Part shown: in pieces, positions 1 to 64,000 of the stretch
How positions within the stretch are numbered: position 1 is the first letter of the stretch
Layout of the letters: each line of letters opens with the position of its first letter
Origin: Phapecoctavirus DIJ07P1
Sequence record: OZ035743.1
Reading direction: 5' to 3' (one strand)
Length of the DNA stretch: 64,000 bases
Translations under genes and position numbers: made by a program
Notes under the pieces: generated by a model
The model's database searches: none
Told to the model about the DNA's origin: nothing
Seen by the model: only the letters and a program-made list of their open reading frames with translations

Positions 1-7
1 GAGATAA

Positions 8-2032
8 ATGAATTTAACAAGACCTAATAGTGCGATAGCCGATCTAGTAGAAGCTACTTATCGAAAACGTCGCAGTTTTGAGGCAGGTTTTACATTACGT
101 AATTCCCGTGAAGTTTTGCTGTTAGCGGCAGAAGGGAATTATTACCAATGGAAAGGAACTTTTCCTAAAGTAGTTCCAGCAAACTCTACGCCAGCCACCA
201 CAGGTGGTATTTCTTCCCTTGCATGGCAAAGTGTTGGGACCGCTGATGATATAGCAATTATCAATGCCAAGTTTACGGCAATGCAGCAACAGATTGATGA
301 TCTGTCGGAAACAATACCTGAAGCTGGTAAATCGGCTTATCAGATCGCACTTGATAATGGTTTTGTTGGAACAGAAGCACAATGGCTTGCTTCTTTGAAA
401 GGGGATACTGGTGCTCAACTTAATATTAAAGGATCGTTAGCAAGCACTAGTGAACTACCATCTACAGGTAACGTTGCAGGGGATGGTTATATCGTAGGCG
501 ATGTGATTTACGCTTGGGACGGTTCTGTTTGGAAACTTATTTCTTCTCTTGGACCAGAAGGGAAATCAGCTTACGAGGTATGGTTGGCAGATGGTAATAC
601 AGGATCTGTTTATGACTTTCTTGCCTCTATAAAAGGTGATAAAGGAGACGTTGGTCCTACAGGTCCACAGGGTGCACCTGGTGTCAACGCTAATGGTTTT
701 GATTACCGTGGAGATTTGCCTTCTACAAGTAACTTACCACAACCCAACTCTGAAAACGTAAGCCAAGCTTATTCTATTAATGGTAATCTTTATGTCTCTA
801 ATGGGACAGCTTGGGTCAACATGGGTAATATTGTTGGTCCTCAAGGTCCACAAGGTGAGGCAGGTAAAGACGGTCTAGATGGAACAGATGGAGACGAAGG
901 GAAATCTGCATATCAAAGTTGGCTGGACGCTGGTAATGAAGGGACAGAAGTAGATTTTATTGCCTCGCTTAAAGGTCCAAAAGGAGACAAGGGAGAGCAA
1001 GGAGAACGAGGACCACAAGGCGAATTAGGTCCACAAGGACCAGTGGGTGCAACAGGATCAGGTTTAGAGATTATCGGGGTTCTGAACAGCGAAGCTGAAC
1101 TTCCTCCGACTGGAGAAGTAGGTGATGCATATAAAATTAATAATGATTTGTATGTTTGGGTTCAAGATGCTACAGAATGGATGAATGTTGGCAGTCTTGG
1201 AGGAACATCAATTACAGCCAAAGGTCATGTTCCGAACAGCGAGGCTCTCCCTGTTTATAATAACTATGGTGATGCCTACTTAACTGAGGACACTAGTAAT
1301 CTTTACATCTATACCTACGATCAAGACACCAATTCCGCATCTTTTGTTGACATGGGGAGTATTAAAGGTGACAAAGGTGAAAAAGGGGATAAAGGAGATA
1401 AGGGTGATCCTGGAACAAACGGAACCAACGGTACTGATGGAACCAACGGTAAGGACGGCGCACAGTGGTTTGTAGCAACAACTAATCCAGTCACAGGAGA
1501 TGGTGTTATCAATGATTACGCCTTCAATACTACCACTGGGGCAGTGTTTAAGAAAACAGATTCTTCTACGTGGACACTTATAGGAACTCTTCCTAGTATA
1601 CCAGAAGCCCCTCAAGATGGCTTGACGTATGGTCGTTCTGATGGAAACTGGATCGAAATATCAGGATCAGATCCTACGGAAGCTATAACACCAACTAGAG
1701 TTACAGCAGGTTTCATGGAACTTGAAACAACTACTGCCAACTCTGGAGCATCTTGGACTCCTTCTGGAACTTCCAATATGTATGTTGTTACAGTAACTGA
1801 CGCTTTGACAGTTGGAGCATGGCCTGGTGTCACTGGCTCTACAAAACCTAAAGCGTTTTCAGCAATGATTTATTTGATTCAAGATACAACGGGACACACG
1901 GTTACACTAGATGCGTCTTATGGAGCACTAAATGATACAGAAATAGCAACTACTGCTAACGCAGTAACAATTTTGCAATTAACGTATCCTGGTGTGGGCG
2001 ATATCGTGGACATGGTTGTTGTAACACGATAA
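8..2032 (+). CDS. Tail-fibre-like structural protein with collagen-like Gly-X-Y tracts
   Basis: 674-aa ORF; Gly-X-Y runs (GPKGDKGEQGERGPQGELGPQGPVGATG; KGDKGEKGDKGDKGDPGTNGTNGTDGTNGKDG) alternating with repeated GKSAYQ/GKSAYEVWL modules; terminator follows. Confidence 0.75.
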   Translation: MNLTRPNSAIADLVEATYRKRRSFEAGFTLRNSREVLLLAAEGNYYQWKGTFPKVVPANSTPATTGGISSLAWQSVGTADDIAIINAKFTAMQQQIDDLSETIPEAGKSAYQIALDNGFVGTEAQWLASLKGDTGAQLNIKGSLASTSELPSTGNVAGDGYIVGDVIYAWDGSVWKLISSLGPEGKSAYEVWLADGNTGSVYDFLASIKGDKGDVGPTGPQGAPGVNANGFDYRGDLPSTSNLPQPNSENVSQAYSINGNLYVSNGTAWVNMGNIVGPQGPQGEAGKDGLDGTDGDEGKSAYQSWLDAGNEGTEVDFIASLKGPKGDKGEQGERGPQGELGPQGPVGATGSGLEIIGVLNSEAELPPTGEVGDAYKINNDLYVWVQDATEWMNVGSLGGTSITAKGHVPNSEALPVYNNYGDAYLTEDTSNLYIYTYDQDTNSASFVDMGSIKGDKGEKGDKGDKGDPGTNGTNGTDGTNGKDGAQWFVATTNPVTGDGVINDYAFNTTTGAVFKKTDSSTWTLIGTLPSIPEAPQDGLTYGRSDGNWIEISGSDPTEAITPTRVTAGFMELETTTANSGASWTPSGTSNMYVVTVTDALTVGAWPGVTGSTKPKAFSAMIYLIQDTTGHTVTLDASYGALNDTEIATTANAVTILQLTYPGVGDIVDMVVVTR

Positions 2033-2035
2033 CAG

Positions 2036-2058
2036 AAGCCCCGAAAGGGGCTTTCTTT
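2036..2058 (+). terminator. Rho-independent terminator
   Basis: agccccgaaaggggct hairpin followed by T-run. Confidence 0.7.
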
Positions 2059-2073
2059 TTATGGAGGGTTTAA

Positions 2074-3840
2074 ATGTTTCCAATTCCAATATTTACTATT
2101 ATGACCAGCACTGGTGTCGTTCCTCTGCCAGCAGGTATTGTTAAAAAAGTAATCACTTTAGATTACCCAGATAATGCTGGTAATTCTAACAGCAGTTTAG
2201 CAATTTTGCTTAATGATGGTAGATTGTTTACTCAAGGCGCAAACCTTTTTGGTGAGATTGCAGATGGAACTCGTAGTGCACGATTCAATAATTTCCACTT
2301 AGCTTCTACTGTAGTAGCGGATGTGTTTACCGCAGATCGTTGTTTTGTTATTAAAACTAACAGTGGGGGATGGCAATATTCAGGATTGACAGCAGGGTTG
2401 GTAGGATCTATAGCAGCAGGTGGTACGGATGCATGTGTAACTACCTGGACCAGCTTTCCATCTGTAATAACAGGGACTATTTCTTTAGCCAATCTTAAAG
2501 AGGTTAAAGGAGGGTATAACAATACTCTCTGGTTAATGAATAGTGGTGTTCTTTATGGATCGGGTCAAAACACAGTGGGTAGTTTAGGTGCAAGCACTAC
2601 TAACGAAGTTTCTACTCCTCGTCAGATAACAAGCGCAGCAGTTGCTTTTGATGCAGGTTACAACCAATGCTCTTATGTCAACAATGTGGGAACCTTGCGT
2701 GTTTGTGGAGCTAGTAAAGGTTTAGCAGGTAATAATAACACAACAACAGCTTTTGTCAATGCCACAATATCCGCTACTGAAACAGTGTATGTCAAAGATT
2801 ACATCAATACAGTTTCCCAGACAATAGTTGTAGGAGATACCTCCGGTGGCACGGGTACAGTAAACTACTTATATGTTAGATCTAATACAGAAACAACCTA
2901 CACTAAACTGGATACCTTTGCAGCAGGTTTCTCAACATGGAAGTTTCCACCAAGCCGCCACTCTTTTTTCGTTGGGATCAATAATTCCTTGTGGGCTATT
3001 GGTAAGAACTACACTGCAAACTTAGGTTTGGGGTATGATTCTGCGAGCGGAGATCCACTCCAAGTGGGAAAACCAGTTAAACCTGAAGGAGTGGGTTCTT
3101 GGGATATAAACAAGCTCACAAGCGTTCATACGCTGAATATGGATGTTACTAACCAATTAGGTTATCAAGGAACCTTTTTCGTTTATAATGGAGATATGTA
3201 TTATTCCGGTATTTGGAAAGATGGGAAAGCCTCGTATCTGTTCAATAGTGGTCTAAACTATAATAAATTCACACCAATAGCAAGCTCCGTGATTACGGGC
3301 GATATTCTGGCAACTGGCTTAACTACAGATTCTTTAGGAATTTGTATTGTAGGTGGAACTAAACAGTTGACACATTCTGTTAGCCCAGAAGGAGGTAAAC
3401 TTTTCAATATTAAATACACTTCTTCTGCCCCTGCAAACATGACAATATCATCTACTGGTTTAATGACTTTCCATGCAGAAGGTGGTTTTGATGCAGGTAT
3501 GACAGCCTTAAACGCTGAAGGAACAACTTTATCAGATACCTCTGGAGGATATGCTTCAACATTGAGTGTTTACACCCCTAGCTTATCTGCGATGGATGTA
3601 GGAACAACACAAACAATGGTAGCAGAAATAACGCCAACAGGAGCAGCAAGCTTACCTGGTATGGTTGTTGAGTATTTCTCTAATGACCCTACGGTAGCAA
3701 CAGTTGACCCCGTTACAGGCGTTATTACAGCGGTTGCTGATGGAGGTTGTCGTATCGGTTGTAGAGCAACTTATCAAGGTGTGGTAACTGCCGAAGATAG
3801 TTCTTATCTCACAGTGAATGCTGTGGTGATTATGATTTGA
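2074..3840 (+). CDS. Tail fibre / structural protein with C-terminal Ig-like (Big_2-like) region
   Basis: 588-aa ORF, Gly/Thr/Ser/Asn-rich; C-terminal segment resembles bacterial Ig-like domain; RBS GGAGGG upstream. Confidence 0.65.
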   Translation: MFPIPIFTIMTSTGVVPLPAGIVKKVITLDYPDNAGNSNSSLAILLNDGRLFTQGANLFGEIADGTRSARFNNFHLASTVVADVFTADRCFVIKTNSGGWQYSGLTAGLVGSIAAGGTDACVTTWTSFPSVITGTISLANLKEVKGGYNNTLWLMNSGVLYGSGQNTVGSLGASTTNEVSTPRQITSAAVAFDAGYNQCSYVNNVGTLRVCGASKGLAGNNNTTTAFVNATISATETVYVKDYINTVSQTIVVGDTSGGTGTVNYLYVRSNTETTYTKLDTFAAGFSTWKFPPSRHSFFVGINNSLWAIGKNYTANLGLGYDSASGDPLQVGKPVKPEGVGSWDINKLTSVHTLNMDVTNQLGYQGTFFVYNGDMYYSGIWKDGKASYLFNSGLNYNKFTPIASSVITGDILATGLTTDSLGICIVGGTKQLTHSVSPEGGKLFNIKYTSSAPANMTISSTGLMTFHAEGGFDAGMTALNAEGTTLSDTSGGYASTLSVYTPSLSAMDVGTTQTMVAEITPTGAASLPGMVVEYFSNDPTVATVDPVTGVITAVADGGCRIGCRATYQGVVTAEDSSYLTVNAVVIMI

Positions 3841-3912
3841 CGCAAGAAACTATTCCGGCGGATTGGGGATCGAAGTTCATTACAGGTTTGAAATATTACG
3901 ACTAATAAAAAA

Positions 3913-3932
3913 GGGAACCCGCAAAGGTTCCC
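3913..3932. terminator. Bidirectional terminator between convergent genes
   Basis: gggaacc-cgcaaa-ggttccc hairpin flanked by A-run upstream and T-run downstream. Confidence 0.7.
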
Positions 3933-3968
3933 TTTTCTTTTATAAAAACTCTTTATAAATCAATAAGA

Positions 3969-4856
3969 TCAGAACGGAATATCATCGTCGAAGTCCATTG
4001 GAGGTTCTTCTTGATTACTTGGAGTTGGTTCTGGTTGTGGTTCAGGTTTCTTAACTTCTTTCTTCTCTTCTTTCTTAGGCTGTTCTGCGGAACCACGAAT
4101 GGCAGCAGCAACTTTATCAGACAGAGCCAGAACTTTACGAGCAGAGTCGATCAGATCTTCTACAGATACAGTCTTAATGGTATGGTCTTTACAAGCATTG
4201 AGGATAGCGTGACCAACAGATGCCCCAAGATCATAATCATTAATATCAACACCACGAGATTCAGCAATTTCCGATTTCAGTGTGACAGTTGCAGATTGAA
4301 CAACCCCAGCGATATCGAAAGCATCGCCTTTAACACCATTACGAATCAGTTCCAGTGCACCATTTACTGCGTGACCAGTTTCCAGACCTACAGTATCACG
4401 TTTTTTATAGGACTGCTTAGGAGCAGCATCGTTGGAACCTTTATTACCAGAAGATTTGTTAGACTTCTGAACACCATCGGTAGACAATACTGTAATACGA
4501 GATTTTTTAGTATTGTAGTAAGTTTTACCGCCTTTATTATCAACGCGATCAATATCAATACTTACTTCTACACCTTTTTCAATAGTGATCCAATTATCAC
4601 CTTCTTTGACTTGCAGGTTTTCATAACCTTCTTTCAGTTCAATGTCACCAAGAGAAATCCAAACACCTTTCTCATCTGGTTTAGCACCTTTCTCTTTCAG
4701 AACAAGAGAGGCTCGGTGAGTTGAAACAATCGTTTTTCCTTCCCAATGAAAAGTTTTAGGTTCAGCGAATTTATCCAGTTTAACGTAGTCTACGATACCA
4801 GTTGCATAAGTTACGGTTTTGCCTTTACGATCAGTTTCAGTATTAATTACGGACAT
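3969..4856 (-). CDS. ssb: Single-stranded DNA-binding protein
   Basis: 295 aa; C-terminus PMDFDDDIPF matches the acidic SSB tail (DDDIPF); Gly/Lys-rich linker before tail. Confidence 0.75.
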   Translation of the reverse strand: MSVINTETDRKGKTVTYATGIVDYVKLDKFAEPKTFHWEGKTIVSTHRASLVLKEKGAKPDEKGVWISLGDIELKEGYENLQVKEGDNWITIEKGVEVSIDIDRVDNKGGKTYYNTKKSRITVLSTDGVQKSNKSSGNKGSNDAAPKQSYKKRDTVGLETGHAVNGALELIRNGVKGDAFDIAGVVQSATVTLKSEIAESRGVDINDYDLGASVGHAILNACKDHTIKTVSVEDLIDSARKVLALSDKVAAAIRGSAEQPKKEEKKEVKKPEPQPEPTPSNQEEPPMDFDDDIPF

Positions 4857-4872
4857 TATTATCTCCTCTACA

Positions 4873-5265
4873 TTACATTAATTTTGCACAGAAAGAGCGG
4901 AGTCTTTCCATATCATCTTGCTCTAACAGGTATTTACCTTTACCTATTCCAACTCCAATTTCACCATTAGGAAAATGAACTATTTGCACTGGGAAACCTC
5001 CGAGTTTAATTGTGGCAGCTTTGCCTTCTTCGTCTATAACGTTTCGGATTGTATCTTGCAGTGAAATGAATTCTTTGTTTGTAACAGTGGTTTCAATTAT
5101 TTCAGATGTTTCGACACGAGCAGTTAGCTTCTTGTTTCCACCTTGAATAACCAAAATTTGAAAATAAAAAGAGTTGTCAAGACCTACAACATTTTTCTCA
5201 ACTAGTGTCAAACTGGTGTAGTTTCCATAAACAGTTTCAACAGCTATCTTAGAACGTTCAGTCAT
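4873..5265 (-). CDS. Hypothetical protein
   Basis: 130-aa ORF in compact minus-strand operon; no motif recognised. Confidence 0.55.
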   Translation of the reverse strand: MTERSKIAVETVYGNYTSLTLVEKNVVGLDNSFYFQILVIQGGNKKLTARVETSEIIETTVTNKEFISLQDTIRNVIDEEGKAATIKLGGFPVQIVHFPNGEIGVGIGKGKYLLEQDDMERLRSFCAKLM

Positions 5266-5310
5266 TGAATGCTATCCTATCATAAAATGTTTAATATTGT
5301 CAAGCTTTAA

Positions 5311-5904
5311 TTACCAAGGAATATCATCTTCTTCCAATCTGGTATCTACTTGAGGTGGACGTGGAACCTTAACCTCTTTCACAAAACGAAGATATGGGAA
5401 ACGTGTAGCAATTTTAATAACGTGTTTGGCATCTTCTCTAACATCTTTGTGCAAGAAGCAGATCCCTGTTTCCAAAGTTGTTTCAAAATCTTTAGAGTAA
5501 TAACAATCCTTCCCATCAAATGCAGCCTGGCAGATGGACAGATCAAACTCATTTAGAAAGGTTGTCATTACGCTTGGTTCCATAATCATAAGGTTGCAAA
5601 GCTGACCATCACGTTCAAACTCAAAAACGTGTTTAAGACCAGTAACACCCTCGTAGTTATCCGAAGCTTCTTTGTTTCCTAATTTACGAACATTAGTTCC
5701 CATCAAAGCAGATGCAATCAATTCTTGTATTTGCTCTTCTGATCGATGTGCAGGAAGAGACGTGTAAAAATCCAGATCACGTCCAGCAATATCAAGAATA
5801 CGCCAATCACGAACAGCGCCGCCAGCCAAGACAGAATTAGGATCAGCAATCTTTAATACGGTAAGAATTTCTTTGGCAATATTGATTTGTTTTGATTTAG
5901 TCAT
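5311..5904 (-). CDS. Pol-beta-type nucleotidyltransferase (CCA-adding-enzyme head-domain-like)
   Basis: 197 aa; LAGGAVRDW...DLD matches the GGxVRD plus DxD signature of tRNA nucleotidyltransferase head domains. Confidence 0.55.
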   Translation of the reverse strand: MTKSKQINIAKEILTVLKIADPNSVLAGGAVRDWRILDIAGRDLDFYTSLPAHRSEEQIQELIASALMGTNVRKLGNKEASDNYEGVTGLKHVFEFERDGQLCNLMIMEPSVMTTFLNEFDLSICQAAFDGKDCYYSKDFETTLETGICFLHKDVREDAKHVIKIATRFPYLRFVKEVKVPRPPQVDTRLEEDDIPW

Positions 5905-6115
5905 GGATACGCCCCACAGTTACTTTTACAACATCGTCCATATTAATCTCATCCCCCAAGACCTCAATAACACCTTCCTCATAAAGTCGAGCACATTCTT
6001 CCCACACTTCAGCTTCCGTCATTCCACCTGCAATCTTATTTGCAAGACCTTTAATAACATCTTCATTTTGTTCATCAACAAGAATTGAAACATTAAAGCT
6101 CACTAATTTACGCAT
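5897..6115 (-). CDS. Hypothetical protein
   Basis: 72-aa ORF, 8-nt overlap with upstream gene; RBS present. Confidence 0.5.
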   Translation of the reverse strand: MRKLVSFNVSILVDEQNEDVIKGLANKIAGGMTEAEVWEECARLYEEGVIEVLGDEINMDDVVKVTVGRIHD

Positions 6116-6125
6116 TGTTTTCTCC

Positions 6126-6293
6126 TTATACTTCTAAACGGAAAGTTTCTTTAGATACAAAATCGTATCCACCTTTTTCAAGCCAGTCATTGTAAACCTC
6201 ATCGGCTTGAGACTCTATCATAAAATACCGAGTGATAACTTCGTCTCCGACAATACGCACAATTTTATAGCAAATCATGATACCATTTCCCAT
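6126..6293 (-). CDS. Hypothetical small protein (below ORF-track cutoff)
   Basis: about 55-aa ORF read manually; ATG overlaps stop of upstream gene (TAATG); boundaries approximate. Confidence 0.35.
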   Translation of the reverse strand: MGNGIMICYKIVRIVGDEVITRYFMIESQADEVYNDWLEKGGYDFVSKETFRLEV

Positions 6294-6484
6294 TAATCTT
6301 CCTCCAGATCAATTTCATTATAACAATGTATGCAGAAACCATCATTGTGCATATGTTGTTCATAGGACATATCTTTACCACAAGACCAACAACGGATATC
6401 CCCATCGTCCCATTCACGTTCTTCTTCACCTTCAAATTCATCTGGTAGATAAGGCATACCAAGACAATCTAAATCGTAATGCAT
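6293..6484 (-). CDS. Small acidic zinc-ribbon protein
   Basis: 63 aa; CWSCG...CIHC Cys pairs; GGAGG RBS upstream; preferred over overlapping 6265..6462 frame. Confidence 0.6.
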   Translation of the reverse strand: MHYDLDCLGMPYLPDEFEGEEEREWDDGDIRCWSCGKDMSYEQHMHNDGFCIHCYNEIDLEED

Positions 6485-6500
6485 ATCTCCTCCTATAAAG

Positions 6501-6522
6501 GGGCAGAAGCCCCTTATAAAAC
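6501..6522 (-). terminator. Hairpin downstream of DNA polymerase gene
   Basis: aaggggc-aga-gcccctt stem-loop; weak T-tract. Confidence 0.45.
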
Positions 6523-6532
6523 AATGAGTTAA

Positions 6533-9130
6533 CTAGTGACAGGACGCCCAGGAGTTACCCACATCATATCCGGCAGTAAGCTGAACATTAAGATTGTAAA
6601 ATTCTCCAGCCTTAGTAACAGCTAAAGCAGCAAGTTCACCTGCCCGACTATAGGCTGTAAACCATCCACCTTTGGGAGATTCATGAATGTTAGCCCAAAT
6701 TTGCCCTGTCTCTTTTTCCTTATTATGCTTCCATTCTTCAACTTTAGCAAGGCATTCTTTATCAATTTTCTTTTGTTCTTCAGGATCGTCTACTTTCTTC
6801 CAACCTAATGATTCAGGTGAAAACCATTTAAATTCTACAAGGTTACGAGAAACTTCAAGCTGGGCTTCATCGTGATATGCAATCATTTGTTGCACGAAGT
6901 CTTTATTCTTCCAGTCATCTTTAAAGAAGTCAACACTTAGCCCTTCTTCTTCGATCATGTCGTCATAAATAACCATTGCACGTTTAGCACAGATAACCCC
7001 ACCACTTTGGAACAGAGAGTTAAGAATCGCGTGAGCAGAACGAGTAGGAACCTTACGACCGTCAATACCCAAAACATACTGTTTACCAGTCTTAACCCAG
7101 AAATCGTTTAAACGTTCTTTAAGACGCGCCAGTGGGAATGCAGCTTCCCAGAAAGCATCGAACACCAGTTGCCCTGTGTATTTATCGCTACCAATTGTTT
7201 TAGCAACCTTGTCTGCTTGTGCACCATAAGTGATCCCGTATTTAACAGATTTCGCCGGACTACGTTCAAATTTACGCCCAATAGTATCTGTAATACGTTT
7301 TGCCATCATGGTATGAACATCGTTAGGCTTCTCTAACAAGAGAGCGTTACAGTATTCATGAGGCTCCGGTTCGTAGCGCCAACAATAATGCGACTCAATC
7401 TTTGCTTCCAAAGAGTCGAAGTCATAACCGATCTGGAAGTATTTAGGAACTTCTACACCAAACAAGTTACGCATCTCCCATCCAAACAAAGATGTGACAC
7501 GAGGGATATTGGCTACAGACCTATGCTTCATACGAGAGGTTGCAGCATCACATGTAGCGGCTGGTGTAGGAATACGCCCATCCGCCCTTACTGCGGCTAA
7601 GAAACCTTTATCGTATTCTTGATCTTCTTCATCTTCTTCCCAATCAGCACCGCCACCTAAAATAGAGTTCCTACGATGCTTATACGTTAAGTATTCTACA
7701 ATCTGAGTAGCATAAGGAAATTTCTCACCCAAAGCTTGCAGGTTAGGACAAATTTCTTTTTCCTGGCCTTTGGTAAAACATGGGTTAGTCAATACTTTAA
7801 GACCGCGACCTTTACCTTTTGCTATACGCTCTTGAATCTTCCTTTCCAAGGTTTCCGGTGTGCACTCCAGATGATCACAACGATCCTGACAAAAATTAGA
7901 AGATAGAGTTTGCTCAACGTAAGCTCGAATACCTTTCTGAAGTTCTTCCTCGCTCTTTTTAATCTTGGTGCCAGATTTAAGAGTCAAGTCTTTATCTTTA
8001 TATTCAGACGGTACCCAACCTAATCCTACAAGCCAGTTTTTAATATGGGTTGTATCGTTCAATGTTGCAGGGATGTTAGGATCACATAGAGGTTCATCTG
8101 CTGCAACTGGCAGTTTCCACTCTTTCCCCAACATAACTAACCACCAATCGCCATCCCTCTCTTCCAAATGACCATCATGTTTCTTAGCAAAATTAATCAT
8201 ATGGTTAGTTGGCTCTAAGTTCTTTTTAATTTGCAACTTAGGTGGAATAAAAGCCTTAAGATAACCTTTTGTTGCTGGTTTAGGTGGCAAAATAGGCTCA
8301 ACGAGTAAACGAAGACGCTCCATTTCTGCATCCAAAAAAGCAAGGTTCTCTTCTGCTTGCTTCATGTTAAAAGCAAACCCACGGTGTTCCTGGCGTGTAA
8401 TAATGTCTGCTACACGTTGTTCAAGTTCAAATGGACCTTCCCATTTATCATAATCGCCCCATTCTTCCATAAGGTAATTATATACGCTCGTATTGGCTTT
8501 GTTGTCATAGATACAGTAATAAAGCATATCCGCAGCAAAAGTCTTAAATCGATCTTCTTCTGGAATCTCTTTACGGAAATCTATTTTTACATCACCACCT
8601 GCCTTTCGAGAAAGTGCTGCCAAACTATGTCCTGATTTGCCCTCAATCTTTCGATCTGGGTTTAACACTTTACTCAAAATCAAGGAGTCAATAAGTTTTA
8701 CCTTATTTTTGCCCCACGTATTATATTTAACACTGTAATCTAAGCCATAAAACAGTTTTGTAGCCAACCAGTCATAGTTGATACCGTTGTGAGCCACAGC
8801 CATTTCAACTAGATATTCAGGCTTATCTTTAAAATAACCTTCATGATTAATAAAATCTGGGAAATCTTTTAGTTGAAAATGTGTGTAATCTTGCGCCACA
8901 TATTCTTTAAGAACATATGTGTATTTACCATCTGACTCTTCATAAGGACGCCCATCAAAGATGTATTTAGGGCCATCGTGGAAAGCTACTATTTCTCCTG
9001 TTTCATGGTTCTCTAAGACAATACAGTGCATTTGAAATGTGTCTTTGAGACGATAAGGACTAGCTAAATAATCGATAGTGTCATTATTCAACAATCCGTT
9101 TGCTTCAATATCCCATGTAAACTTACTCAC
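6533..9130 (-). CDS. DNA polymerase, family A, with N-terminal 3'-5' exonuclease
   Basis: 865 aa; DIEANGL (Exo I); GYDFDSLEAKI (motif A); RSPAKSVKYGITYGAQ (motif B); YHDEAQLEV (motif C). Confidence 0.9.
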   Translation of the reverse strand: MSKFTWDIEANGLLNNDTIDYLASPYRLKDTFQMHCIVLENHETGEIVAFHDGPKYIFDGRPYEESDGKYTYVLKEYVAQDYTHFQLKDFPDFINHEGYFKDKPEYLVEMAVAHNGINYDWLATKLFYGLDYSVKYNTWGKNKVKLIDSLILSKVLNPDRKIEGKSGHSLAALSRKAGGDVKIDFRKEIPEEDRFKTFAADMLYYCIYDNKANTSVYNYLMEEWGDYDKWEGPFELEQRVADIITRQEHRGFAFNMKQAEENLAFLDAEMERLRLLVEPILPPKPATKGYLKAFIPPKLQIKKNLEPTNHMINFAKKHDGHLEERDGDWWLVMLGKEWKLPVAADEPLCDPNIPATLNDTTHIKNWLVGLGWVPSEYKDKDLTLKSGTKIKKSEEELQKGIRAYVEQTLSSNFCQDRCDHLECTPETLERKIQERIAKGKGRGLKVLTNPCFTKGQEKEICPNLQALGEKFPYATQIVEYLTYKHRRNSILGGGADWEEDEEDQEYDKGFLAAVRADGRIPTPAATCDAATSRMKHRSVANIPRVTSLFGWEMRNLFGVEVPKYFQIGYDFDSLEAKIESHYCWRYEPEPHEYCNALLLEKPNDVHTMMAKRITDTIGRKFERSPAKSVKYGITYGAQADKVAKTIGSDKYTGQLVFDAFWEAAFPLARLKERLNDFWVKTGKQYVLGIDGRKVPTRSAHAILNSLFQSGGVICAKRAMVIYDDMIEEEGLSVDFFKDDWKNKDFVQQMIAYHDEAQLEVSRNLVEFKWFSPESLGWKKVDDPEEQKKIDKECLAKVEEWKHNKEKETGQIWANIHESPKGGWFTAYSRAGELAALAVTKAGEFYNLNVQLTAGYDVGNSWASCH

Positions 9131-9924
9131 TATTCCTCCTTTCTAATGTTCTCCAGAACCCACTGAAGTTCTTTTAAACTTAAACTTCTTACTCCCGCAG
9201 TTTTACTAGCTTCAGCTTTAAGTAACGGGTAAGCCTCAATGATACGCGTTTTAAGATCAGAAGTCAAGGCTTTTAAAAAATAGGTAGATGCTTCAGATAA
9301 AGAATCTTCTTCTGATAACACTTTACCTGCACTTGCTCCCGCTCTCCTAACGGCTATATCGTAGTCTTTACTGTTACCTAATACGAATAGTCGATTCTCT
9401 CCTAAAACAACGGGAGAACGCTTCTCGTTGCGTTTAATCCATATCTGGAATACACAAGGAACATCCCAAGGTTCTCCATGAAGAATAAAAGATCCTTTTG
9501 GACATTCTTCTTCGTAAAGAAGATGCATATGGGGATTTAGTTTGTGTGCAAAAAAGATTTTTTGAAATGTGCGAGGCAAGATAAAACAAATACCACCTTC
9601 GTTATCCAGCATTTCAGCACAATGGTTAAAGAATTTAATGGCAAGACTAGCATTTTTTCCAAATGGAGGATTACCGACAAAAGCAGTTACACTACCAACA
9701 GACTCAACAGATTGAGCTAAAAAATCTGCCTCAATACAATCTTCAAACTTAGGGTCAATATCAAAAGAAGTTATGTTTTTAAAACAAGAAGAGAAAGCTC
9801 CTTCTCCCGCAGATGGTTCTACGTAGTTAGCTTCCTCTCCAAAAATTTCTTTGATCTTATCACATAAGAACCCCGCATAAGCGGGGTTAGTGTAATATTG
9901 ATCAAGTGTGTTCAACTTGCTCAA
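9130..9924 (-). CDS. DNA N6-adenine methyltransferase (orphan, no adjacent nuclease recognised)
   Basis: 264 aa; VEPSAGEGAF (AdoMet motif I) and FVGNPPFGK (NPPF catalytic motif). Confidence 0.75.
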   Translation of the reverse strand: MSKLNTLDQYYTNPAYAGFLCDKIKEIFGEEANYVEPSAGEGAFSSCFKNITSFDIDPKFEDCIEADFLAQSVESVGSVTAFVGNPPFGKNASLAIKFFNHCAEMLDNEGGICFILPRTFQKIFFAHKLNPHMHLLYEEECPKGSFILHGEPWDVPCVFQIWIKRNEKRSPVVLGENRLFVLGNSKDYDIAVRRAGASAGKVLSEEDSLSEASTYFLKALTSDLKTRIIEAYPLLKAEASKTAGVRSLSLKELQWVLENIRKEE

Positions 9925-9933
9925 TAGTCCTCC

Positions 9934-10365
9934 TTAGTTGTTAGCGAACTCAATAGTGAGGTCCACTTTACCATCATCAGAAATAACCATGTTTTTGGTA
10001 TTTTTAAAGATGATATCTACTTTACCTTCACTTACACGACAGAATGCAACACCATCTGCAACTTTATCAATATAATATTTGTAAGAAAGAATACCCACTT
10101 TACTACGACCAGCACCTTTTGTGAAAGAAGGGCTTACATCGAAACGGAAACCTTTAGAAGAAACAACACGGTAAGAACGTCCAGTTGGGATATGTTCAAT
10201 AACAGAGACATTGTTCTCAACAACTTTTACAGCAAACTCTTCAGGATGATCCTCAACAATCATGTGCGGAATGGCAAATGCCAACGCTTGTTTGTGTTTA
10301 ATAACACCAGCACCCAGAGCACCAGCAGCTTTAACTTTTGCATTCAGATCGATTGTCATACGCAT
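9934..10365 (-). CDS. Hypothetical protein
   Basis: 143-aa ORF between methyltransferase and primase-helicase. Confidence 0.6.
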   Translation of the reverse strand: MRMTIDLNAKVKAAGALGAGVIKHKQALAFAIPHMIVEDHPEEFAVKVVENNVSVIEHIPTGRSYRVVSSKGFRFDVSPSFTKGAGRSKVGILSYKYYIDKVADGVAFCRVSEGKVDIIFKNTKNMVISDDGKVDLTIEFANN

Positions 10366-10440
10366 TTTTACTTCTCCTCTTGTTTGGTTGATGAGACAAG
10401 TATAAGTCCCTTCCGCAAAGTTGTCAACAGGTATTTTTAA

Positions 10441-10459
10441 TAAAAGGGCCGAAGCCCTT
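10441..10459 (-). terminator. Terminator after primase-helicase
   Basis: gggcttcggccc hairpin followed by TTTTATT on minus strand. Confidence 0.6.
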
Positions 10460-12236
10460 AATAGTTGCTATCCGTAGGCAAATTAGCAGGATTGTTGAAA
10501 TACTGCTCTTTGTCATGCAGAGTTGCAGTTCTAATATCATAGTAAAACTGCCCTGCTGGACCAGTCTCTGAGAACTCACGGTTTTTTAGGATAAAGCAAT
10601 GAGTCGTATTTCGTTCTACAGGGTCTTCAGCGGCTTTATCTCGTTCCAAAGCCAAGGTAATACCAGCACCTTTAGCCAAGAAACTACTACCCATTGCATC
10701 GTCCTCTGTTAAGTGTTCATTGCCACCATTAGCCGATTTCTTAACGTGTGAGATGACGATAATAGTTATAGCATACTCTTTCATGATGCGCTTCAACCAT
10801 GTTGCTAACTCTTCCTGGGCTTGAACATCCATACCAGAAAGCAAATCAGAATAAGGGTCGATAACAAGAATTGTTACTCCAAAATAGATGATCATCTCCA
10901 AAACTTTTTCTTTGATAGACTCCACATCTGCTCCACGATCATCACACACATAAAAACGTGGTGATCCATCTTCTCTTTCGTAAAAATCTAGAATTTTTTC
11001 TTTATTCTCTTCCAGGATTTGAAATTTCTCTTCCGGTGTTTTCCTATGTAGAGGAATGTGCAGGAAAGAGGACAACAGGTTACGAGAATATTTCTTATAG
11101 GTTGCTTCCAATGACAGAATACCGAGGGTATGTTCTGGGTGTGCAACGATAATATGTTTGGTGATCTCGTTCACCATCAAAGTTTTACCGATACTGGTCT
11201 TTGCCAGGATAACTGTAATCTCTTCCTCTACTAAACCACCACCCAGCATATTTGCAGCAACACGCATAAAAGGAGGCAAGGTAATCATCTTGGATTCCAA
11301 GCATTCTAATGCAGCTTCATACAAGACATTAGAAGCATAAACACCTGCTGGGGTGTATAGACGAGCACTCCAAAAAGCTTTTACGAAATCTTTTGCACGA
11401 CCTTCTTCCAGATACTGATTGGCATCCTTAAGATCCATCTGCATACGGTAGACTTTGTTACGAGGCAGCACCTTAACAATATTTTCAAATGCCTCATTAC
11501 CCGCTTTGTCATTATCCATGCAAACAATAATCTTCTTAAATTTTTCAAAGAAAGGATATTGTGCCTGAACTTGTTTATACATACTGGTTTCACCAGTTGT
11601 GCCACTAACTACTGCTGGAAGTTCATATTTGTTGTCCAAGTTTTCAGACAGCATCTGATAAGCTGCCAGAGCATCGTGTTCACCACCTGTAATTACAACA
11701 GTATGAGAACGGTCTGCAAAACGAATTTGTCCAAAAAGATCTACATCTTTACCTACTTGACCAATAGGTTTACTGAAATCTTTAGGATGAATACGACGCT
11801 TAAAACCAACCAATTCTTTACCGATAGTAGTCGGATATAAACAACTTTCTACTACCATCTGATCCCCTTCCTGACGGTATTCATAACGAACACCATAGAA
11901 AGATGAAACTTTTTCTTTAATACCTCGATAACCACGTGGGTTGGTTGATGTTTCTTGAACAATTTTACGATGAATCTGTTTATTAAATTCCGAACCCACA
12001 ATCTCCTCCTCTTCTTCTAAAACTTCACCATTTTCTCGTAACCATTCTACGCTAGGAATAGTGTATTCACACGCAAAGCACTTAGCACCTTTATGCTCTC
12101 CATTAGAATCTAATCCATAAACCATCAGGTTATTACGAGAGCGATCCTTGCCATTTTTCATGCAGCGCGGACAACCTGTATGCCCTTCCTTGCTAAGATC
12201 AACATCAAATCCATATTTAGTTATAATGTGCGACAC
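10458..12236 (-). CDS. Primase-helicase (T7 gp4-like: zinc ribbon, TOPRIM, DnaB-like helicase)
   Basis: 592 aa; N-terminal CPRC...CFAC zinc ribbon; central VVITGGEHDALAAYQ; C-terminal Walker A AKTSIGKT. Confidence 0.85.
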   Translation of the reverse strand: MSHIITKYGFDVDLSKEGHTGCPRCMKNGKDRSRNNLMVYGLDSNGEHKGAKCFACEYTIPSVEWLRENGEVLEEEEEIVGSEFNKQIHRKIVQETSTNPRGYRGIKEKVSSFYGVRYEYRQEGDQMVVESCLYPTTIGKELVGFKRRIHPKDFSKPIGQVGKDVDLFGQIRFADRSHTVVITGGEHDALAAYQMLSENLDNKYELPAVVSGTTGETSMYKQVQAQYPFFEKFKKIIVCMDNDKAGNEAFENIVKVLPRNKVYRMQMDLKDANQYLEEGRAKDFVKAFWSARLYTPAGVYASNVLYEAALECLESKMITLPPFMRVAANMLGGGLVEEEITVILAKTSIGKTLMVNEITKHIIVAHPEHTLGILSLEATYKKYSRNLLSSFLHIPLHRKTPEEKFQILEENKEKILDFYEREDGSPRFYVCDDRGADVESIKEKVLEMIIYFGVTILVIDPYSDLLSGMDVQAQEELATWLKRIMKEYAITIIVISHVKKSANGGNEHLTEDDAMGSSFLAKGAGITLALERDKAAEDPVERNTTHCFILKNREFSETGPAGQFYYDIRTATLHDKEQYFNNPANLPTDSNY

Positions 12237-12248
12237 TTTGTTCTCCTG

Positions 12249-12527
12249 TTAAAATGGTTCGTTAGTCTCCATCATATATTCTGCTTCTAGTTCTTCCATA
12301 TGCTTTCTAAATTGGAAAGCAATTTCTGCTACAGTTACATTTAAATCTTTTTCAAAAACTTCTGTAGAGCCTTCATAAAAACGAATACCGTCAATTAAAA
12401 GCCCTCCGTGGTAATCCCAATCACTTTCACGAGAAAGCGGGTTAGGCTCTTCATAATAGTAATCCACCTCCACAACTAAGGCTTTCCCGTTACGAGTGGT
12501 GTATTCAAAATCAAAAGTGTTAATCAT
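12249..12527 (-). CDS. Hypothetical protein
   Basis: 92-aa ORF. Confidence 0.55.
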   Translation of the reverse strand: MINTFDFEYTTRNGKALVVEVDYYYEEPNPLSRESDWDYHGGLLIDGIRFYEGSTEVFEKDLNVTVAEIAFQFRKHMEELEAEYMMETNEPF

Positions 12528-13471
12528 TATAGCTCCTCAAATAAAAGTCTACGACGCTCATTCAACACATCAATGTGATAATGAGTCCTGACATACTTAG
12601 CTAATGCTAATCCTTTCTCCATGCAAACATTAGGAGCACTTAATAAGTATTCCGTAATATCTTTCCACTCGGAAGGTGTTTCAGCAAAGAATAACAAATC
12701 TTTAAACTCTTGTGTATGATAATTCTCACGAGGAGAACAGATCAAAGGTAAACCCTTAGCACCTGCCTCAAGAATTTTAAGATTGCTTTTTGCATTATTA
12801 AACACGTTATCAATCAATGGCGCAAGACTGATTTGATGACCATCGTAAGATTCCATGTAGTTGGCATATGGTCTTACACCTTCATAAACACAAGTTGGTG
12901 CGACATTTTCTCTGATTACAGACCATTCACGACTACTTAAAACTTCAGAATCCCTACGAAAACCACATATTGTAAGATCTTTACCAAAATCAGGCAAGAT
13001 AGCCAAATCTTGTTTATGTGTTTCACTTCCAGCCCAGACTAATGGAGTTTTGGAGTAGCGATCACGGGTCAACACAAATTGACCTTCATCGTAAGGAAGT
13101 CCATTAGGGATTATGTGCACATTATCATTGTATTGTGAAAGTTCAACTTGCAAGGCAGGTGTCGTAGTTGTAACAAGGTCACTGTGCTCTAAAAACCATT
13201 TTAAATGTTCACGAATACCTGATTCAAAAATACCTTCTAACATGTGTCCTTTTGGAATAACTAAAGAGTCATCCAAATCCATAACCATTTTAAAGCCTAG
13301 GTTTTTAAGGGCTAAAAAGCCCTCTTTACCTTTTGTTGGCACTCCGTTAAAAACGAAAACGTTGTGTTTAGGTTGTGAAGAGAACTGCCTTGAGTAAGGC
13401 AGCACTACCCTATGGAAATCGCAGACACTATAATTGATTCCGTTACGATTGTCAAGAATTATTTGTCCCAT
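12527..13471 (-). CDS. Glycosyltransferase, GT-B-like (paralogue 1)
   Basis: 314 aa; C-terminal KSNLKILEAGAKGLPLICS resembles GT1 motif; paralogous to next gene. Confidence 0.6.
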   Translation of the reverse strand: MGQIILDNRNGINYSVCDFHRVVLPYSRQFSSQPKHNVFVFNGVPTKGKEGFLALKNLGFKMVMDLDDSLVIPKGHMLEGIFESGIREHLKWFLEHSDLVTTTTPALQVELSQYNDNVHIIPNGLPYDEGQFVLTRDRYSKTPLVWAGSETHKQDLAILPDFGKDLTICGFRRDSEVLSSREWSVIRENVAPTCVYEGVRPYANYMESYDGHQISLAPLIDNVFNNAKSNLKILEAGAKGLPLICSPRENYHTQEFKDLLFFAETPSEWKDITEYLLSAPNVCMEKGLALAKYVRTHYHIDVLNERRRLLFEEL

Positions 13472-13478
13472 ACTTCAC

Positions 13479-14426
13479 CTACAAACTTTCAATAACCTGG
13501 CGTCGCAATTCGTTTGCATCTGCTAGATTATAGTGTGTTCGAACATGTTCCGCTAAGAACAAGCCACGATCTTCCCGATAGTTTGGATTGCGAAGAAGCT
13601 TAACAATTTCGTAATGCCATTCTGCTTTGTTCTCTGCGTAAGCAACAGCACGAGCATCTACAGGGTTAAAATAAGGTAATACCTTAGAACAAACAATCGG
13701 AATACCCTTTGCTCCAGCTTCCAGGATTTTGAGATTACTTTTACAATTATTAAAATCATTATCTACCAAAGGAGCTATAGCAATAGCATGACTTTCGTAA
13801 ACACTCATGTAATTATCTAAATCTTTTACAGCAGCTTTATATTTAGCGTTTGGTAAATTTCTGCGAATCTTAATCCACTCTTGTCCCGTGATGCTCTGTG
13901 ATGCTTCATATCCCGCAATAGTAAGAAGTTCATCATCGAAAGTATTAGAGACTAGTCGTAAGTCGGGTTCGTGACTAGCACCGCCAGCCCATACAACAGG
14001 GGTACCGGATGAACGATCATTTGACAAAGTGAATTGTCCACTATCAAAAGGAAGTGCATTTCGGATCACAACAACATTCCTATTTAAGTGACGGATCTTA
14101 TATGCCAAGTATTCCGTAGTCACAATAACCACATCAGCAAGCTTAACCATAGCCACAATAGCATGAGTGTTTGACTCGTATAAACTTGCCAAATAATGCT
14201 CTGGATTAAGTTGGTAAAAATCATCTAAGTCTACAACAATCTTAACACCTTGACGTTTCAAAGATAAAACGTATTCTGCACCTTTAGAGTGGATACGGTT
14301 AAACACAACAACATCTTTCTTAGGTTGAATATTATTGTTGTTAAATGGCATAACAATACGATGATAGTCACAACCGCTGTGAGGTTTTGCATCAATTTTT
14401 AGTTTAGACCATTTTTTATTTGACAT
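13479..14426 (-). CDS. Glycosyltransferase, GT-B-like (paralogue 2)
   Basis: 315 aa; KSNLKILEAGAKGIPIVCS; shares VVDLDD / ILEAGAKG blocks with 12527..13471. Confidence 0.6.
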   Translation of the reverse strand: MSNKKWSKLKIDAKPHSGCDYHRIVMPFNNNNIQPKKDVVVFNRIHSKGAEYVLSLKRQGVKIVVDLDDFYQLNPEHYLASLYESNTHAIVAMVKLADVVIVTTEYLAYKIRHLNRNVVVIRNALPFDSGQFTLSNDRSSGTPVVWAGGASHEPDLRLVSNTFDDELLTIAGYEASQSITGQEWIKIRRNLPNAKYKAAVKDLDNYMSVYESHAIAIAPLVDNDFNNCKSNLKILEAGAKGIPIVCSKVLPYFNPVDARAVAYAENKAEWHYEIVKLLRNPNYREDRGLFLAEHVRTHYNLADANELRRQVIESL

Positions 14427-15099
14427 GTGCTAGTGCCTCCTCATAGGAAATTCGGATTTTCCCATTTTTAATATCCTCTAAAGATGCTTTATATTCTTCC
14501 CAGTTAATCCCAATAGCAGCTTCTTTCTCTTCTTTTGTCAGATTAGCAAAAGGCATAGGATTGTTTCCAAAAACATCGTCTGGGTGGATATAAGCCATGA
14601 TACGAAGTGGACAAGGTGTTGCCTGAATACCATGATTCAAACCAGCAGCTTTCAAACGGTGTCCCCATTCGGCATCTTCAAAACCATAACCGTGAGTGTA
14701 AGGGCGGAAATAACCCATCTTCTCAACAACGGCACGAGAATACATTGCAAATTGACACATTGCAAGTTCCCAGAGAATAACTTCTCCTTTGCTTCCAACA
14801 ACTTTATCTTTGAAGTACTCCGGCATACCAAAAAAATCCCATCCTCCAGAAACAGCTTGATCTACAAAGTATGTTTCCCATCCTTCCATGACTGGGTAGC
14901 AATCATCATCAAAAATAAACCAATAATCATAACCTTCTTCATAAAACTGGTGCATAAGTTCATTCCTGGCGTAAGCTACACCTTTACGATCTGGATCGTT
15001 GAATACTCGAAAATCTGCATGTGGATCTGTTACAAGATAGTCTTTAAGTGGACGGACACCTACAGTGATAACACCCACTCCGATTTTAATATTTTCCAT
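14416..15099 (-). CDS. Glycosyltransferase, GT-A fold (DxD)
   Basis: 227 aa; FIFDDDCYP DxD motif and YGFEDAEWG block. Confidence 0.6.
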   Translation of the reverse strand: MENIKIGVGVITVGVRPLKDYLVTDPHADFRVFNDPDRKGVAYARNELMHQFYEEGYDYWFIFDDDCYPVMEGWETYFVDQAVSGGWDFFGMPEYFKDKVVGSKGEVILWELAMCQFAMYSRAVVEKMGYFRPYTHGYGFEDAEWGHRLKAAGLNHGIQATPCPLRIMAYIHPDDVFGNNPMPFANLTKEEKEAAIGINWEEYKASLEDIKNGKIRISYEEALAHVK

Positions 15100-15107
15100 T
15101 TTCTCTC

Positions 15108-15671
15108 CTAGATAGTTTTACTGTGATCGTGACAGTGTAATAAATGATGTATAGACCGTTGAGGATTTGTTTGACCTAATCTGTAAATGTGAAACAGATA
15201 CATTCCCCGCATCAATCCTAACCTCTTTCCTTTTTCATGTAAAGTGCGAGAGAAAATTAGGTCGAATTGGATAGATTTTTCTTCGAAAGGAATTTCATTC
15301 CACAATGATTTTCTAAAAAGCAAAAAGAAACCTGCCAGAGGTGTTCCGAAAGGAACTTCTTCAACACTCACTTTATGATATTCTCTTGCAATCTTAGCAT
15401 ATTCTATATGGTTTAGAATATCTGGATCATCGTTAATTTGGTTAGAGAAAAGCTGATAACCACTACCTAACCTGTTACAAGTTGCACCTATTACATCAAA
15501 AGGCGGGTTTGACATAACAAGCTCTTCAAGCATAGATGGTTGATCAGGCAGGAGGAACATTGTATCGGTATCTCTTAAGCACACCCAACTATCATCTGGA
15601 AGAACGGCAATAGCTTCATTGATAGCCTTGCCGATATTTCCTGTCAGATAGGGAGTAATATAATAAATCAT
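15108..15671 (-). CDS. Putative GT-A-like glycosyltransferase
   Basis: 187 aa; VCLRDTDTMF DxD-like motif. Confidence 0.45.
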   Translation of the reverse strand: MIYYITPYLTGNIGKAINEAIAVLPDDSWVCLRDTDTMFLLPDQPSMLEELVMSNPPFDVIGATCNRLGSGYQLFSNQINDDPDILNHIEYAKIAREYHKVSVEEVPFGTPLAGFFLLFRKSLWNEIPFEEKSIQFDLIFSRTLHEKGKRLGLMRGMYLFHIYRLGQTNPQRSIHHLLHCHDHSKTI

Positions 15672-15687
15672 TCTCCCCTCCGTTATA

Positions 15688-15879
15688 TTAACTGTCAGCT
15701 ACAATCCCACGTTTAATCATTTCTTGTTGGATTTGGATGACACGATCTCGTGCTTCCATATATTCTTTAAAAGATTCTTGGAGATGGTCACGAGCTACAT
15801 CCCGTAGTTTAATCAGCTTGTCGTTTGTCACTTCTTGAAGAGAGATCTCGCCAGTTTCATTGGTCCCAAGCGTTTTCAT
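15688..15879 (-). CDS. Hypothetical protein
   Basis: 63-aa ORF. Confidence 0.5.
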   Translation of the reverse strand: MKTLGTNETGEISLQEVTNDKLIKLRDVARDHLQESFKEYMEARDRVIQIQQEMIKRGIVADS

Positions 15880-16087
15880 TTACAACCTCCTTAATAGCTA
15901 CTGCACAGTTCTTACAAATACATTGACCTTTGTTCTTAGAAATTTCAATGTAAGGTTCATTTTCGTTTTCTCCGCGTCGTGAATCGTATATTACAGTATT
16001 GAAGCAGACAACGCAAATGTTTTTAATAACGACATATTTTTGCACTTTTTGTTTAGTGCGAAAATTGACTTCAATAACTTCTCCCAT
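15857..16087 (-). CDS. Small zinc-ribbon protein
   Basis: CVVC...CICKNC Cys pairs; start moved to internal Met (MGEVIEV) to avoid long overlap. Confidence 0.5.
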   Translation of the reverse strand: MGEVIEVNFRTKQKVQKYVVIKNICVVCFNTVIYDSRRGENENEPYIEISKNKGQCICKNCAVAIKEVVNENAWDQ

Positions 16088-16371
16088 CAGTGAATCTCCC
16101 CTAAAATGTTGTTTTGAGACATTACTGCGGAGCATTCTACAGCATCATGAGTCCTTGCAAAACGCTCCCACAACACAACATCTACTTTAAGAACCATACA
16201 AGGATAAATACTGTCGTTGATCATATCAATACTGTATTTATCTACATCCTTTTCATCTTCCATAAACAAAGTAGCGTATGCTTCCAAATGCTTACGGGTG
16301 TAGTATACGTCCTCTTCGGTAAGACCGACAACCAGGTAACTTGCTACAACAACAGTATTATCTTCTTGCAT
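16087..16371 (-). CDS. Hypothetical protein
   Basis: Start moved to internal Met (MQEDNT) preceded by GGGGAG RBS. Confidence 0.5.
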   Translation of the reverse strand: MQEDNTVVVASYLVVGLTEEDVYYTRKHLEAYATLFMEDEKDVDKYSIDMINDSIYPCMVLKVDVVLWERFARTHDAVECSAVMSQNNILGEIH

Positions 16372-16372
16372 T

Positions 16373-16894
16373 TTAACTCCCCTTTGGTAGATAGAAACCA
16401 TGCACTTTATCTCGATAAACAAGACGCATATCACGCTCCCAGTGTGTCTTTATATTCCGCTTCTTGAAGTATAGAGCACCTTTAGTAACATCTAAAACAG
16501 ACCGCAATTCAGGAAAATGTTTCTCTAAATAAAGTAAACGCTCCGCTATTGCTTTTGCTTCCTGCCACTTATCTTTCTCTGTTACGTTAAAAGTTTTCGC
16601 ATATGAGAATTGCCCTTTCTGGAACAAGACTCCTCTGACTGTGTTAGGAAAGTAGGCATCATTTCTTCTATTGATTACCACATTCCCAACGGCATTCATT
16701 CCTTTTTTACCCAGACCGCGACCTTCTGCGTAAATTGCACAAGCTAATAGAATTTTATCATTATATTGTTTTGTACATTTGTGAACTACTTTAGCGGTTT
16801 TTACGTTTGCAGCTTCGGCTTTCGCCACAACAGGTGTAAATGTAAAAGCAGTTAAGGATAGTAACGCAACTGTTACAAAGTTTTTTATCAGCAA
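16373..16894 (-). CDS. SleB-like cell-wall hydrolase with signal peptide (lysis-enzyme candidate)
   Basis: 173 aa; N-terminal hydrophobic signal ending AKA; resembles SleB/Hydrolase_2 family; own TTGCAA-17-TATACT promoter upstream. Confidence 0.65.
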   Translation of the reverse strand: MLIKNFVTVALLSLTAFTFTPVVAKAEAANVKTAKVVHKCTKQYNDKILLACAIYAEGRGLGKKGMNAVGNVVINRRNDAYFPNTVRGVLFQKGQFSYAKTFNVTEKDKWQEAKAIAERLLYLEKHFPELRSVLDVTKGALYFKKRNIKTHWERDMRLVYRDKVHGFYLPKGS

Positions 16895-16955
16895 ATTTTG
16901 CCTCCTTTTTAAGTTAACGAACTTCTAGTATAACACGATAGAGGCTTTATTGCAA

Positions 16956-16975
16956 GAGGGGGATTTCTCCCCCTC
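16956..16975. terminator. GC hairpin between TerD operon and hydrolase gene
   Basis: gagggggatttctccccctc perfect stem-loop. Confidence 0.5.
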
Positions 16976-16993
16976 AAAATCATTTGTTAATTA

Positions 16994-17596
16994 TTATGGA
17001 CATTCATACCATTCTTTTTTACCACCGAAGGCCATCACCACATCGCAAATATCCAGACCAGCTTTACCTACACCATATGCTTTCAGTTTCCATTCCCCAT
17101 CTTCACGAACCAAGGAAGCCACGTGGCAGATTGTGTTGCCAGCTACTTCAGGAGCCAGGAAGTCAAAATCCAGAATTTCCACATTGCGCTCGGAGTCGAA
17201 GATTTTAAGCATACCTTCAGAAGCATGACCAAAACGTTTCAGACCTGTATCATCATCAATGGTCAGAACAAAGGCAATCTCTTGTGCATCAGGAGAGATT
17301 TTAGCCAGAGTAATATCAATCTGCTCCATGCTGCCAGTTCCATCACGAACATCGTCACCAGCGAAGGTAGAACGTTCAGGATCAAACTTGTTAGCATAGC
17401 AAACCAGATGACGTGCAGACAGCATTTCAGGATTGCCAGCGGCATTGTGACGACAAACCAGTGCACTTACATCCAGATCCAGTTTAGAATCAGATTTCCA
17501 AGAGAATTCCAGGCGCAGTTCTTTCAGAGCCGGAGCAACTTTCTTCAGGGAAATTTTTTCGCTAGAGCCTTTTTTCAGGGAAATTTTATCAGTCAT
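16994..17596 (-). CDS. terD: TerD-domain protein
   Basis: 200 aa; N-terminal repeated ISLKKG/ISLKK and overall TerD-family character. Confidence 0.75.
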   Translation of the reverse strand: MTDKISLKKGSSEKISLKKVAPALKELRLEFSWKSDSKLDLDVSALVCRHNAAGNPEMLSARHLVCYANKFDPERSTFAGDDVRDGTGSMEQIDITLAKISPDAQEIAFVLTIDDDTGLKRFGHASEGMLKIFDSERNVEILDFDFLAPEVAGNTICHVASLVREDGEWKLKAYGVGKAGLDICDVVMAFGGKKEWYECP

Positions 17597-17611
17597 CTTT
17601 TGTCTCCTCTA

Positions 17612-17881
17612 TTATTTAAGTGTAATACCAGTTACAGTCAATTCTACTTCCAAAAGCTTAGATGTGTTTTGGATTGATACTAATTGTGCATGATGGTTTA
17701 GTTCTACAGCAGAATAATCGTTTTCCCCATCATCTACTTTTAAATAAACAATGACTTCACTAAGGTCTAAACCATTTTCGTCAAATGCATTTTCATAGAC
17801 GAAAGTATCTCCTACATCCAAATCCTTAATGGTAAGGCATCGTTTATTTATTTTTTGCTCATCAATTTCGAAGTTTAACAC
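17612..17881 (-). CDS. Small protein, paralogue A (immediately upstream of terD)
   Basis: 89 aa; shares FxI..E / DLG..F.Y / EVxLxVTxITLK blocks with 18903..19181. Confidence 0.6.
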   Translation of the reverse strand: MLNFEIDEQKINKRCLTIKDLDVGDTFVYENAFDENGLDLSEVIVYLKVDDGENDYSAVELNHHAQLVSIQNTSKLLEVELTVTGITLK

Positions 17882-18110
17882 TTCTTCCTCCTAATGTTAT
17901 CTCCGGTTTGTATATACGAAGAATTATAGCATTTTCATTTTCTTTGTCAACCCATTCTTCATAATCAGGCCATACATGAATCTCTACTCTACTTACAATA
18001 TCTTCCATTCGCACAGTCCCAATGAAATACTCTTTGAGACTGCGCATAATGAAAGCTTCTCTCTCGCGCCAATAATTTTCTATGACTTGAGAGGCAAGCT
18101 CGTCGATCAT
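17862..18110 (-). CDS. Hypothetical protein
   Basis: 82-aa ORF. Confidence 0.5.
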   Translation of the reverse strand: MIDELASQVIENYWREREAFIMRSLKEYFIGTVRMEDIVSRVEIHVWPDYEEWVDKENENAIILRIYKPEITLGGRSVKLRN

Positions 18111-18901
18111 TTTTTAGCACCTACTTTAACAACCCACTCTCCGAACTCTTCAGATAAGAGTTTGTCATAAAGCTCTGAATCTGTCAAGTCTAAATCTTTA
18201 ATGCCAATAAAACCAACATTATCATAAGCATTTGCCAGTTCTTTCAGGAAGCCAAACTTCTCATTACCAACGCCAACCATGAACCAATAAATAGGTTTAT
18301 TCTTATTCTCTTCAATAAGACGACGAACAGCACTAGGATCACCATTCTCACCATCCGTCTGGAAGAATACAACACCAGGGGTAACGTCAGCACCTGGTTC
18401 AGACACAGCTACAACCTTTTCACGCTCTACAGATACTGTTTCAGTTTTACCAAGCAGACGATTAAAGAAGCCTTTCTTTGGAGCCTCCTCTTGTACCACT
18501 TGTTTAGTGGTAATATATTTGGTAACAGTGCCAAAATACTCATCGTAGATATCTGCCATTACAGGGGCGTAATTTGTTCCACCTCCGATACGAACATTGC
18601 GCATACATTTACCAACATAGTCATCGTAAACGTCTGCTGTTGCTGGAGTAAGCTCTTGGGAACTCGTATTGAAGGCCCACATATCAATTTGTTGATTATC
18701 GTCGAACAGCATACCAAAAGGAAGCAGTTTACCTACAAAATCACTCACTACCCCACTAGAATATAGACCATGCATACTACCAGAAATATCTAGAGCACAT
18801 GCTACACGAAGAACAATCTTACCTTCATTCAGGTTCTTATTCTTTTTCAGAGAGAAAGCAAGGTTTTCTTGACGTTTTTTCAGGCTGATTTTCTCGGACA
18901 T
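18107..18901 (-). CDS. vWA-domain protein with TerD-like N-terminus (TerY/TerF-like)
   Basis: 264 aa; N-terminal MSEKISLKK...SLKK; MIDAS motif DISGSM (DxSxS). Confidence 0.75.
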   Translation of the reverse strand: MSEKISLKKRQENLAFSLKKNKNLNEGKIVLRVACALDISGSMHGLYSSGVVSDFVGKLLPFGMLFDDNQQIDMWAFNTSSQELTPATADVYDDYVGKCMRNVRIGGGTNYAPVMADIYDEYFGTVTKYITTKQVVQEEAPKKGFFNRLLGKTETVSVEREKVVAVSEPGADVTPGVVFFQTDGENGDPSAVRRLIEENKNKPIYWFMVGVGNEKFGFLKELANAYDNVGFIGIKDLDLTDSELYDKLLSEEFGEWVVKVGAKK

Positions 18902-18902
18902 A

Positions 18903-19181
18903 TTATTTCTCCTTCTTAAGTGTAATATTGGTAACTTCTAAATCTACTTCCACCATATTTGTATCTGGCGGGATGCAATGAGTATAGCCTCGTTGTGCTA
19001 GTGATCCATTAATACAGATCGCACTGTTTGTGGAATTTTTAATGAACACCAAGTTACGGTAGGTATCCAACCCTGCGTCTTCATAGGCATCATAATACAT
19101 GAATGTGGCCCCTATGCCAAGATCTTCGAAAGCAATAGGTAAATCCTGACTTTTTTCTTCTTGAATATTGAATCTAAACAC
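18903..19181 (-). CDS. Small protein, paralogue B (immediately upstream of vWA gene)
   Basis: Paralogous to 17612..17881; start set at GTG after GGAGG RBS (ORF-track ATG at 19247 would overlap upstream gene by 74 nt). Confidence 0.55.
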   Translation of the reverse strand: MFRFNIQEEKSQDLPIAFEDLGIGATFMYYDAYEDAGLDTYRNLVFIKNSTNSAICINGSLAQRGYTHCIPPDTNMVEVDLEVTNITLKKEK

Positions 19182-19737
19182 GCATACCTCCTCTACCAAT
19201 TTTGAAGCCCAAATCGTAAGCTTCCTTAGTGATCTTTTGTAACTCACTTATAGGAAGTGTTACAAGAGGATCATCTTCTTCAATTTCCATCTTGTCATCT
19301 TCTGTTTCAATGAGAGTATTATGCACTTTGTGATAAGGGTTGTCAACACGTTTAAACTTATTCTTTTCTGTGCTGAAAAAACAATCTGGATCTTCTTCAC
19401 CATCACCCCAACCTTGGTTAGGATCTCCGTCAGATTGTTCTGTAGGGATTTCACCTGTAAAATACTCTTCCAGCACCATAGCGATACCGTCCCTTGGATT
19501 TGAGGAATGCATCAAATCACAAACCTTACTCCAATCCATAGCCCATTCGAATCGTTCGCGAACACCATTTTCATCCTCCTTTCCAGAGAAAACACAACCA
19601 TAACTATCATAGTTGCCATACATCTCTTCAATAACAACACCGTCCTTCAAAAGAAAGAGGTAGCAAGGTGATCCGTCGAAAGAAGTAGAAAGGGCAGCTT
19701 TGCCCGATTCTTTGCACAAAAAACTAAAACAACCCAT
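19174..19737 (-). CDS. Hypothetical acidic protein
   Basis: 187-aa ORF. Confidence 0.6.
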   Translation of the reverse strand: MGCFSFLCKESGKAALSTSFDGSPCYLFLLKDGVVIEEMYGNYDSYGCVFSGKEDENGVRERFEWAMDWSKVCDLMHSSNPRDGIAMVLEEYFTGEIPTEQSDGDPNQGWGDGEEDPDCFFSTEKNKFKRVDNPYHKVHNTLIETEDDKMEIEEDDPLVTLPISELQKITKEAYDLGFKIGRGGMRV

Positions 19738-19940
19738 TACAAACCCTCCTTCAGATTATCAAGAGCTACAGTGGTTTCACAAAATTCTCCATAAGCTTTA
19801 TGATGTTCCAGAAAAGCTTCGGGTCCACCCCAGTCATTATCTTGTGTATTCCAACCATCAATAAAAGCATCTTCAATGATTGTGATCAGTTCTTGTCGGG
19901 TTAACTGGATAATATTAGGATCGTTATCGTAGTTAAACAT
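19737..19940 (-). CDS. Hypothetical protein
   Basis: 67-aa ORF. Confidence 0.55.
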   Translation of the reverse strand: MFNYDNDPNIIQLTRQELITIIEDAFIDGWNTQDNDWGGPEAFLEHHKAYGEFCETTVALDNLKEGL

Positions 19941-20106
19941 CTTCTTCCTCCTCTAAAATATGAAACCCGTAATTACAATAGTCCTGAAAGGTTTCGTGCG
20001 CAAGATCTTCTATATCCTCTTGAGACATATCATCTTCAATTTCGATATCCACAACCTCATTGCATCCACACCAAGCAGTTTCAATATTCACTCGTAATAT
20101 TTTCAT
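19936..20106 (-). CDS. Hypothetical small protein (below ORF-track cutoff)
   Basis: about 56-aa ORF read manually (MKILRVNIETAWCGCNEVVD...); ATG overlaps upstream stop. Confidence 0.35.
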
Positions 20107-20303
20107 TACTCCTCCTCCTCATTGAAGTCAATATCTGCAAGGAGTTGGAATTTACGGAAGTTACGACAACCTTCATAAATATAACAATCACGACAAACTG
20201 CTAGAACACTTGGGGGATATATGCCTCCCATCGGTGCGAATCGTTTTTCGTCATCATAACGGACACCAATGTCTTCATCAATTATATAGATACGGATTCT
20301 CAT
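20106..20303 (-). CDS. Hypothetical Cys-containing small protein
   Basis: 65-aa ORF. Confidence 0.5.
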   Translation of the reverse strand: MRIRIYIIDEDIGVRYDDEKRFAPMGGIYPPSVLAVCRDCYIYEGCRNFRKFQLLADIDFNEEEE

Positions 20304-21412
20304 TTACCAAGCCCTCGTTTCACAGCAGCTACCATCCCGTCTTCCAAAGATTGAACTTCATTAATATAATCAACACGAGCAGCACGGGCTTCCGTATTGA
20401 TGCGGTTAGTTTCTTCCAACATCTTAACCAAGTTTTCCTGATCGTGACGCAGAGTTTCAATATCCAACACTTGACGGTTAGCCAGTGCTGCTGCTTCGAT
20501 CTGATTCTGTGTGGCAAGATCGCTACCCAGTTTAATTGCCAGGTTAAATTCATCAAGAACGTTATTCTGCGTCTCTGCTGCTTTCATTTGACGTAAGCTC
20601 TCGATATACATTGAGAAGTTAGCAGAGTAAGCAGGAATAACATTATTTACTATGTTACGCGCAGATCGCATTAAGCTTGCAGAAACTTTTTGCATACCTT
20701 GTACACGCGGTCCCATTTGGACACACAGTAGGCGCAATGCTTTTAAATCTGCAATACGAATCTCCAGAAGATCCAAAGTATCTCGGATCACTTGTCGCTG
20801 TTCTACTGCATCTTCTGGAAGAGCAGCCAAAGCTTGTTCTTCTTTTTCATAGGTTGCTGTTAGAAGCTGCATATCTCGGTTCAAACTTGCAGCATATTGT
20901 CCAATAGCTTGATGTAGCTTTTCAAGATATACCAAGGAATCTTCTTCTTTGCGAATATCCATTTGAAGGTTTTTTACCAACTCTTCAATACGGTTATTAA
21001 CATTATCAAACTCCCCAAACAGATCTTCTTTCATACCCATAACTTTTTTAATGAGTTTAGTAATACCCTTGCTTTGTTTAATAGAGTTTGGATCAAGTTG
21101 TTTTGCCTGTTTAATCAAAGCTGTGAGTCGTTCACTCATCTGATCGCCTTGATTACTACGTTGATGTTTTAATACCTCGGCATTCAAGGAACGCAAGGTT
21201 GTTCCTGCCTCTGCTCCAATCTCTTCGATCTCCTGTCGGGTCATAGAAGGCAAAACTGGAACTTCTTGCGGTGCCGCTGGTGCATAAACAGGACTGGCAT
21301 CTAACACGCTTGGAGCGAATACAGATTTACTTGCATCTGTTGTTGCAGCAAATACGCTCATTTCAGGTTTCTTCTGACAGCCAGTAGCTGCTTTTAAAAA
21401 TGGACTTGTCAT
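20300..21412 (-). CDS. Coiled-coil protein, possibly TelA-like
   Basis: 370 aa, helical/coiled-coil composition; TelA assignment rests only on size, composition and Ter context. Confidence 0.6.
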   Translation of the reverse strand: MTSPFLKAATGCQKKPEMSVFAATTDASKSVFAPSVLDASPVYAPAAPQEVPVLPSMTRQEIEEIGAEAGTTLRSLNAEVLKHQRSNQGDQMSERLTALIKQAKQLDPNSIKQSKGITKLIKKVMGMKEDLFGEFDNVNNRIEELVKNLQMDIRKEEDSLVYLEKLHQAIGQYAASLNRDMQLLTATYEKEEQALAALPEDAVEQRQVIRDTLDLLEIRIADLKALRLLCVQMGPRVQGMQKVSASLMRSARNIVNNVIPAYSANFSMYIESLRQMKAAETQNNVLDEFNLAIKLGSDLATQNQIEAAALANRQVLDIETLRHDQENLVKMLEETNRINTEARAARVDYINEVQSLEDGMVAAVKRGLGK

Positions 21413-21999
21413 TCTTCATTCTCCTCTTCTGCATCTCTTATATATGGTGAAACACCGTACTCTTTAGCTACTTTAACCCAATCGTCCCATTTATACAACC
21501 ATAATTTTCCTTCGGTCCCTTCTTTATCTGATTTCAACCACATATTAGGTTGCTTACCTGGGTACATGCGATTAGGTTTACGATTATAACCTCTAACACA
21601 TCTTGTCGCAAACCTATCTACCAGAACAAGAACATATTTATATTCGTGGTTCAACGGCTCTTTGGAAGTGGCTTTAGGATTAGCCCCTAACTCTGCTGCC
21701 AGTTTTTGCCAATGAGCACCGTGTCTACTAAACTTACCCATACAACCATCAATAGCATGAGCAATTTCGTGCTTCATTGTATCCACGATCATATCTCTTG
21801 TAGAGTTCTTATGCAAGTGCCAATTTACAACAACAATTTTATCTCGGTAGTTGCACCAACCGAAAGAGTTATTCACTTTGTTTCTAACACAAGCTTTATA
21901 TCCTGCTTCACGTAACATGTTGTAGTAAACAGGAAAATCTTCTTTTATTTCCTGCATCACTTCCCACCACAAGAGTTGCAAGTCTCTCTCGGTATACAT
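21409..21999 (-). CDS. SprT-like zinc metalloprotease
   Basis: 196 aa; MKHEIAHAIDG HExxH motif. Confidence 0.65.
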   Translation of the reverse strand: MYTERDLQLLWWEVMQEIKEDFPVYYNMLREAGYKACVRNKVNNSFGWCNYRDKIVVVNWHLHKNSTRDMIVDTMKHEIAHAIDGCMGKFSRHGAHWQKLAAELGANPKATSKEPLNHEYKYVLVLVDRFATRCVRGYNRKPNRMYPGKQPNMWLKSDKEGTEGKLWLYKWDDWVKVAKEYGVSPYIRDAEEENEE

Positions 22000-22002
22000 A
22001 AC

Positions 22003-22596
22003 TTACACCTTAAAAGTGAAATGCGTGGTCGTGGTTTCAAAATCAGGACCAGATAAACGTGCACTGAAATCTGAAATATTTGTAATTAAAAAGCTTTTAT
22101 GCATACCTAACACAGCTACGCTTTCAATATCTTCTACTAACATTTCAATCATGTTAGAAACATGGCTGAACGTAGAGTTTTGTTTTTTGATGGTGTAGAA
22201 AGAAAGATTCCCACCTGCTGTATAAGATACCTCTTCAAAATCTTTAATGGTATATTGTGTGCCATCAGTAAAGAAAATGGTAGCTTTATTAGTAGCACGT
22301 TTCTTGTTTTTTGGTCCTTTTTTACGTTTACTGCGAGTAGGCAAACCGTTTGGGAACACCATAGCTACAAATTCTTCAGCAGAAACCTCCTTACCGAAAT
22401 CATAACCATAAGAAACAGCGTCTATAAACTCGTCATCTTCATTTTTAAAATAATGGAAATAGGGCCAATTTGAGAGATTATCGAGCATCTTATGCTCATC
22501 CACAGCAGAGAACGTATCCCTCAAAGCACGTGTGATTTGCAAAGCATTAGGCAAACTTTTAACACCTGTAATGGAAGTACGAATAGAAATTGTCAT
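22003..22596 (-). CDS. Hypothetical protein
   Basis: 197-aa ORF. Confidence 0.6.
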   Translation of the reverse strand: MTISIRTSITGVKSLPNALQITRALRDTFSAVDEHKMLDNLSNWPYFHYFKNEDDEFIDAVSYGYDFGKEVSAEEFVAMVFPNGLPTRSKRKKGPKNKKRATNKATIFFTDGTQYTIKDFEEVSYTAGGNLSFYTIKKQNSTFSHVSNMIEMLVEDIESVAVLGMHKSFLITNISDFSARLSGPDFETTTTHFTFKV

Positions 22597-22610
22597 TGTT
22601 TTTCTCCTTA

Positions 22611-23048
22611 TTAACGTCGCTTGCTACGAGATGAACTCTTTTTACTTAAAGGGCTATTGTAAGATTTACGAGTTGTATAGCTACTATTTGTTTTAAAAGT
22701 TTGTCTCGGCTTTTCATAAGTTTTTATCTCTTGTTTAGGCTTACTATAAAAATTAGTTTTCGGTTTAGGTGTATTATAATGTTTATTAATAATCGTTCTG
22801 TTATCGTTATAATCCCCACTGCTACGATTACTACCGCCACTCATCATATGCCCTAACAACATACCTGTAGCAAACTCACCAACACCGTTACTACTAGAAC
22901 CGCCACCATTGTTGATAATAGTTGTATCTCCGTCAGATCCTTGTTGAGCGTATTGTTGAGGAGGTTGTTGGTATTGTGCAGGATTTGTTTCATCCTCGCA
23001 AGCTGTTAAAAAGATACAACCAATTAAAATCAGGGCTAGTTTTTTCAT
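22611..23048 (-). CDS. Lipoprotein, Gly/Ser/Gln-rich
   Basis: Start set at MKKLALILIGCIFLTAC (lipobox LTAC); low-complexity mature region. Confidence 0.6.
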   Translation of the reverse strand: MKKLALILIGCIFLTACEDETNPAQYQQPPQQYAQQGSDGDTTIINNGGGSSSNGVGEFATGMLLGHMMSGGSNRSSGDYNDNRTIINKHYNTPKPKTNFYSKPKQEIKTYEKPRQTFKTNSSYTTRKSYNSPLSKKSSSRSKRR

Positions 23049-23231
23049 ATTTGCTTTCCTCGTTTTGGCTATTAATACATCTGTGTTTGAAATCTCCAGA
23101 GAAGCAATAAAGTTGCTCTCCATCTCGGTATAAACTCACTTTACTGCCGTTGATTACGCTTGTCAATACAAAAATTACAACAAACAACCCTATTGCAAAA
23201 CAAATATTTTCAAACACAACCAACAAGTATT

Positions 23232-23582
23232 TCATTTTAAAAATACCTCATCATCAGTTTCATTATCCCAGAAGAACAAGTCCCAACCATTCGGATCATT
23301 CCATTTAGCTGCTGGAGAAGTCCATATTTGCTCGATATCAATATTCAAAACTTCACCGTTTCGTTTTGAAACAGCTTTAGTTAATTCCCAACGGGATACA
23401 GGCTCCACTTCCCCTGAACCACTCCCACAACAAGCTACCACATTAGGAGGCAAATTAATTGGATCTTTGGTCACGATCATAACGCTTACCCCAGGGTAAA
23501 CTTTTGAAAGATAATCTAAAACGTAATCCACATCACCAGATAAATCCCAAACAAGTTCTTGAATTTCATCAAAATTATTCAT
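23232..23582 (-). CDS. Hypothetical protein
   Basis: 116-aa ORF. Confidence 0.6.
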   Translation of the reverse strand: MNNFDEIQELVWDLSGDVDYVLDYLSKVYPGVSVMIVTKDPINLPPNVVACCGSGSGEVEPVSRWELTKAVSKRNGEVLNIDIEQIWTSPAAKWNDPNGWDLFFWDNETDDEVFLK

Positions 23583-23602
23583 AAGTCTCTCCTATAAAAT
23601 AG

Positions 23603-23618
23603 CCTCCCGAAGGAGGCT
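23603..23618 (-). terminator. Hairpin downstream of terC
   Basis: gcctcc-cgaa-ggaggc stem-loop, A/T-rich tail on minus strand. Confidence 0.5.
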
Positions 23619-23624
23619 CATCTA

Positions 23625-24599
23625 TTAAACAGAAGCTTCTTCTTTTTCAGGGAAGATAAAGCTTGCAATAACACCAAGAGATAATGTGCCTAGAACAATC
23701 ATCAGACTTACGTTAGGGGAAATATCATGCGGGAGGAATGACCACTTGGCATGAAGTGTTTCACCGAACGGGTGATACATAAGTTTAGCACCAACAAACA
23801 CCAGAACCACAGCAACAGCTTTCTCTAAGTGAACCAGATATTTCACAGCTACACTTAACACAAAGAAAAGTGCACGTAAACCAAGAACAGCCATCAGCAT
23901 TGCAGAATAAACTAGCAGAGGTTCTTGTGTCACACCGATCACAGCCGGAACTGAATCAAAAGAGAAGACAATATCTGTAAGCTCAATAACAAACACACAA
24001 AGAAGAGCAGGAGTTGCATATTTAATACCATTCTTAATGGTGATGAACTTTTCACCATCCAGTGCATTGTGCACAGGCAGAACTTTACCTACTAAACGAA
24101 CAGCCCAATGTTTAGAGTAATCAATATCCTCTTCTTCGTCACCACCTTTGATGATAGCCACGGCAGACCAAGCTACAATCAAACCGAACAACACTTGGAC
24201 CGACCAATGAAGGTTAAACAAAGCGGTCCCTGCTGCAACAAAAATACCTCGGAAGACAATGGCTCCTGCAATCCCCCAAAGTAGAATCTTATGTTGGAGA
24301 TGTGTGCTCTTAATTCCAAAGCTTGCAAAAATTGCCATGAACACCATTAGGTTATCTACAGAAAGACTCTTTTCCAACACATAGCCACTTAGGAAAAGCG
24401 CGGCAAACTCTTTACCATGTTCTACCCAAATGAATGCGTAATACCCTAAAGCTAAAGCAATCCAAAAAACAGACCAAAGCAAAGCAGATTTAATTCCAAT
24501 TTCTTTATTCTCTTTATGACCAAAGAAATCGATACCAATAGACAATGCCAAAATACCAACTAAAACAACTACATCAATAATTGGGAAACCGAGTTGCAT
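23625..24599 (-). CDS. terC: TerC-family integral membrane protein
   Basis: 324 aa, multiple hydrophobic segments; EKSLSVDN matches TerC signature. Confidence 0.8.
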   Translation of the reverse strand: MQLGFPIIDVVVLVGILALSIGIDFFGHKENKEIGIKSALLWSVFWIALALGYYAFIWVEHGKEFAALFLSGYVLEKSLSVDNLMVFMAIFASFGIKSTHLQHKILLWGIAGAIVFRGIFVAAGTALFNLHWSVQVLFGLIVAWSAVAIIKGGDEEEDIDYSKHWAVRLVGKVLPVHNALDGEKFITIKNGIKYATPALLCVFVIELTDIVFSFDSVPAVIGVTQEPLLVYSAMLMAVLGLRALFFVLSVAVKYLVHLEKAVAVVLVFVGAKLMYHPFGETLHAKWSFLPHDISPNVSLMIVLGTLSLGVIASFIFPEKEEASV

Positions 24600-24616
24600 T
24601 CTTTTCTCCTCTCTCT

Positions 24617-24677
24617 GCGGGGGAACTATTCCCCCGCTTCATGTGATATATCTTACTCTTTTTAAGAACTATGTCAA
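24617..24677 (-). promoter_or_regulatory. Promoter-leader cassette driving terC (TTGACA-16-TAAGAT plus 5' leader hairpin)
   Basis: Minus strand reads TTGACA-tagttcttaaaaagag-TAAGAT-atatcacatgaa-GCGGGGGAATAGTTCCCCCGC-agagagaggagaaaag-ATG; same architecture as the 46.5-52.7 kb array. Confidence 0.7.
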
Positions 24678-24680
24678 CAC

Positions 24681-24902
24681 TTATTTTGTTGAATGAGAGG
24701 AAAAGATTCCTCGTAATACCGCCAGAATAAACGAAACACAAACCACGGTCCAGAAGGTTACTGGGACAGTGATATCTGCATGACCCATAACTTCAGCAAC
24801 ATAGTTGTAAGCCAGCAACAGTAACCAAGCTGGAATCAAACTAAGCATAAAAGCAATAACAAAAAAGCTTACCACTGCAACAATACCTGCAAAAACACCC
24901 AT
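24681..24902 (-). CDS. Small membrane protein
   Basis: 73 aa, two hydrophobic segments. Confidence 0.5.
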   Translation of the reverse strand: MGVFAGIVAVVSFFVIAFMLSLIPAWLLLLAYNYVAEVMGHADITVPVTFWTVVCVSFILAVLRGIFSSHSTK

Positions 24903-24914
24903 ACTAATCTCCTC

Positions 24915-25388
24915 TTAAAGTTTATAAATAGTCACATCGTGACCTGTTTTTACTAAAGTTTCTTCAATCATCACTTGGATGATAGCCCAATTACCTCCAG
25001 CATATCCAGCGCCAATCATAGGTAAGCCGATCTTACATTTTTGGTCACGGAGAAGCAAATCATTAGCCATAGCTATTAGTGCATCGTAAAGTGCATCATA
25101 GTCCAACTGACGACCTTTAGCATTGTATCCGTAACGGTATTGCCCGTATAGATTATATACCAAAGGGTCTGATTGTTCGTCTGGCACCCCTAAACTAAAA
25201 GAACCTAACTTACTTTGATCACCAGCCATTGTGTCTAAATCTGCCGCATATGCATAAGGGAATGCTCGTTTAATTTGCGGAGCAATTCCTGCTCCCATAT
25301 TACACATACAATTGCAACAATGAGCAATAACAGTTACTTCACCTGCTTTAGCGGCATCAATAAGATTACCTGTTTTCATTTTAAGCAT
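24915..25388 (-). CDS. Macro-domain protein (ADP-ribose binding/processing)
   Basis: GNLIDAAKAGEVTVIAHCCNCMCNMGAGIA and IGLPMIGAGYAGG blocks resemble macro-domain motifs; start set at Met after AAGGAG RBS. Confidence 0.65.
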   Translation of the reverse strand: MLKMKTGNLIDAAKAGEVTVIAHCCNCMCNMGAGIAPQIKRAFPYAYAADLDTMAGDQSKLGSFSLGVPDEQSDPLVYNLYGQYRYGYNAKGRQLDYDALYDALIAMANDLLLRDQKCKIGLPMIGAGYAGGNWAIIQVMIEETLVKTGHDVTIYKL

Positions 25389-25401
25389 TTTTAGCTCCTT
25401 A

Positions 25402-26229
25402 TTACAGAATGTGTTGTTTTGTGTAACGATCCAAGAATTCAAAGTTTTCAGCATACTTTGAAATTCGGTTGTAACCTTCTCCCAAACATCCGAAGAAAAG
25501 TTGCTCTACATAGTAGTGTGGCAATTGGCTAAGAATGATTTTGAAGTCTTCGTGATTTTGGCCCATAAGATACTTAATAGGACGAACAAGACACTGTGCA
25601 TCACGTTCTTCATTAATCATTTTAACAAACGCTTCTGGTGTATTGATGTAGTTAAAATTCAGTTTAGCTTCAGTATCTGCTTGATTACCTTCATATTTTG
25701 CAAAATACAAGAAGTAAACATCATTTTTAACTTGATTTTCATCAAGAATCTCAATCAGTTTGTCTTCATGAGTTCCGGTGATATTTACATCATCAATGAA
25801 CACAAGCTTCTTATCACCCCAGAATTCTTTGTTGCAGTAGAATGTATCCCCATCAATAAGTTTCTTACGACTAGCTTTATCCAAGAAACCATAATCGTTG
25901 ATATAGCTAACTTTACGATGAATAATATCCAGTTCTGCTGAACGACCTTGATCATATTGTGCTTGCAACATATTAAAGTAATTAATAAAATGATCTGTCA
26001 TCATTGTTGCAGCATTGTGCACATGGTTATAAGGAGAAGGGATGATAACAAATTGTTCCCCAATATGTTTCATTGCCACTTGAGCAAAAAACTGAAGTGC
26101 CAATTCTTTACCCATACGACGCGCAGCTTGGTTACTACCAAATTTCAATTTTGAATAGTCTTTGATATCAAAAGTAGCAGTTTCCAGGTCATCAAATTTA
26201 TTTGCAAAAATTTGAGTTTGATTACGCAT
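25402..26229 (-). CDS. Phosphoribosyltransferase-like (PRTase) protein
   Basis: 275 aa; KLVFIDDVNITGTHEDKL resembles PRPP-binding loop. Confidence 0.55.
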   Translation of the reverse strand: MRNQTQIFANKFDDLETATFDIKDYSKLKFGSNQAARRMGKELALQFFAQVAMKHIGEQFVIIPSPYNHVHNAATMMTDHFINYFNMLQAQYDQGRSAELDIIHRKVSYINDYGFLDKASRKKLIDGDTFYCNKEFWGDKKLVFIDDVNITGTHEDKLIEILDENQVKNDVYFLYFAKYEGNQADTEAKLNFNYINTPEAFVKMINEERDAQCLVRPIKYLMGQNHEDFKIILSQLPHYYVEQLFFGCLGEGYNRISKYAENFEFLDRYTKQHIL

Positions 26230-26899
26230 TTACAATTTCTCCTCTTTTAAGTTTCTCTAGTAAGTCGTTAGGGTTCTTAATATGACAGAAGTTAATCCCT
26301 ATGTCAACACATTTACCATCAAATTCTTCGCTGTCCCCAACATGTAAAATCTCTTCAGCCTTCAAAGGAATGCTTGAATATGTGGCGGTCCTAACAAAGA
26401 ATCTAGGATCTGGTTTACATAACAGATGTTCGTCTGAAAAATGCATAAATTCAAAACAATTCCAACTGTCGAACATACAAGCACGACGCAAAATATCCCC
26501 AGATATAAAATTAGTATTGCTTTTAATACTAAGATCATATTTACCAGACAAGTATAGCAAACAAACTGGCAAATCTAAAGCGATATGTGGAGGAAATTTA
26601 AGAAACCATTGCTCACACTCAAAACGCATTTGTGCAGATTCTACAGGGGTTAAACCTATCTTTCTTCCCAACATATTCCATGCATATGCTACACCTTCTG
26701 CACACCCATTTAGTGCAGCATTATCCATAATTTCTTTGGCATCTTTATATGCTTCTTTTGCCGCACGTTCAGACATTCTACCATATGTAGCAATAGTGTG
26801 CGTACGTGCATCTGCATAGTTTTGATTGGCAGAAATAAGAGTATTCCATACATCAAAAGAAATATGTTTTATTGTCATACTAGGCCCACCACGCATCAA
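26222..26899 (-). CDS. HAD-like hydrolase (non-canonical motif I)
   Basis: ISFDVWNTLI (DxWxT in place of DxDxT) and ILHVGDSEEFDG (motif IV-like); true start may be Met at 26878. Confidence 0.55.
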   Translation of the reverse strand: MMRGGPSMTIKHISFDVWNTLISANQNYADARTHTIATYGRMSERAAKEAYKDAKEIMDNAALNGCAEGVAYAWNMLGRKIGLTPVESAQMRFECEQWFLKFPPHIALDLPVCLLYLSGKYDLSIKSNTNFISGDILRRACMFDSWNCFEFMHFSDEHLLCKPDPRFFVRTATYSSIPLKAEEILHVGDSEEFDGKCVDIGINFCHIKNPNDLLEKLKRGEIVNA

Positions 26900-27485
26900 G
26901 ATTTAAGTTACTGTCTACCACAACTTGTTCTATGTGGTAGCCTTTTATCTGTATCCCACTGTTCAAGAGCATATCATACGCTTCATTGAAACGCAACTTA
27001 TCTTCTGCGGAATATAAGCGAGCATTATAAAATCGGTAATCAATTTCTTCAGCATTAGAAGAAATACGGAAGAAGTTTGTTTCTACTTCGGGATCACTTG
27101 CTGAAGTCTTAATGTGAACTTCTCCATAATTTTCTTTACTTAGATCCATGAAAAGAACACAGGCAACATGTTTAAACATTCGTTCCAGTTTGTAACGAAC
27201 AACATTGAAACCTGCATTCTCAAGTTTTTCTACACACTGCAACATTAAAGTAGTGTCGAGATCGCTTTGATACTTTGTTAACATACGATCACGTTGAGAC
27301 TTTGTATCCCGATGTAAATCAATTGTTGTGCATTTGGCACCAATAATCTTAGCTGCTTTCATCAACTCTTCAGAACTAACGTTAGATAAAGTAAGATGAA
27401 AATGGGCTTTCCACACTTTTTTAGCAGGGACACCAAAAGATTTATCCCCACTATTCGGCATGTTGACTACTACACTATGTTGCAT
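26880..27485 (-). CDS. Hypothetical protein
   Basis: 201 aa; one HxTx element (HLTL) but no second, so 2H phosphoesterase not supported. Confidence 0.55.
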   Translation of the reverse strand: MQHSVVVNMPNSGDKSFGVPAKKVWKAHFHLTLSNVSSEELMKAAKIIGAKCTTIDLHRDTKSQRDRMLTKYQSDLDTTLMLQCVEKLENAGFNVVRYKLERMFKHVACVLFMDLSKENYGEVHIKTSASDPEVETNFFRISSNAEEIDYRFYNARLYSAEDKLRFNEAYDMLLNSGIQIKGYHIEQVVVDSNLNLDAWWA

Positions 27486-27500
27486 TACTTATCTCCTCAC

Positions 27501-27725
27501 TTAAAATGGAAGTCTTTGAAGTTCATCTCCTCCAATATCAAGTAATTTAGCAACATCTCGATCAGAAAGCAACTCTTTTCTTTGTAAAATATCCACAAGG
27601 GTTGCAAGAATCTCCTTAACGTCCCGATCACTGTTCTTCAACAGTTCTCCTGCCGTCCCTACTCTATCTCCTACAGCAAAATATGTAACCATGAAACCTC
27701 CTAAGTTAATCTGATTGCCAACCAC
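27501..27725 (-). CDS. Hypothetical protein
   Basis: 74-aa ORF. Confidence 0.45.
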   Translation of the reverse strand: MVGNQINLGGFMVTYFAVGDRVGTAGELLKNSDRDVKEILATLVDILQRKELLSDRDVAKLLDIGGDELQRLPF

Positions 27726-28176
27726 TTGCCGTTTTGGTCCATAATCTTTGATTATCTGACCCTCTGAAAGGTTTTGTAGTTGGATTGTTTATTTCGTACT
27801 TTCCGTCTACAATAATGTCAATAAGATTTTTAATATACAAAGGCACTTCCTCAAAAGTATATCCTGTATACACCATTATATCTTTGCTTGACCCATAAAC
27901 GTCTCTAACCTTTTCTATAAGGCTTTTAACATTGTGAATATTCTGCGGATCTAATGGTTCTCCTCCTAAAATTGTTAAACCTTTTACAAATGGTCTTGAC
28001 AAATCTTTTAAAACTTGCTCTACATTTTCGTCAGTAAACGGTTTCCCATAAGAATAAGACCAGGCTTTTTGGTTAAAACAGCCACGACAACCGTGGCTAC
28101 AACCACTAACCCAGAGGGAGCACCTAACTCCCTCACCATTAATAAGATCTACAGGTTCATATCCTGCAAAATTCAA
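27706..28176 (-). CDS. nrdG: Anaerobic ribonucleotide reductase activating protein (radical SAM)
   Basis: 156 aa; CSLWVSGCSHGCRGCFN contains CxxxCxxC; directly downstream of nrdD with 4-nt overlap. Confidence 0.85.
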   Translation of the reverse strand: MNFAGYEPVDLINGEGVRCSLWVSGCSHGCRGCFNQKAWSYSYGKPFTDENVEQVLKDLSRPFVKGLTILGGEPLDPQNIHNVKSLIEKVRDVYGSSKDIMVYTGYTFEEVPLYIKNLIDIIVDGKYEINNPTTKPFRGSDNQRLWTKTASGWQSD

Positions 28177-29987
28177 AGATGTTTCTCCCTTTGCAAAACT
28201 TCCTGCATTTTACCTTTGTTATAAGGCCGTGAATTAGGGGCAGAAAGATACCCTGATACACGCCTAACTACAGAAATAGTTTCTTCTTCATGGTTGCCAC
28301 AATCAGGGCACTCAAACCCTTTAGCCGTTGCCTTAAATTCTCCATGAAAACCACACTTAAAGCATTGATCCACGGGCTGATTAATACCAAAATAGTGAAT
28401 ATGTTCATAAGCGTAGTCTACTAAAGTCTCCAAAGCTTCTAAGTTATTCTTTAAGTTTGGTGTTTCGACATAACTTATGTTACCACCATTGCTAATCTGT
28501 GCAAAACCTGCTTCATAATCCCATTTTTCAAAAGGATTTGTTACCAACCATACAGGTTGGTGAAAAGAGTTGGTAAGATAGTCTCTTTCTACCAAACCTG
28601 GGTATTTTTCATTTAAAGCTGTTGCAAACTTATAGCACAAGGATTCTGCTGGAGTTCCATAGAGACTAAACGCCAACTTAGATCGTTCTTTAAACACAGC
28701 ACACACATCTTTCATATGTTGCAGAACGCTTTTACCAAGTTCCTTTTTATCTTTTTCTTCTGGATAAAGGATTTCCAAAGCTTCGGCAAGACCTACATAA
28801 CCAATACTAATAGAAGCATAACCACCTTCAAACAAAACACCAATTTCATCATTGGCATTTAAACGCGCTAAAGCCCCTTCCATGAAAAGAATAGGGTTTT
28901 CAGATGCTTTGGTATGTTTAATACGGTTTACACGTAACATGTGAGCATCGTAGGCTATCTCCATATGTTTATTAAGGAGGTCGGTGAAAGATTCTCCTTT
29001 ACTTCTCGCTTCCGCAGCAATCAGAGGCAAGTTGATAGAAACTACTCCAAGGTTGAATCGTCCATCATATTTTTCTCCTTGTTCGGTGGCATAGTACGAC
29101 AAAAAGGAACGACAACCCATACTCGTAACAGTACCATCTGCTGATCCCGTAACTTCTTTGTTCAAAGGAACAGAAATAAAATCTGGATAAATGCGATCAG
29201 CACAACATGCCAAAGCTTGTTGCTTAAGGTCATAGTTAGGATCACTAGGTTTCATGTTCACACCTTCTTGTAAAAAGAAAATAACTTTAGGAAATACAGG
29301 TGTTACATGATCTTTGCCTAGACCATTACTATGCACTTTAAGATAGTTAGCTGTGATCATTCTGCCAAAAACAGAGGTATCCAGGCCCATACTGATTGTA
29401 ATAAAAGGAGATTGTCCATTTACACTCATTAAAGTATTAACCTGATACAAGAGAGTTTGCATAGCATCATATACATCTTGTTCGGTCATTTCTAGGGCTT
29501 CTTTCCTTGCATAACAACCGTAGCGACGTTTAGTTATCTCCATGTTTTTAAGGAAACTAGCTTCAACATAAGGACTAAGACCTTTATCAATGTGCGCACA
29601 CGTCTGACCTCCATACTGACTGGAGGCAACAGCTTGGATGATTTGAGTTAGCACTGTAGTAGCTACTCCAATAGATTTTGGTTTTTCTATCTGTGCAGCA
29701 CCGATCTTAAAACCATTCTCTAACATATCTTGATAATTAACAAGACAACAGTTTGTAAGAGGAGAGAGCAGATAATCCAAGTCGTGAATATGTCCAAAAC
29801 CTTCTGTATGCCATTCTGACAAGTTTTTTGGCAGTATCTGTGTCATTGCCATATGTTTGCTTAAAATCCCCGCCAAGAGATCCCTATGCGTGTTAACGAG
29901 GTGGGAAGGTTTGTTTGCATTCTCTCTAGTGTATGTTTCTGAAGTGCGATCTAAAAAAGAAAAAACATCTTGGTACAAATCTTTCAT
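28173..29987 (-). CDS. nrdD: Anaerobic ribonucleoside-triphosphate reductase
   Basis: 604 aa; C-terminal CFKCGFHGEF...CPDCGN zinc site followed by glycyl-radical motif RRVSGYL. Confidence 0.9.
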   Translation of the reverse strand: MKDLYQDVFSFLDRTSETYTRENANKPSHLVNTHRDLLAGILSKHMAMTQILPKNLSEWHTEGFGHIHDLDYLLSPLTNCCLVNYQDMLENGFKIGAAQIEKPKSIGVATTVLTQIIQAVASSQYGGQTCAHIDKGLSPYVEASFLKNMEITKRRYGCYARKEALEMTEQDVYDAMQTLLYQVNTLMSVNGQSPFITISMGLDTSVFGRMITANYLKVHSNGLGKDHVTPVFPKVIFFLQEGVNMKPSDPNYDLKQQALACCADRIYPDFISVPLNKEVTGSADGTVTSMGCRSFLSYYATEQGEKYDGRFNLGVVSINLPLIAAEARSKGESFTDLLNKHMEIAYDAHMLRVNRIKHTKASENPILFMEGALARLNANDEIGVLFEGGYASISIGYVGLAEALEILYPEEKDKKELGKSVLQHMKDVCAVFKERSKLAFSLYGTPAESLCYKFATALNEKYPGLVERDYLTNSFHQPVWLVTNPFEKWDYEAGFAQISNGGNISYVETPNLKNNLEALETLVDYAYEHIHYFGINQPVDQCFKCGFHGEFKATAKGFECPDCGNHEEETISVVRRVSGYLSAPNSRPYNKGKMQEVLQREKHL

Positions 29988-30007
29988 TATTAATCCTTAT
30001 TTTGTGA

Positions 30008-30025
30008 GTAGAACTATTATTCTAC
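30008..30025. promoter_or_regulatory. Inverted repeat upstream of nrdD (possible operator)
   Basis: gtagaa-ctatta-ttctac palindrome in nrdD 5' region. Confidence 0.3.
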
Positions 30026-30061
30026 CTCTTCCAACCGAAAAAAGCTTTGAGGGAAATCAAA

Positions 30062-30080
30062 AAAGGCGCAAAGTGCGCCT
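30062..30080 (-). terminator. Rho-independent terminator
   Basis: aggcgca-aag-tgcgcct hairpin followed by T-run on minus strand. Confidence 0.7.
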
Positions 30081-30090
30081 TTAAGTTTTA

Positions 30091-31476
30091 TCATTTGGAG
30101 AGGAATTGTCTTCCCATGATCTTACCGTTCTTCACAGCGGTCCCATCGTGTCCATTGTAATCCCAGGTTCCATCGATATTACGCAAGAAGCTATCACGAA
30201 CAGTATAGGCTTTACCGTTCTCTACTTTACTTTCTTCCACAATGATTGCCATAACAAGCTTATTTTCAATTTCGGTAGTAACCGATTCTTTGATACCCTC
30301 TGTAACTTCACGATCATATTGGATATAAACTCGCTCCTCGGTTACTTGCACGTCTACCACATTTTTAAATGTGTAGGTCTGTTGCGTAGTGTAGAGGACA
30401 CGAACGACACTCTTCTTACCTACCGGAGGCTTCTTACGAGGCTTACGGTAACGTGGTTTAGGGTTGTTAGTTGGAAGCCAACCAACAATATCCCGATCAT
30501 ATCCAACATGACCCCAAGTGAAATGCGTAGCCGATCCACTATCCGTAGTTCCGTCACGAAAGAGAACTTCTACGTGACCACCACAAGGGCGGTGTCCACC
30601 ATTATTATAGTTGTATTTTGCCGTGCGCGGGAGAATGAAGTATTCTTTAATCGCCCACTCTTCCAGATTGTCGATATTCCAAGTGAATACTGTTCCCTTA
30701 GCAACATCTGTTTGACCATTGTTGAAGCGAACCTGCACGAAATCTTCTGAAGGCATAACACCTGTGTTCGGCAGATATTCAAATGCAGTATCTTCCGCTA
30801 CAAACTGTTCTTCCTCTTGCTCCTCAATACTTGGCACAGGCGCAGCTTCATCGTATTTCGCAGCAAACATATTTTTAAATTCTTGAGCCGTGACTTCTAC
30901 AAGGCCGCGATCACCAGTAGCAGCAGAGTGTGGGCGTGGTAAATCCCCAACTTCAATATGCATTGCATCTAAGCCTGCTTGACGATCAAAGAAGATAACC
31001 TTGCGGAATTGTTTATCTTTATATTGTGGCAGTTCATACATACTTGGATCGATTGTCTTCAAACGTTCAGCATCTTCTGGCTTCCAGAAGCTTTTACCTG
31101 TTGCAAATCTAAAGTCTACCAGTAGTTTAACAACATCTCCTAATGATAAACTATCTGCATCTACGAAAACGTCTTCGATTCCCAATAACCCTGATTTCTT
31201 AAGAATCAGATCTAACATGTAACCTCCTGTGGTTTGTTCTGCATCTGGATAACGATCAACACTGGTGCTGGTTACACCGTTTATTTCACCAGTGGAGGCA
31301 TTGTAGGAAATATATGGGAAGGTCATATCGTTCATTGCAAAATCACCTGAACAGGTTGGATCATCTTCTCCCTCCCAACCATACACCTTCACAATACCTT
31401 CACACAATTTGTCATACACACCAGCGCGACGTGCTGCTTCAGCAACTTCCTGTTTACGGGCAAATTTATTAATCAT
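30091..31476 (-). CDS. Hypothetical protein
   Basis: Start set at MINKFARK after AGGAGG RBS. Confidence 0.6.
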   Translation of the reverse strand: MINKFARKQEVAEAARRAGVYDKLCEGIVKVYGWEGEDDPTCSGDFAMNDMTFPYISYNASTGEINGVTSTSVDRYPDAEQTTGGYMLDLILKKSGLLGIEDVFVDADSLSLGDVVKLLVDFRFATGKSFWKPEDAERLKTIDPSMYELPQYKDKQFRKVIFFDRQAGLDAMHIEVGDLPRPHSAATGDRGLVEVTAQEFKNMFAAKYDEAAPVPSIEEQEEEQFVAEDTAFEYLPNTGVMPSEDFVQVRFNNGQTDVAKGTVFTWNIDNLEEWAIKEYFILPRTAKYNYNNGGHRPCGGHVEVLFRDGTTDSGSATHFTWGHVGYDRDIVGWLPTNNPKPRYRKPRKKPPVGKKSVVRVLYTTQQTYTFKNVVDVQVTEERVYIQYDREVTEGIKESVTTEIENKLVMAIIVEESKVENGKAYTVRDSFLRNIDGTWDYNGHDGTAVKNGKIMGRQFLSK

Positions 31477-32023
31477 GATTCCTCCTGTTAATTGCCATAG
31501 ATGCACGAGGTTCGGCTATGGCTGTTGCATAAATATATGGATGACCTTGTGGGGACAATCTTGTTCCGAATGACCCTAATTCTAAACCATTCATGTCTTC
31601 CACGTCAAGACCAATATCTGTCTCTATGATTTGAGTTTGAACTTTGTAATACGTCCAAAAGAAATAGCGCATAGTTTCGGCATATTCTTTGACGGACGCT
31701 CCTGGATAAAACTCAATAATTTCCAACTTTAAGAAAATGTTAAAATGAGCATCATCCAACTCTTCTTCTGTTCGGTAGCAAGGTGTTAGAGCCATATAAG
31801 GATGATCTGTTGAAAATTCAAACCCATCTTTCTCCATCTGGAGGAAAGACTGCTCTGCACTGGCTACGTAGAACTTACCATTAGGATGCCCCAAGGGGCG
31901 ATCCTCTTTACCTTCTGGTAATGTATATGCAAGGATATCCGCATCTACAAGATAAGGGACTTCCAACATCTCCGCAAATCGCCCGTAGTAATCAATAGCT
32001 TGAGCAATAACAGCTACGTTCAT
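31469..32023 (-). CDS. Hypothetical protein
   Basis: 184-aa ORF. Confidence 0.6.
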   Translation of the reverse strand: MNVAVIAQAIDYYGRFAEMLEVPYLVDADILAYTLPEGKEDRPLGHPNGKFYVASAEQSFLQMEKDGFEFSTDHPYMALTPCYRTEEELDDAHFNIFLKLEIIEFYPGASVKEYAETMRYFFWTYYKVQTQIIETDIGLDVEDMNGLELGSFGTRLSPQGHPYIYATAIAEPRASMAINRRNHD

Positions 32024-32271
32024 GATCTTCCTCCTGTGCGGAAAGCGCGTTTAGTAATGCTGGACATAATGATTAAATCTTGTAAAGTCATATCTGGGAA
32101 CTGTTGTTCTAAAACTCCCTCAACAGCACCTATAATATCTGATAATTCAACAAGTTGCATTATTTTGCAATCCTGTTCAACAGCATCAAAAAGTTCTTCT
32201 ACTTCCTCTTTAATCTTTTCTATGCTGCCATAAGGTTGTTTCTTAATGTCTGTTATGTGATACCCCGCCAT
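32020..32271 (-). CDS. Hypothetical protein
   Basis: 83-aa ORF. Confidence 0.5.
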   Translation of the reverse strand: MAGYHITDIKKQPYGSIEKIKEEVEELFDAVEQDCKIMQLVELSDIIGAVEGVLEQQFPDMTLQDLIIMSSITKRAFRTGGRS

Positions 32272-33864
32272 TTAACGATCCTCTCTGATTTGATTAATCT
32301 TACGAGCAAGGGCAGCTATAAGCTTATCTTCTTCGGATACAGGAGCCGTGCTCTTACCTAAACGATGCATGTCTAGAATCTCTTGAACAGTCCGGTTCCA
32401 TTGTAGACATTTAATACAACGTGTATGTGCAACATACAGAAGATTTCGTTCTGATTCTTCAAGACCTACCCACTCACCCTTCTTATCATAATTAGAAGGA
32501 AAGTCATTTGCAACAATAACCTGATCCCATTCCAAACCTTTTGATTTGTGGGCTGTAGTTAAAGTAACTTTAGCCGTTGGAGAGTTACGGTGCATACGTA
32601 AAGTGTATGCAATATTATTAGCTTTACCAGAAACAACAATGTTTAAAAGTCGTTTTGCATCAGGATCTGATTCTGCACACTCTACAAATTCTTCCCAAGA
32701 AGTGTAAGGTAGAACTGTCTCATGCTTAACTTTGTCCAAATCACCTCTACGTAAAGCATTAACACTATCAACCATAGAAATGAAATCTTTGGTATCTACG
32801 TTAATAATAATCTCTTCTCCGTTAGCGATTCGGTCCATAGCTTCGAGCAACAAAGTCAAATTCTTACGGAAAATAATGGTGTAAGGTTTACTATAATCTA
32901 CCACATCAGAATGAAAACTTCCAGTGACAGTATCATAACCTTTGCCTACCAGCGGATGCTTCAGAGGTGAACGATCAGAAAGGATCGCATTAGCAATGTC
33001 CGCAACTTTAGGACCAAAGCGAAAACAAGCTGTCAGAGGCAACTCAACCCCATATGTAGCCGTTTGCTTCATCATGTTCTGGCTTCCACGGAACTGATAA
33101 ATACTCTGAAATTCATCACCCACAACAACAATACGTTTAGCCGATTTAGCATTGCGAAGGATAGACAGGAATGCAGGGTTAACATCCTGGAATTCATCTC
33201 CAAAAATAATATCGTATCCTAAGTCTTCTTTGCTCAATTCAAAGAGTTTCACATAGGTGTCATGAGTCATAATGGTTTCTGATTTAGGATCGATACGCTC
33301 ACGCCAAAGTTGCTTCGCATATTTAACAACTTCGTTAATAAGTTTTTGTTCGTTGATGTTTTTACGTTTTAGGTCTGACATGTGCACTTTAGGAAAATGT
33401 TTATGTCCGATATGTTCATCGTCAGAAAACTCATATTTAGCTAAAGTTTGTTTTACCATTAACCCGATCATTGCACGAGTCAGTAGCACTTTACCATTCT
33501 TATCGATCAAGTTCTGAATCTTGAATTTCTTGGCAATCTCACTACCAGTGCCAGCTACGTTAACATATTGACCTTCTGGACGAGATAATTTGTGTCGAAG
33601 GTTTTGTGGAAGACGCTGGTAACAGATAGAATGTAGCGTTCGGCACATAACATTGGGCGGCATTTTACGTCGAGCTTCCTCTGCCATACTTTTGTTAAAT
33701 GCTAAGTATAGGATACTATCATTTGTACCATTAGCCAACATATACAGCGTTGACGTTTTACCTGATCCAGATTTAGCTTGAATTGTAACGAAACGATTTT
33801 CTTGATACCCACTTTCAATAGCGTATTGTTCGTCGGTAGGTGTAAAACTCAATTGTGTAGACAC
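32272..33864 (-). CDS. UvrD/Rep-like superfamily 1 DNA helicase
   Basis: 530 aa; Walker A AKSGSGKTS, motif II GDEFQD, motif III-like QSIYQFRGS, motif VI-like TTAHKSKGLEWDQV. Confidence 0.8.
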   Translation of the reverse strand: MSTQLSFTPTDEQYAIESGYQENRFVTIQAKSGSGKTSTLYMLANGTNDSILYLAFNKSMAEEARRKMPPNVMCRTLHSICYQRLPQNLRHKLSRPEGQYVNVAGTGSEIAKKFKIQNLIDKNGKVLLTRAMIGLMVKQTLAKYEFSDDEHIGHKHFPKVHMSDLKRKNINEQKLINEVVKYAKQLWRERIDPKSETIMTHDTYVKLFELSKEDLGYDIIFGDEFQDVNPAFLSILRNAKSAKRIVVVGDEFQSIYQFRGSQNMMKQTATYGVELPLTACFRFGPKVADIANAILSDRSPLKHPLVGKGYDTVTGSFHSDVVDYSKPYTIIFRKNLTLLLEAMDRIANGEEIIINVDTKDFISMVDSVNALRRGDLDKVKHETVLPYTSWEEFVECAESDPDAKRLLNIVVSGKANNIAYTLRMHRNSPTAKVTLTTAHKSKGLEWDQVIVANDFPSNYDKKGEWVGLEESERNLLYVAHTRCIKCLQWNRTVQEILDMHRLGKSTAPVSEEDKLIAALARKINQIREDR

Positions 33865-33878
33865 GTATTTCTCCTCTC

Positions 33879-34394
33879 TTAATAAAAACTCTTGACAATC
33901 CTCATCATTTCCTTAGCTCTGCTGGCGTAAGGTTCTTTTAGATTAGGTGGCAAATGTGCATTAATGTACCCCATTTGTTTTTCCCATGTCCACTTATCTT
34001 TAAATCTTGGCATGGTGTCTCCTGCTAAACTGTTTTCTTTTCGTGTTTGAATAATCCAATTACATGGGAAATGCACACCACCTTTACGGAAGGGAATATA
34101 ATGTCCCAATGTGAATGCCTTATTGTTCTTTAAACGTCCAGCTAAATTAAGATTAACAATAAGACTACGAAACACGTAGTATTGATAAAGATTGTCAACA
34201 GTATATACAGAGTAGTATGCTCTAAGTGCATTATCTCTACTAAGATTACCAACATCCAAACTGCACCAGTTTAAATTACTTGGATCGTAGTTGTGATTAT
34301 CAATCCATTCTTCTCTTTCCTCAAATTCTGCATTAACAGCAGACTGCCCTGCTGTAGATACAAAAAGAGAATTTGCATCAAAGAACATACTCAC
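33879..34394 (-). CDS. Hypothetical protein
   Basis: 171-aa ORF. Confidence 0.55.
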   Translation of the reverse strand: MSMFFDANSLFVSTAGQSAVNAEFEEREEWIDNHNYDPSNLNWCSLDVGNLSRDNALRAYYSVYTVDNLYQYYVFRSLIVNLNLAGRLKNNKAFTLGHYIPFRKGGVHFPCNWIIQTRKENSLAGDTMPRFKDKWTWEKQMGYINAHLPPNLKEPYASRAKEMMRIVKSFY

Positions 34395-34401
34395 TCCCCC
34401 T

Positions 34402-34755
34402 TTAGTTTACATCGTTTAGAGCATTACCAATCTTTAAGATAATAACATCATTAAGAGCTTCTTCTCCATTAAGGCCAGAGAAAGCAGGAGTAACGAAAGT
34501 TACCATATAATAATGGTCTTCTTGTAGGATTGCGATAACACCGTCTAGTTTAACATCTCCTGTGAAACGAAAAACTTTCAACTTTTGTTCTAAAGGAAGA
34601 TCTCCTTCAACATTTAAAACCATATCTCCGACACCAAACTTTTCTGCCCCGATGTAGATGTAAGCTTGGTCCTCTTTTTTATGGTAATACAATGTTGCTT
34701 GTTTGTCTTGTAGTGTTGTGATACCAAACACATCTACATCAATAATATTTTTCAA
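34402..34755 (-). CDS. Hypothetical protein
   Basis: Start set at TTG after GGAGGAG RBS (ORF-track ATG would overlap upstream gene by 61 nt). Confidence 0.45.
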   Translation of the reverse strand: MKNIIDVDVFGITTLQDKQATLYYHKKEDQAYIYIGAEKFGVGDMVLNVEGDLPLEQKLKVFRFTGDVKLDGVIAILQEDHYYMVTFVTPAFSGLNGEEALNDVIILKIGNALNDVN

Positions 34756-35120
34756 AAATTCTCCTCCCAAATCCAATAATTGTCTACATAAGTAGGATGC
34801 CTTTTGTCCCACTCTTTTCTAGCCCAGGCCACGGCTGCTATCAATACATCTCCATGACAAGGTTGAGGGGAGCAGAAGCAAACTAAATCTTTCCCTTCTA
34901 ACTCTAATAAATCTTCGAGAGTGATCTTACCACAACGAATTTGCTCCCACAACCACTCTTTATACCTTTGTATAGTTGATCCTCGTGGTTCATCATCTTT
35001 TAACTTAAAAGGGTTTGCAAACTTAGAGGCTTTTAGTCCCATATGTGGCATTGCTCTACCAATATAAACAGCACCATCTGGGATTGTTTTGCCTAAATGG
35101 TAAAAGTTTAATACCTTCAT
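34752..35120 (-). CDS. Conserved phage protein (possibly DUF4326-like)
   Basis: 122 aa; FANPF...CFCSPQPCHGD block; family name is tentative. Confidence 0.5.
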   Translation of the reverse strand: MKVLNFYHLGKTIPDGAVYIGRAMPHMGLKASKFANPFKLKDDEPRGSTIQRYKEWLWEQIRCGKITLEDLLELEGKDLVCFCSPQPCHGDVLIAAVAWARKEWDKRHPTYVDNYWIWEENF

Positions 35121-35121
35121 A

Positions 35122-35484
35122 TTAACCTAAACACATACGTGCGATCAGACCCTGGATGAGTTTATCTGCTTCTTCACGATCATAGTCGGTATCTTCTATA
35201 CCACCATCTTCATCACGATAAACTTTACCTTCAAGGTAGCCAGCATCGATCAAACCAATAATCAAATCGAACTGCCAGCAAGAGTTACCGAAAGGGCGTT
35301 TTCCACTGAAACTATCTTCTTCTTCCCAAAGTGTAGAGAGCAGTCGTCTGAAATATTCACGCACAGTAACAGTGCCAAGATCATCGTCTTCAAAAACAAC
35401 ATCTAAAGCATCTGGTTCAGCTTTTTCTACAACAGGCACATAACGTTGACCATTAATAACAACATCTACAATCGTTTCTCTCAT
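35122..35484 (-). CDS. Hypothetical acidic protein
   Basis: 120-aa ORF. Confidence 0.55.
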   Translation of the reverse strand: MRETIVDVVINGQRYVPVVEKAEPDALDVVFEDDDLGTVTVREYFRRLLSTLWEEEDSFSGKRPFGNSCWQFDLIIGLIDAGYLEGKVYRDEDGGIEDTDYDREEADKLIQGLIARMCLG

Positions 35485-35843
35485 TTTTCCTCCTTCTTGT
35501 ATTCTAAGAACATGTCAACTTCATAAGCTGTCCGTTCATCAAATTTGCTAGGATCTACTAAAATAAAAAGTTGTTTATTTATATCTTGAAACTCTTTTAC
35601 TACAATGTAAAGGTGTTTCTTACAAGAGAAGCCTGTTGCTCGATAAGCATCGCCCCAATCATCCACACCTTTTAATGTTTCTACATACTTACATTTTATT
35701 TTATCTTTACCATCTTGGTAAAGTGCTTCACCTCCGAACCATGTGAAGAATTTAGTGCGATCTGCCCCAACCTTAAAGCCGTCACGAGCAAAAACACCAG
35801 CAGAGGCTAATAACAGCAAGGCAAACAGCACTTTTCTCATCAC
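35481..35843 (-). CDS. Secreted protein with signal peptide
   Basis: N-terminal MMRKVLFALLLLASAGVFA. Confidence 0.6.
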   Translation of the reverse strand: MMRKVLFALLLLASAGVFARDGFKVGADRTKFFTWFGGEALYQDGKDKIKCKYVETLKGVDDWGDAYRATGFSCKKHLYIVVKEFQDINKQLFILVDPSKFDERTAYEVDMFLEYKKEEK

Positions 35844-36151
35844 ATCTCCTCGTCGGACTTCAAGGCTTTAGAGAATACTACATTAAACATTTCACCGCAA
35901 CCATTATTAACATAATACATGATGTAATTATCATCTTCATCTACAGGCGCACGATACTCCAATTCATAACTATACAAATTAGAATTACTTGTGCAACCTT
36001 GTGGATACCAAAAGTAAAGTTCACCACAAGATTCTACCCATTTAAGACCAGTCCGATCTTCAAATACTAATGTAGATGGATTTTCTGAATCTTTTACAGC
36101 CTCTTCGTAATACTGGTGCACCGTAACTGCTAATGATAATGTACTCATCAC
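35840..36151 (-). CDS. Hypothetical protein
   Basis: 103-aa ORF. Confidence 0.55.
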   Translation of the reverse strand: MMSTLSLAVTVHQYYEEAVKDSENPSTLVFEDRTGLKWVESCGELYFWYPQGCTSNSNLYSYELEYRAPVDEDDNYIMYYVNNGCGEMFNVVFSKALKSDEEM

Positions 36152-36364
36152 GCCTCCAAATAGTGTTTACAAATGACAAAACGCCATGTTTGTTTATAAT
36201 AGTCTCTTTTTTCAAGAGCCTCTTTGTAAGAGGGTATACGTTGCGACAGAAGCATCCATTCACAATCTGCACCCATTCTTCCATAAAGCGCGTAACGGAT
36301 GTTACTTTGTTTATCTCCCATAAATGCCTCCTTAATCTTGTTTACAAGTATACCCTCTAATTAG

Positions 36365-36562
36365 TTACACTTTTTCCCAAGTACCAAAAGCACAGGAAGG
36401 GTAGATTCCAACTTGGGGGTTTCCGTTATCATCTTTGAAAGTAAAACTGTTGTTGTCTTTATCAAGAACTGTAGAATAAATCTTACCAACAGTAACGCAG
36501 TTGGAAGCTTGACCCAGTTCAGTGAGAGTAAGACATTTCATTTTCTGTTTCTTTGTAGCCAT
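36365..36562 (-). CDS. Hypothetical protein
   Basis: 65-aa ORF; TTGACA/TAGAAT promoter-like sequence upstream. Confidence 0.5.
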   Translation of the reverse strand: MATKKQKMKCLTLTELGQASNCVTVGKIYSTVLDKDNNSFTFKDDNGNPQVGIYPSCAFGTWEKV

Positions 36563-36644
36563 TTATAAAATCTCCTTAGTAAGTGAATCTTTATTCTACA
36601 CAAAGAGCTTTGCACATGTCAAGTAACTCTTTGTCAGATTAGTC

Positions 36645-36914
36645 TTAATGATTGGTGATGTTGATCACAATCTTGGTTTCAACTTTAGCCCAACAGGAGT
36701 CTGCTTCATTAAAACGACTATTCACAATGTATTCTCCTGCACGAGAACCTGTTAAACACACTGCACCTGTATCTGTAGCCAAATAGTATTCTCGTTCTTG
36801 TTCATCTACTTCTGCAATGTAATAGTAGAAAACAGACATAGGTTCAATTTCAGATAAACGGTATAACTTTGGAACAGGGGATTTCTCGATAAACTCAACA
36901 GAAGTTTTACTCAT
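36645..36914 (-). CDS. Hypothetical protein
   Basis: 89-aa ORF. Confidence 0.55.
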   Translation of the reverse strand: MSKTSVEFIEKSPVPKLYRLSEIEPMSVFYYYIAEVDEQEREYYLATDTGAVCLTGSRAGEYIVNSRFNEADSCWAKVETKIVINITNH

Positions 36915-37147
36915 TTGTTTTCTCCTAGATCTAAACTAATTAAGAAGTCACGAAGGATGATCATTTGTTCTGTAGACAATGATAATACACCTTCTCCATA
37001 AATATCACCAGACCATTCAGCAGTTAGATCTAGTGTACCAGTACCAGGAAACCAATCAACAGTGATCTGATTACCATTAGAGTCAGGTAGTATTTCACTG
37101 ACTAACATAACACACTCTCCTATTATTGTTCTTGATCTTACGATCAT
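36911..37147 (-). CDS. Hypothetical protein
   Basis: 78-aa ORF. Confidence 0.5.
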   Translation of the reverse strand: MIVRSRTIIGECVMLVSEILPDSNGNQITVDWFPGTGTLDLTAEWSGDIYGEGVLSLSTEQMIILRDFLISLDLGENK

Positions 37148-37284
37148 CTACCGATAAGAACAAGTACTTAAATCTCTGTTCTTCGAACATCTAACGATAG
37201 AGATTAATCTATTACATAATCTATACTCGCTATCGCTCGACCCTTCGGGGTTAGGGTAGCATATTTTTTGAAAAAAGTCAACAC

Positions 37285-37635
37285 TTATTTTTTGGTAAGT
37301 AGATAAATCAATTGTTCACCTGCTTCTGGTGCATATAGTGCTTTAGTATCGAAGTCAAAGAAGTGAGTGACTCCTGTTACTTTGGATGCATGAATAGATA
37401 ATCGTGCAAGCTTAAGCAGATTATCCATTTCCGCAATCTTTGCACGAAATACTGCACGTGTAGCGTCAAAAGCTGCATGTGGCATGTATTTACGATTTAG
37501 ACTACTACGTTTAAATTTACGATAATCTGCAATGATCTTGTTACGTTCTTTGTTCAAGTGCTTTACCAGTGCAGTGTATACATGTGGTTCTTTGTTAGCC
37601 ATTGTTAATCTCCTCTTCATATGTTGGTAGTGCAT
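37285..37635 (-). CDS. Hypothetical basic protein
   Basis: 116-aa ORF. Confidence 0.55.
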   Translation of the reverse strand: MHYQHMKRRLTMANKEPHVYTALVKHLNKERNKIIADYRKFKRSSLNRKYMPHAAFDATRAVFRAKIAEMDNLLKLARLSIHASKVTGVTHFFDFDTKALYAPEAGEQLIYLLTKK

Positions 37636-37807
37636 GGTATGCGATCACAGGTGCCAAGTCAAAATAAAAATGACCATTGATAACAGCTATCGTGCCATTG
37701 CGTGTTTTGTTAACTTCACAGAATCCCTTCTTGCCGTTTGCCATGATTACAAGCCACTCTCCGATAGGAACATCCTCGGTACCAGATACTTTAATCCATC
37801 CACTCAC
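37595..37807 (-). CDS. Hypothetical protein
   Basis: 70-aa ORF. Confidence 0.5.
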   Translation of the reverse strand: MSGWIKVSGTEDVPIGEWLVIMANGKKGFCEVNKTRNGTIAVINGHFYFDLAPVIAYHALPTYEEEINNG

Positions 37808-38061
37808 TTTACTTCCCCTTTGTAATCGGACACTATACCAGGTCTTACTTTTGCCTTAAGATGTTTCAACTCTACCATAGGAGTTGCCACTTGTATAGGG
37901 CTAACTTCAACCTTGTAGATAGTATATTCATAAGTCGCATATTTACCGATGGAATGCAAATACTTAATTGCGTGTTCAGGGGAATCTGCTTCAACATACC
38001 CTAAATCTTTCGTAGTACGACCTTCGGTATCGCCTTCAGTGGTTACGTGATAAAGTGTCAT
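37804..38061 (-). CDS. Hypothetical protein
   Basis: 85-aa ORF. Confidence 0.55.
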   Translation of the reverse strand: MTLYHVTTEGDTEGRTTKDLGYVEADSPEHAIKYLHSIGKYATYEYTIYKVEVSPIQVATPMVELKHLKAKVRPGIVSDYKGEVK

Positions 38062-38381
38062 AAAACCTCCTTCTGGTTGGCTGCTTCAATCATAACGTTA
38101 AGAGTCTCCATACCGCTTTCAACTGCTTGAGCAATCTCTTGGAACACTGTTTTCTTAAAGATGTATAAAGATCCTGCCTGTAAGCGTTGCACACAGCATA
38201 AGAGGGTTTGGTGATCCATAACAAAGTCTCCATAAGCACAATCAATTTTCCCTGTGATTGGGTTGTCTCGTGAGCGAGGATCGTATTCTAATGTGATATG
38301 CGTTACACCAGGTAAAGTAACAAACTGACAACGGATGTTGACACGTGGTGCAATTGACACGCTAAACAAACTGTTTGACAT
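38058..38381 (-). CDS. Hypothetical protein
   Basis: 107-aa ORF. Confidence 0.55.
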   Translation of the reverse strand: MSNSLFSVSIAPRVNIRCQFVTLPGVTHITLEYDPRSRDNPITGKIDCAYGDFVMDHQTLLCCVQRLQAGSLYIFKKTVFQEIAQAVESGMETLNVMIEAANQKEVL

Positions 38382-38528
38382 TTAAACCTCCTCGTAGTAA
38401 GGCAAAGCTTTGATCAGCTGTTCTGAAGTGCCATTCTCTGTCCATGTAACCCCGTTGTCAAGAGAAACATACCCTTTCTTATCGATAAATTTACGGAGAC
38501 AACCAGTGAACTTGTTTTTGTAGATCAT
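38382..38528 (-). CDS. Hypothetical small protein (below ORF-track cutoff)
   Basis: about 48-aa ORF read manually (MIYKNKFTGCLRKF...); ATG overlaps upstream stop. Confidence 0.35.
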   Translation of the reverse strand: MIYKNKFTGCLRKFIDKKGYVSLDNGVTWTENGTSEQLIKALPYYEEV

Positions 38529-38959
38529 TTCTTCTTTCCTTTCTTTAATTTGTTGTGACCTTTACCCTTATAAAGCTTGTGATTACGAGCAGATGGGTTA
38601 TTTTGGTTCTCCAGTCGGCTAACAGGTGTATTCCAAAGATTTCCTGCTACAAAAGATGCTGCCACAAGTTCTTCCAGGTATACAAAATCCAAAGCAGGTA
38701 TCTTTGTTTCCCTCATCTTGCGTTCTACATTAGACAACACGCCTTCTTCCTTACTGTCTTCTTTTTCAATTACAGACCAACCCTCTTCCTGCCAAGCTTC
38801 CCCTCTGAACCAAGTTTCCATGTTATAACCTTGTTCGTCGAGAATAACACCATCTCGCATCTCAAACCATTCACCACCGCAAAAATAACTGTGCTCAACA
38901 CGTCTACCTTCCTTCATTGCTTCTTTAGCTTCGGTCCAAGTCAGTTTGATGTTTTGCAT
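38525..38959 (-). CDS. Hypothetical protein, possibly DUF2829-like N-terminus
   Basis: 144 aa; N-terminal W.EA.EAMKEGRRV...W pattern; basic Lys-rich C-terminus; first gene after minus-strand promoter. Confidence 0.5.
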   Translation of the reverse strand: MQNIKLTWTEAKEAMKEGRRVEHSYFCGGEWFEMRDGVILDEQGYNMETWFRGEAWQEEGWSVIEKEDSKEEGVLSNVERKMRETKIPALDFVYLEELVAASFVAGNLWNTPVSRLENQNNPSARNHKLYKGKGHNKLKKGKKK

Positions 38960-39073
38960 TTGTTTTCTCCTCTTGTTTTGTATGAGTTGATCTTAACAGG
39001 ACTAAAAAGCATGTCAATACTTGATCTGAAATTATTTTCAGGTATCATATATGAACATTAACAAGAGAGGTAG
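38960..39073. promoter_or_regulatory. Divergent promoter region at strand switch
   Basis: Minus: TTGACA-16-TAAGAT; plus: TTGATC / TATCAT-like elements before 39074 ATG. Confidence 0.5.
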
Positions 39074-39367
39074 ATGATGAACATTACTTTAGCAACTAAG
39101 AATATTTCTGAGACAATTAACGGTTTTGGTGTCATTGTAGCCTTACACGGTAACAACGAGAAATGGTTGGCTTCTTTTGAAGAGGATCGTCAGCACAACA
39201 TTATTTTAGATGCTCCTATAAAAGTTATGCATATCGTTGGTGAAAGCAAAGTGCTCACTTCCTCCCGTTCAAAAGAACAAATTACAAATGAATTAGTAAA
39301 ACTGCTTGACAATGTTCTTAACATGTTTGATAATGCACCCATCGATACAAAACGTGTCTTAATGTGA
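39074..39367 (+). CDS. Hypothetical protein
   Basis: 97-aa ORF, RBS GAGAGG. Confidence 0.55.
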   Translation: MMNITLATKNISETINGFGVIVALHGNNEKWLASFEEDRQHNIILDAPIKVMHIVGESKVLTSSRSKEQITNELVKLLDNVLNMFDNAPIDTKRVLM

Positions 39368-39379
39368 GAGGAGAACCAA

Positions 39380-39667
39380 ATGTATTATTCACAAAATGAA
39401 GTAGCAAACATTAAACTGGCAGTTGGCGATCTTATTGTGTCACCTAACTACCATTGGGATAACACAGACTTGGTTGAAGTAGTAACTCATGTTGGGTTTG
39501 AGGGTGTTGTGCTCTACACCCTGGGTGGAGGTGTTGTTGGGGAAATGGAACGTTATACAACGACCAAGAAACTGGTAAGTTCTTATCGTATGTTCTTGCA
39601 TCAAGGCTCAGAAGAGTATGCAACCTTCTTGTTGAAATTGGACGCAGATCGGGAGAAGGCACGATGA
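39380..39667 (+). CDS. Hypothetical protein
   Basis: 95-aa ORF, RBS GAGGAG. Confidence 0.55.
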   Translation: MYYSQNEVANIKLAVGDLIVSPNYHWDNTDLVEVVTHVGFEGVVLYTLGGGVVGEMERYTTTKKLVSSYRMFLHQGSEEYATFLLKLDADREKAR

Positions 39668-40020
39668 AAATTGTACACGATGAAATTCAAATAGAAGAAA
39701 GTGACACGATGGATTTGGATGCAGCTTTGGGGAAGGTAATCTATGCAGGAATTAAAGCCTTCCGTGAGAAGGCAAACAATAGCACGTTTGTCATGATCCC
39801 CACTAAACTGATGCGTGTTTTGTATCCAAATAGAAGTGCGCCGTATACAGATGAAGAAGAGGAGACAGGTAGAAGAGAGTGGTTAAATATTTTAGAAAAG
39901 ATGGAGAATGCTTTTATTGATAGTGGTAATCCAGAAATCGTGTATGCTGAAGATCAAAGGAAGGCACGGTTAGAGGGCCGTCTTTTATTCGCTAGTTATT
40001 TTGATAATCTTTGGAGCTAA
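39664..40020 (+). CDS. Hypothetical protein
   Basis: 118-aa ORF. Confidence 0.55.
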   Translation: MKIVHDEIQIEESDTMDLDAALGKVIYAGIKAFREKANNSTFVMIPTKLMRVLYPNRSAPYTDEEEETGRREWLNILEKMENAFIDSGNPEIVYAEDQRKARLEGRLLFASYFDNLWS

Positions 40021-40199
40021 ATATGTCTGAATTCTTCACAATGGCTTTCTTAGGGATCTATCTGATTATTAGTGCTGTTGGCTTAATCATGTCTCTAATA
40101 GAGGAAATGGGAATTAAGTGGAATTGTGCATTCGGTATAGCTCTTATGCTCACTCCGGTTTGGATCTACATCTGCAAAGCAGTTGAACTCATTGGTTAA
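40011..40199 (+). CDS. Small membrane protein
   Basis: 62 aa, two hydrophobic segments. Confidence 0.5.
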   Translation: MELNMSEFFTMAFLGIYLIISAVGLIMSLIEEMGIKWNCAFGIALMLTPVWIYICKAVELIG

Positions 40200-40209
40200 T
40201 GGAGGTAAT

Positions 40210-40548
40210 ATGTTTAGTAAAGAAATGAGAGAGGTGATCGCTACTCTGGTAGTAGATCATGGTGTTGAAGTTGAGCGTCACGTTTGGAAAGATGAGCCTC
40301 CTTTCTTTGATTTGGCATCACGGGCTAAAAGTCACATGTATCTCCTTGAAGATGATAAGGATTTTATTCTGCGTATGCGTTATGATCGAGAGTTTAGAAT
40401 TCCTCTTGACACAGATCCTGATGATGTAGTATTGTGGTTGGCAGAGCATTTCGCATTTAACGCTCTACATGGAAGAAGTTTTGGTAATGAACGTTGGGAT
40501 ACCATTTGTCGTAAACATAATATTGAACCAGAATACGGGAGTATGTAA
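40210..40548 (+). CDS. Hypothetical protein
   Basis: Start set at Met after GGAGG RBS. Confidence 0.55.
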   Translation: MFSKEMREVIATLVVDHGVEVERHVWKDEPPFFDLASRAKSHMYLLEDDKDFILRMRYDREFRIPLDTDPDDVVLWLAEHFAFNALHGRSFGNERWDTICRKHNIEPEYGSM

Positions 40549-40799
40549 TGTTAAGTATCAAACCTAAAATGATTACTGAAGATCAAAAAGATTACATTTA
40601 TAAATGTGGTCGGGTGTGGAAAGAATACACTAAAGGTAATGAAGTTATTGTAGTTACGGAACATGCTATTTCTTTATCAGATCTTTTTGGTGATTATTTG
40701 CAAGTCATTAAAATTGGTATTGACAGAGGTTTGGTGCAGGTGTTAACATTATCCCAAGTTGAAGCAGAACACTTAGACAAAATCATTGTCGAGTTCTAA
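40548..40799 (+). CDS. Hypothetical protein
   Basis: 83-aa ORF. Confidence 0.5.
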   Translation: MLSIKPKMITEDQKDYIYKCGRVWKEYTKGNEVIVVTEHAISLSDLFGDYLQVIKIGIDRGLVQVLTLSQVEAEHLDKIIVEF

Positions 40800-40812
40800 G
40801 AGGAGAAAGAAT

Positions 40813-40977
40813 ATGATCTCTTTAGAATCAATAGCTTTTAAGAAGGGGTATACCGCAGGGTTCAAGTTTGGTATGTTTAATAAAGTAAATCCATATTGTC
40901 CAATGACACACAAAAAGGAATTCGAAGAATGGGAAGATGGATTTTCTAAAGGCTATCAGGCAAAAGGTTGGTTGTAA
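40813..40977 (+). CDS. Hypothetical small protein
   Basis: Start set at Met after GAGGAG RBS. Confidence 0.45.
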   Translation: MISLESIAFKKGYTAGFKFGMFNKVNPYCPMTHKKEFEEWEDGFSKGYQAKGWL

Positions 40978-40986
40978 GGAGAGAAT

Positions 40987-41151
40987 ATGATTTTAAACTT
41001 CATCATCAACTTGTGTTTGACATTGGGGTTACTCTGTGCAATAGTATCCCCTTTGGTTGGTGAATATTGTTCTGAACTGGCGATGTTTATAGTTCTTGGT
41101 GCGGCTATTGCTAATATGTTTGTCGCTGCGATTTGTATGTTGTGGGAATAG
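40987..41151 (+). CDS. Small hydrophobic membrane peptide (below ORF-track cutoff)
   Basis: about 54 aa (MILNFIINLCLTLGLLCAIVSPLVGEYCSELAMFIVLGAAIANMFVAAICMLWE); AGGAGAG RBS. Confidence 0.4.
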   Translation: MILNFIINLCLTLGLLCAIVSPLVGEYCSELAMFIVLGAAIANMFVAAICMLWE

Positions 41152-41162
41152 GAGGGAAGTTT

Positions 41163-41519
41163 ATGAAAAAACTAATCTTAGCCACATTGCTGGCTACCGT
41201 AAGCTTCACCACTTACGCTCAAAAATTTGTAGCAGTTAAAACAGATATTGGTAAAGATGTTGTGATCACAGGCAACAAGTTTTACTATACACCTGGGAAT
41301 GGTGTTCTAGAAGAGTGTAAAGATGTTGAGGCATATACGGGAAAAGAAGATAACACGGAACGTCCTTTTTATTCGATTATAGCTACTTGCAAAAATGAAA
41401 TAGTAGCTATTAAACAATACAAAGATGCCCCTGGAGGAGAATACTTATTAGTCAAGAATATTAAGAGTGAAAAAACTGCAAAGTTTACAGTAATTATTTT
41501 AAAAGGAGAAACGTTCTAA
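41163..41519 (+). CDS. Secreted protein with signal peptide
   Basis: MKKLILATLLATVSFTTYA signal; GGAGGG RBS. Confidence 0.6.
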   Translation: MKKLILATLLATVSFTTYAQKFVAVKTDIGKDVVITGNKFYYTPGNGVLEECKDVEAYTGKEDNTERPFYSIIATCKNEIVAIKQYKDAPGGEYLLVKNIKSEKTAKFTVIILKGETF

Positions 41520-42658
41520 TGAAATACACTATTTTTGGAGATGTAGCTGTTGTAAATAAGGAATATGGCGTTGAAGCTAATAAACTTCCTGCTGGAGTTT
41601 GGGTTGTCAACTGCGATCCGCACGGTAACTACTCTTTAGTGCGTGGTGAAAGTTTCTCTCTTCCGAACACTCTTTATGGGGAAACTAAAGATCGCGCCGC
41701 ACATGTTATTAAAACATTTGCTCGTCGTAGTAAAGAAGGTAAAAATACTGGGGTGTTACTGACAGGGACAAAAGGCAGTGGTAAGACGATGTTAGCTAAA
41801 CTAATTAGCATGTCTCTAATGTCCACAGAAGGTTTAGGTATTCCAACCATTTTGGTTACACAGCCTTACACAGATGCTGGCTTCTTAGAATTTATGAGTA
41901 AAATTACAGATCGTGCTGTTGTTTTATTTGACGAATTTGATAAAGTGTACGCTAAGAAAGAAGATCAGGAAGCACTGTTGACCTTGTTGGATGGAACAGG
42001 AAGTGGGAATAAACTTTACATCCTCACTAAAAATAGTGGTTATATCTCGGAATATTTTGTAAACCGTCCTAGTCGTATCTACTACAGTTTCAATTACGAT
42101 AAACTGTCTAGTGAAACTATGTTAGATTACTTGGATAAGAACTTGGTAAATAAAAAGCACGTAGATAACTTCCAACGTTTATGGGATGTTAGCACAGAGT
42201 TGTCTTTCGATGTTATTCAAGGCATTGTAGAAGAATTGAATTTCTATCCAAAAATGACTTTTAAAGAATGTCTTGAAATGATGGGTATTTCTTTAGGGAA
42301 CGATGCTAAATGGAATGTGGCTTCTATCGTAGCTAATGGCAAAACCTTGAAGGTGAATTGGATCAATAACTGGCACGACTTCACCCCTACTAAGTTTTTG
42401 TCGGGTGCTTGTTCCCTGAACATCTATCTACAAAGTTTGAAAGATGATGAAGTGGAAGCAATGGAAACCAACAGTTATGTTATCCTGGATGAAGATGGTG
42501 ATCCACATATTGATCTATGTGCAACGGCTGATGGTCTAACTTGTGATCTGATTGAAGGTGGTAAGATTCTGGTTATGAGCACTACACCAGGAAACACTTT
42601 GCGAGTGGTGCTGGAGCCTGTAACACAACGTTCCACTACACTTGGTAGCGTGTTCTAA
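41519..42658 (+). CDS. AAA+ ATPase
   Basis: 379 aa; Walker A GTKGSGKT, Walker B VVLFDEFD. Confidence 0.75.
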   Translation: MKYTIFGDVAVVNKEYGVEANKLPAGVWVVNCDPHGNYSLVRGESFSLPNTLYGETKDRAAHVIKTFARRSKEGKNTGVLLTGTKGSGKTMLAKLISMSLMSTEGLGIPTILVTQPYTDAGFLEFMSKITDRAVVLFDEFDKVYAKKEDQEALLTLLDGTGSGNKLYILTKNSGYISEYFVNRPSRIYYSFNYDKLSSETMLDYLDKNLVNKKHVDNFQRLWDVSTELSFDVIQGIVEELNFYPKMTFKECLEMMGISLGNDAKWNVASIVANGKTLKVNWINNWHDFTPTKFLSGACSLNIYLQSLKDDEVEAMETNSYVILDEDGDPHIDLCATADGLTCDLIEGGKILVMSTTPGNTLRVVLEPVTQRSTTLGSVF

Positions 42659-42663
42659 TAAAG

Positions 42664-42681
42664 ATGCCCCGCAAGGGGCAT
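42664..42681 (+). terminator. Hairpin terminator
   Basis: atgccccgcaaggggcat stem-loop followed by TTGTT. Confidence 0.55.
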
Positions 42682-42746
42682 TTGTTATGGAGGGATTTTA
42701 GTTATTCTTTTGTTGTAGGCTCGCACTAATAGCTAAAGGGGGAGGT

Positions 42747-44207
42747 GTGCCAAAAATAGTCACTTGGGAACAATATAAAACAGATATAAAACAAGCTTAT
42801 CAAGGTAAGTCTTGGACTGTTGTAGATTATATTGAGCCGTGGAACGGCAATAAAACTAAACTTAGATGCATCTGTGCTCTGCATGGAGAATGGAAAACAA
42901 CAAGCATAAATACCGCTAAACTAGGGAGGGGTTGTCCAGAATGCGGTAGGGAGATTATAAGTAAAGCAGTATCTATAAACAAATCAAAAACCTGGGAGCA
43001 ATATAAAGAAGAAGTGCAAACCACTTACAATCAGGCAGGTAAGTTTTGGACTGTTACAGGATGGCACGGAGAATGGAAAGGATGGAATACTAAACTGGTT
43101 TGTTGTTGTGCTTTACATGGGGAGTGGAGGTCTACTTCTATATCTTCTGCGAAAAACGGGAGTGGATGCAGGAAGTGTATGGGAGAAGCAAACAGAGAAA
43201 GAACATCGATTGCATGGGAGAAACATAAAGAAGAAGTAGAAGAAGCTTATAAAGAAAAACCCTGGATTGTTAGAGGCTATGTGGAACCGTGGAACGGTTC
43301 CCGCACTAAGTTGATTTGTGAGTGTAAGGTTCATGGTCAATGGTGCACTACCACTGTAAACAGTGCTAAACAAGGGACTGGATGCTACAGTTGTCAAAGA
43401 GAAATGACGAAACAAAGGAATACAATGGAGGATAAACAACATGTTGAAGATTTTATAAAAGCTTGTCCTGATAATGTAGAGCGTAAATATTATCGTAGCG
43501 ATAGAGTAGATAGATTAGGTCGTCAGGTTTACTGGATTGTAGAATGTCCTATATGTGCAGAGGATGATTATTGTAAAGAAGGCTTATGCGATAATAAATT
43601 TGAGATGAAGATGAGTCATTTGAAAAGGGGTGGCCTTCCTTGCCGTTGTTCTAAATATTATCATTACACTCCTGAACAATGGGCCTACCGTATGACCAAA
43701 GCTTGCCAGGAACGAGGGGATCAATTTATAGGATTCATTGATAAGGTAAGCAATAACAGCAAGTTTAAATATCTATGTAGGGAGCATGGAGAGCAAACGA
43801 TCACACCTACCGATTATCTCAATGGGAAAGGTTGTCCAGGCTGTAAGAACAGAAATATGCAAGAATTTTACATCAATATTATTCTTGATGAGTACGGAGA
43901 AGACACGGGAGCTTACAAGTTGGGGATTGCAAAGGACAGTGATATCAGGATCAAAGGGCAGAATGCAAACAACAATTACTCTATGCGCCGTATAGCATTG
44001 TTCGATCTGCCGTCCTACCAAGCTTGCAGGGCGTTAGAGAGTAAGCTAAAGTCTAAGACTGATCAGATTCTACCGTCTATTGGCTGTGTAGAACGCTTGC
44101 ACATGAAAGATGGTCATAGTGAAACCTTCCTGCGCGAGGATTTGGCTATCGTCTTAAGTGCTATCAACCAAGCAGGTGGAATAATGAGAGAGGAGGAAAC
44201 ATGTTAG
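42747..44207 (+). CDS. Zinc-ribbon tandem-repeat protein with C-terminal GIY-YIG-like region
   Basis: 486 aa; four tandem ~75-aa repeats (W..YK...W.V..Y.EPWNG..TKL.C.C..HGEW.TTS.N.AK.G.GC..C); C-terminal EFYINIIL...GAYKLGIA. Confidence 0.7.
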   Translation: MPKIVTWEQYKTDIKQAYQGKSWTVVDYIEPWNGNKTKLRCICALHGEWKTTSINTAKLGRGCPECGREIISKAVSINKSKTWEQYKEEVQTTYNQAGKFWTVTGWHGEWKGWNTKLVCCCALHGEWRSTSISSAKNGSGCRKCMGEANRERTSIAWEKHKEEVEEAYKEKPWIVRGYVEPWNGSRTKLICECKVHGQWCTTTVNSAKQGTGCYSCQREMTKQRNTMEDKQHVEDFIKACPDNVERKYYRSDRVDRLGRQVYWIVECPICAEDDYCKEGLCDNKFEMKMSHLKRGGLPCRCSKYYHYTPEQWAYRMTKACQERGDQFIGFIDKVSNNSKFKYLCREHGEQTITPTDYLNGKGCPGCKNRNMQEFYINIILDEYGEDTGAYKLGIAKDSDIRIKGQNANNNYSMRRIALFDLPSYQACRALESKLKSKTDQILPSIGCVERLHMKDGHSETFLREDLAIVLSAINQAGGIMREEETC

Positions 44208-44566
44208 TTGACGTTCAAATTATGCGCAACGAAAGAATGGACTTCTTTGAAGCAGTAGAGAAACATCTGATCAGATGGGACTATGAATTTGTTCCTGCTG
44301 GATGTGGACCAGTAGAGCATTTAGCGGAAGACGACGATGTATACATGATCATTCGTCAAGTGTACCAGACAGACCAGTGTGAAGAAACTCCCGAACTGAT
44401 TTTGTTTGAGTGTAAAGATCTTGCAAAATATTTTGACTATGGCGGAAAAGAGGGTCATAATCTCTCCAGATACAATAAACGTCTACTTATCTTAGACTAC
44501 ATGCGGAACAACAAACACAAACTCATCGACGCAGACGCAGTTTATGGCTACTGGTGGATGGACTAA
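44201..44566 (+). CDS. Hypothetical protein
   Basis: 121-aa ORF. Confidence 0.55.
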   Translation: MLVDVQIMRNERMDFFEAVEKHLIRWDYEFVPAGCGPVEHLAEDDDVYMIIRQVYQTDQCEETPELILFECKDLAKYFDYGGKEGHNLSRYNKRLLILDYMRNNKHKLIDADAVYGYWWMD

Positions 44567-44579
44567 CAAAGGAGAAACT

Positions 44580-44759
44580 ATGGCACGTTTAGCAGATCAT
44601 GAAATCTTTAAACCTATTCTGAACCACTATGATGAACTTAAAGCAGTGTTGGATTGTTATAGAGAGGATGAAGAACGTTTGGAAGTCAATCTTAAGATAG
44701 TTCTGATGAAAGCTTTTCAAGACGGGCAAGCTAAAGTTTTAGAAGGCATGAAAAAATGA
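44580..44759 (+). CDS. Hypothetical small protein
   Basis: Start set at Met after GGAGAAA RBS. Confidence 0.45.
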   Translation: MARLADHEIFKPILNHYDELKAVLDCYREDEERLEVNLKIVLMKAFQDGQAKVLEGMKK

Positions 44760-45298
44760 GAATAACTGATGAATATGTATTCTTCTTTTCACATAAAGAT
44801 GTGTTTAGTAATTGGTATATTGCACCCTTTACAGAAACTGAACCAGGTTACAATGAGACTTTCTGTTGTGTTGAGCAATATATGATGTGGCGTAAGGCTT
44901 TGCTGTTCAAGGATCATGCGATTGCAGCAGCTATCCTTGATCACTCAACTATACGTGACAACGAGAGGAAACAAGCATACTACAAACGTATGGGTCGAGC
45001 GGTATCTGGTTTTAATAATGATATGTGGGAAGAGAACCGTGAGCGTATTGTTATGCGAGGCTTATGCTTGAAATATGTACAGAATCCAGATTTGTATGCA
45101 GACTTACACCTTTACCAATACAAAACGTTTGTTGAAGCAAGTCCTTACGATAAGGTTTACGGTATTGGAATGGGAATGTATGAACCAGGGGTGCTAAACC
45201 CTGCTACCTGGAAAGGGCAGAATCTTTTAGGCAAATATCATAATAAACTGATCGAAATACTTTTCCCAGACAAAATACCGCAAAGACGATATTTGTGA
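44756..45298 (+). CDS. NADAR-domain (YbiA-like, DUF1768) protein
   Basis: 180 aa; VFFFSHKDVFSNWY...CCVEQYMMWRKALLF parallels E. coli YbiA INFYS...FSNF...SEHYFQAQKF. Confidence 0.65.
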   Translation: MRITDEYVFFFSHKDVFSNWYIAPFTETEPGYNETFCCVEQYMMWRKALLFKDHAIAAAILDHSTIRDNERKQAYYKRMGRAVSGFNNDMWEENRERIVMRGLCLKYVQNPDLYADLHLYQYKTFVEASPYDKVYGIGMGMYEPGVLNPATWKGQNLLGKYHNKLIEILFPDKIPQRRYL

Positions 45299-45353
45299 TA
45301 TTTTAACTTTTTTCATTTTTAGAACAAAGGTGTCACTTTGTAGCACAGAAATA

Positions 45354-45380
45354 AGGCTCCTACAGCACCGTAGAGAGCCT
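45354..45380 (+). terminator. Rho-independent terminator
   Basis: aggctc-ctacagcaccgtagag-agcct hairpin followed by gttattttgt. Confidence 0.65.
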
Positions 45381-45540
45381 GTTATTTTGTCCTATACAAA
45401 CCCTTGTCTTTTTCAGTTTGCATCACTAGGATTCGATCTGAGTGGGTTCCTGAAGGTTTACCAATAAGATTAAAGGTTATATCAAATTCCCACTATCTTT
45501 TATCTCAAAAATCCCTCAAATTATTTAAACTTTTTAAGAA

Positions 45541-45717
45541 TTTACAAAAATGAAAGTACAAAAGCAAAATTTAAAGTTTAGGAAAATTATCTTAAAATGT
45601 TAGATACAAAACAAAACTCAAAAGTCAAGGAAAATTTTAAAAATTTTGCGCGCCCACAGTATTTAAAGTTTTTTTGCTTTTACAAAAATGAAAGTACAAA
45701 AGCAAAATTTAAAGTTT
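45541..45717. repeat. 40-bp direct repeat pair in AT-rich intergenic region
   Basis: tttacaaaaatgaaagtacaaaagcaaaatttaaagttta at 45541..45580 and 45678..45717. Confidence 0.8.
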
Positions 45718-45740
45718 ACAAAAATTTTTATGCAGGTGAA

Positions 45741-45846
45741 AATGAGAAGAGTTCTCATATGGAAATGCAAATGATAATGATTCGCATTTAAGTTTATAAA
45801 TGAGATTGATTCTTATTTAATAAGGTAAATGACAATCATTCTCATT
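45741..45846. promoter_or_regulatory. Four tandem ~19-bp palindromes resembling the Fur box
   Basis: aatgagaagagttctcat; aatgataatgattcgcatt; aatgagattgattcttatt; aatgacaatcattctcatt at ~28-bp spacing; last copy matches GATAATGATAATCATTATC at 14/16 aligned positions. Confidence 0.45.
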
Positions 45847-46106
45847 TAGAGAATGACGCGCAGGGGCGGTGTTTGTCTCGCGCTCCCGTGTCCCCTCGCC
45901 ATGTAATAAGAATAACAGATCCAGCCAGGAAAGCAAGCGATTATTTTATCTTTACATTTCTTTACAAATATATAGCACCCAGCCTACCGGCGATCAACCT
46001 TCCAACCAGTGCCCCCTGGTATGTTAGCCCCGCCTTTACGCCGTGGGGTGGCGCTTCCTCTTCTGTATGTAAAACAGTATAAGCCCGATCCCTGGGCTTG
46101 TCAAGA

Positions 46107-46373
46107 TTATTTTTTGTTTTCTTGCCAGGATAGGACACCTAACCAAAAATACATATCGCCCCGCGCCCCTGGTGGTATCTTGCTTTCCCCGCCGCCACTG
46201 CAAGCCCATAGATAACCATTTGCGAACGTATCAAAATGATCTATCTCTTCCACCTTATGATCGCCCAGGTTGAGAACGGTTTCAACCTTTAAGCCCGTTG
46301 CGCTTGCTACCTGGTGCACCGTGCCGCCTTGCCAGCCCAATGAGTGCATAAGGTGTAATGTAGTATTTGTCAT
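46107..46373 (-). CDS. Hypothetical protein in GC-rich island
   Basis: 88-aa ORF; competing ORFs on both strands; weak RBS. Confidence 0.35.
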   Translation of the reverse strand: MTNTTLHLMHSLGWQGGTVHQVASATGLKVETVLNLGDHKVEEIDHFDTFANGYLWACSGGGESKIPPGARGDMYFWLGVLSWQENKK

Positions 46374-46482
46374 GATATCGCCCTTTCTTTGTTGTGCGCC
46401 CTGGTTGGCGCGGTAGAAAGATAATAGCCCTTTTCTTTATATATAGCAAGCAAAAAGAAAATAAAAAAGATTGAAAAATGGT

Positions 46483-46540
46483 TGACGTTAACCAGGCGGC
46501 GGCGTAGTATTCATCTTGTAGGGCGGCAATGGTGCCGCTC
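46483..46540 (+). promoter_or_regulatory. Promoter-leader cassette 1
   Basis: TTGACG-spacer-TAGTAT then tagGGCGGCAATGGTGCCGCtc leader hairpin. Confidence 0.6.
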
Positions 46541-46559
46541 ACTATTTGGAGTTAAGATC

Positions 46560-46757
46560 ATGGCAACATTGCACATTGTGGCGAAAGCTGGACAAATCAA
46601 CGTAGTGGTAAACGGTTTTACTGAGTTCAGTCACCCCCAGGATGATCATGAAACGGTTTTATCTTTCATTGATTCCCTGTTAGAAATGGGAGTCATTACA
46701 GAAGACCAGCACGCTACAAAATGCAAGCGCGTTAATCAAATTGCAGGAATAGAATAA
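46560..46757 (+). CDS. Hypothetical small protein
   Basis: Start set at MATLHIVAK after GGAG RBS. Confidence 0.55.
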   Translation: MATLHIVAKAGQINVVVNGFTEFSHPQDDHETVLSFIDSLLEMGVITEDQHATKCKRVNQIAGIE

Positions 46758-46763
46758 AAAGTA

Positions 46764-46823
46764 TTGACAACAAACAACAACCTGATAAGATGTATCACAT
46801 AGGGCGGCGGAATGGTCCACCGC
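46764..46823 (+). promoter_or_regulatory. Promoter-leader cassette 2
   Basis: TTGACA-16-TAAGAT-gtatcacat-aGGGCGGCGGAATGGTCCACCGC; then cacaacagaagagagattatcatc-ATG. Confidence 0.7.
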
Positions 46824-46848
46824 TCACAACAGAAGAGAGATTATCATC

Positions 46849-47121
46849 ATGGCATCATATAGCGCAACAATGATCGTAGCTGGCACCACTGGTAAACCTA
46901 TGCGCGGTGGCGGATCTTTCGCTAATATCAATATTGACGGGCGTTTATCCCTGGACGCAGCGATCACCGTGGCGCGGGAAACATTTAAGAAAGAATGTAA
47001 ATTCAATAAACAAGATTATCTCGGTTTTGCTATTGAAAAAACCGCGCGCTTTGTTGATTATAAAAGCCCGAAAATGGTTGACACTACATTAAAAGCGCAA
47101 GATGTAGCGTTTTTGCTTTAA
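46849..47121 (+). CDS. Hypothetical small protein
   Basis: 90-aa ORF after cassette 2. Confidence 0.6.
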   Translation: MASYSATMIVAGTTGKPMRGGGSFANINIDGRLSLDAAITVARETFKKECKFNKQDYLGFAIEKTARFVDYKSPKMVDTTLKAQDVAFLL

Positions 47122-47124
47122 GGC

Positions 47125-47180
47125 TTGACATTAACGAATAATTTGTTAATATGTTACATAAAGCGGGAATAGTTCCCGCT
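47125..47180 (+). promoter_or_regulatory. Promoter-leader cassette 3
   Basis: TTGACA-16-TAATAT then GCGGGAATAGTTCCCGC hairpin. Confidence 0.65.
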
Positions 47181-47197
47181 ATTTGTAAGGTGGTAGA

Positions 47198-47455
47198 ATG
47201 TTTTACATCAAATTAAAAGGTCACGTGATCGCGTTCAAAGATAACGCTTTTTACAGATTAGCAAAATATGCGTTAATACATCCCCACTATGTTTATATAA
47301 GGGGGCGTGATGAAATAAATATCTTTGATCAAACAACATGCGAGAACATCGAGATCCGCAAGGTTGGCGTACGTGATTATCGTACATCTTTCTACCCTTG
47401 CAAGGATTCAGCAAGTCTTTTTAAAGTATGCCAATTGTTGAAAAAAGGTGGTTAA
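47198..47455 (+). CDS. Hypothetical small protein
   Basis: 85-aa ORF, RBS AAGGTGG. Confidence 0.6.
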   Translation: MFYIKLKGHVIAFKDNAFYRLAKYALIHPHYVYIRGRDEINIFDQTTCENIEIRKVGVRDYRTSFYPCKDSASLFKVCQLLKKGG

Positions 47456-48014
47456 TATGGGCCGCGAATATGTGATCCAGTCTTGGGTAAAACATGAAGC
47501 AGATGATCCGCGCATCATTCCCGATCATCTTATCGATGAATCCACGGGATATAGTGGTGAGCAAATAGGTAACAGATTAGCACGTAGTAACGGCAACGTA
47601 AAAGCGCGTTATGTGCGCCCTGGTTGGCTGGCAAATGGTAACGCTGATTTATCCAGTGCGGAAGATGCGAGCGACGGCGCGAAAGATAATCCTTTGTACA
47701 AAGTTGATCCAGCTTTTCGTGTCCTGGATGAATACCCCAGCAAGATAGCGGCGCTCGATCAGGCCCTGGAAAGTAAGCGCATCACCTGGACCGCTTACAA
47801 CATGGCAAAAAACGTACTTGATGGTAAATTGATTCAAGCTGAAAGAAAATTAGCCAAAATTGCAGCCATAGCCCAGGAGGAAGACGAGGAGACAACGGAA
47901 GAGGAAGAGTACGAAGAGATCCCGCCGTTGTTGTGTGTTGATGCTTTTCCTGATTATCAGCCGACAGAGGAAGAAAAAAGGATCGCACTAGAAAACTTTG
48001 AAAATAGTCTTTGA
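47448..48014 (+). CDS. Hypothetical acidic protein
   Basis: 188-aa ORF co-transcribed with previous; start 47448 or 47456. Confidence 0.6.
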   Translation: MVNMGREYVIQSWVKHEADDPRIIPDHLIDESTGYSGEQIGNRLARSNGNVKARYVRPGWLANGNADLSSAEDASDGAKDNPLYKVDPAFRVLDEYPSKIAALDQALESKRITWTAYNMAKNVLDGKLIQAERKLAKIAAIAQEEDEETTEEEEYEEIPPLLCVDAFPDYQPTEEEKRIALENFENSL

Positions 48015-48068
48015 CATATCGCCGCCACTGGCATAATATTTACCACGTAGGGCGGCAATGGTGCCGCT
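48012..48068 (+). promoter_or_regulatory. Promoter-leader cassette 4
   Basis: TTGACA-16-CATAAT then GCGGCAATGGTGCCGC hairpin. Confidence 0.65.
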
Positions 48069-48096
48069 CATAGTGAAATTATGCAAGAGGCTTACA

Positions 48097-48192
48097 ATGA
48101 TTAATAAAGAAAATAGCTTGACGGTTGGAACGATTAACGCTATCATTCTAGCCGTTCCATTTTGGGTTGTAGTAGCGGCTATTATTTTCTAA
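48097..48192 (+). CDS. 31-aa hydrophobic peptide
   Basis: MINKENSLTVGTINAIILAVPFWVVVAAIIF read manually; RBS AAGAGG; only ORF after cassette 4. Confidence 0.4.
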   Translation: MINKENSLTVGTINAIILAVPFWVVVAAIIF

Positions 48193-48200
48193 AAATATTC

Positions 48201-48261
48201 TTGACAACGTTTTTTAATCTGATAAGATGTATCACATAGGGCGGCGGAATACTTCCCCGCC
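48201..48261 (+). promoter_or_regulatory. Promoter-leader cassette 5
   Basis: TTGACA-16-TAAGAT-gtatcacat-aGGGCGGCGGAATACTTCCCCGCC. Confidence 0.7.
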
Positions 48262-48284
48262 AAAACAAAAAAAAGGGTAACACA

Positions 48285-48647
48285 ATGAGCAAGCAAATCA
48301 ATACTATCATGTTTAATCTGGTATCTTTCCGCGATGATATGAAAAATTTACCACGTGAAACGGTTGATATTCATGTTTCAGCTTATCGCGCCCTTATTGA
48401 CATGTTACCGCTAAAACGTGATCAACATGCCGCTAATATGATGCTTAATGCTATGCTTAAAAAGATGATTCAAACGGATCTTACTCTGGCGTATGAGTAT
48501 CAAGGGCGCTTATATGCGACTTACAACAAAGCGGTACCTGGTCTGGGAAGTACCGAAGAGTTGCACGGCTTAAACCTGGATCAAAACACTTGGGATAGTA
48601 TGCGCCGCGTTATGGTATGGGCCGAAAGCGGTAAAATTTACGAATAA
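48285..48647 (+). CDS. Hypothetical protein
   Basis: 120-aa ORF. Confidence 0.6.
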   Translation: MSKQINTIMFNLVSFRDDMKNLPRETVDIHVSAYRALIDMLPLKRDQHAANMMLNAMLKKMIQTDLTLAYEYQGRLYATYNKAVPGLGSTEELHGLNLDQNTWDSMRRVMVWAESGKIYE

Positions 48648-48654
48648 AAACGGT

Positions 48655-48710
48655 TGACACTGTTTAAACTTCTGGTATAGTTTATCACGTAGGGCGGCAA
48701 TGGTGCCGCC
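48655..48710 (+). promoter_or_regulatory. Promoter-leader cassette 6
   Basis: TTGACA-16-TATAGT-ttatcacgt-aGGGCGGCAATGGTGCCGCC. Confidence 0.7.
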
Positions 48711-48730
48711 AACAATAAAAGGTTAACATC

Positions 48731-48910
48731 ATGGCTATCATTGCAAAAACTGAGATTATAGGTTTAGATTCGATCCTCCTGGCTTATGAGGAAACTTTAA
48801 AAATGTATGTAGTGACCTATGGTGATTATGTGCGTGAATACGAATACATTGATCTTGCTTTCGAATGTTACATTCGCCAGGTCAATAAAGCCTATAATGA
48901 TTATCGTTAA
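48731..48910 (+). CDS. Hypothetical small protein (59 aa, below ORF-track cutoff)
   Basis: MAIIAKTEIIGLDSILLAYEETLKMYVVTYGDYVREYEYIDLAFECYIRQVNKAYNDYR read manually. Confidence 0.5.
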   Translation: MAIIAKTEIIGLDSILLAYEETLKMYVVTYGDYVREYEYIDLAFECYIRQVNKAYNDYR

Positions 48911-48929
48911 AAGTTTTAGTCTTATACTA

Positions 48930-48981
48930 TTGACAATGAGTGATAGTATAAGCATAATAACTTTTATCGGGAATACTTCCC
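48930..48981 (+). promoter_or_regulatory. Promoter-leader cassette 7 (degenerate hairpin)
   Basis: TTGACA-17-CATAAT then CGGGAATACTTCCC. Confidence 0.55.
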
Positions 48982-49007
48982 ACTAACCAAAAAGAGAGAG
49001 TGACACC

Positions 49008-49373
49008 ATGGCTATTAATATCAATGTTTCCGCTTATGCTACCCTGGCTAACACGGCTAAAATTGAATTATCCAGCATTGAGGCGGTGCATATTAGCGCC
49101 CGTCGCTGGTTTCAACAGTCCTACGGTAACACATATTTTTCTTTAATGGTTGACGTTGAGATCGGCGGTAAACTGATCGAGGTGGTTAACGTTCCGTTTC
49201 AATATGGCTATGGTGATCATTTTGATACCGTCGCCCTGGAAGAATTTAGCAAGGTTATCAACCTTGAGGGCAAGGAATTTTCACGCGGCGCGTATCTTTC
49301 CCGTTTTTGCCGTGACAATGGGATCACTGTATACAGTCATGCAAGCGATGTAAAACGTAAAAAAGATTTATAA
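49008..49373 (+). CDS. Hypothetical protein
   Basis: 121-aa ORF. Confidence 0.6.
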   Translation: MAININVSAYATLANTAKIELSSIEAVHISARRWFQQSYGNTYFSLMVDVEIGGKLIEVVNVPFQYGYGDHFDTVALEEFSKVINLEGKEFSRGAYLSRFCRDNGITVYSHASDVKRKKDL

Positions 49374-49379
49374 AAAGCA

Positions 49380-49438
49380 TTGACAGCACGAATAAAAAGA
49401 GTAAACTGTATTACATAGAGAGCGGGAATAGTTCCCGC
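49380..49438 (+). promoter_or_regulatory. Promoter-leader cassette 8
   Basis: TTGACA-16-TAAACT-gtattacatagaga-GCGGGAATAGTTCCCGC. Confidence 0.65.
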
Positions 49439-49462
49439 CTCATTCAAAGAGAGATTATCATC

Positions 49463-49702
49463 ATGGCTATTACTAAAACTTACAACGGTCACAAAAACAA
49501 AACTCACTGGAATGTAAGCCTTTGGATTAATAACGACGAATCATTATATCGGTTGGCGAAAGAATTTATCGCCGCTAATACTAATCGTAATGATGCTGCC
49601 CGTGATATGATGTTATTCCTGGAACAAACTGGACAAGATAAAACTCCAGACGGTTTCAAGTATAGCACTACAGCGATCCGCGCCGCGATGGTTGGAATGT
49701 AA
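49463..49702 (+). CDS. Hypothetical small protein
   Basis: 79-aa ORF. Confidence 0.6.
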   Translation: MAITKTYNGHKNKTHWNVSLWINNDESLYRLAKEFIAANTNRNDAARDMMLFLEQTGQDKTPDGFKYSTTAIRAAMVGM

Positions 49703-49711
49703 TAAAAACAG

Positions 49712-49771
49712 TTGACAACGTTTAAAATTAGTGTAAGATGTATCACATAGGGCGGGAAGTGGTTTCCCGCC
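49712..49771 (+). promoter_or_regulatory. Promoter-leader cassette 9
   Basis: TTGACA-16-TAAGAT-gtatcacat-aGGGCGGGAAGTGGTTTCCCGCC (perfect 8-bp stem). Confidence 0.7.
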
Positions 49772-49793
49772 AACAACAGAGAGATTAAAGATT

Positions 49794-50021
49794 ATGGCTA
49801 TCAATATTGTTCGCGTATCCGGCACCGTTGGCACTTCCCAGGTTATTGCAGTTGTAACAAACAAAAAGATTAATGATGTATGTGAGATCTTGAATAAGTG
49901 GGCTATTGCTAATTTTGGGGAATATGCAAGCGTCGAGTACATCGAATCCTACCAGGTGCCAACCATCAGCCTGACCGATCTCAACGTTGATCGCCTGTTA
50001 TGCCTGGATGAATTAATCTGA
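49794..50021 (+). CDS. Hypothetical small protein
   Basis: 75-aa ORF. Confidence 0.6.
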   Translation: MAINIVRVSGTVGTSQVIAVVTNKKINDVCEILNKWAIANFGEYASVEYIESYQVPTISLTDLNVDRLLCLDELI

Positions 50022-50032
50022 AAAAGATTGTT

Positions 50033-50086
50033 GACACGGGAAAGAAAAAGAGTAAACTGTTACAGGTAGGGCGGGAATAGTGCCGC
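50033..50086 (+). promoter_or_regulatory. Promoter-leader cassette 10 (hybrid hairpin)
   Basis: TTGACA...TAAACT-gttacaggt-aGGGCGGGAATAGTGCCGC; 5' arm of one variant with 3' arm of another. Confidence 0.6.
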
Positions 50087-50111
50087 TCACAACAGAAGAG
50101 AGATTATCACG

Positions 50112-50324
50112 ATGGCTAATATCCGCACACTGTTAAAAAATGCAAGTCAAGTTTTATTTTCTGATCACGATCATTTTAATAAAGATATTACAGGCGTGAA
50201 GAATATCAAAGATGTAAAAAGTGTTATGGGTATATATTGCAATGTTAAACGTGTTGGAACGTTCGGTGATAAAGTATTGTACCAATCAGGTGATTACAAT
50301 TTTACTTTGACGATTATTTCATAA
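50112..50324 (+). CDS. Hypothetical small protein
   Basis: 70-aa ORF. Confidence 0.6.
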   Translation: MANIRTLLKNASQVLFSDHDHFNKDITGVKNIKDVKSVMGIYCNVKRVGTFGDKVLYQSGDYNFTLTIIS

Positions 50325-50329
50325 AACGC

Positions 50330-50391
50330 TTGCAATACTGCAAAAATAAAGTAAACTGTATTACATCAAGGCGGCGGAATGGTCCACCGCC
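50330..50391 (+). promoter_or_regulatory. Promoter-leader cassette 11
   Basis: TTGCAA...TAAACT-gtattacatca-aGGCGGCGGAATGGTCCACCGCC. Confidence 0.6.
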
Positions 50392-50415
50392 TAACAAAGA
50401 GAAGAGGAAAATATT

Positions 50416-50583
50416 ATGATCACTTTCGCTACCCGTGAAGCCGCTCGCAACGTTGCACGTAAAGTTAACGCCGCCAACCTGGGCGCTACGCTTAAAGCCC
50501 CTGTAAAAGATGAATCAGGAAAATGGATCTTCCCTGGTCTACGTCATGCTGACAAGTTAGGTACTTTAAGCCTTAAAAAATAA
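50416..50583 (+). CDS. Hypothetical small basic protein (55 aa, below ORF-track cutoff)
   Basis: MITFATREAARNVARKVNAANLGATLKAPVKDESGKWIFPGLRHADKLGTLSLKK read manually; shares MITFA start with 50836..51057. Confidence 0.5.
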   Translation: MITFATREAARNVARKVNAANLGATLKAPVKDESGKWIFPGLRHADKLGTLSLKK

Positions 50584-50585
50584 TC

Positions 50586-50625
50586 GTTGACTTTTCGTTA
50601 TAGCGCCTTATAATGGGCGCTATAG
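50586..50625 (+). promoter_or_regulatory. Promoter with -10 embedded in a palindrome
   Basis: TTGACT-17-TATAAT with atagcgcc / ggcgctat inverted repeat flanking the -10. Confidence 0.55.
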
Positions 50626-50660
50626 AGAAGAGAAACCAGTCACAACAGAGAGAAAATATC

Positions 50661-50822
50661 ATGACCAATAAAGAAAAAGCCATCATTAAAGCACATTATC
50701 CACATCTAACATTACGTTTTAAAGCCGATGGATCTGTTATGGCCTCCAGTGGGCGCGGGTATGCTTACGGTTTACTTTACACCGCACAACAAGCGCAAGA
50801 TCATTTAAACGCAGTAAAATAA
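50661..50822 (+). CDS. Hypothetical small protein
   Basis: Start set at MTNKEK after GAGAGAAAA RBS (ORF track begins 50613). Confidence 0.5.
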   Translation: MTNKEKAIIKAHYPHLTLRFKADGSVMASSGRGYAYGLLYTAQQAQDHLNAVK

Positions 50823-50835
50823 CAAGGAAACCATT

Positions 50836-51057
50836 ATGATCACTTTCGCTATTGTCGCCGTTGTTGCTGGTCAAGTTTACGTAAATGAGACATTTACTAC
50901 AGAAGACAAGGCAGCAGGAGATATAACCGCCGTTTACAATGAGTGCAAGGCAGTAGAAAGGATGTTAGCGCCTTGTATGCTAATGAGTGAACGCCAGGAC
51001 GGAATAACAGTATTTACTAACATTGGAACAGGGTACCAAATGGTAGTAACAAAATAA
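50836..51057 (+). CDS. Hypothetical small protein with hydrophobic N-terminus
   Basis: 73-aa ORF, RBS AAGGAAA. Confidence 0.55.
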   Translation: MITFAIVAVVAGQVYVNETFTTEDKAAGDITAVYNECKAVERMLAPCMLMSERQDGITVFTNIGTGYQMVVTK

Positions 51058-51060
51058 AGC

Positions 51061-51117
51061 TTGACACCGATTTAATTTTTAGTAAACTGTTACAGGTAGG
51101 GCGGGAATAGTTCCCGC
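51061..51117 (+). promoter_or_regulatory. Promoter-leader cassette 12
   Basis: TTGACA...TAAACT-gttacaggt-aGGGCGGGAATAGTTCCCGC. Confidence 0.7.
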
Positions 51118-51136
51118 TCAAAAAGAGAGAAAGACC

Positions 51137-51490
51137 ATGAAAGCACAAAATGCAATTAAAGAGTACATCCTTGCCGCTATCGATTTTAATGATTACGGTA
51201 TTACAACCGAAAAAGAGAAGATCGCGGAATTGATGCGCCGTTTTAATTCCGAGTACTGGTACCCTGATAACCAATCACGTTTTAATTATAGTATTGTTAA
51301 AGCACTTGCATCATGGTTACAAGGTTTGCCATCAGATATCAATATCGCTTTCGAATATTGGGAAATTGATCGCTTGTTAACATCCTGGGGATACATTAAA
51401 GAGAATAGCAGCGATGATAAAATCCAACGAGAAAGGGAAAATTATTGGCTTTATATTGCAGGCGTGATCCTTGCTTGCTCTTATGAATGA
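51137..51490 (+). CDS. Hypothetical protein
   Basis: 117-aa ORF. Confidence 0.6.
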   Translation: MKAQNAIKEYILAAIDFNDYGITTEKEKIAELMRRFNSEYWYPDNQSRFNYSIVKALASWLQGLPSDINIAFEYWEIDRLLTSWGYIKENSSDDKIQRERENYWLYIAGVILACSYE

Positions 51491-51496
51491 TAAACC

Positions 51497-51549
51497 TTGA
51501 CAATTTTACAAAACAGTTTAAATTAACAATATAGCGGCAATGGTGCCGC
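51497..51549 (+). promoter_or_regulatory. Promoter-leader cassette 13
   Basis: TTGACA-16-TAAATT...ataGCGGCAATGGTGCCGC. Confidence 0.6.
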
Positions 51550-51568
51550 TCATATGAAGAGGAAACAA

Positions 51569-51715
51569 AATGAATACATCTAATCGCGCAGAAAAAATTC
51601 AATCTTCCAAGATCCGCAAGGCCTGGAACGAGGAAGTGATCCGCAAAGGCGACAAGCGTAATAAAACAAAGCGCGGGAAGAGTGACAAATATAATTGGAT
51701 GGATTTAGAGGATTA
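51569..51715 (+). CDS. 48-aa Lys/Arg-rich basic protein (below ORF-track cutoff)
   Basis: MNTSNRAEKIQSSKIRKAWNEEVIRKGDKRNKTKRGKSDKYNWMDLED, codons checked manually; RBS GAGGAAA. Confidence 0.5.
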
Positions 51716-51722
51716 ACATAAC

Positions 51723-51749
51723 AAGGGCGCATCAAGCGCCCTTTCTTTT
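51723..51749 (+). terminator. Rho-independent terminator (copy 1 of a repeated terminator)
   Basis: agggcgcatcaagcgccct followed by ttcttttt. Confidence 0.75.
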
Positions 51750-51771
51750 TACATGTAGAGGATAAACAAAA

Positions 51772-51957
51772 ATGACTTTAAACGAGCTTAAAACAGCCTA
51801 CAACGCAACATTAAAAATAGCCGTGCGTTACCGTGATGCGTATGGTTTTATCGCGCAGGGCGTGATCCTGGGCTTTTCTGACGATGGTTTGATCTATGTT
51901 GATGCACATCACAACAAGGTTAAACCTGAAAACGTCATTAGCATAAAATATCTTTAA
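51772..51957 (+). CDS. Hypothetical small protein
   Basis: 61-aa ORF, RBS AGAGGA. Confidence 0.55.
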   Translation: MTLNELKTAYNATLKIAVRYRDAYGFIAQGVILGFSDDGLIYVDAHHNKVKPENVISIKYL

Positions 51958-51963
51958 AAACGG

Positions 51964-52020
51964 TTGACAGCATAACCAAGTATGATAAGATGTATCACGT
52001 AGGGCGGGAATAGTTCCCGA
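51964..52020 (+). promoter_or_regulatory. Promoter-leader cassette 14
   Basis: TTGACA-16-TAAGAT-gtatcacgt-aGGGCGGGAATAGTTCCCG. Confidence 0.7.
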
Positions 52021-52042
52021 CCACATAAAAGAGAAAAACATT

Positions 52043-52255
52043 ATGACCACTATCACAACAAAACAAGAAAAAATTATTACAGACATTGCCGCAGTAGCCG
52101 CTATTGCTATTATTGGTACCTACTATGACACCGCGCGACCTTCCTCCTTACATGAGATCGCCGCCGTTGCATCAGTTGGCGTACTGTTTTACGTTGGTAA
52201 ACGCTATTTATCACCAATGATTAACAAGCTGACACCGTGGAAAAATAAAGGTTGA
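52043..52255 (+). CDS. Small membrane protein
   Basis: 70 aa, hydrophobic core. Confidence 0.55.
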   Translation: MTTITTKQEKIITDIAAVAAIAIIGTYYDTARPSSLHEIAAVASVGVLFYVGKRYLSPMINKLTPWKNKG

Positions 52256-52261
52256 TCCTGT

Positions 52262-52316
52262 TTTATATTGTGTTATAGTTATCGTGTAGGGCGGCAATGG
52301 TGCCGCGCCCCTTTGA
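52262..52316 (+). promoter_or_regulatory. Promoter-leader cassette 15
   Basis: TTGATC-16-TATAGT-tatcgtgt-aGGGCGGCAATGGTGCCGC. Confidence 0.6.
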
Positions 52317-52326
52317 GGATGCAATC

Positions 52327-52611
52327 ATGCGTAAAGCTAACACCGTGCTAATGTTTTCCCTGATTAATAATGCCGCTTACTTGTCCAACATGACGCAGGA
52401 GGGTAACACATTAACGGCAACATTCACCAATAAGCTTGACCGAGTGATCATAATCTCACTGAAAACAGTTAGTAAAGGCTTTTACTCGTTAGCTTATCAT
52501 TGTATCACTGACACCGACGAGACAAGCCAGGACTATAGCGCCCCTTTCCCTGAATCAATGGCACGGGAGATCATCGCCGCCGTTGTAAATGATGGTTTGT
52601 TTACTGCATAA
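52327..52611 (+). CDS. Hypothetical protein
   Basis: Start set at MRKANT after GAGGATG RBS. Confidence 0.55.
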   Translation: MRKANTVLMFSLINNAAYLSNMTQEGNTLTATFTNKLDRVIIISLKTVSKGFYSLAYHCITDTDETSQDYSAPFPESMAREIIAAVVNDGLFTA

Positions 52612-52627
52612 AATAATTCAGAAAAGG

Positions 52628-52686
52628 CTTGCAATAATTTTCAGACCGTGTATATTTAATTCATAGGGCGGCGGGAATAGTTCCCT
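52628..52686 (+). promoter_or_regulatory. Promoter-leader cassette 16 (degenerate)
   Basis: TTGCAA...TATATT...catagGGCGGCGGGAATAGTTCCC. Confidence 0.55.
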
Positions 52687-52708
52687 AAGCAAACGAGAGG
52701 ATTACACG

Positions 52709-52828
52709 ATGAGCAAGTATACAGTAGAATACACGGTAGAAAATCCGGCAGTATCCGAAGGTAAAAAGATGACATTTGCCATCAGTATAATCGCTTTCGT
52801 TATCACTATCTTATCAATCATCTTATAA
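52709..52828 (+). CDS. 39-aa hydrophobic peptide
   Basis: MSKYTVEYTVENPAVSEGKKMTFAISIIAFVITILSIIL read manually; RBS GAGAGGA. Confidence 0.4.
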   Translation: MSKYTVEYTVENPAVSEGKKMTFAISIIAFVITILSIIL

Positions 52829-52966
52829 GGTGCGTACTATGAAAACAACAGACATTATCAAAGAGATCGCCCTTGCCGCTGACGTTGAGATCGAGGAAGT
52901 GATCGCGCTCAACCTTACAGAAAACGATCTACTCAATCTATGAAGCGTTATAATTGACAACAAAAC

Positions 52967-52993
52967 AAGGGCGCACCAAGCGCCCTTTCTTTT
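52967..52993 (+). terminator. Rho-independent terminator (copy 2, near-identical to 51723..51749)
   Basis: agggcgcaccaagcgccct followed by ttcttttt. Confidence 0.75.
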
Positions 52994-52994
52994 T

Positions 52995-54495
52995 GCCCGA
53001 ACAATGTTGATAGCTTTCGCCTATGAAAAACCGACACAGAACAAAACTGAATAAATCGCGGTATCGAGCTAATCAACCAGCAAACGAATAACCATACCTC
53101 CCAGGGTTACAGGCTGTTAGAGAGCCATTTAGAGCGGTTAAAATCGATCAACAACCAACAACAAACCATCAAAAACACCCTTTTACCTCCTTTCTAGTGC
53201 AATGATAACCATTATCATCTACCCATGATTATCTATGCAATATAAGCGCATAATTATAATGTTGATAATAGTTCGCAACAACTAACCAACAAACAACATA
53301 AAACAATAAGCAAACTAATCATAATCAAAGGAATAATAGCAAGATGATTGATAACGACAAACAATCAAACCATGATGAATACTAAGCAAGATAACGATAA
53401 CACGACAAAACAACCAACTAACGAACAATAACAAACGAAACCATTAAAATAATAACTATTAGCAAAATAGTGCATGAATGAAATCATTACAAAACGAATC
53501 ATTCACAGAGTCATCATTAGCACGCTATGCCGGACACATAGCGAGCTAATAATAAGCCAACTACACCCCAACAATCATAACCATCGGTGACGGTTATTTC
53601 TTGTTACTGCGTAGCTTGCAATAATTGCAAGCGTAATGACGCTTACACTTATTGCGCTGGCTTATTATTAGCATTATATGTAATTACCAAGATCATAACA
53701 TTAGCGCAATAACAATAGTCATTGTGATAATTACAAGATGAGATCATTAGCAAGATGAATAATTGCACGTAGCAACATGAGCGAATAGCGACAGGTTGCA
53801 TAGTGTGCACATAGTGTATAAACATACAAGAAAATAAAGGCTAATCTTTTGGGGGCGAATACTATCGCGTAGCGATATGTTGAGCACCTTCTCTTAAACG
53901 TAAATAAAATCAGAAAATTCTTGATTTATTTTGGCTTTTATGTTAATAAACGTTTAAATAATAATCATTCTCATATAAATAATAGTCTGCTTGTCATGAG
54001 CGGCATTAGTTGACATTGTTCCGTCATATGATGAAGTTGCCAAGCCATTGATAAATAAGTGTTTGTGTGATTTATAATCAGGTGGCCCACCTTGTCGCTA
54101 TGTTGGCATGAGCCTTGCATAAGTCATTGAATACGAATGATAATTATTCTCATTCGCATGATATTTGGGAATTGTCGCTGCGTGGACCTGACGGCCCGAA
54201 AATTCGCGTTAAGCACTTCTTACGTATGCGCCATGATTTTTGCCATATGATATTGATTCTATTAGATATTCTTGCCATTATTGCCATGAAACAGGGTGTG
54301 TCGAAATAATTGCTCCCCGTAGATATTTTGGGTTACTTTTTATACAAGAGTGGGGTGTCAAAAATAATCGGTATATATGGGATAATTGATAGGAATCCCC
54401 TATGATAATTCGATTGTAATTCCCTAAGATTGATCGTATGATGTTGGTGATTGATGATTGCCATGAAAGATGGCTAACGATGAGAGGAGATTGTC
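52995..54495. other. A/C-rich, strand-asymmetric non-coding region (~1.5 kb)
   Basis: No convincing ORF; plus strand dominated by A and C with recurring CAAGATGA / GATAACGA / ATCATTAGC words. Confidence 0.6.
53957..54157. promoter_or_regulatory. Fur-box-like palindromes (second locus)
   Basis: aataataatcattctcat (53957..53974) and cgaatgataattattctcattcg (54135..54157); same motif family as 45741..45846. Confidence 0.45.
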
Positions 54496-54840
54496 ATGCA
54501 AGAGAGTAAAAATGTTCCGTTGAGTAGTTTACGTCTAATGAAGTTTTACAAAGCTTGGCTTGCTGGTGAGGTAGAAGGTCACACAACGAGTGGTTTGTGC
54601 ATATGTTTGATTAAGTATGTAGAGGGAACATATCCTGATAAACTGTTACCTCGTCTACAACAGGAGATGAAATCACAGTTTATTAGTGCAGGATTGGATT
54701 ACAATTTCCCGTTTAATGAAGGTGGTTATGAAGAATACACCTTCGAACATAAAAAACATATTTGCCATAAAAACAAACATCGTATACAATGGGTGTTAGA
54801 TAGAATTCAGGATTATGAAGGAGAGAAAAATGACAAATAG
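54496..54840 (+). CDS. Paralogue family X member 1
   Basis: 114 aa; shares FYKAWL, TSGLC.CL, AGLDYN.PFN, R.QWV.DRI blocks with 54830..55198 and 60255..60569. Confidence 0.65.
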   Translation: MQESKNVPLSSLRLMKFYKAWLAGEVEGHTTSGLCICLIKYVEGTYPDKLLPRLQQEMKSQFISAGLDYNFPFNEGGYEEYTFEHKKHICHKNKHRIQWVLDRIQDYEGEKNDK

Positions 54841-55198
54841 TATTCCGTTGAGCAGTGCAACATTGCTTCGCTTCTACAAAGCATGGATTGCCAACTATCC
54901 TGCAATGAATCGCACAACGAGTGGCTTATGTGGTTGTCTGGTAGATTATGTAGATGATTTTGTTGGTGAGACAACTAGAGAAGAAGATAGAAGATGGCGG
55001 GATAGTTTGTTAGACCGTTTGAAATATGAAATGAGGAAACAATTTACATGTGCAGGGCTGGACTACAATCTTCCGTTTAATGCAGATTGCATGGATTACC
55101 TTTCAGAGTGTATAAACTTGGCGTGTCATACCAACACGTTACGTCTTCAATGGGTGAAAGACAGAATTGAAGATGCAAATAATGCTTGCATTGAATAA
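54830..55198 (+). CDS. Paralogue family X member 2
   Basis: Start set at MTNSIPLSS after GGAGAG RBS. Confidence 0.65.
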   Translation: MTNSIPLSSATLLRFYKAWIANYPAMNRTTSGLCGCLVDYVDDFVGETTREEDRRWRDSLLDRLKYEMRKQFTCAGLDYNLPFNADCMDYLSECINLACHTNTLRLQWVKDRIEDANNACIE

Positions 55199-55247
55199 AA
55201 ATGTCTGTATGATGGATGACATAACAGATAGCCAATGAGGAGATGAA

Positions 55248-55469
55248 ATGAAGAATTTGAAAACTGTCACAATGTTCTTGACTGATCCTACACGTGTGCA
55301 AGCACTGGCTAAAGCCAGCCGTGTAGCTGTAGAATTCCAAAACTTTAAGCCGTCCGTTGTGACAGGCAGTGAAACGTGTGTTATCGATTTCATTAACGAA
55401 TACTTCCGAGGGAATCCGGTTGGTCGTTACTTCATTAAAAACTTGAAGGATGCGGAGCAGGTACAATGA
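55248..55469 (+). CDS. Hypothetical small protein
   Basis: 73-aa ORF, RBS GAGGAG. Confidence 0.55.
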   Translation: MKNLKTVTMFLTDPTRVQALAKASRVAVEFQNFKPSVVTGSETCVIDFINEYFRGNPVGRYFIKNLKDAEQVQ

Positions 55470-55705
55470 TCCTTCCAGTAGATAATGAGATAGCTATGAA
55501 TGTTCTGGATACAGAATACTTCTACAATCACTACTCTGAGACAGAGTGGATGAACACGCAAACTCTAAAAGAGAAGACGCAAGCTTTGATTAAGTGTGAT
55601 CGCTACTTGCAACGTGCCGAGGAAGATAATATAACATTAGCATCTCGCGCACGACGCGTTTCCATTTTCAATAAAATGTTAGCATTATGGGGAGGTAGAA
55701 AATGA
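55466..55705 (+). CDS. Hypothetical small protein
   Basis: 79-aa ORF. Confidence 0.55.
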   Translation: MILPVDNEIAMNVLDTEYFYNHYSETEWMNTQTLKEKTQALIKCDRYLQRAEEDNITLASRARRVSIFNKMLALWGGRK

Positions 55706-56163
55706 GACAACTATCTATACTAGAAGCGCATGTGCAATGTGTTGTAGATTATGTCAAAGAACACTCAAGTTTGTTGAATGTAACCTGTGCAGTGCAAAAC
55801 GATGTAGGTGTTGTCTGTGTGCAACATATCTTATCTGAAACTCGTTATGAAGTATTTCGTGCCACGTTGTTTGGATGTGATCGAGTGCATGTAAACTTCC
55901 TGGACTCCAATTATCGTTATGCTTTAGAAGATATTGATAAGTATTTGCCTTGCTCTCCGACAGGATATGTAATGGTAACAGCAAACGAAGTAACACCGAG
56001 CAACAGTGAACAGGAAGCTTTGTTACGGAAGAAAATACGCCAACTGCAAGTGTTGAATGAACTGAAAGAAGAGATTGAAAAAGAACTGAAAGAAGATTTT
56101 GGTATGCTTCCAAAAGACGCTTTGAAATGGTATGATGAACTAGGAGGAGAAAGTTATGAATAA
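55702..56163 (+). CDS. Hypothetical protein
   Basis: 153-aa ORF, RBS GGGAGG. Confidence 0.6.
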   Translation: MRQLSILEAHVQCVVDYVKEHSSLLNVTCAVQNDVGVVCVQHILSETRYEVFRATLFGCDRVHVNFLDSNYRYALEDIDKYLPCSPTGYVMVTANEVTPSNSEQEALLRKKIRQLQVLNELKEEIEKELKEDFGMLPKDALKWYDELGGESYE

Positions 56164-56350
56164 AGGAACTACTGTATATTTAGTGACTAAGAACACCCCA
56201 GGTTGGAGCCAATGCAGCACTGTTCCTTACAAGATCTGTGCAACATTAGAACTAGCACAACGTGCAGAAGCAGAAGTGAATACCATGCAATACAGCTATG
56301 GTGAAATCATTCCTTTTACTCTTGAACAAGAAGGAGCACATCGTGTTTAA
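56156..56350 (+). CDS. Hypothetical small protein
   Basis: 64-aa ORF. Confidence 0.55.
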   Translation: MNKGTTVYLVTKNTPGWSQCSTVPYKICATLELAQRAEAEVNTMQYSYGEIIPFTLEQEGAHRV

Positions 56351-56798
56351 AGTAGGGTTTACTTATAAATTCAAAAGCGTTGCTGACCAAGGAGATATGG
56401 CAACACATGACAAAGCAAATATTGCTGTTTGCCAAGTGATTGGAAACGAAGTTTTCAAAGTTATGAATACAGATGATAAGTATGGTCATGTTCTTGAGTT
56501 TTATATCAACGGTACCCTCTATACAGCAGGTGTTACCCCAGGGTTTAATTCGTATACTTATTTGATTGATAACGAAGAATTTAAATATTTTGAAGAAGTA
56601 AAGGAGGAAACAATGGGTAAAGCAGAACCACAATGGCATGTTGTGATTGTAGGATCAGAGTGTGTAGATGTTTGTTCTAGTTTTGAAAAAGCTTCTGAAG
56701 TCGCTACAAAAGCTAAGAAGGATTATCCGTCGAAGACGGTTGAGATTTACGCTCGTGTTGCAGTAGCAAACGCCACAATCACTATTGATAAGGAGTAA
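56343..56798 (+). CDS. MFK-family tandem paralogue 1
   Basis: Start set at GTG after AAGGAG RBS, giving (M)FKVGFTYKFKS N-terminus matching paralogues; C-terminal TVEIYARV. Confidence 0.6.
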   Translation: MFKVGFTYKFKSVADQGDMATHDKANIAVCQVIGNEVFKVMNTDDKYGHVLEFYINGTLYTAGVTPGFNSYTYLIDNEEFKYFEEVKEETMGKAEPQWHVVIVGSECVDVCSSFEKASEVATKAKKDYPSKTVEIYARVAVANATITIDKE

Positions 56799-56803
56799 AA
56801 CCA

Positions 56804-57262
56804 ATGTTCAAAGAAGGTCATGTCTACCGTTTCCAGGATGAGGATTATATGCGACTATATTCTACCTTTGATAACAGTATTGCGGCTATCATTGGAGAGA
56901 ATTTTTTCGAGGTGTTGAGCACTGATGCAAATGGTAATATCTTGTCAATGGTTGTAATAGGTATGAGAGATGGTATTATCACTGCTGGTGATGGGGATCG
57001 TTACATAATCAATTCTGCTCATATAGATTATTTTGTTGACGGTGGTGTTCGTGGTGGTCGTGGAAAACCCCAAGAAGAACCTGTTGATACAACAAAAGAA
57101 GAGTGGTATGTTGTAATGACTGATGACACCTGTATTTCTGGATTTGAAAGTTATGAAGAAGCTTTGAAAGAAGCAGCAGAGCATAAAATGGCTAATCCTA
57201 CAGAAGAGGTTGAAGTTTATAAACGTATGGTTGTTGCTACCATCGGCGTATCTTTTGTTTAA
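56804..57262 (+). CDS. MFK-family tandem paralogue 2
   Basis: MFKEGHVYRFQ... EVEVYKRMVV. Confidence 0.65.
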   Translation: MFKEGHVYRFQDEDYMRLYSTFDNSIAAIIGENFFEVLSTDANGNILSMVVIGMRDGIITAGDGDRYIINSAHIDYFVDGGVRGGRGKPQEEPVDTTKEEWYVVMTDDTCISGFESYEEALKEAAEHKMANPTEEVEVYKRMVVATIGVSFV

Positions 57263-57274
57263 AAGGGGAATGTT

Positions 57275-58060
57275 ATGTTTAAAGTAGGTTTTGTTTATAA
57301 TTTCAAATCGGAAGATACCAAAAAGAATTTTGGTAAAGCCAGTATTCGTAACGCTTTCTTTGTAGGTTGCATTCAAGATAGCAAGTTTAAAGTTTTAGAT
57401 GTTGATTTTCTAGGTTCTGTGTCAAAGGTGAAGGTATTAGACACAAATAAGATCATCGAAGGTAGTTCTGGGCTTTTTCCTGAAGGCTATAAGCTTGTAA
57501 GTTGTATAGATTATAGTCGTTTTGAAGAACATCCTCCTGAAGATTATGAGGATTCTCCTACAGGAGGTTGTGTCTTTGTAGAAGGTGGTGTCTATAAGTT
57601 TGCAAGTGAACAAGATCGTAAGCTTTTCGCCAATTATATTGACGGCGGACAAACGACAAACAATGTAAACCGAAAAATTTCCGATCTTATTGGCGATGAT
57701 CCTTTCGTGATCACAAAGATGGTTGGACAAGATGTAACAGCAATCCGTAGGCTTGTATGTAATACAAATCATGTAGCAGGTGAAGGTTGGTTCAAAGAAG
57801 CTTGTGCACTGCTAATCAAAAGCGATAACCCTTACTTTAAAAATATTAAAGATGCTGTTGAGCCTAAACAAGAGGAACCCGCAGCGAATTTTAAACACTA
57901 TGCTATTGTTAAAGGTATGAATGTCCAACTGGTGTCACATTCTTACGAAGAGATCGCCACAGAAGCAAAAAAGATGAAGGAAGAATACCCAATTTCTACT
58001 GTTGAGATCTATGAGCGTATTGGTGTTGTTAGTATTGAGCCTACTGCGGTAATAAAATAA
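57275..58060 (+). CDS. MFK-family tandem paralogue 3 (duplicated N-terminal module)
   Basis: 261 aa; MFKVGFVYNFKS at N-terminus and internal GGVYKFASEQDRKLF repeat; C-terminal TVEIYERIGV. Confidence 0.65.
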   Translation: MFKVGFVYNFKSEDTKKNFGKASIRNAFFVGCIQDSKFKVLDVDFLGSVSKVKVLDTNKIIEGSSGLFPEGYKLVSCIDYSRFEEHPPEDYEDSPTGGCVFVEGGVYKFASEQDRKLFANYIDGGQTTNNVNRKISDLIGDDPFVITKMVGQDVTAIRRLVCNTNHVAGEGWFKEACALLIKSDNPYFKNIKDAVEPKQEEPAANFKHYAIVKGMNVQLVSHSYEEIATEAKKMKEEYPISTVEIYERIGVVSIEPTAVIK

Positions 58061-58069
58061 GGAGCTATT

Positions 58070-58507
58070 ATGTTCAAAGCTAATGCTGTTTACTGTTTCA
58101 AAAGTAAAGCTGCCTGTGAAGCTTTCTCTGTGATCTCGGATGAAAATTTCAAAATGGCAGCTTTGATTGAAGGGTCTTGTTTCCGCGTCGAAGATGTTAG
58201 TGAATCAGGGTCTGTTTGCTCATTGACTTTATTGGACAGCGGGGATATTATTGAAGCTGGACAGTATCCTTTCAGAAGTTGGGAGATATTGTTAGCTCGC
58301 GGAGAGCGTAACTTTTTTATGTGTGTGTCTGCGGGGGAAGTTGTGAAAGAAACTAATGATGTTTCTGTTTACAATTCTGAATTTATAAGTTATAGTGAGT
58401 ATCAACATCTGGAAGGCATTGTTGGTCACTTGTTATCTCTGATTGACGTTGAATGTGACCTGCCTGAATCATTGAAAGAAGAATTGAAAGCATTAGATCT
58501 GTTATAA
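58070..58507 (+). CDS. MFK-family tandem paralogue 4 (divergent)
   Basis: MFKANAVYCFKSKAA... Confidence 0.6.
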   Translation: MFKANAVYCFKSKAACEAFSVISDENFKMAALIEGSCFRVEDVSESGSVCSLTLLDSGDIIEAGQYPFRSWEILLARGERNFFMCVSAGEVVKETNDVSVYNSEFISYSEYQHLEGIVGHLLSLIDVECDLPESLKEELKALDLL

Positions 58508-58534
58508 TGTTTCGCACAACGAAAGGAGAATAAG

Positions 58535-58834
58535 ATGAATCTGACCGAACAGTTACGCCGTATTGCAAAAGAAGCTTCCTTCAACTTCCCTGTTGAAGAA
58601 GTGATCGAGACATGTTTTGCTGAAGCACGAGCGGGAAACTCTTCAAGAAATTTCACGCCATCTGATTTTGGTCTGGATAATTCCCCTACCCACCCAGGGG
58701 CGATCTACAATCAGGTGAAGTGGATGGATGAAGCAGTAGCAATTCTTCGTGAGCGTGGGCTTATTGTTTATAAAGAAATGGATTTGAACGGGGCATACGA
58801 GTGGATCACTATTGATTGGTCGGAGGTGAAATAA
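58535..58834 (+). CDS. Hypothetical protein
   Basis: 99-aa ORF, RBS AAGGAG. Confidence 0.6.
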   Translation: MNLTEQLRRIAKEASFNFPVEEVIETCFAEARAGNSSRNFTPSDFGLDNSPTHPGAIYNQVKWMDEAVAILRERGLIVYKEMDLNGAYEWITIDWSEVK

Positions 58835-59043
58835 TGGTTACTATCACATTGACAGTTACACAAGAGCAAGCAGAAGAATTGCGTGATGCTGTGGCATACA
58901 TGGGACGTTCTTATTATATGCCTCATAAGTCTCAAGATGTTTTTGCTACAGCCGTTGAGAAAGCTCTAAACAAATATCGAGAAACTCATGCCGTTCCTAA
59001 AGTATCAGCAGAAGAGTTTGGCACTTGGCACGAAGTTCACTAA
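58834..59043 (+). CDS. Hypothetical small protein
   Basis: Start set at MVTITLTV after GGAGGTG RBS. Confidence 0.5.
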   Translation: MVTITLTVTQEQAEELRDAVAYMGRSYYMPHKSQDVFATAVEKALNKYRETHAVPKVSAEEFGTWHEVH

Positions 59044-59053
59044 GGAGGTTTCG

Positions 59054-59287
59054 ATGAAAGGTAACAAGATGAAAGTTAATCAGGTACCGAGCGCATACAC
59101 TCTGTGGCTTGCGCGAGCGTTAAACCAGACGATCAAAAATCCTAAGAAGCCAATGAAGAGTGGGAAGAAGTTTATGTCTAAGGGCAAAACAACCTTTGGC
59201 TTCACTCGTATGTCTGTTAAGATGAAAAGGCTGGGGTATAAGCCAAACTACGCTCGTTACCCTTCCGAATACAACTGGTTTGACTAA
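59054..59287 (+). CDS. Hypothetical basic protein
   Basis: Start set at MKGNKMKV after AAGGAGG RBS. Confidence 0.55.
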   Translation: MKGNKMKVNQVPSAYTLWLARALNQTIKNPKKPMKSGKKFMSKGKTTFGFTRMSVKMKRLGYKPNYARYPSEYNWFD

Positions 59288-59302
59288 AGAGGAGAACAAA
59301 AC

Positions 59303-59521
59303 ATGAAAACATCTATTCGCGTGAAACATGATCCGAACAGCAGTTACCCATACGCGTATGTTGAACGTCATGAAGGAGACTATTACACCATAAAACGTAA
59401 AGTCCCAACTGATACAGGGTTTAACTTTGATGTTATTGCGCTGGATGATCAAGGTGTTGATAATCTGGTGAATGCATTACTCGCATTGAAGGAAGTACGA
59501 TATGAAAATCAGACTAATTGA
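59303..59521 (+). CDS. Hypothetical small protein
   Basis: 72-aa ORF, RBS GAGGAG. Confidence 0.55.
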   Translation: MKTSIRVKHDPNSSYPYAYVERHEGDYYTIKRKVPTDTGFNFDVIALDDQGVDNLVNALLALKEVRYENQTN

Positions 59522-59693
59522 AAAGGGTGATACCATCTTCGAAACCCGTAAAGGTGAAATCACAGAGATTCCAGAAGAAAGATCAACAATCCTTGTCGAT
59601 GGTGTTTTGAAATATTGCTGTAGTGTCTATAAATCTTACGAGAAGGATCAGTATGGCGATCCAGAAATCTGGTTTGTAGGAGATGTGTATTAA
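59502..59693 (+). CDS. Hypothetical small protein
   Basis: 63-aa ORF. Confidence 0.5.
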   Translation: MKIRLIEKGDTIFETRKGEITEIPEERSTILVDGVLKYCCSVYKSYEKDQYGDPEIWFVGDVY

Positions 59694-59702
59694 GGGGGTA
59701 AA

Positions 59703-60062
59703 ATGAGCGGAGAATTTCGTAAAGTAAAAGATATCTCCTTGTTTGAAGGAGATGTTGTTAGGATCAACGGAAGATTGTTAAAATTTCACCAGTTGATGCA
59801 TCCAAGCACAACACATAACGTGATGGTGGTCTTCCAGGATGCTTTTGCTGCCAGCGATTACACTCCGTATTCAGCAGAAACTGAAGTATATTTTGAAGGA
59901 TATGTTGATCGACCACTTGCAAAAGAGATGTGGGACAAGTATCATATAAACATTACAGATTCACGGGGTGTCTTCTGGAACTACCCTAGTGAAGGTAAGG
60001 TGGCTTTCGATTCTTGTGATCGTTTAGCCGAAGAGATTGCCGAATGGCGTGATACTCACTAA
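59703..60062 (+). CDS. Hypothetical protein
   Basis: 119-aa ORF, RBS AAGGGGG. Confidence 0.55.
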   Translation: MSGEFRKVKDISLFEGDVVRINGRLLKFHQLMHPSTTHNVMVVFQDAFAASDYTPYSAETEVYFEGYVDRPLAKEMWDKYHINITDSRGVFWNYPSEGKVAFDSCDRLAEEIAEWRDTH

Positions 60063-60077
60063 AACAGGAGAAAGATT

Positions 60078-60254
60078 ATGGCTACTTTTCAACAACTGAA
60101 AGATGTTTCACGTTTAGTAAGAAAAATCCGAGAAGCAGACGCTGCTGTGCGGAATGCATTAACGCCAGCAGAGCGTGAAGATCTTGAAGAGGAGGTGAAA
60201 ACAGCCGAGAATGCTTTTGCTGTGTATCTTTCAACACTGCATACGGGAGGCTAA
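60078..60254 (+). CDS. Hypothetical small protein (58 aa, below ORF-track cutoff)
   Basis: MATFQQLKDVSRLVRKIREADAAVRNALTPAEREDLEEEVKTAENAFAVYLSTLHTGG read manually; RBS AGGAGAAAG. Confidence 0.5.
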   Translation: MATFQQLKDVSRLVRKIREADAAVRNALTPAEREDLEEEVKTAENAFAVYLSTLHTGG

Positions 60255-60569
60255 ATGTCAGAGGAACTTAAAGAATTTTATCAAGCCTATCATAATTGGC
60301 TGTTAGCTGGTGCTCCAGATAATAATCCTTTCTGGCATGATAAAGGTTTGTGCAGTTGCCTCTATCTTTGGTCTGGTGGCTATGATGATCTAAATTATGA
60401 AATGCAAATGCAATTCCGCGAAGCAGGGTTGTCTGAAGAATACCCGTTTGATGACGGAGACTGGTTTAAATATGATTTTGCACAAAGAAACGGGCTATTG
60501 CATTTGAATGCTGCCCGTATAAAATGGGTAAAGGATCATGCTACACAGGAGGATGTGCAATGCCAATAG
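60255..60569 (+). CDS. Paralogue family X member 3
   Basis: FYQAYHNWLLAG...KGLCSCLYLW...AGLSEEYPFDDG...RIKWVKDHA. Confidence 0.6.
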   Translation: MSEELKEFYQAYHNWLLAGAPDNNPFWHDKGLCSCLYLWSGGYDDLNYEMQMQFREAGLSEEYPFDDGDWFKYDFAQRNGLLHLNAARIKWVKDHATQEDVQCQ

Positions 60570-60760
60570 TGTTTAGTTTCTTGGTAATTGTTATGGTTGT
60601 TCTTTTCGCGGCATGGCTTTGGGATTTTGACCCAGGAGCAGCGCAGCAAAGAGCTACAGACTGGAAAGAACAATGTATTGTGCTCAAACATGAACGAAAT
60701 GCGGAGAAATTTCTTGACCTGGAGTGTGATCGCCTTGTAAGATACAAGCAAGATAAATAA
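60560..60760 (+). CDS. Small membrane-anchored protein
   Basis: Start set at MPIVFSFLVIVMVVLFAAWLW. Confidence 0.5.
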   Translation: MPIVFSFLVIVMVVLFAAWLWDFDPGAAQQRATDWKEQCIVLKHERNAEKFLDLECDRLVRYKQDK

Positions 60761-60774
60761 CCTTGAGGTGCAAA

Positions 60775-60963
60775 ATGGTAATTGAGATTAAACTTGAATA
60801 TGCTGGGGCTGTTGCTTTGATCGCACAAATGCTTGGAGCAAAGATTGAAGAAGTGTATATCAATGCCTGGAGCGTAGAGATTGATGTTCCTATGGACAAC
60901 ATTGCTAATCGCTTGCTGGTAGCAGAGTGTGAACGCACCAACATAATCTACAAAGGGGCATAA
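60775..60963 (+). CDS. Hypothetical small protein
   Basis: Start set at MVIEIKLEY after GAGGTG RBS. Confidence 0.5.
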   Translation: MVIEIKLEYAGAVALIAQMLGAKIEEVYINAWSVEIDVPMDNIANRLLVAECERTNIIYKGA

Positions 60964-60964
60964 T

Positions 60965-61186
60965 ATGAAAATTAGAGTTTGTGATGTATTGGGTTATGTT
61001 GGTTTTGAGAATGTTCAGATTCCTTTTGTTGTTGAAGCACATCTTGTTAGTGATGATATGACAACATTCTTTGTTACGATAGAAGAAATGTCCAAAGTTG
61101 AGGGATGGGAGTGGTTTGAAGAAGATGTTTGGGAAGGTTGTGATTACGTATTTTTCTCTGACGAAGTGAATGTTCTTTCGGAGTAG
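60965..61186 (+). CDS. Hypothetical small acidic protein
   Basis: 73-aa ORF. Confidence 0.55.
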   Translation: MKIRVCDVLGYVGFENVQIPFVVEAHLVSDDMTTFFVTIEEMSKVEGWEWFEEDVWEGCDYVFFSDEVNVLSE

Positions 61187-61188
61187 GT

Positions 61189-61395
61189 ATGTCTTGTTTT
61201 ACAAAAGCAGTGTCCATATGTAAGAAACAGTATGAAAGTGATTACGGAATATTTAATATTCCAGCGGATCATGCAGAGTATTGTTCATGTGGTGGCAGAA
61301 TGAAGAAAACAGTGATTTATGCGGATAATGGAGATGAACTTGTTCCGGTTATGGTTTGCAAAGCTTGTCATTCTGTTAAAACATTAAAAGCGTAA
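61189..61395 (+). CDS. Small zinc-ribbon protein
   Basis: CSCGGRMKK...CKACHS Cys pairs. Confidence 0.55.
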   Translation: MSCFTKAVSICKKQYESDYGIFNIPADHAEYCSCGGRMKKTVIYADNGDELVPVMVCKACHSVKTLKA

Positions 61396-61399
61396 GGAG

Positions 61400-61466
61400 T
61401 CGGGACACCCGACGATTGGAGCTAAAAATTTTGCGTACAACCCTTTCCGCCCAACAGGGGGCGCAT
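61400..61466 (+). terminator. Two GC hairpins in intergenic region (terminator/attenuator candidate)
   Basis: gtcggg-aca-cccgac and cgccc-aacag-gggcg stem-loops. Confidence 0.4.
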
Positions 61467-61491
61467 CGGGTAAACAAAGAGGAGAGTTTAT

Positions 61492-61890
61492 ATGAAAAAG
61501 ATTATCGTAGGTTTATTGTTACTCATTGCATCTCTTGGAACAGCAAATGCGTCTCAAGTTTATGAGTGTGTATCAGATGTAGTTGTTAAAAATCTGAAAG
61601 GTGAAGTGATTTCTGGTCCTAAGAAAATGGCTTCTGTTGTCATTAATAAAGATAACTCTTTTATCCTTAAAAATTCGGGTGGTGCTTTGATGAGCGGTAT
61701 TCTTCAAAACACAGGAGGAAAGAGTAAAGATGGAAGTTCTATGTACGGTTCACAGCAGTTTATTGGCACTACCGAAGTTGTGATGATGCGCACAGAGTAT
61801 CGAGACACTTTGGCTTGGTTTGCATTTCTAAAAAATGATAAAACAATAACGAATGTTCTTACTCTAGAAGCTGATTGTACGCAACGATAA
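61492..61890 (+). CDS. Secreted protein with signal peptide
   Basis: MKKIIVGLLLLIASLGTANA signal; RBS GAGGAGAG. Confidence 0.65.
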   Translation: MKKIIVGLLLLIASLGTANASQVYECVSDVVVKNLKGEVISGPKKMASVVINKDNSFILKNSGGALMSGILQNTGGKSKDGSSMYGSQQFIGTTEVVMMRTEYRDTLAWFAFLKNDKTITNVLTLEADCTQR

Positions 61891-61899
61891 GGGGATATT

Positions 61900-62148
61900 A
61901 TGCTGAATGTTTTTACTACTGATCGTGTAGGAACACCGATTACCGAAGAAGAACGTGCAGAGATTACAAAAGAGTTGGAAGATCTTTACCGTGTTTTCTC
62001 TGATGAAGAAAGCATTAAAAAAGATGCTGAAAAGATGACAGATCTGTTGGGTTTTACTTGGTCCCCAGAATGGACCGCTGTTGCTCTTAGTGCAGATATT
62101 TGGGGGTATGAAGAAACCCTACGCACTGGGGTAGTGGCAGCTTGGTAA
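61900..62148 (+). CDS. Hypothetical small acidic protein
   Basis: 82-aa ORF. Confidence 0.55.
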   Translation: MLNVFTTDRVGTPITEEERAEITKELEDLYRVFSDEESIKKDAEKMTDLLGFTWSPEWTAVALSADIWGYEETLRTGVVAAW

Positions 62149-62220
62149 TATGATAGAGACTATCATTTTCATTGTTCTGGCTATTATTTTGGGTTTCTTA
62201 ATATATGAATAGAGGTATTT

Positions 62221-62676
62221 ATGACTAAAGTGCGACATTATGCTGTAAACTGCAACGATGTTTGGCGTTTGTGTCCTGATGATCCGACAGAAGGCACATT
62301 TGTAAGATATGAGGATTATAAAGAGTTATCGGATGCTGTGATCGCATTGTTAACCGATATCCGTTCACGTTATCCAGGACAAGATTTCACTTGCCCTCAC
62401 ATCAAACTTCTTGCTTGTCTGGTAGAAGGTGAGAAAGAAGTGGAAGATGGCTTCAAGCGTGTAGAGTATCAAGGTGAAACTTTAGATGTTCCTGAATTTG
62501 TTAATTATATTGCAACAGATTCAAGTGGCGAGCGTTATGGTTACACTCATAAACCGGAGATTCCAGATTTCGTTTATGCGTGGCGTATTCCTTATGAAGT
62601 TTTTAATGTTGCAGATTGCTGGTATTTAGGAGAAGGAAACAACCTTAATTGGCGTGACTCCTTGGTTCAGGTTTAA
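62221..62676 (+). CDS. Hypothetical protein
   Basis: 151-aa ORF. Confidence 0.6.
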   Translation: MTKVRHYAVNCNDVWRLCPDDPTEGTFVRYEDYKELSDAVIALLTDIRSRYPGQDFTCPHIKLLACLVEGEKEVEDGFKRVEYQGETLDVPEFVNYIATDSSGERYGYTHKPEIPDFVYAWRIPYEVFNVADCWYLGEGNNLNWRDSLVQV

Positions 62677-62941
62677 CAATATGAAAGAAACATTGCCAGC
62701 AGCATATCGTTTGAATGATGAACGTATTTGGGAGTGGACCGACGTTTCTTGTTTTTACCCTGAAATAGTTCAATATTGGCGAGCGAAAGGATGTGTTGTA
62801 GTTATCAACCCTTGTGGACCAGTAGATGAAGATTGCTTGTATCTCGATGGGAAGTGGCACAGTTATTGTCGCTGGCCTTTTGAGTGGATGTGTAAAGAAG
62901 ATCTCCCAGAGGGTTGGGAGTATCCAATTAATGACTCTTAA
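62654..62941 (+). CDS. Hypothetical Cys/Trp-rich protein
   Basis: 95-aa ORF; start uncertain (62654 or 62681). Confidence 0.5.
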   Translation: MTPWFRFNNMKETLPAAYRLNDERIWEWTDVSCFYPEIVQYWRAKGCVVVINPCGPVDEDCLYLDGKWHSYCRWPFEWMCKEDLPEGWEYPINDS

Positions 62942-63075
62942 GCACGGTTCGTTTGAGGTTTGGTTTGATGACATTGATGTAAATGGTTTTCATCCTGGCT
63001 ATAAAATCGCTATGCAGTTATCTTATCGTAGAGAAGTTGTAGCACATTTGGGTTTACATAACTAAGGAGAAAAGA

Positions 63076-63399
63076 ATGCAAGCAGTTGTTAACGAAGCTA
63101 TTATGAACTTATCCTTCTTGTTAGCTGGTTTAGGAGGTGTTCTCATAGGTTTGGCTCTTATCTGGTGTATTCGTCGATTAATCGGGTACCGACAAAAAGG
63201 TGTTTCATGTTTTGTATCTTACAATTTTACAACTGCTTACAGCAATGAGGTTGGATCTGGCAATGCTCAAGCATTTTTACCAACATATCCTCCTACGGTG
63301 GAAGATATTCGAAACTTGGAAGTAGAACTTATGGGACTAGGTGATAACTATACATCTCTAGTTATTCAAAATATTTTTCGACTAAAACAGGGGGCGTGA
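63076..63399 (+). CDS. Membrane protein
   Basis: 107 aa; hydrophobic N-terminal segment; RBS AAGGAGAA. Confidence 0.6.
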   Translation: MQAVVNEAIMNLSFLLAGLGGVLIGLALIWCIRRLIGYRQKGVSCFVSYNFTTAYSNEVGSGNAQAFLPTYPPTVEDIRNLEVELMGLGDNYTSLVIQNIFRLKQGA

Positions 63400-63612
63400 A
63401 TGAAGGTACATTACCCTCATCCATTTGATCCTAAAAACAAAGCCGTAATTCTTCGTCAGTGGCAACGGGTTTGTCGTACTAAATGTCCAATCAATAGCCC
63501 ACACAATGTAGACAAGGACTATCTTGGGACATTTGTTGAATACACTTACATAGACAAAAACAAGCGTAAACAACATGTCGAGGAATACTGCTTAAGAGTA
63601 GAATGGCTGTAA
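63400..63612 (+). CDS. Hypothetical small basic protein
   Basis: 70-aa ORF. Confidence 0.55.
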   Translation: MKVHYPHPFDPKNKAVILRQWQRVCRTKCPINSPHNVDKDYLGTFVEYTYIDKNKRKQHVEEYCLRVEWL

Positions 63613-63672
63613 ATAATAAAGACCTTGACAAGTGTTTATTCGTTTTGTAAAGTGAGAATACAGCAATGGTTT

Positions 63673-64000
63673 AGGAGTGGTTATGAAAAAGTTTGTTGTT
63701 TACAGTCGTCTTTCTAAACAGAAAAAAGGTGAGGCACAATATGGTATGGAGAGCCAAGAGAATGATATCCGTTACTTCTTAGACTCTGTGCCTGATGCGG
63801 AAGTTATTGGTCAATTTTCTGAATACTATTCGGGTAAGGGCGATTGGAAGCAACGTAAGGAACTGGTTAAAGCGGTTGAAATGTGTAAAGCTACCGGAGC
63901 AACTTTATTGGTAGCTAAAGTTGACCGCTTGGGTCGTAACAACGCCTCCGTAGCAACTCTTCTAGAAATGATCGATGTTAAGATAGCCATCATGCCAGAC
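63673..64000 (+). CDS. Serine recombinase (resolvase/invertase), N-terminal part; runs off window
   Basis: MKKFVVYSRLSKQKKGEAQYGMESQENDI...LLVAKVDRLGRN matches catalytic-domain pattern (YxRxS...Q...D...RLxR); RBS AGGAG; TTGACA promoter-like at 63633. Confidence 0.7.

Follow-up and report, generated by a model that had tools for sequence, protein, structure and literature searches.

What a group of Ter-like genes does in a lytic phage, and how far it matches the Ter systems of bacteria, is the question raised by positions 16994-24599 of the window, by which we mean the whole stretch of 64,000 nucleotides analysed here. The window belongs to a Phapecoctavirus, a phAPEC8-like myovirus of E. coli, and is 99.3% identical to deposited genomes. 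An initial annotation had placed Ter-like genes within these 7.6 kb on one strand. Indeed, all genes of the interval lie on the minus strand, and it runs exactly from the stop of TerD to the start of TerC (Table 1). Profile searches, which the annotation had proposed, confirmed each of the families it had named (TerD, TerC, TelA, a TerF-type vWA protein and a SprT-like protein). This lytic phAPEC8-like myovirus thus carries a conserved, reduced Ter module, made up of a TerC cation transporter of the Alx type, a single TerD, a TerF-type vWA/MIDAS protein that stands alone, and TelA; we regard the identity of these parts as almost certain. The Ter genes are interspersed with accessory genes specific to the clade, which encode a lipoprotein, two small membrane proteins, the SprT-like protease and small proteins.

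Table 1. Features of the Ter module and its flanks, with positions in the window and the evidence for each assignment
Feature	Position	Strand	Evidence
SleB-like cell-wall hydrolase (Hydrolase_2), secreted, signal peptide	16373..16894	-	Pfam PF07486, E=1.4e-17
Hairpin GAGGGGG-AGAAAT-CCCCCTC, directly past TerD stop	16956..16975	-	sequence
TerD-domain protein, 200 aa	16994..17596	-	Pfam PF02342, E=3.2e-28
Small protein, 89 aa, paralogue 1 of phrog_11278	17612..17881	-	PHROGs E=3.8e-44
Small ORF, 82 aa	17862..18110	-	open reading frame
Standalone TerF-type vWA protein, 264 aa	18107..18901	-	vWA-TerF-like Pfam PF10138, E=1.6e-37
Small protein, paralogue 2 of phrog_11278	18903..19247	-	PHROGs E=1.9e-48
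187-aa protein	19174..19737	-	alignment of N-terminal domain
Three small ORFs, 67, 57 and 65 aa	19737..20303	-	open reading frames
TelA-family protein, 370 aa	20300..21412	-	Pfam PF05816, E=3.2e-33
SprT-like zinc metalloprotease, HEIAH at aa 77-81	21409..21999	-	Pfam PF10263, E=4.2e-9
197-aa clade-restricted protein	22003..22596	-	alignment
Lipoprotein, 145 aa, lipobox LTAC	22611..23048	-	sequence; phrog_21570
Small single-pass membrane protein, 81 aa	22990..23235	-	hydrophobic segment at aa 1-36
116-aa protein, Phapecoctavirus-specific	23232..23582	-	phrog_27498
Intrinsic-terminator-like hairpin AGCCTCC-TTCG-GGAGGCT + T-run, directly 3' of TerC	23601..23618	-	sequence
TerC/Alx-type integral membrane protein, 324 aa	23625..24599	-	Pfam PF03741, E=3e-40; EKSLSVDN at aa 76-83
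Promoter-like site and 5'-leader hairpin upstream of TerC	24617..24677	-	consensus match
Small two-segment membrane protein, 73 aa	24681..24902	-	hydrophobicity
Macro-domain protein	24915..25454	-	Pfam PF01661, 23 bits vs cut-off 22
ComF-like phosphoribosyltransferase (PRTase_3), Ter-linked	25402..26229	-	Pfam PF15610, E=6.1e-42
HAD-superfamily hydrolase	26222..26899	-	weak matches only; PF00702 19.5 bits, below cut-off
201-aa protein	26880..27485	-	AF2 pLDDT 82

Such a module had been thought unusual in a virulent phage. This view could not be upheld, as the four-gene set has already been described and is recurrent in many lytic phages. The TerC/TerD/TerF/TelA quartet was reported for PhiPsa374 (PMC9796965), for phiKp34 (PMC8386662) and for jumbo and "smaller tailed phages" (PMC7824862), and was discussed by Iyer et al. 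(2021); a 2018 paper on ZCKP1, a phage of the same clade, listed "four tellurite resistance genes" and proposed superinfection protection (PMC6141743). In IMG/VR, TerC (or its relative DUF475), TerD, vWA and TelA occur together in 23 loci. The quartet is also present in Otagovirus, Caulobacter/Brevundimonas phages and other jumbo phages; in at least five phage lineages, TelA, vWA and TerD accompany TerC or DUF475. Since the same families adjoin one another in independent viral loci (TerD in 21, TelA in 20 and TerC or DUF475 in 17 of 23), their clustering is far above chance.

More than 50 deposited records are 98-99.3% identical at the nucleotide level over the whole region. GenBank already labels several module genes of close relatives TelA, TerC or TerD, while most deposited records call the vWA, PRTase_3 and TerD genes "hypothetical". 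The modules of phAPEC8, ESCO13, ZCKP1 and phi92 (Phapecoctavirus/Justusliebigvirus) are the same, with no substantive difference; phi92 has the same gene order without the SprT-like gene and with a longer macro protein. Order is unchanged in phi92 at identities of 81% (TerD), 78.5% (TelA), about 67% (vWA) and 65% (PRTase_3), and Klebsiella phage 05F01 retains the core order although TelA identity is only 41%. With the families upheld by profile searches, and the module syntenic rather than scattered in phi92, 05F01 and IMG/VR relatives, the core of the initial annotation stands; its notions of a full set and of an unusual, unreported one do not. New details are the preserved gene order in the Stephanstirmvirinae, of which one branch has DUF475 in place of TerC, and the retained acidic residues and own promoter and terminator of TerC described below.

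The same quartet, with TerC or DUF475, is carried by PhiPsa374/Otagovirus, phiKp34, Caulobacter phiCbK-like phages (Bertelyvirus) and Acinetobacter ME3, for which PRTase and HAD genes have been reported too, as in the present phage. In these phages, however, the four genes are contiguous. The present phage has them distributed over 7.6 kb, with the clade-specific lipoprotein, SprT-like, 197-aa, phrog_11278 and small membrane protein genes interspersed, and its module ends at a secreted cell-wall hydrolase. Comparison with bacterial Ter neighbourhoods, including the bacterial and plasmid ter operons (terZABCDEF, IncHI2 R478, E. coli O157), bore out the shared TerC, TerD, TerF-vWA, PRTase and HAD families, which a metagenomic bacterial cluster combines with TelA. 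Nevertheless, this is not a full set, because the canonical bacterial cluster has TerB, more TerD paralogues and further enzymes: in the phage module we found no TerB, no second TerD paralogue (against four to six TerD proteins) and no ATP-grasp_Ter, C-C-bond lyase, PELOTA/StiP or PRTase_2. AIM24 and PP2C are missing as well, and the vWA protein is not fused to a TerD domain. The Bacillus subtilis yceCDEFGH operon, consisting of three TerD genes, TerC/MeeF, YceG and TelA/YceH, likewise unites TerD, TerC and TelA but, unlike the phage module, is a chromosomal stress operon with several TerD paralogues and no vWA protein.

The minimal tellurite determinant is terBCDE, which is incomplete in the phage. 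GenBank product names such as "tellurite resistance" would suit genes that confer tellurite resistance on the host, or that are non-functional cargo, but we consider either highly improbable. The phage is strictly lytic by taxonomy, so that inheritance of resistance by the host is impossible, and the strong cross-genus conservation of sequence, order and key residues makes decay unlikely.

As the best explanation we tentatively infer that the module protects the infected cell's membrane and its balance of divalent cations. Host RNA polymerase would transcribe it along with the replication genes, TerC would be inserted in the inner membrane and move Mn2+ or another divalent cation, and TelA, the vWA protein and TerD might form a metal-dependent complex under the membrane, for which the PRTase and HAD enzymes may provide a nucleoside-like ligand. 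The net effect would be a stabilised envelope and cation balance, shielding the cell from attacks on its membrane by superinfecting phages, by pore-forming colicins or by abortive-infection effectors that act on membranes, until the phage itself brings about lysis. The phage would in this way turn the phage-inhibition and colicin-resistance phenotypes of plasmid ter operons to its own use.

Supporting a protective role, the families are assigned with the Alx Mn2+-export residues, MIDAS and PRPP motif kept, sequence and order are conserved despite divergence (phi92, 05F01), unrelated phages carry the quartet too, the accessory genes share a membrane theme (the lipoprotein and two small membrane proteins), and promoter and terminator positions are conserved. 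The literature ties Ter to phage, colicin and xenobiotic resistance and proposes that the phage copies serve in competition with superinfecting phages (PMC7824862, PMC6141743). On the other hand, the acidic Ca2+-binding loop of TerD is partly degenerate (GDDVRDGTGSMEQ), and none of the PADLOC defence models matched the phage Ter genes. The classic phenotypes of phage inhibition and colicin resistance were traced to terZABCDE(F), a gene set with TerB and several TerD paralogues, which the phage lacks. Positions of sigma70-like promoter-like sites are common to two genera, but these calls are consensus matches only and their total is not above shuffled expectation. In the literature we found no experiment on any phage Ter gene, and the PhiPsa374 authors describe the function during infection as unknown (PMC9796965).

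The proposed transport step would depend on TerC, which exceeds the NCBIfam cut-off of the Alx subfamily (TIGR03718; 318.6 vs 246.4 bits), the same subfamily model as that of the E. coli Mn2+ exporter Alx. The two proteins are 34% identical, and all five acidic residues required for Mn2+ export by Alx are kept in the phage protein (E76=E86, D82=D92, E206=E213, D209=D216 and D215=D222, TerC=Alx). We found no DNA similarity of phage terC to any E. coli genome; it is therefore not a recent capture. Unlike alx, phage terC has no Mn riboswitch ahead of it but a short conserved 5' hairpin (24637-24617), preceded by the promoter-like site TTGACA-16-TAAGAT (24677-24650). The -35 element and the leader hairpin are preserved in phi92 and SF1-1, and compensatory changes are found in the stem, as also in the terminator-like hairpin of phi92. 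TerC thus appears to be a separate transcription unit.

Both this arrangement and the Alx-like residues could also point to auxiliary genes for metal homeostasis, a possible but rather doubtful alternative. TerC would then export Mn2+ (or Ca2+/Zn2+) or metalate secreted phage proteins during Sec export, with TerD, the vWA protein and TelA as regulators, and cytoplasmic and periplasmic metal levels would be set for phage enzymes rather than for competitor exclusion. B. subtilis TerC proteins, for which a Mn2+-related function was demonstrated, metalate exported enzymes via the Sec pathway (PMC10550928), and in the phage gene block both a cell-wall hydrolase with a signal peptide and a lipoprotein are conserved. 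However, the host already has Alx and MntP, the absent riboswitch does not fit, and the association of TelA, vWA and TerD with TerC or DUF475 across phage lineages would be left unexplained. Nor are SleB-type hydrolases known to require Mn2+.

Upstream, the initial annotation had drawn the module too short, omitting the Ter-linked PRTase_3 and HAD genes (25402-26899); the neighbouring nucleotide-metabolism genes it mentioned are NrdG and NrdD, directly upstream of the module. The upstream extension, with the HAD and PRTase_3 pair, the macro domain and two small membrane proteins, is a new detail. Its 73-aa membrane protein has conserved counterparts in phi92 (gp184) and among the IMG/VR relatives. 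The macro-domain protein, whose true start is likely near 25388, matches the PADLOC DarG macrodomain (E=4e-10). In PRTase_3 the PRPP motif VFIDDVNITG is intact. The HAD protein scores below the cut-offs of NCBIfam HAD-IA/REG-2-like models and has a non-canonical motif I (FDVWNTL) lacking the second Asp. PRTase_3 always adjoins a HAD gene in phages, and HAD was paired with PRTase_3 in all phages checked, yet the pair is also found apart from Ter genes, so its functional link to Ter is not certain. The 201-aa protein, in which HxHxT and ExHxK are invariant, was modelled as tandem ferredoxin-like lobes; it gave no convincing match in the PDB and may or may not be a cassette member.

These genes raise the prospect, in our view an unlikely one, of nucleotide-signal counter-defence. 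The PRTase_3, HAD, macro-domain and 201-aa proteins would synthesise or degrade a nucleotide or ADP-ribose derivative, whereby ADP-ribosylation could be undone or a depleted metabolite replaced or mimicked, with the Ter proteins as sensors or effectors of the small molecule, so that host immunity is blunted. This would agree with DarG as the best match of the macro domain and with the intact PRPP motif. Furthermore, an unrelated viral contig (L030) has HAD and PRTase_3 embedded between TerD and vWA, Rhizobium phages have the pair beside an NMN adenylyltransferase/NUDIX gene, and NAMPT-like genes lie near Ter trios in a Neobacillus prophage-like element and in Otagovirus. Nevertheless, the HAD match is weak with its altered motif I, the 201-aa protein matches no recognisable fold, and in the region examined the 05F01-type relatives have the Ter core without these genes.

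At the opposite end, TerD has ISLKK motifs at residues 5-9 and 15-19, aligns with the Klebsiella TerD structure 2kxt (E=1.5e-15) and is 100% identical across most Phapecoctavirus genomes. Its hairpin is followed by a promoter-like site for the next gene, the hydrolase; phi92 has a GC hairpin and T-run 3' of TerD. In this subfamily the Hydrolase_2 gene always comes next after TerD. This holds for each of the three genera and for L012-L024, the Stephanstirmvirinae-like relatives from IMG/VR, apart from L014, of which the stored sequence stops at vWA. The constant position, together with the membrane theme of the accessory genes, would be expected if the module controlled lysis timing by steadying the proton motive force or periplasm, keeping the hydrolase inactive until a programmed time. 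We judge this improbable: the hydrolase comes with a promoter-like site of its own and is separated from TerD by the hairpin, neither a holin nor a spanin gene was found within the module, and the Otagovirus and Caulobacter phage quartets have no annotated hydrolase alongside.

The vWA protein is one of the proposed members of the metal-dependent complex. Its MIDAS is complete, with DISGS at residues 38-42, and D38, S40, S42, T109 and D183 do not vary among 15 diverse homologues; homologues form 62 clusters, mostly on phage-sized contigs. The MIDAS motif had been recognised correctly, but the supposed TerD-like N-terminus is a double (I/F)SLKK motif of roughly 20 aa, not a TerD domain, and also heads standalone vWA-TerF-like proteins of unrelated phages. 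TelA matches its profile near full length (positions 13-327 of 332) and has relatives in 222 phage records (tblastn).

Among the small genes, paralogue 1 of phrog_11278 has a homologue adjoining vWA in phi92 and 05F01, and the 82-aa ORF holds a perfect sigma70 consensus (TTGACA-16-TATAAT, 17950-17923) facing that paralogue and TerD. Paralogue 2 likely has a true start giving about 92 aa, SF1-1 being annotated with a 279-nt gene at this site. The 187-aa protein has no Pfam match; its N-terminal ~115 aa (MGCFSFxCK...GNYDSYGRVF...DPxQGWG) represent a widespread orphan domain (223 representative clusters, E<=1e-3). The 57-aa ORF has only a sub-threshold DUF7167 match, and the 116-aa protein none in Pfam. 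The SprT-like protein (36.7 bits vs a cut-off of 25.6) occurs in Phapecoctavirus and 05F01-like phages and is absent from phi92. Always directly upstream of TelA, the gene for the 197-aa protein, a basic linker with a conserved beta-rich C-terminal domain, has only 7 clusters among 5.8 billion proteins and a poor AF2 model (pLDDT 63). The 81-aa membrane protein is conserved as phi92 gp181. Finally, the lipoprotein called in the initial annotation is real, but it starts at an internal Met (MKKLALILIGCIFLTAC), which sets the span given in Table 1. It also has a Gly-rich segment, GxFxxGxLxGHxxSGG, and a tail that is basic and rich in Ser/Thr, and the Asp at +2 in its phi92 and 05F01 homologues suggests that these are retained in the inner membrane.

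The initial annotation had placed a Ter-like module at 16994-24599, and these positions were exact: they correspond to the TerD stop codon and the TerC start codon, respectively. Profile searches with Pfam confirmed each of the TerD, vWA, TelA, SprT-like and TerC assignments. TerD scored 98.9 bits against a cut-off of 25.3 (profile positions 3-177 of 187 covered), while the vWA protein reached 130.1 bits (cut-off 29.4), TelA 115.7 bits (cut-off 30) and the SprT-like protein, with its HExxH motif at aa 77-81, 36.7 bits (cut-off 25.6). The observation itself was therefore confirmed, family assignments included, but the module proved to be neither a full set nor rare. None of TerD, vWA, TelA or TerC matched any of the protein models of PADLOC, which catalogue anti-phage defence systems such as TerY-P.

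Features of the module and its surroundings in the window
Feature	Coordinates	Strand	Evidence or position
SleB-like cell-wall hydrolase, secreted	16373-16894	-	Pfam; downstream of TerD
TerD	16994-17596	-	PF02342, E=3.2e-28; ISLKK twice
phrog_11278 paralogue	17612-17881	-	within module
vWA-TerF-like protein	18107-18901	-	PF10138, E=1.6e-37; DISGS
phrog_11278 paralogue	18903-19247	-	within module
187-aa protein	19174-19737	-	N-terminal domain of a widespread orphan family
Sigma70-like site, conserved position	19346-19318	-	upstream of phrog_11278 + vWA
TelA	20300-21412	-	PF05816, E=3.2e-33; profile 13-327 of 332
SprT-like metalloprotease	21409-21999	-	PF10263, E=4.2e-9; HEIAH
Sigma70-like site, conserved position	23166-23138	-	upstream of lipoprotein
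TerC	23625-24599	-	PF03741, E=3e-40; EKSLSVDN
TerC 5'-leader GC hairpin	24617-24637 (phi92 locus L002 about 6190-6210)	-	between promoter-like site and RBS
Sigma70-like site, conserved position	24677-24650	-	upstream of TerC
Two-segment membrane protein, 73 aa	24681-24902	-	directly upstream of TerC
Macro-domain protein	24915-25454	-	Pfam, 23 bits
PRTase_3, ComF-like phosphoribosyltransferase, Ter-associated family	25402-26229	-	PF15610, E=6.1e-42
HAD-type hydrolase, weakly scoring	26222-26899	-	Pfam, NCBIfam
201-aa protein	26880-27485	-	upstream of HAD gene

The phage TerD could be aligned to the solved TerD structures 2kxt and 3ibz. In a sequence alignment, the Ca2+-binding acidic loop of Klebsiella TerD (GDNRTGEGDGDDE) corresponded to GDDVRDGTGSMEQ in the phage; this loop is partly degenerate, with the first acidic residues retained and GDGDDE replaced by GTGSME, and sequence alone cannot judge its metal binding. 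The MIDAS of the vWA protein was intact, as D38, S40, S42, T109 and D183 were invariant among 15 diverse homologues. The TerD-like N-terminus ascribed to this protein, however, came down to a double (I/F)SLKK motif of ~20 residues with no Pfam TerD match, and equivalent motifs head standalone vWA-TerF-like proteins in Pseudomonas, Caulobacter and Neobacillus elements. While bacterial TerF also exists in fused TerD-vWA forms (proteins P0059-P0062 and the bacterial comparator locus L005), the phage vWA protein is unfused.

TerC scored 138.3 bits with PF03741 and 318.6 bits with TIGR03718, the NCBI Alx subfamily, for which the cut-off is 246.4 bits. Several hydrophobic segments mark it as a multi-pass membrane protein. 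It shares 34% protein identity with E. coli Alx, and its residues E76, D82, E206, D209 and D215 align to Alx E86, D92, E213, D216 and D222. These five Alx residues are acidic and transmembrane, and their replacement abolishes Mn2+ export. The phage TerC looks transport-competent. The likeness to Alx, together with PMC10550928, also argues for a purely metal-homeostatic or metalation role of the module, which we regard as possible but on balance unlikely. Recent capture of the host alx gene was rejected as the origin of TerC, given that no DNA similarity was found in 5,426 E. coli genomes and that the protein identity is so low. Furthermore, no Rfam family reached its gathering score in the whole window, including the yybP-ykoY (Mn2+) riboswitch leader typical of alx; this riboswitch is a regulatory feature and not a criterion for membership of the TerC protein family.

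With respect to completeness, Pfam scans detected one TerD and no TerB at 13.5-32 kb. These scans covered most ORFs of that region, the exceptions being the one at 22990-23235 and three small ones at 15688-16434. In addition, home-made HMMs revealed no second TerD, TerC, TelA or vWA in the whole window. The canonical terZABCDEF operon, in contrast, encodes TerB and several TerD paralogues (TerZ, A, D, E), neither of which is present in the phage module. Likewise, Pfam found no ATP-grasp_Ter, C-C-bond lyase, PELOTA/StiP or PRTase_2 among the module ORFs, whereas the bacterial comparator L005, with its full Ter repertoire, has all of these besides several TerD, the fused TerD-vWA TerF, AIM24, TelA and PP2C. 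The phage Ter set is thus a reduced one.

On the other hand, the module is larger than first noted, with five further genes directly upstream of TerC. All real genes from about 4 to 38 kb of the window are on the minus strand. PRTase_3 was assigned at 144.2 bits (cut-off 28.7) and carries the PRPP motif VFIDDVNITG. The HAD-type protein, whose gene is consistently paired with that of PRTase_3, stayed below the cut-offs (19.5 vs 26.4 bits for PF00702, and likewise for the NCBIfam HAD-IA matches). Its motif I, FDVWNTL (26837-26857, minus strand), is identical in the Justusliebigvirus relative phi92. The second Asp found in classical HAD phosphatases is missing from this motif, which resembles that of REG-2-type or dehalogenase-type members; the protein may be something other than a simple phosphatase. 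In the summary of the Ter system given by Iyer et al. (PMC7824862), PRTases and HAD phosphoesterases form the "nucleoside/nucleotide derivative" arm, and the same source sums up the Ter-linked module for a nucleoside-like metabolite of Anantharaman et al. 2012. The 201-aa protein contains invariant HxHxT (aa 28-32) and ExHxK (aa 122-126) motifs, and its confident AF2 model (pLDDT 82) has two ferredoxin-like lobes. Because a comparison with the PDB gave no convincing match for this predicted fold, it may be an uncharacterised enzyme adjoining HAD and PRTase_3.

The best match of the macro protein in the defence library was the DarG antitoxin macrodomain (PADLOC E=4e-10), the sole PADLOC match in the neighbourhood, and the protein could conceivably serve as a phage counter to DarT-type DNA ADP-ribosylation. 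Its phi92 counterpart is longer owing to an N-terminal extension. A counter-defence role of the module that is directed at nucleotide signals and centred on PRTase_3, HAD and macro would draw on these three genes, and we consider it decidedly unlikely. The location next to nucleotide-metabolism genes was verified, NrdG and NrdD being encoded immediately upstream. A near-identical genome labels two minus-strand ORFs (30091-31506 and 31469-32023) "ribonucleotide reductase" and "histidyl tRNA synthetase", which looks doubtful because neither ORF had a Pfam match at E<=1e-3.

Within the module, the predicted lipoprotein was borne out, its true start being an internal Met at 23048 (MKKLALILIGCIFLTAC); the upstream part of the long lipoprotein ORF overlaps a separate gene for an 81-aa membrane protein (22990-23235). 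A 197-aa protein encoded upstream of TelA is confined to this phage group, with 7 clusters among 5.8 billion proteins, and its predicted structure was poor (pLDDT 63, conserved C-terminal half <50). The N-terminal domain of the 187-aa protein starts at residue 1 (MGCFSFxCK...GNYDSYGRVF...DPxQGWG) and forms 223 clusters at 50% identity, matching no Pfam model. As a member of this broad orphan family, which lacks Pfam annotation, and in view of no sign of a specific Ter link, the 187-aa protein was rejected as a Ter component. Downstream of the hydrolase, at 12527-15671 (minus strand), four consecutive genes are annotated as glycosyltransferase-like in near-identical phages, and one of the four gave a weak Pfam GT match.

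Sigma70-like consensus sites were not enriched overall (41 observed vs 35.8 +/- 5.5 expected). The best sites were mostly located on the coding strand and their positions were kept between the window and phi92; besides those listed in the table, position-conserved sites are present upstream of TerD (predicted promoter at 17950-17923) and PRTase_3. The hairpin in the TerC leader has no T-run and is shared by phi92, where a G:C pair is replaced by A:T in a compensatory way. It may represent an mRNA-stabilising or regulatory stem. The terminator hairpin after TerC was likewise retained via compensatory changes. This conservation of promoter-like sites, hairpin and terminator suggests that the module is transcribed by the host RNA polymerase.

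Over its full length, the module region shared 99.3% identity with Escherichia phages ESCO25, AV125 and ESCO13, and it was >98% identical to dozens more phAPEC8-like genomes (genus Phapecoctavirus, subfamily Stephanstirmvirinae). Several of these records use the product names "TelA-like protein", "Integral membrane protein TerC", "TerD family protein", "tellurium resistance protein" and "VWA domain-containing protein". In phi92, the gene order of the window is kept (HAD, PRTase_3, macro, small membrane protein, gp183, TerC, small membrane protein, lipoprotein, homologue of the 197-aa protein, TelA, gp177, gp176, the 187-aa protein, phrog_11278, vWA, TerD, gp171, hydrolase), but the SprT-like gene is missing. 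Klebsiella phage 05F01 retains the lipoprotein, SprT-like protein, homologue of the 197-aa protein, TelA, phrog_11278, vWA, TerD and hydrolase. However, its TelA is only 41% identical, the PRTase, HAD and macro genes are missing in the corresponding region, and DUF475, a relative of TerC, takes the place of TerC. Stephanstirmvirinae-like contigs fall into a TerC-type and a DUF475-type branch, the latter (L003 4531-5595; L017, L019, L021, L024) having DUF475 where Phapecoctavirus and Justusliebigvirus have TerC. In this exchange, one membrane family replaces a related one, like for like.

An IMG/VR scan was performed with an 8-sequence vWA alignment as query, a 15-sequence version being too diverse, and the neighbours at the resulting 23 viral loci were counted with HMMs made from sequences in hand. 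TerD adjoins vWA in 21 of the 23 loci, and in the remaining two the stored sequence ends at vWA. TelA lies within 8 kb in 20/23 loci, and TerC or DUF475 was present in 17/23, with contig ends cutting four more. Together with the synteny in phi92 and 05F01, this showed that the module is not scattered in related phages.

The supposed rarity did not hold, as the quartet of TerC (or DUF475), TerD, standalone vWA protein and TelA recurs in unrelated phages. According to Pfam, TelA, vWA, TerC and TerD are contiguous in Otagovirus phiPsa347, as are TelA, vWA, DUF475 and TerD in Caulobacter phage CcrSC. Other viral contigs had the orders DUF475, TelA, vWA, TerD; TelA, TelA, vWA, DUF475, TerD; or TerD, vWA, TerC. 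With tblastn, relatives of TelA were detected in 222 phage records, those of TerD in 148 and those of PRTase_3 in 156. HAD and PRTase_3 were always adjacent. The pair represents a separable cassette, since some phages, such as Rhizobium phages and Xanthomonas XaC1, carry it with no Ter genes nearby. The tightest physical link of Ter genes to this pair among viral contigs is on a 20-kb IMG/VR contig (L030 5682-8606), where TerD, HAD, PRTase_3 and vWA-TerF-like are four consecutive genes (Pfam); this contig could be a prophage fragment.

To our knowledge, there is as yet no agreed mechanism for Ter proteins, which are common in bacteria, plasmids and phages. The element is of no new kind, having already been deposited as sequence and treated in the literature. 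Phage ZCKP1, 98.4% identical here, was reported to carry four tellurite-resistance-related genes, for which colicin resistance and superinfection protection were proposed (PMC6141743). Iyer et al. 2021 described Ter systems in jumbo "and certain other related smaller tailed phages", one of them with PRTase and HAD, and proposed a function in competition with superinfecting phages (PMC7824862). Virulent phages with terC, terD, terF-vWA and telA are listed in the phiKp34 and PhiPsa374 papers, and the PhiPsa374 paper calls the function of these genes in infection unknown. Our literature searches turned up no phage Ter gene that had been tested by experiment.

The best-supported reading, which we put forward tentatively, is that early in infection the phage would install a small membrane-associated Ter complex, with the TerC-type cation transporter in the inner membrane and TelA, the MIDAS vWA protein and TerD beneath it. 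Such a complex would steady the envelope and cation balance and keep out membrane-directed competitors, much as plasmid ter operons confer phage inhibition and colicin resistance. Control of lysis timing by the module is improbable by comparison, and we give hardly any credence to host tellurite resistance or inert cargo. A wider reading combines a minimal self-sufficient quartet, repeatedly acquired by unrelated lytic phages, with an optional nucleoside-like ligand made by HAD/PRTase_3, and would have it shield the inner membrane of the infected cell from superinfecting phages, colicins and membrane-acting abortive-infection effectors; taken as a whole, this is rather unlikely. If true, a phage cassette of four to six genes would offer the simplest access so far to the biochemical function of Ter proteins, and the Ter system would gain new partners in the conserved lipoprotein, the 197-aa protein and the SprT-like protein. 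The present work sharpens the description in several respects. The quartet is compact and recurs in different phage lineages, the phage TerC looks fit for transport, and at clade level TerC has been exchanged for DUF475; accessory membrane genes are conserved, and a physical link to HAD and PRTase_3 is occasionally seen. These features make the phage cassette convenient for deletion and expression experiments on Ter. The added anatomical detail narrows such experiments and leaves the overall picture unchanged, the remaining interest being the function of the Ter module.

Some genomes >98% identical over the region were deposited as Campylobacter, Acinetobacter, Klebsiella or Shigella phages, and a more distant relative (TelA 90%, PRTase_3 79% identical) as a Pseudomonas phage. 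Among the hosts given in these records, several are probably erroneous or due to contamination. Finally, NAMPT-like genes are encoded a few kb away from the Ter trios or quartets of a Neobacillus prophage-like element and of Otagovirus (L004 11600-13928; L008 923-2713), and the Neobacillus element also has a PRPP-synthetase-like gene near its Ter genes. This arrangement recalls phage NAD+ reconstitution pathways.

Follow-up and report, generated by a model that had tools for sequence, protein, structure and literature searches.

Two paralogous small proteins with a predicted SH3-like fold in the vWA–TerD block of a phage Ter-type cluster

Two small proteins, here called A and B, are encoded next to the genes for a TerD protein and a vWA-TerF-like protein in a phage Ter-type cluster, located in a 64 kb stretch of DNA that we refer to as the window. 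The two proteins are paralogs. In related phages, genes of the same family were always located within the vWA..TerD block, yet they were absent from phages KP13-26, KP13-16, and CcrPW, and the small protein is thus tied to vWA–TerD but dispensable. With a probability that we put at roughly 40%, the small proteins are dispensable, lineage-specific, and probably sub-stoichiometric, and represent putative adaptors or regulators of the phage vWA/TerD pair.

The window was about 99% identical to the phAPEC8-like coliphages Mt1B1_P17, tuntematon, and ESCO13, which belong to the genus Phapecoctavirus in the Stephanstirmvirinae. All genes around A and B are encoded on the minus strand, and the region contains the following features.

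26222..26899: HAD-like hydrolase, weak Pfam match
25402..26229: PRTase_3 (ComF-like), Pfam match
24915..25454: Macro, Pfam match
23625..24599: TerC, Pfam match
21409..21999: SprT-like, Pfam match
20300..21412: TelA, Pfam match
19318..19346, minus strand: promoter-like site, TTGACA-17 nt-CATAAT, matching at 11 of 12 positions and located 136 nt upstream of B
19181..18903, minus strand: small protein B, 92 amino acids, GTG start, pI 4.5, phrog_11278, predicted SH3-like β-barrel
18107..18901, minus strand: vWA-TerF-like protein, 264 amino acids, PF10138 over residues 31-260 with 130 bits
17862..18110, minus strand: 82-amino-acid ORF, phrog_22387, with overlaps of 4 nt with the vWA gene and 20 nt with A
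17923..17950, minus strand: sigma-70 consensus promoter, TTGACA-16 nt-TGcTATAAT, a perfect match with an extended -10
17881..17612, minus strand: small protein A, 89 amino acids, GTG start, pI 4.3, phrog_11278, first cistron of the A–TerD unit
16994..17596, minus strand: TerD, 200 amino acids, PF02342 over residues 5-179 with E 3e-28 and 98.9 bits (Pfam gathering score 25.3)
16956..16975, minus strand: GC-rich hairpin, GAGGGGGA-GAAA-UCCCCCUC, -17 kcal/mol, z -3.1, 18 nt after the TerD stop codon
16373..16894: cell-wall hydrolase, Pfam match

We defined a Ter-type cluster by the co-location of genes for TerC, TelA, a vWA-TerF-like protein, and TerD, with PRTase and HAD genes as optional members, according to the component list in PMC7824862. 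The window contains the phage version of such a cluster, in which the genes for TerC, TelA, the vWA-TerF-like protein, and TerD are accompanied by a PRTase gene and a weakly matching HAD gene. Several further small ORFs that vary among lineages were also observed in the region around A and B.

The genes for A and B are both preceded by strong Shine-Dalgarno sequences, AGGAGG located 5 nt from the GTG at 17881 and GGAGG located 5 nt from the GTG at 19181, respectively. An earlier, sequence-only reading of this DNA had placed two small ORFs at these positions, and its observation that they share the conserved blocks F.I.E.K, DLG.G.TF.Y, and EV.L.VT.ITLK was reproduced; in the annotation of phage ESCO13, both CDSs are listed as hypothetical proteins. 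The residues conserved in the family include F27, G37-L38-D39, K48, and N58. The BLASTP alignment of A and B was ungapped over 89 residues, with 30% identity, 49% positives, and E=5e-12, and the phrog_11278 HMM matched both proteins over their full lengths (E 3.8e-44 for residues 1-89 of A, and E 1.7e-49 for residues 1-92 of B). The BLASTP E-value, the common PHROG, and the concordant structure models together show that the paralogy is real and well beyond chance, and two of the checks that had been proposed, pairwise alignment and structure prediction, turned out in its favor. A search with the family HMM against the 645 six-frame ORFs of the 64 kb window recovered A and B and no further copy, with the next best match at E 0.26. 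The 82-amino-acid ORF was considered as a degenerate third copy, but this was ruled out because it gave no family-HMM match and belongs to a separate PHROG (phrog_22387).

Pfam searches of A and B gave no family at E ≤0.1 except a spurious match to DUF5006, and the PADLOC-DB models gave no matches at E ≤0.01 to A, B, TerD, vWA, TelA, or TerC. A sequence search of the PDB with the family profile returned only noise (best E 0.16) and no relative. The small proteins are acidic, with pI values of 4.3 to 5.5, and no signal peptide or membrane segment was evident by eye.

The AF2 models had a pLDDT of 88 and a pTM of 0.80 for A, and a pLDDT of 83 and a pTM of 0.72 for B, and the same order of elements, one short helix and five strands, was predicted for both. 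The top BFVD match to the B model was the phAPEC8 copy of A, with a TM score of 0.74 to 0.76. We counted as SH3-like any small barrel with some five strands that can be superposed on known domains of the SH3-like, KOW, Tudor, or FeoA type, and on this basis A and B are confidently predicted to be SH3-like small β-barrels. This type of barrel is generic, and was found in dozens of uncharacterized, unrelated small phage proteins in BFVD. Small phage proteins of this type, among them BFVD matches, phrog_7832, and phrog_10911, resemble A and B in size and fold, but their similarity to the small family is marginal, with profile E-values of 1e-4 to 3e-3 and Foldseek E-values of 2e-3 or weaker. Because the small proteins are acidic, binding to nucleic acids, as in KOW and Tudor domains, was judged unlikely, and the most natural reading is that of a protein–protein adaptor or regulator.

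According to the sequence-only reading, each small gene directly precedes a TerD-type gene, so that the two pairs would represent a duplicated two-gene unit. The adjacency was confirmed: the stop codon of A is separated by 15 nt from the ATG of the TerD gene, and the stop codon of B by 1 nt from the ATG of the vWA gene, the Shine-Dalgarno sequence of which is located within the C-terminal KKEK codons of B. However, the gene downstream of B, which had been taken for a TerD-vWA gene, does not encode the TerD domain PF02342. Pfam identified only PF10138 in this protein, from residue 31 onward, and the DxSxS MIDAS motif is present as DISGS. The first 30 residues represent an extension with a TerD-like 'KISLKK…SLKK' motif, which gave no Pfam match when searched alone, and the BLASTP match between the vWA and TerD proteins had an E-value of 0.013 over 29 residues, with the likeness confined to the first ~25 (N-termini: MSEKISLKKRQENLAFSLKK in the vWA protein and MTDKISLKKGSSEKISLKK in TerD). 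The N-terminal motif was kept in the vWA and TerD proteins of every lineage examined, including phages that lack the small gene, and we therefore consider it a property of the vWA proteins and not evidence of a TerD domain. Since the TerD domain is missing from 18107..18901, the genes downstream of A and B are not homologous, and the small gene alone has been duplicated.

To place A and B in a broader context, we examined their distribution among phages. Genes of the small family were identified with tblastn in 126 phage records, whereas the vWA-TerF-like gene was present in 209 phage records. All family records for which the taxonomy was looked up belonged to the Stephanstirmvirinae, with the exception of PsgM04F, for which the subfamily is unassigned. 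Word-indexed homolog searches with A or B alone recovered near-identical phage proteins only, but the profile reached further: an exhaustive HMMER search of 1.8 billion representatives identified 19 genuine clusters, of which 16 were full-length (87 to 93 amino acids) and 3 were fragments. None of the 19 clusters contained a fusion, and a single match to an FN3-repeat protein in the same search was spurious. The distant metagenomic relatives of A and B matched phrog_11278 with E-values of 1e-6 to 1e-22, and the relatives found here represent 14 or more diverged lineages. Members of the family are stand-alone proteins, roughly 90 residues long, that are acidic, apparently cytoplasmic, and found only in phages.

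The genomic context was read in 20+ loci, covering nearly every cluster of the family, and four gene orders were observed.

B–vWA–orf~81–A–TerD: ESCO13, phiWec179, and PsgM04F (loci L001, L004, and L005), metagenomic L014-L017, and the window itself
B–vWA–TerD: phi92 (Justusliebigvirus) and Klebsiella phage 05F01 (loci L002 and L003)
vWA–small–TerD: L007, L009, L010, L018, L019, L020, L024, and L025
vWA–small–small–TerD, in tandem: L011, L012, and L013

The order vWA–small–TerD was the most common among the related loci, and no family member was located outside the vWA..TerD block in the 20+ loci. The distance from the small gene to the next gene was at most 35 nt in the loci read, and the genes often overlapped. 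Unlike the placement of the small gene, the genes between TelA and vWA varied by lineage. Related phages had zero, one, or two copies within the block. Justusliebigvirus (phi92) and 05F01 contained a single copy before the vWA gene and none directly before TerD. HMM searches run without filters and at E≤1 identified no family member in KP13-26 and KP13-16, two Klebsiella phages of the Stephanstirmvirinae, or in the Caulobacter phage CcrPW, although all three have retained the vWA and TerD genes. Since every context belongs to one broad syntenic lineage (TelA..vWA..TerD..Hydrolase_2), the adjacency may partly reflect shared ancestry.

In a neighbor-joining tree, the copies located before the vWA gene formed a "B" clade and those of Phapecoctavirus an "A" clade, with 64% to 66% bootstrap support. 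Judging from the tree and from the order in the outgroup, which is vWA–small–TerD, this order was probably ancestral, and the pattern suggests that B arose by duplication to a site upstream of the vWA gene and that Justusliebigvirus and 05F01 later lost the copy before TerD; with bootstrap values of just 64% to 66%, this duplication history is an inference.

The A–TerD promoter is located inside the 82-amino-acid ORF, 41 nt upstream of the A start codon, and is the sole perfect sigma-70 consensus in the 64 kb window, where about 0.09 would be expected by chance. All 12 hexamer positions and the TG were kept in phiWec179, PsgM04F, and the metagenomic contig L016, and the ORF around the promoter had a nucleotide identity of about 67% to 68% when the window was compared with phiWec179 or L016. 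This ORF was present in two-copy genomes only. In L010, L018, and L011, the small gene was preceded by a near-consensus promoter at a distance of about 57 nt. No U-tract was found at the hairpin downstream of TerD, which likely represents the 3' end or a stabilizer of the A–TerD transcript. The perfect, conserved promoter on one side and the hairpin after TerD on the other suggest that A and TerD form an early unit of their own with strong transcription. The evidence for the promoter-like site upstream of B, which is located inside a 187-amino-acid gene and is also present in phi92, is weaker than that for the A–TerD promoter. The genes for A and TerD are in the same frame, 285 nt apart, in the window and in phiWec179 but not in L016, and a read-through fusion of A and TerD is thus not conserved. 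The functional link of the small proteins to TerD and vWA that the sequence-only reading had implied was supported by the location of all members inside the vWA..TerD block and by the conserved promoter in front of A and TerD.

If the small proteins are adaptors or regulators, phrog_11278 would be an accessory part of the Ter module (TerC, TelA, vWA-TerF-like, TerD, PRTase, HAD) found in Stephanstirmvirinae-like myoviruses, which are about 150 kb in size. A and B would bind the vWA-TerF-like protein, the TerD protein, or both, and could either modulate the assembly of vWA and TerD or couple them to a variable target. In phages with two copies, the proteins may have become specialized, such that B is coupled to vWA in translation and A is transcribed together with TerD. 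Against this reading stand the absence of the family from KP13-26, KP13-16, and CcrPW despite the presence of vWA and TerD, the excess of records with the vWA gene (209) over those with the small gene (126), the generic nature of the SH3-like fold, and the origin of all contexts from one broad syntenic lineage. The evolutionary rates and codon usage of A and B, which are summarized below, likewise speak against it.

A and B: dN/dS 0.25-0.42; CTG for 0 of 12 and 0 of 7 leucines
TerD: dN/dS 0-0.06; CTG for 17 of 19 leucines, Fop 0.67
vWA: dN/dS 0-0.08; CTG for 8 of 21 leucines
TelA: dN/dS 0.02-0.09; CTG for 7 of 41 leucines

The dN/dS values of 0.25 to 0.42 indicate that A and B are real protein-coding genes under purifying selection. 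Their dN values between lineages were 6 to 8 times higher than that of TerD, and the identity between lineages was 90% to 91% for TerD but 45% to 47% for A (91% and 45%, respectively, between the window and phiWec179). TerD has a strong codon bias of the E. coli type, whereas A and B are sharply different and have no such bias. Taking the GTG start codons and the non-optimal codons together, A and B are probably far less abundant than the codon-optimized TerD.

The main rival to the adaptor reading is that A and B are independent, fast-evolving early effectors, with roles in host takeover, anti-defense, or superinfection, that merely share an operon with vWA and TerD. This would account for the higher dN/dS values of A and B compared with those of their neighbors (0 to 0.08), for their codon usage unlike that of TerD, and for the variation among related phages in presence and copy number (0 to 2); it also agrees with a small barrel fold that is common to dozens of uncharacterized small phage proteins and with a region in which several other small ORFs vary among lineages. 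However, such effectors would not be expected to stay confined to the vWA..TerD block in 20+ loci while other small ORFs turn over, nor would their duplicates, whether tandem or relocated, be expected to remain within it. The consensus promoter that is conserved and common to A and TerD and the interlocked stop codon of B and Shine-Dalgarno sequence of vWA also count against independence, and we regard this alternative as rather unlikely.

A more specific version of the adaptor reading is that the small SH3-like proteins are putative docking or specificity subunits that physically organize the phage Ter module. One option is that they recognize the 'KISLKK…SLKK' N-terminal hairpin motif common to the vWA and TerD proteins, and another that the conserved, exposed Gly-Leu-Asp loop (residues 37-39) provides an acidic ligand for the MIDAS of the vWA domain. 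The rapid evolution of the small proteins could then reflect an arms race with a variable target in the host or in a competitor. We consider this version improbable, but if true it would provide the first concrete protein–protein wiring for a Ter system.

The sequence-only reading had instead suggested a dedicated chaperone for TerD-fold proteins, in which case each small protein would be a folding chaperone or obligate partner of the TerD-fold protein encoded next to it, and the locus a duplicated chaperone–client pair. The position of A directly upstream of TerD, that of B directly upstream of a gene with a TerD-like N-terminus, and the prevalence of vWA–small–TerD among relatives are all compatible with such a role. 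It is nevertheless very unlikely, given that the neighbor of B is a vWA protein that resembles TerD over only ~25 residues, that the small gene is missing directly before TerD in phi92 and 05F01, and that KP13-26, KP13-16, and CcrPW have kept TerD, vWA, and the N-terminal motif without any member of the family. The identity of TerD, 90% to 91% between lineages where that of A is 45% to 47%, also argues against an obligate pair. Furthermore, TerD domains are widespread in bacteria, as is generally known and summarized for the Ter system in PMC7824862, whereas the small family amounts to 19 clusters among 1.8 billion representatives.

That the ORFs are RNA or translation devices, acting as leader cistrons through which ribosomes are coupled to vWA and TerD while their peptides are unimportant, would fit the minimal distance to, or overlap with, the genes that follow and the vWA Shine-Dalgarno sequence within the last codons of B, but is extremely unlikely in view of the amino acid conservation and invariant motif positions across lineages with just 22% to 36% identity, the dN/dS values below 0.5, and the confident, concordant fold predictions for A and B.

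Returning to the adaptor reading, a small protein that is tied to vWA–TerD and, judging from the consensus early promoter, co-transcribed with TerD offers a cheap experimental handle on the assembly of Ter systems and on their use by phages. Because the family is lineage-restricted and dispensable in relatives, its value is that of a lead and not of a discovery, and the finding is real but modest. The A and B genes were already known as hypothetical proteins and as phrog_11278, and Ter clusters were known from phages. The PHROG entry has no annotation, and neither the paralogy within genomes nor the linkage to vWA..TerD is recorded there. Our literature search found no paper on the small family (phrog_11278) or its linkage to vWA and TerD; what is new here is a Ter module with an additional small SH3-like component, which was described in no paper found.

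Among known systems, the closest functional analogy is provided by FeoA, a small SH3-like protein whose gene precedes that of its partner. Like the SH3-like domain at the C-terminus of DtxR, IdeR, and MntR, FeoA is a small partner-binding module in metal homeostasis. Membership in the FeoA family (PF04023) was defined by a sequence match to the profile and linkage to feoB; A and B have no credible Pfam match and are flanked by vWA and TerD genes rather than feoB, and thus do not belong to this family.

Ter clusters with TerC, TerD, TelA, and vWA are widely distributed among bacteria, plasmids, and large phages, and have been linked to resistance to tellurite, phages, and colicins. Bacterial TerF, which is part of the Ter stress-response and defense system, combines a TerD domain with a vWA domain at its C-terminus, whereas in the window vWA and TerD are encoded by separate genes, with the vWA gene first. 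Ter-type clusters were described earlier from large phages, where a role in competing with superinfecting phages has been suggested (PMC7824862; Klebsiella phage, PMC8386662). The cluster in the window has the same set of components as the Ter systems, including those of phages, summarized in section 3.4.10 of PMC7824862, but differs by the addition of one or two copies of a small, predicted SH3-like protein, which the list of Ter components in that paper does not include.

The gene for TerD and the gene for the small protein directly upstream of it (17612..17881, minus strand; here called A, with its paralogue at 18903..19181 called B) would be served by the only perfect match to the sigma-70 consensus in the 64 kb window. 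The features identified here in the Ter module, the tellurite-resistance-like cluster of the phage, are as follows.

17923-17950, minus strand: promoter of perfect sigma-70 consensus, TTGACA-16 nt-TATAAT plus the TG of an extended -10
16956-16975, minus strand: GC-rich hairpin, stable at -17 kcal/mol (z -3.1), with GAAA as its tetraloop
16955..16927: promoter-like site for the cell-wall hydrolase gene, directly after the hairpin
18812-18901, minus strand: N-terminal extension of the vWA protein, encoded by codons 1-30 ('xKISLKKRxExLxxSLKK'), outside the Pfam vWA domain
19933-20106: 57-aa ORF between TelA and B, with a near-threshold match to DUF7167 and a match to phrog_1997

The promoter was perfectly conserved in the related phages phiWec179 and PsgM04F and in the metagenomic contig L016, despite the divergence of the ORF that hosts it. 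It was noted that the site lies within coding sequence, in an ORF of 82 aa (17862-18110). The site predicts that the A-TerD transcript would be early and strongly expressed.

The TerD gene (16994-17596) showed an E. coli-type codon bias, with an Fop value of 0.67 versus 0.39 to 0.54 in the neighboring genes and with CTG as 17 of the 19 leucine codons. Because this bias is far above that of any neighboring gene, it suggests that TerD is either very highly expressed or recently acquired from a host-like source. A and TerD share one reading frame in the window (17596-17881), with just TAA TAG and four codons between them. This arrangement recurred in phiWec179, but not in L016, and the common frame is therefore probably coincidental.

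The hairpin lies 18 nt past the TerD stop codon, and no U-tract was present in the sequence directly 3' of it. In one distant relative (L018, 2095-2574), a gene for a Band_7 (SPFH/stomatin-like) protein, a further membrane-associated scaffold protein within a phage Ter block, was inserted immediately 3' of TerD.

Stephanstirmvirinae-type genomes were also found in records filed as "Campylobacter phage" B15, C3, A150, and A110a, "Acinetobacter phage vB_AbaM_ABPW7" and "Pseudomonas phage PsgM04F". Some records with these host labels were up to 99% identical to this stretch of the coliphage, and the labels may reflect contamination or mis-assignment.

The extension of the vWA protein was conserved in the phage vWA-TerF-like proteins of the window and of the related loci L002, L003, L007, L010, L011, and L021-L023, and it resembles, as a mimic, the hairpin at the N-terminus of the TerD domain. 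The extension may have been left over from a TerD-vWA fusion of the TerF type, or it may be a motif that both proteins share for interaction or assembly. The DUF7167 match of the 57-aa ORF (E 7.5e-5) scored 23.2 bits, below the cut-off of 24.4, and was seen again, also weakly, at the equivalent position in the metagenomic loci L014, L016, and L017.

The remainder of the module (20300-27485) contained genes for TelA, an SprT-like metallopeptidase, TerC, a Macro domain, a ComF-like PRTase_3 and, by a weak match, a HAD hydrolase. This gene content points to a nucleotide-like metabolite being made or processed, in line with what has been proposed for bacterial Ter systems.

Follow-up and report, generated by a model that had tools for sequence, protein, structure and literature searches.

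A Promoter and 5′ Hairpin Upstream of terC in Phapecoctavirus DIJ07P1 Belong to the Same Cassette Family as a Distant Array

Introduction

Bacterial TerC genes are classically controlled by yybP-ykoY. Stabilizing structures at the 5′ end of an mRNA have a precedent in the leader hairpin of T7 phi10 and, reportedly, in the 5′ stem-loop of ompA (Emory, Bouvet, and Belasco, 1992); the limit for such 5′-terminal protection is said to lie at ~2-4 unpaired nt. Morons are reportedly autonomous promoter-gene-terminator insertions in phage genomes (Juhala/Hendrix, 2000). The concept comes from temperate lambdoid phages, in which morons are expressed from the prophage.

Promoter-early stem-loop (PeSL) cassettes were described in RB49/phi1 and in other T4-type phages (Arbiol et al., 2010, PMC2839356; Comeau et al., 2014, PMC4122927). 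They combine a consensus sigma70 early promoter with a GC-rich stem-loop ahead of ORFans, and they mediate modular shuffling (PMC2839356, PMC4122927). The stem-loop is usually found between or over the promoter hexamers and was shown to terminate transcription (PMC2839356).

Phapecoctavirus (Stephanstirmvirinae) comprises virulent myoviruses with a genome of ~150 kb. A search of the literature on transcription in Phapecoctavirus and Stephanstirmvirinae found no paper on the leaders described here, and no transcriptome, start-site, timing, or half-life data for the subfamily. The DNA analyzed, referred to as the window, is a stretch of 64,000 nucleotides from Phapecoctavirus DIJ07P1 (OZ035743.1). 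It shares 99.5% identity with the Escherichia phages ESCO13 and Ro121lw and ~89% with phAPEC8 over the terC locus. For the ~86 kb of the DIJ07P1 genome beyond the window, the whole genome of phAPEC8 was used as a stand-in. Genes are directed leftward from 4 to 38 kb and rightward from ~40 kb. Since terC sits in the leftward arm of this divergent genome, its position on the strand opposite to the array has no special meaning.

Structure of the terC Locus

The minus strand of the window reads aacaaaataagtgTTGACAtagttcttaaaaagagTAAGATatatcacatgaaGCGGGGGAATAGTTCCCCCGCagagagaGGAGaaaagaATG from 24690 to 24597, with gtgTTGACAtagttcttaaaaagagTAAGATatatcacatgaaGCGGGGGAATAGTTCCCCCGCagagagaggagaaaagaATG as the letters of the cassette upstream of terC. 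Between 24677 and 24597 this corresponds to TTGACA, 16 nt, TAAGAT, 12 nt, the hairpin GCGGGGGAAtagTTCCCCCGC, 17 nt containing GGAG, and the ATG of a TerC-family gene. An earlier note had read TTGACA-16-TAAGAT-hairpin-ATG at this place, and its letters were found to be correct; the only amendment is that the linker from hairpin to ATG measures 17 nt, not 16.

The -35 hexamer TTGACA (24672-24677, minus strand) is preceded by AATAAGTG. It lies at the same place in the orthologues and within a promoter feature of the phAPEC8 record JX561091. After a 16-nt spacer follows the -10 hexamer TAAGAT (24650-24655, minus strand), giving 10 of 12 matches to the consensus. Sites of the form TTGACN-16/17-TAnnnT are found 28 times in the window, compared to 7.4 ± 2.8 in shuffles. 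The initial transcribed region, atATCACATgaa, occupies 24638-24649 (minus strand), and from sigma70 geometry the transcript is predicted to start at ~24644-24642 (minus strand), 6-8 nt past the -10. The leader hairpin, GCGGGGGAA-uag-UUCCCCCGC (24617-24637, minus strand), has 9 bp and a triloop; its folding energy is -16.4 kcal/mol (z -4.25), and its assignment is supported by this energy, by covariation among orthologues, and by a match to a model built from the array only. It is followed by a purine-rich, single-stranded linker (24600-24616, minus strand), which is unpaired in the centroid fold and in which GGAG and its spacing are invariant among orthologues. The GGAG Shine-Dalgarno sequence (24606-24609, minus strand) is located 6 nt 5′ of the ATG (24599) and is unpaired in the predicted fold beside the stable hairpin.

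The terC coding sequence (23625-24599, minus strand) encodes 324 aa; it matches Pfam PF03741 (E 3e-40) and is annotated as TerC/Alx in relatives. Six nt 3′ of its stop codon a terminator-like hairpin, AGCCUCC-uucg-GGAGGCU followed by AUUUUAU, is found at 23591-23618 (minus strand). Its stem-loop (23618-23601; -15.2 kcal/mol, z -4.0) has a UUCG loop and a short U-run, the combination of GC-rich hairpin and U-tract by which a terminator is recognized. The leader hairpin was also considered as an intrinsic terminator and rejected: it is followed by AGAGAGAGGAG, an A-rich tail with no U-tract, and the terminator scan did not list it.

Upstream of terC lies a 73-aa ORF whose stop codon is 3 nt before the -35, and the 81-nt intergenic gap between this ORF and terC houses the cassette. 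The ORF itself (24681-24902, minus strand; phrog_16065) is hydrophobic and probably encodes a membrane protein; unrelated small ORFs take its place in Justusliebigvirus and Klebsiella relatives. That the cassette drives terC, as had been claimed, is supported by the 81-nt gap, by the geometry of the orthologues, and by the independent promoter annotation in JX561091, where a "putative host dependent promoter determined with MEME" is placed at 121933-121971, directly 5′ of terC.

Kinship of the terC Cassette With the Array

The array consists of ~17 paralogous promoter-hairpin-leader cassettes (46482-52720, plus strand), each of which heads a small ORF of unknown function. It was previously estimated to lie 22 kb from terC; the array is real and 21.8 kb away. 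Its units take the form TTGACA-16/17-(-10)-(g)tatcacrTAGG-hairpin-purine-rich leader-ATG. The -10 and the hairpin are 12 nt apart at terC, compared to 7-16 nt in the array (mean 10.2 ± 2.1 nt, almost always 8-12), and the distance from hairpin to ATG across units is 20.9 ± 3.4 nt; the hairpin is tied somewhat more tightly to the -10 than to the ATG.

The terC element proved to be a member of the array's cassette family; it has in common with the array units the -35, the 16-nt spacer, TAAGAT, the ATCACAT initial region, the GGGAATAGTTCCC core, and the purine-rich leader. Its TAAGAT recurs at units 46764, 48201, 49712, and 51964. The 15-mer TAAGATnTATCACAT covers the -10 together with the initial transcribed region; its five copies, where none is expected, are at terC and at four array units only. 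Similarly, the GGGAATAGTTCCC core of the terC hairpin is identical in units 47162, 49422, 51099, 52005, and 52673, and the 21-nt hairpin pattern had no matches in shuffles. In a repeat alignment the terC cassette is 71-82% identical to array units over 42-51 nt, spacer positions included. The shared spacer positions suggest that the terC cassette and the array units are of common descent, beyond any shared function.

Further evidence came from a covariance model, R1, seeded with seven in-register array units and with terC left out. This array-only model recovered 24612-24644 (minus strand) with 25.8 bits and an E-value of 1.5e-5 (211,737 bases, both strands), and its best other match outside the array in the window had an E-value of 9.5. 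A model of the whole array was abandoned because MAFFT put two stem-length classes out of register. R1 is weak on GCGGCAATGGTGCCGC-type copies (E 0.04-1.5), and sequence-independent scans filled this gap. In the window a stable hairpin follows 13 of 46 sigma70-like sites, these being 12 array units and terC, and GC-rich hairpins with an AAT[A/G]G loop are found in the array and at terC only. Three scans of the whole phAPEC8 genome, one with the array model, one for promoter plus hairpin independent of sequence, and one for hairpins independent of a promoter, agreed in placing promoter-linked array-type hairpins in the array (which wraps around the ends of the record) and at terC only. Both strands of the window and of complete phAPEC8 having thus been scanned for the cassette, array-type copies are limited to these two places. 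The proposal that terC and the array genes form the same regulatory class is therefore supported at the level of sequence and structure for the lineage of the window. That terC would be co-expressed early with the array genes is a reasonable inference from the sigma70-type sequence alone.

A few non-array promoters bear 5′ hairpins of unrelated sequence. In phAPEC8, at 45695 (minus strand), a 5′ hairpin (UGGGAGGA..UCCUCCCA) is followed by AAGGAG and ATG upstream of phAPEC8_00112, which adjoins thymidylate synthase. Several strong sigma70-like promoters of the same phage, for example 10427 (minus strand) in the window, which equals 107482 (minus strand) in phAPEC8, have no hairpin at all, so a hairpin would not be required for expression.

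Among 65 records matched, the cassette is confined to Stephanstirmvirinae. Records named as Campylobacter phages (A145, A110a, B15), Pseudomonas phage PsgM04F, and an Acinetobacter phage are 76-99% identical to the coliphage group, and the hosts they name seem questionable.

Conservation of the terC Unit in Relatives

Ten distinct terC leaders were compared, from the window, phAPEC8, WPEC4, tuntematon, VEcB, ESCO9, the Klebsiella phages KP2025 and phi1_175008, and two IMG/VR contigs, representing the lineages Phapecoctavirus, Justusliebigvirus, and Klebsiella phages. All ten are composed of TTGAC(A/T), a 16-nt spacer, a -10, a gap of 9-12 nt, a hairpin, 7-8 nt, GGAG, 6 nt, and ATG. Among the relatives compared, KP13-16 has terC but not the cassette.

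The arms of the stem vary considerably: GCGGGGGAA/TTCCCCCGC in the window, GCGGGGAA/TTCCCCGC in WPEC4 and tuntematon, GCGGGGA/TCCCCGC in phAPEC8, GCGGAGGA/TCCTCCGC in VEcB, GAGGGAG/CTCCCTC in KP2025, and GGGAGAG/CTCTCCC in one IMG/VR contig. Changes on both sides were found in five of eight stem pairs. In the alignment 92.5% of cells are paired, compared to 56-69% with the partner slid, and the covariation score was reached by none of 500 shuffles; the row of the window is shifted by one base in this alignment, which only lowers the observed values. In WPEC4 and tuntematon a paired G/C deletion shortens the stem. These compensatory changes show that the predicted terC hairpin is under selection as a structure. 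In other genera its sequence has drifted from that of the array and the structure alone is kept, with loops (GUGGU, AUUGU, AUAGG) at most one substitution from AURGU.

A hairpin is present 3′ of terC in every relative examined, again with compensatory variants. The ORFs that flank the unit on both sides are unrelated between genera, and in Justusliebigvirus nucleotide homology begins within the terC promoter. With a terminator of its own 3′ of terC and neighboring ORFs that vary from genus to genus, the unit is considered autonomous, and promoter, hairpin, terC, and putative terminator constitute a conserved, moron-like module.

Gene Content and Exchange in the Array

The array of the window and that of phAPEC8 (one genome pair) differ twice in gene content, with breaks at a cassette -35 (49712, corresponding to phAPEC8 145900) and at a repeated terminator (~52950). 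At the first, four cassette-plus-ORF units in the window (48166-49711) stand in place of two different ORFs in phAPEC8 (145359-145899), and the right breakpoint falls exactly on the cassette -35. At the second, the terminator at 52959-52994 marks the junction, and a 4.2-kb block of phAPEC8 (1218-5450, five cassette units) is absent from the window; this terminator and the one at 51715-51750 are canonical and 94% identical to each other. Canonical terminators in the array stand apart from the leader hairpins.

Two units depart from the common form. In the hairpin at 50069-50086, GCGGGAATAGTGCCGC, a GCGGGAA-type 5′ arm is joined to a TGCCGC-type 3′ arm; the stem is weakened (-9.4 kcal/mol), and the hairpin looks like a recombinant with a crossover in the loop. 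Unit 50587-50625 has no leader hairpin; its -10, TATAAT, forms part of a hairpin loop (ATAGCGCC/GGCGCTAT), an arrangement that resembles the PeSL subclass whose stem-loop overlaps the -10.

These observations bear on a reading in which the cassette is a composite module of the PeSL type, its stem-loop attenuating or insulating read-through and serving as a patch of homology, instead of acting as a 5′-end element of terC mRNA. A consensus sigma70 promoter with a GC-rich stem-loop is repeated here, as there, in an ORFan-rich region (PMC2839356). The breaks at 49712 and at the repeated terminator, the hybrid hairpin, and unit 50587 with its hairpin over the -10 all fit, as do the genus-specific ORFs around terC and the start of homology inside its promoter. 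However, the hairpins are followed by A-rich tails without a U-tract, with the true terminators of the array being separate, and their position past the -10 is fixed, whereas PeSL stem-loops are mostly within or overlapping the promoter. Moreover, the single-copy terC hairpin compensates even where its sequence matches no array copy, which is unexpected for a recombination patch. This reading of the terC hairpin is thus considered decidedly unlikely.

Other features were noted around the array. Just 5′ of it, in AT-rich non-coding DNA, are two 72-nt direct repeats (45517-45588 and 45655-45726; 88% identical). These are followed on their 3′ side by an unusually GC-rich stretch (45850-46400) with an 88-aa ORF (46107-46373, minus strand; phrog_19316, unknown function) and a sigma70-like site (46104-46076, minus strand). 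An origin, a terminus, and a control region are all conceivable roles for this upstream region. Farther left, three repeats within coding DNA (42765-43297, plus strand) are ~225 nt apart and 66-76% identical, suggesting tandem paralogous domains or genes.

Sequence Conservation of the Array Hairpins

The array hairpins keep their primary sequence (GCGG..A-AU[A/G]GU..CCGC, with a 5′ UAGG) across three genera. Most of 24 distinct hairpins from these genera retain the A-U-R-G-U loop, the GCGG base of the stem, and the 5′ UAGG, at a coding identity of only ~70-76%. The 9-nt tails after the 24 hairpins are 56% A and 14% T. Such conservation hints at recognition by some factor or at homogenization by gene conversion.

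Recognition is the basis of a second reading, in which the hairpin tags a regulon: it would be an RNA site through which a trans-acting factor of phage or host treats early-array and terC transcripts as one class. Such a factor might be, for example, a nut/boxB-type antiterminator, a shut-off nuclease, or a translational repressor. The loop, stem base, and UAGG kept at such coding divergence speak for this, as do the ~20 copies per genome, all just past early-type promoters, and the terC loops of other lineages within one substitution of AURGU. On the other hand, no candidate for the factor was found, as all nine array-region ORFs tested fall in PHROG families of unknown function only; boxA-like strings are not enriched, with none on the sense strand beside the hairpin; the stems and loops of terC drift freely between genera; and gene conversion among ~20 paralogues could equally explain the sequence conservation. 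Taken together, a regulon tag is possible but unlikely. If it were true, the tag would switch an early regulon of ~20 transcription units, including terC, on or off together, and Stephanstirmvirinae would possess a new system of control akin to nut or RegB.

Known RNA elements were also considered. A nut site of the lambda type was rejected since there is no boxA: YGCTCTTTA (up to one mismatch) was found 42 times compared to 33 ± 5.7 expected, and not once on the sense strand beside the hairpin. A riboswitch or other known RNA family was rejected as well, since the window had no Rfam match at gathering scores. At relaxed thresholds, E ≤ 10 over 24400-24950 and E ≤ 1 over 45300-53400, Rfam returned noise only.

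RNA Hairpin or DNA Element

An inverted repeat may also act as double-stranded DNA, either as an operator bound by a repressor dimer or as a promoter specific to the phage. The repeat is almost perfectly palindromic and lies at about +5 to +25, a place from which a repressor could obstruct RNA polymerase, and JX561091 contains ten 20-nt features labeled "putative promoter determined with PHIRE." Once extracted, however, these 20-mers proved to be the hairpin motif (GTAGGGCGGCAATGGTGCCG and similar). A full sigma70 promoter stands immediately 5′ of each, which identifies the PHIRE 20-mer as leader and not as a separate phage-specific promoter. An operator in duplex form was judged unlikely since half-sites and spacings differ among copies of one genome (GCGGCA-4-TGCCGC, GCGGGAA-3-TTCCCGC, GGCGGCGGA-4-TCCACCGCC), each of which is still self-complementary. 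An RNA of the sense strand is favored by G.U over A.C pairs (10 compared to 3) and by the asymmetric loop. A role as a DNA element is therefore highly improbable.

An open pattern search of IMG/VR, in which the 5′ flank and the outer GCGG/CCGC were fixed, gave 82 matches, 10 promoter-linked and 72 promoter-less. In the promoter-linked matches 17 of 18 free inner positions are paired, compared to 53 of 135 in the promoter-less ones. Most of the 82 are promoter-less chance matches and served as a negative control, not as new members.

The array repeat had already been noticed in JX561091 and labeled as a promoter, and the promoter half of the terC cassette was likewise already in GenBank. In the ASO2A record a "terminator" is annotated beneath the matched array unit and coincides with the leader hairpin. 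These annotations can now be corrected: the PHIRE promoters of phAPEC8 and the terminator of ASO2A would be transcribed leader hairpins behind ordinary sigma70 promoters.

A Probable Host-Read Early Promoter With a 5′ Hairpin

The most likely explanation, with a probability of roughly 0.55, is that the cassette is an early promoter for host sigma70 whose transcript starts a few nt before a protective or insulating 5′ hairpin. Host RNA polymerase of the sigma70 type would read the terC promoter before the phage takes over, resulting in early transcription, and terC would obtain its own transcript inside a long leftward gene block. The product would be a monocistronic terC mRNA of ~1.05 kb with stable structures at both ends. 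Its first structure would be the GC-rich hairpin, ~3-7 nt from the predicted 5′ end, which may slow 5′-end-dependent decay by RppH and RNase E and may keep the ribosome-binding site unstructured. The cassettes could double as repeated homology for the exchange of gene modules.

Several points temper this explanation. With a start 6-8 nt past the -10, an unpaired 5′ tail of 3-5 nt is predicted for the array units and one of 5-7 nt for terC, which reaches or exceeds the ~2-4 nt limit of 5′ protection. The strong promoters that have no hairpin, and KP13-16 with its terC lacking the cassette, also count against it. The hairpins of the array conserve more sequence than a generic stabilizer would need. 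RNase E, moreover, readily bypasses a simple stem-loop away from the terminus (PMC9943677), which weakens a role of a non-terminal hairpin as an obstacle to this enzyme.

In this phage subfamily one accessory gene of the replication and metabolism arm, terC, is marked with the module used for the putatively early ORFan genes, which suggests that TerC is wanted at once after infection. The cassette offers a concrete entry point for experiments on early gene control in these phages, which are often put forward for phage therapy. As a compact unit with a strong promoter, a hairpin, and a free ribosome-binding site, it could also serve as an expression part.

Comparison With Known Systems

As in the yybP-ykoY Mn2+ riboswitch and the alx PRE leader, a structured 5′ leader precedes a TerC-family gene. 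The phage leader, however, is only ~45 nt long, with a single hairpin and no match in Rfam. The lambda nut site (boxA and boxB) likewise puts a short, GC-rich hairpin into the nascent transcript close behind early promoters. Unlike lambda nut, the element described here has no boxA and no purine-rich GNRA-like pentaloop, no N-like protein was identified, and a copy is present at every promoter whereas lambda has one nut per operon.

Like the ompA 5′ UTR and the T7 phi10 leader, the terC leader places a stable hairpin near the predicted mRNA 5′ end, 5′ of a free ribosome-binding site, and as with ompA-type stem-loops the terC orthologues keep structure rather than sequence. The differences from the ompA type are the predicted unpaired tail of 3-7 nt, which is over the optimum, and the conservation of sequence as well in array copies. 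The terC unit resembles morons in that an accessory gene has its own promoter and terminator between neighbors that vary by genus. Unlike morons, it is found in a virulent myovirus and is conserved across most of the subfamily.

Of the systems described so far, PeSL cassettes come closest to the array. An A/T-rich upstream region, a consensus sigma70 promoter, a GC-rich stem-loop, and a Shine-Dalgarno sequence are common to both; the cassettes are repeated many times before small ORFans in a plastic region, and the indels of relatives end at cassettes (in one pair here). The copy at terC is itself outside the repeated array region, unlike the PeSL-like array units. Further differences are that the phages belong to another subfamily, with no sequence homology claimed, and that the stem-loop is almost always 8-12 nt past the -10, so that it would be transcribed as a 5′ leader. 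It also has no U-tract, and covariation supports an RNA hairpin. The idea of a mobile promoter/stem-loop cassette can in this way be extended past the T4-type phages. The terC element is real and conserved, yet it joins a type of regulatory cassette already familiar from phages.
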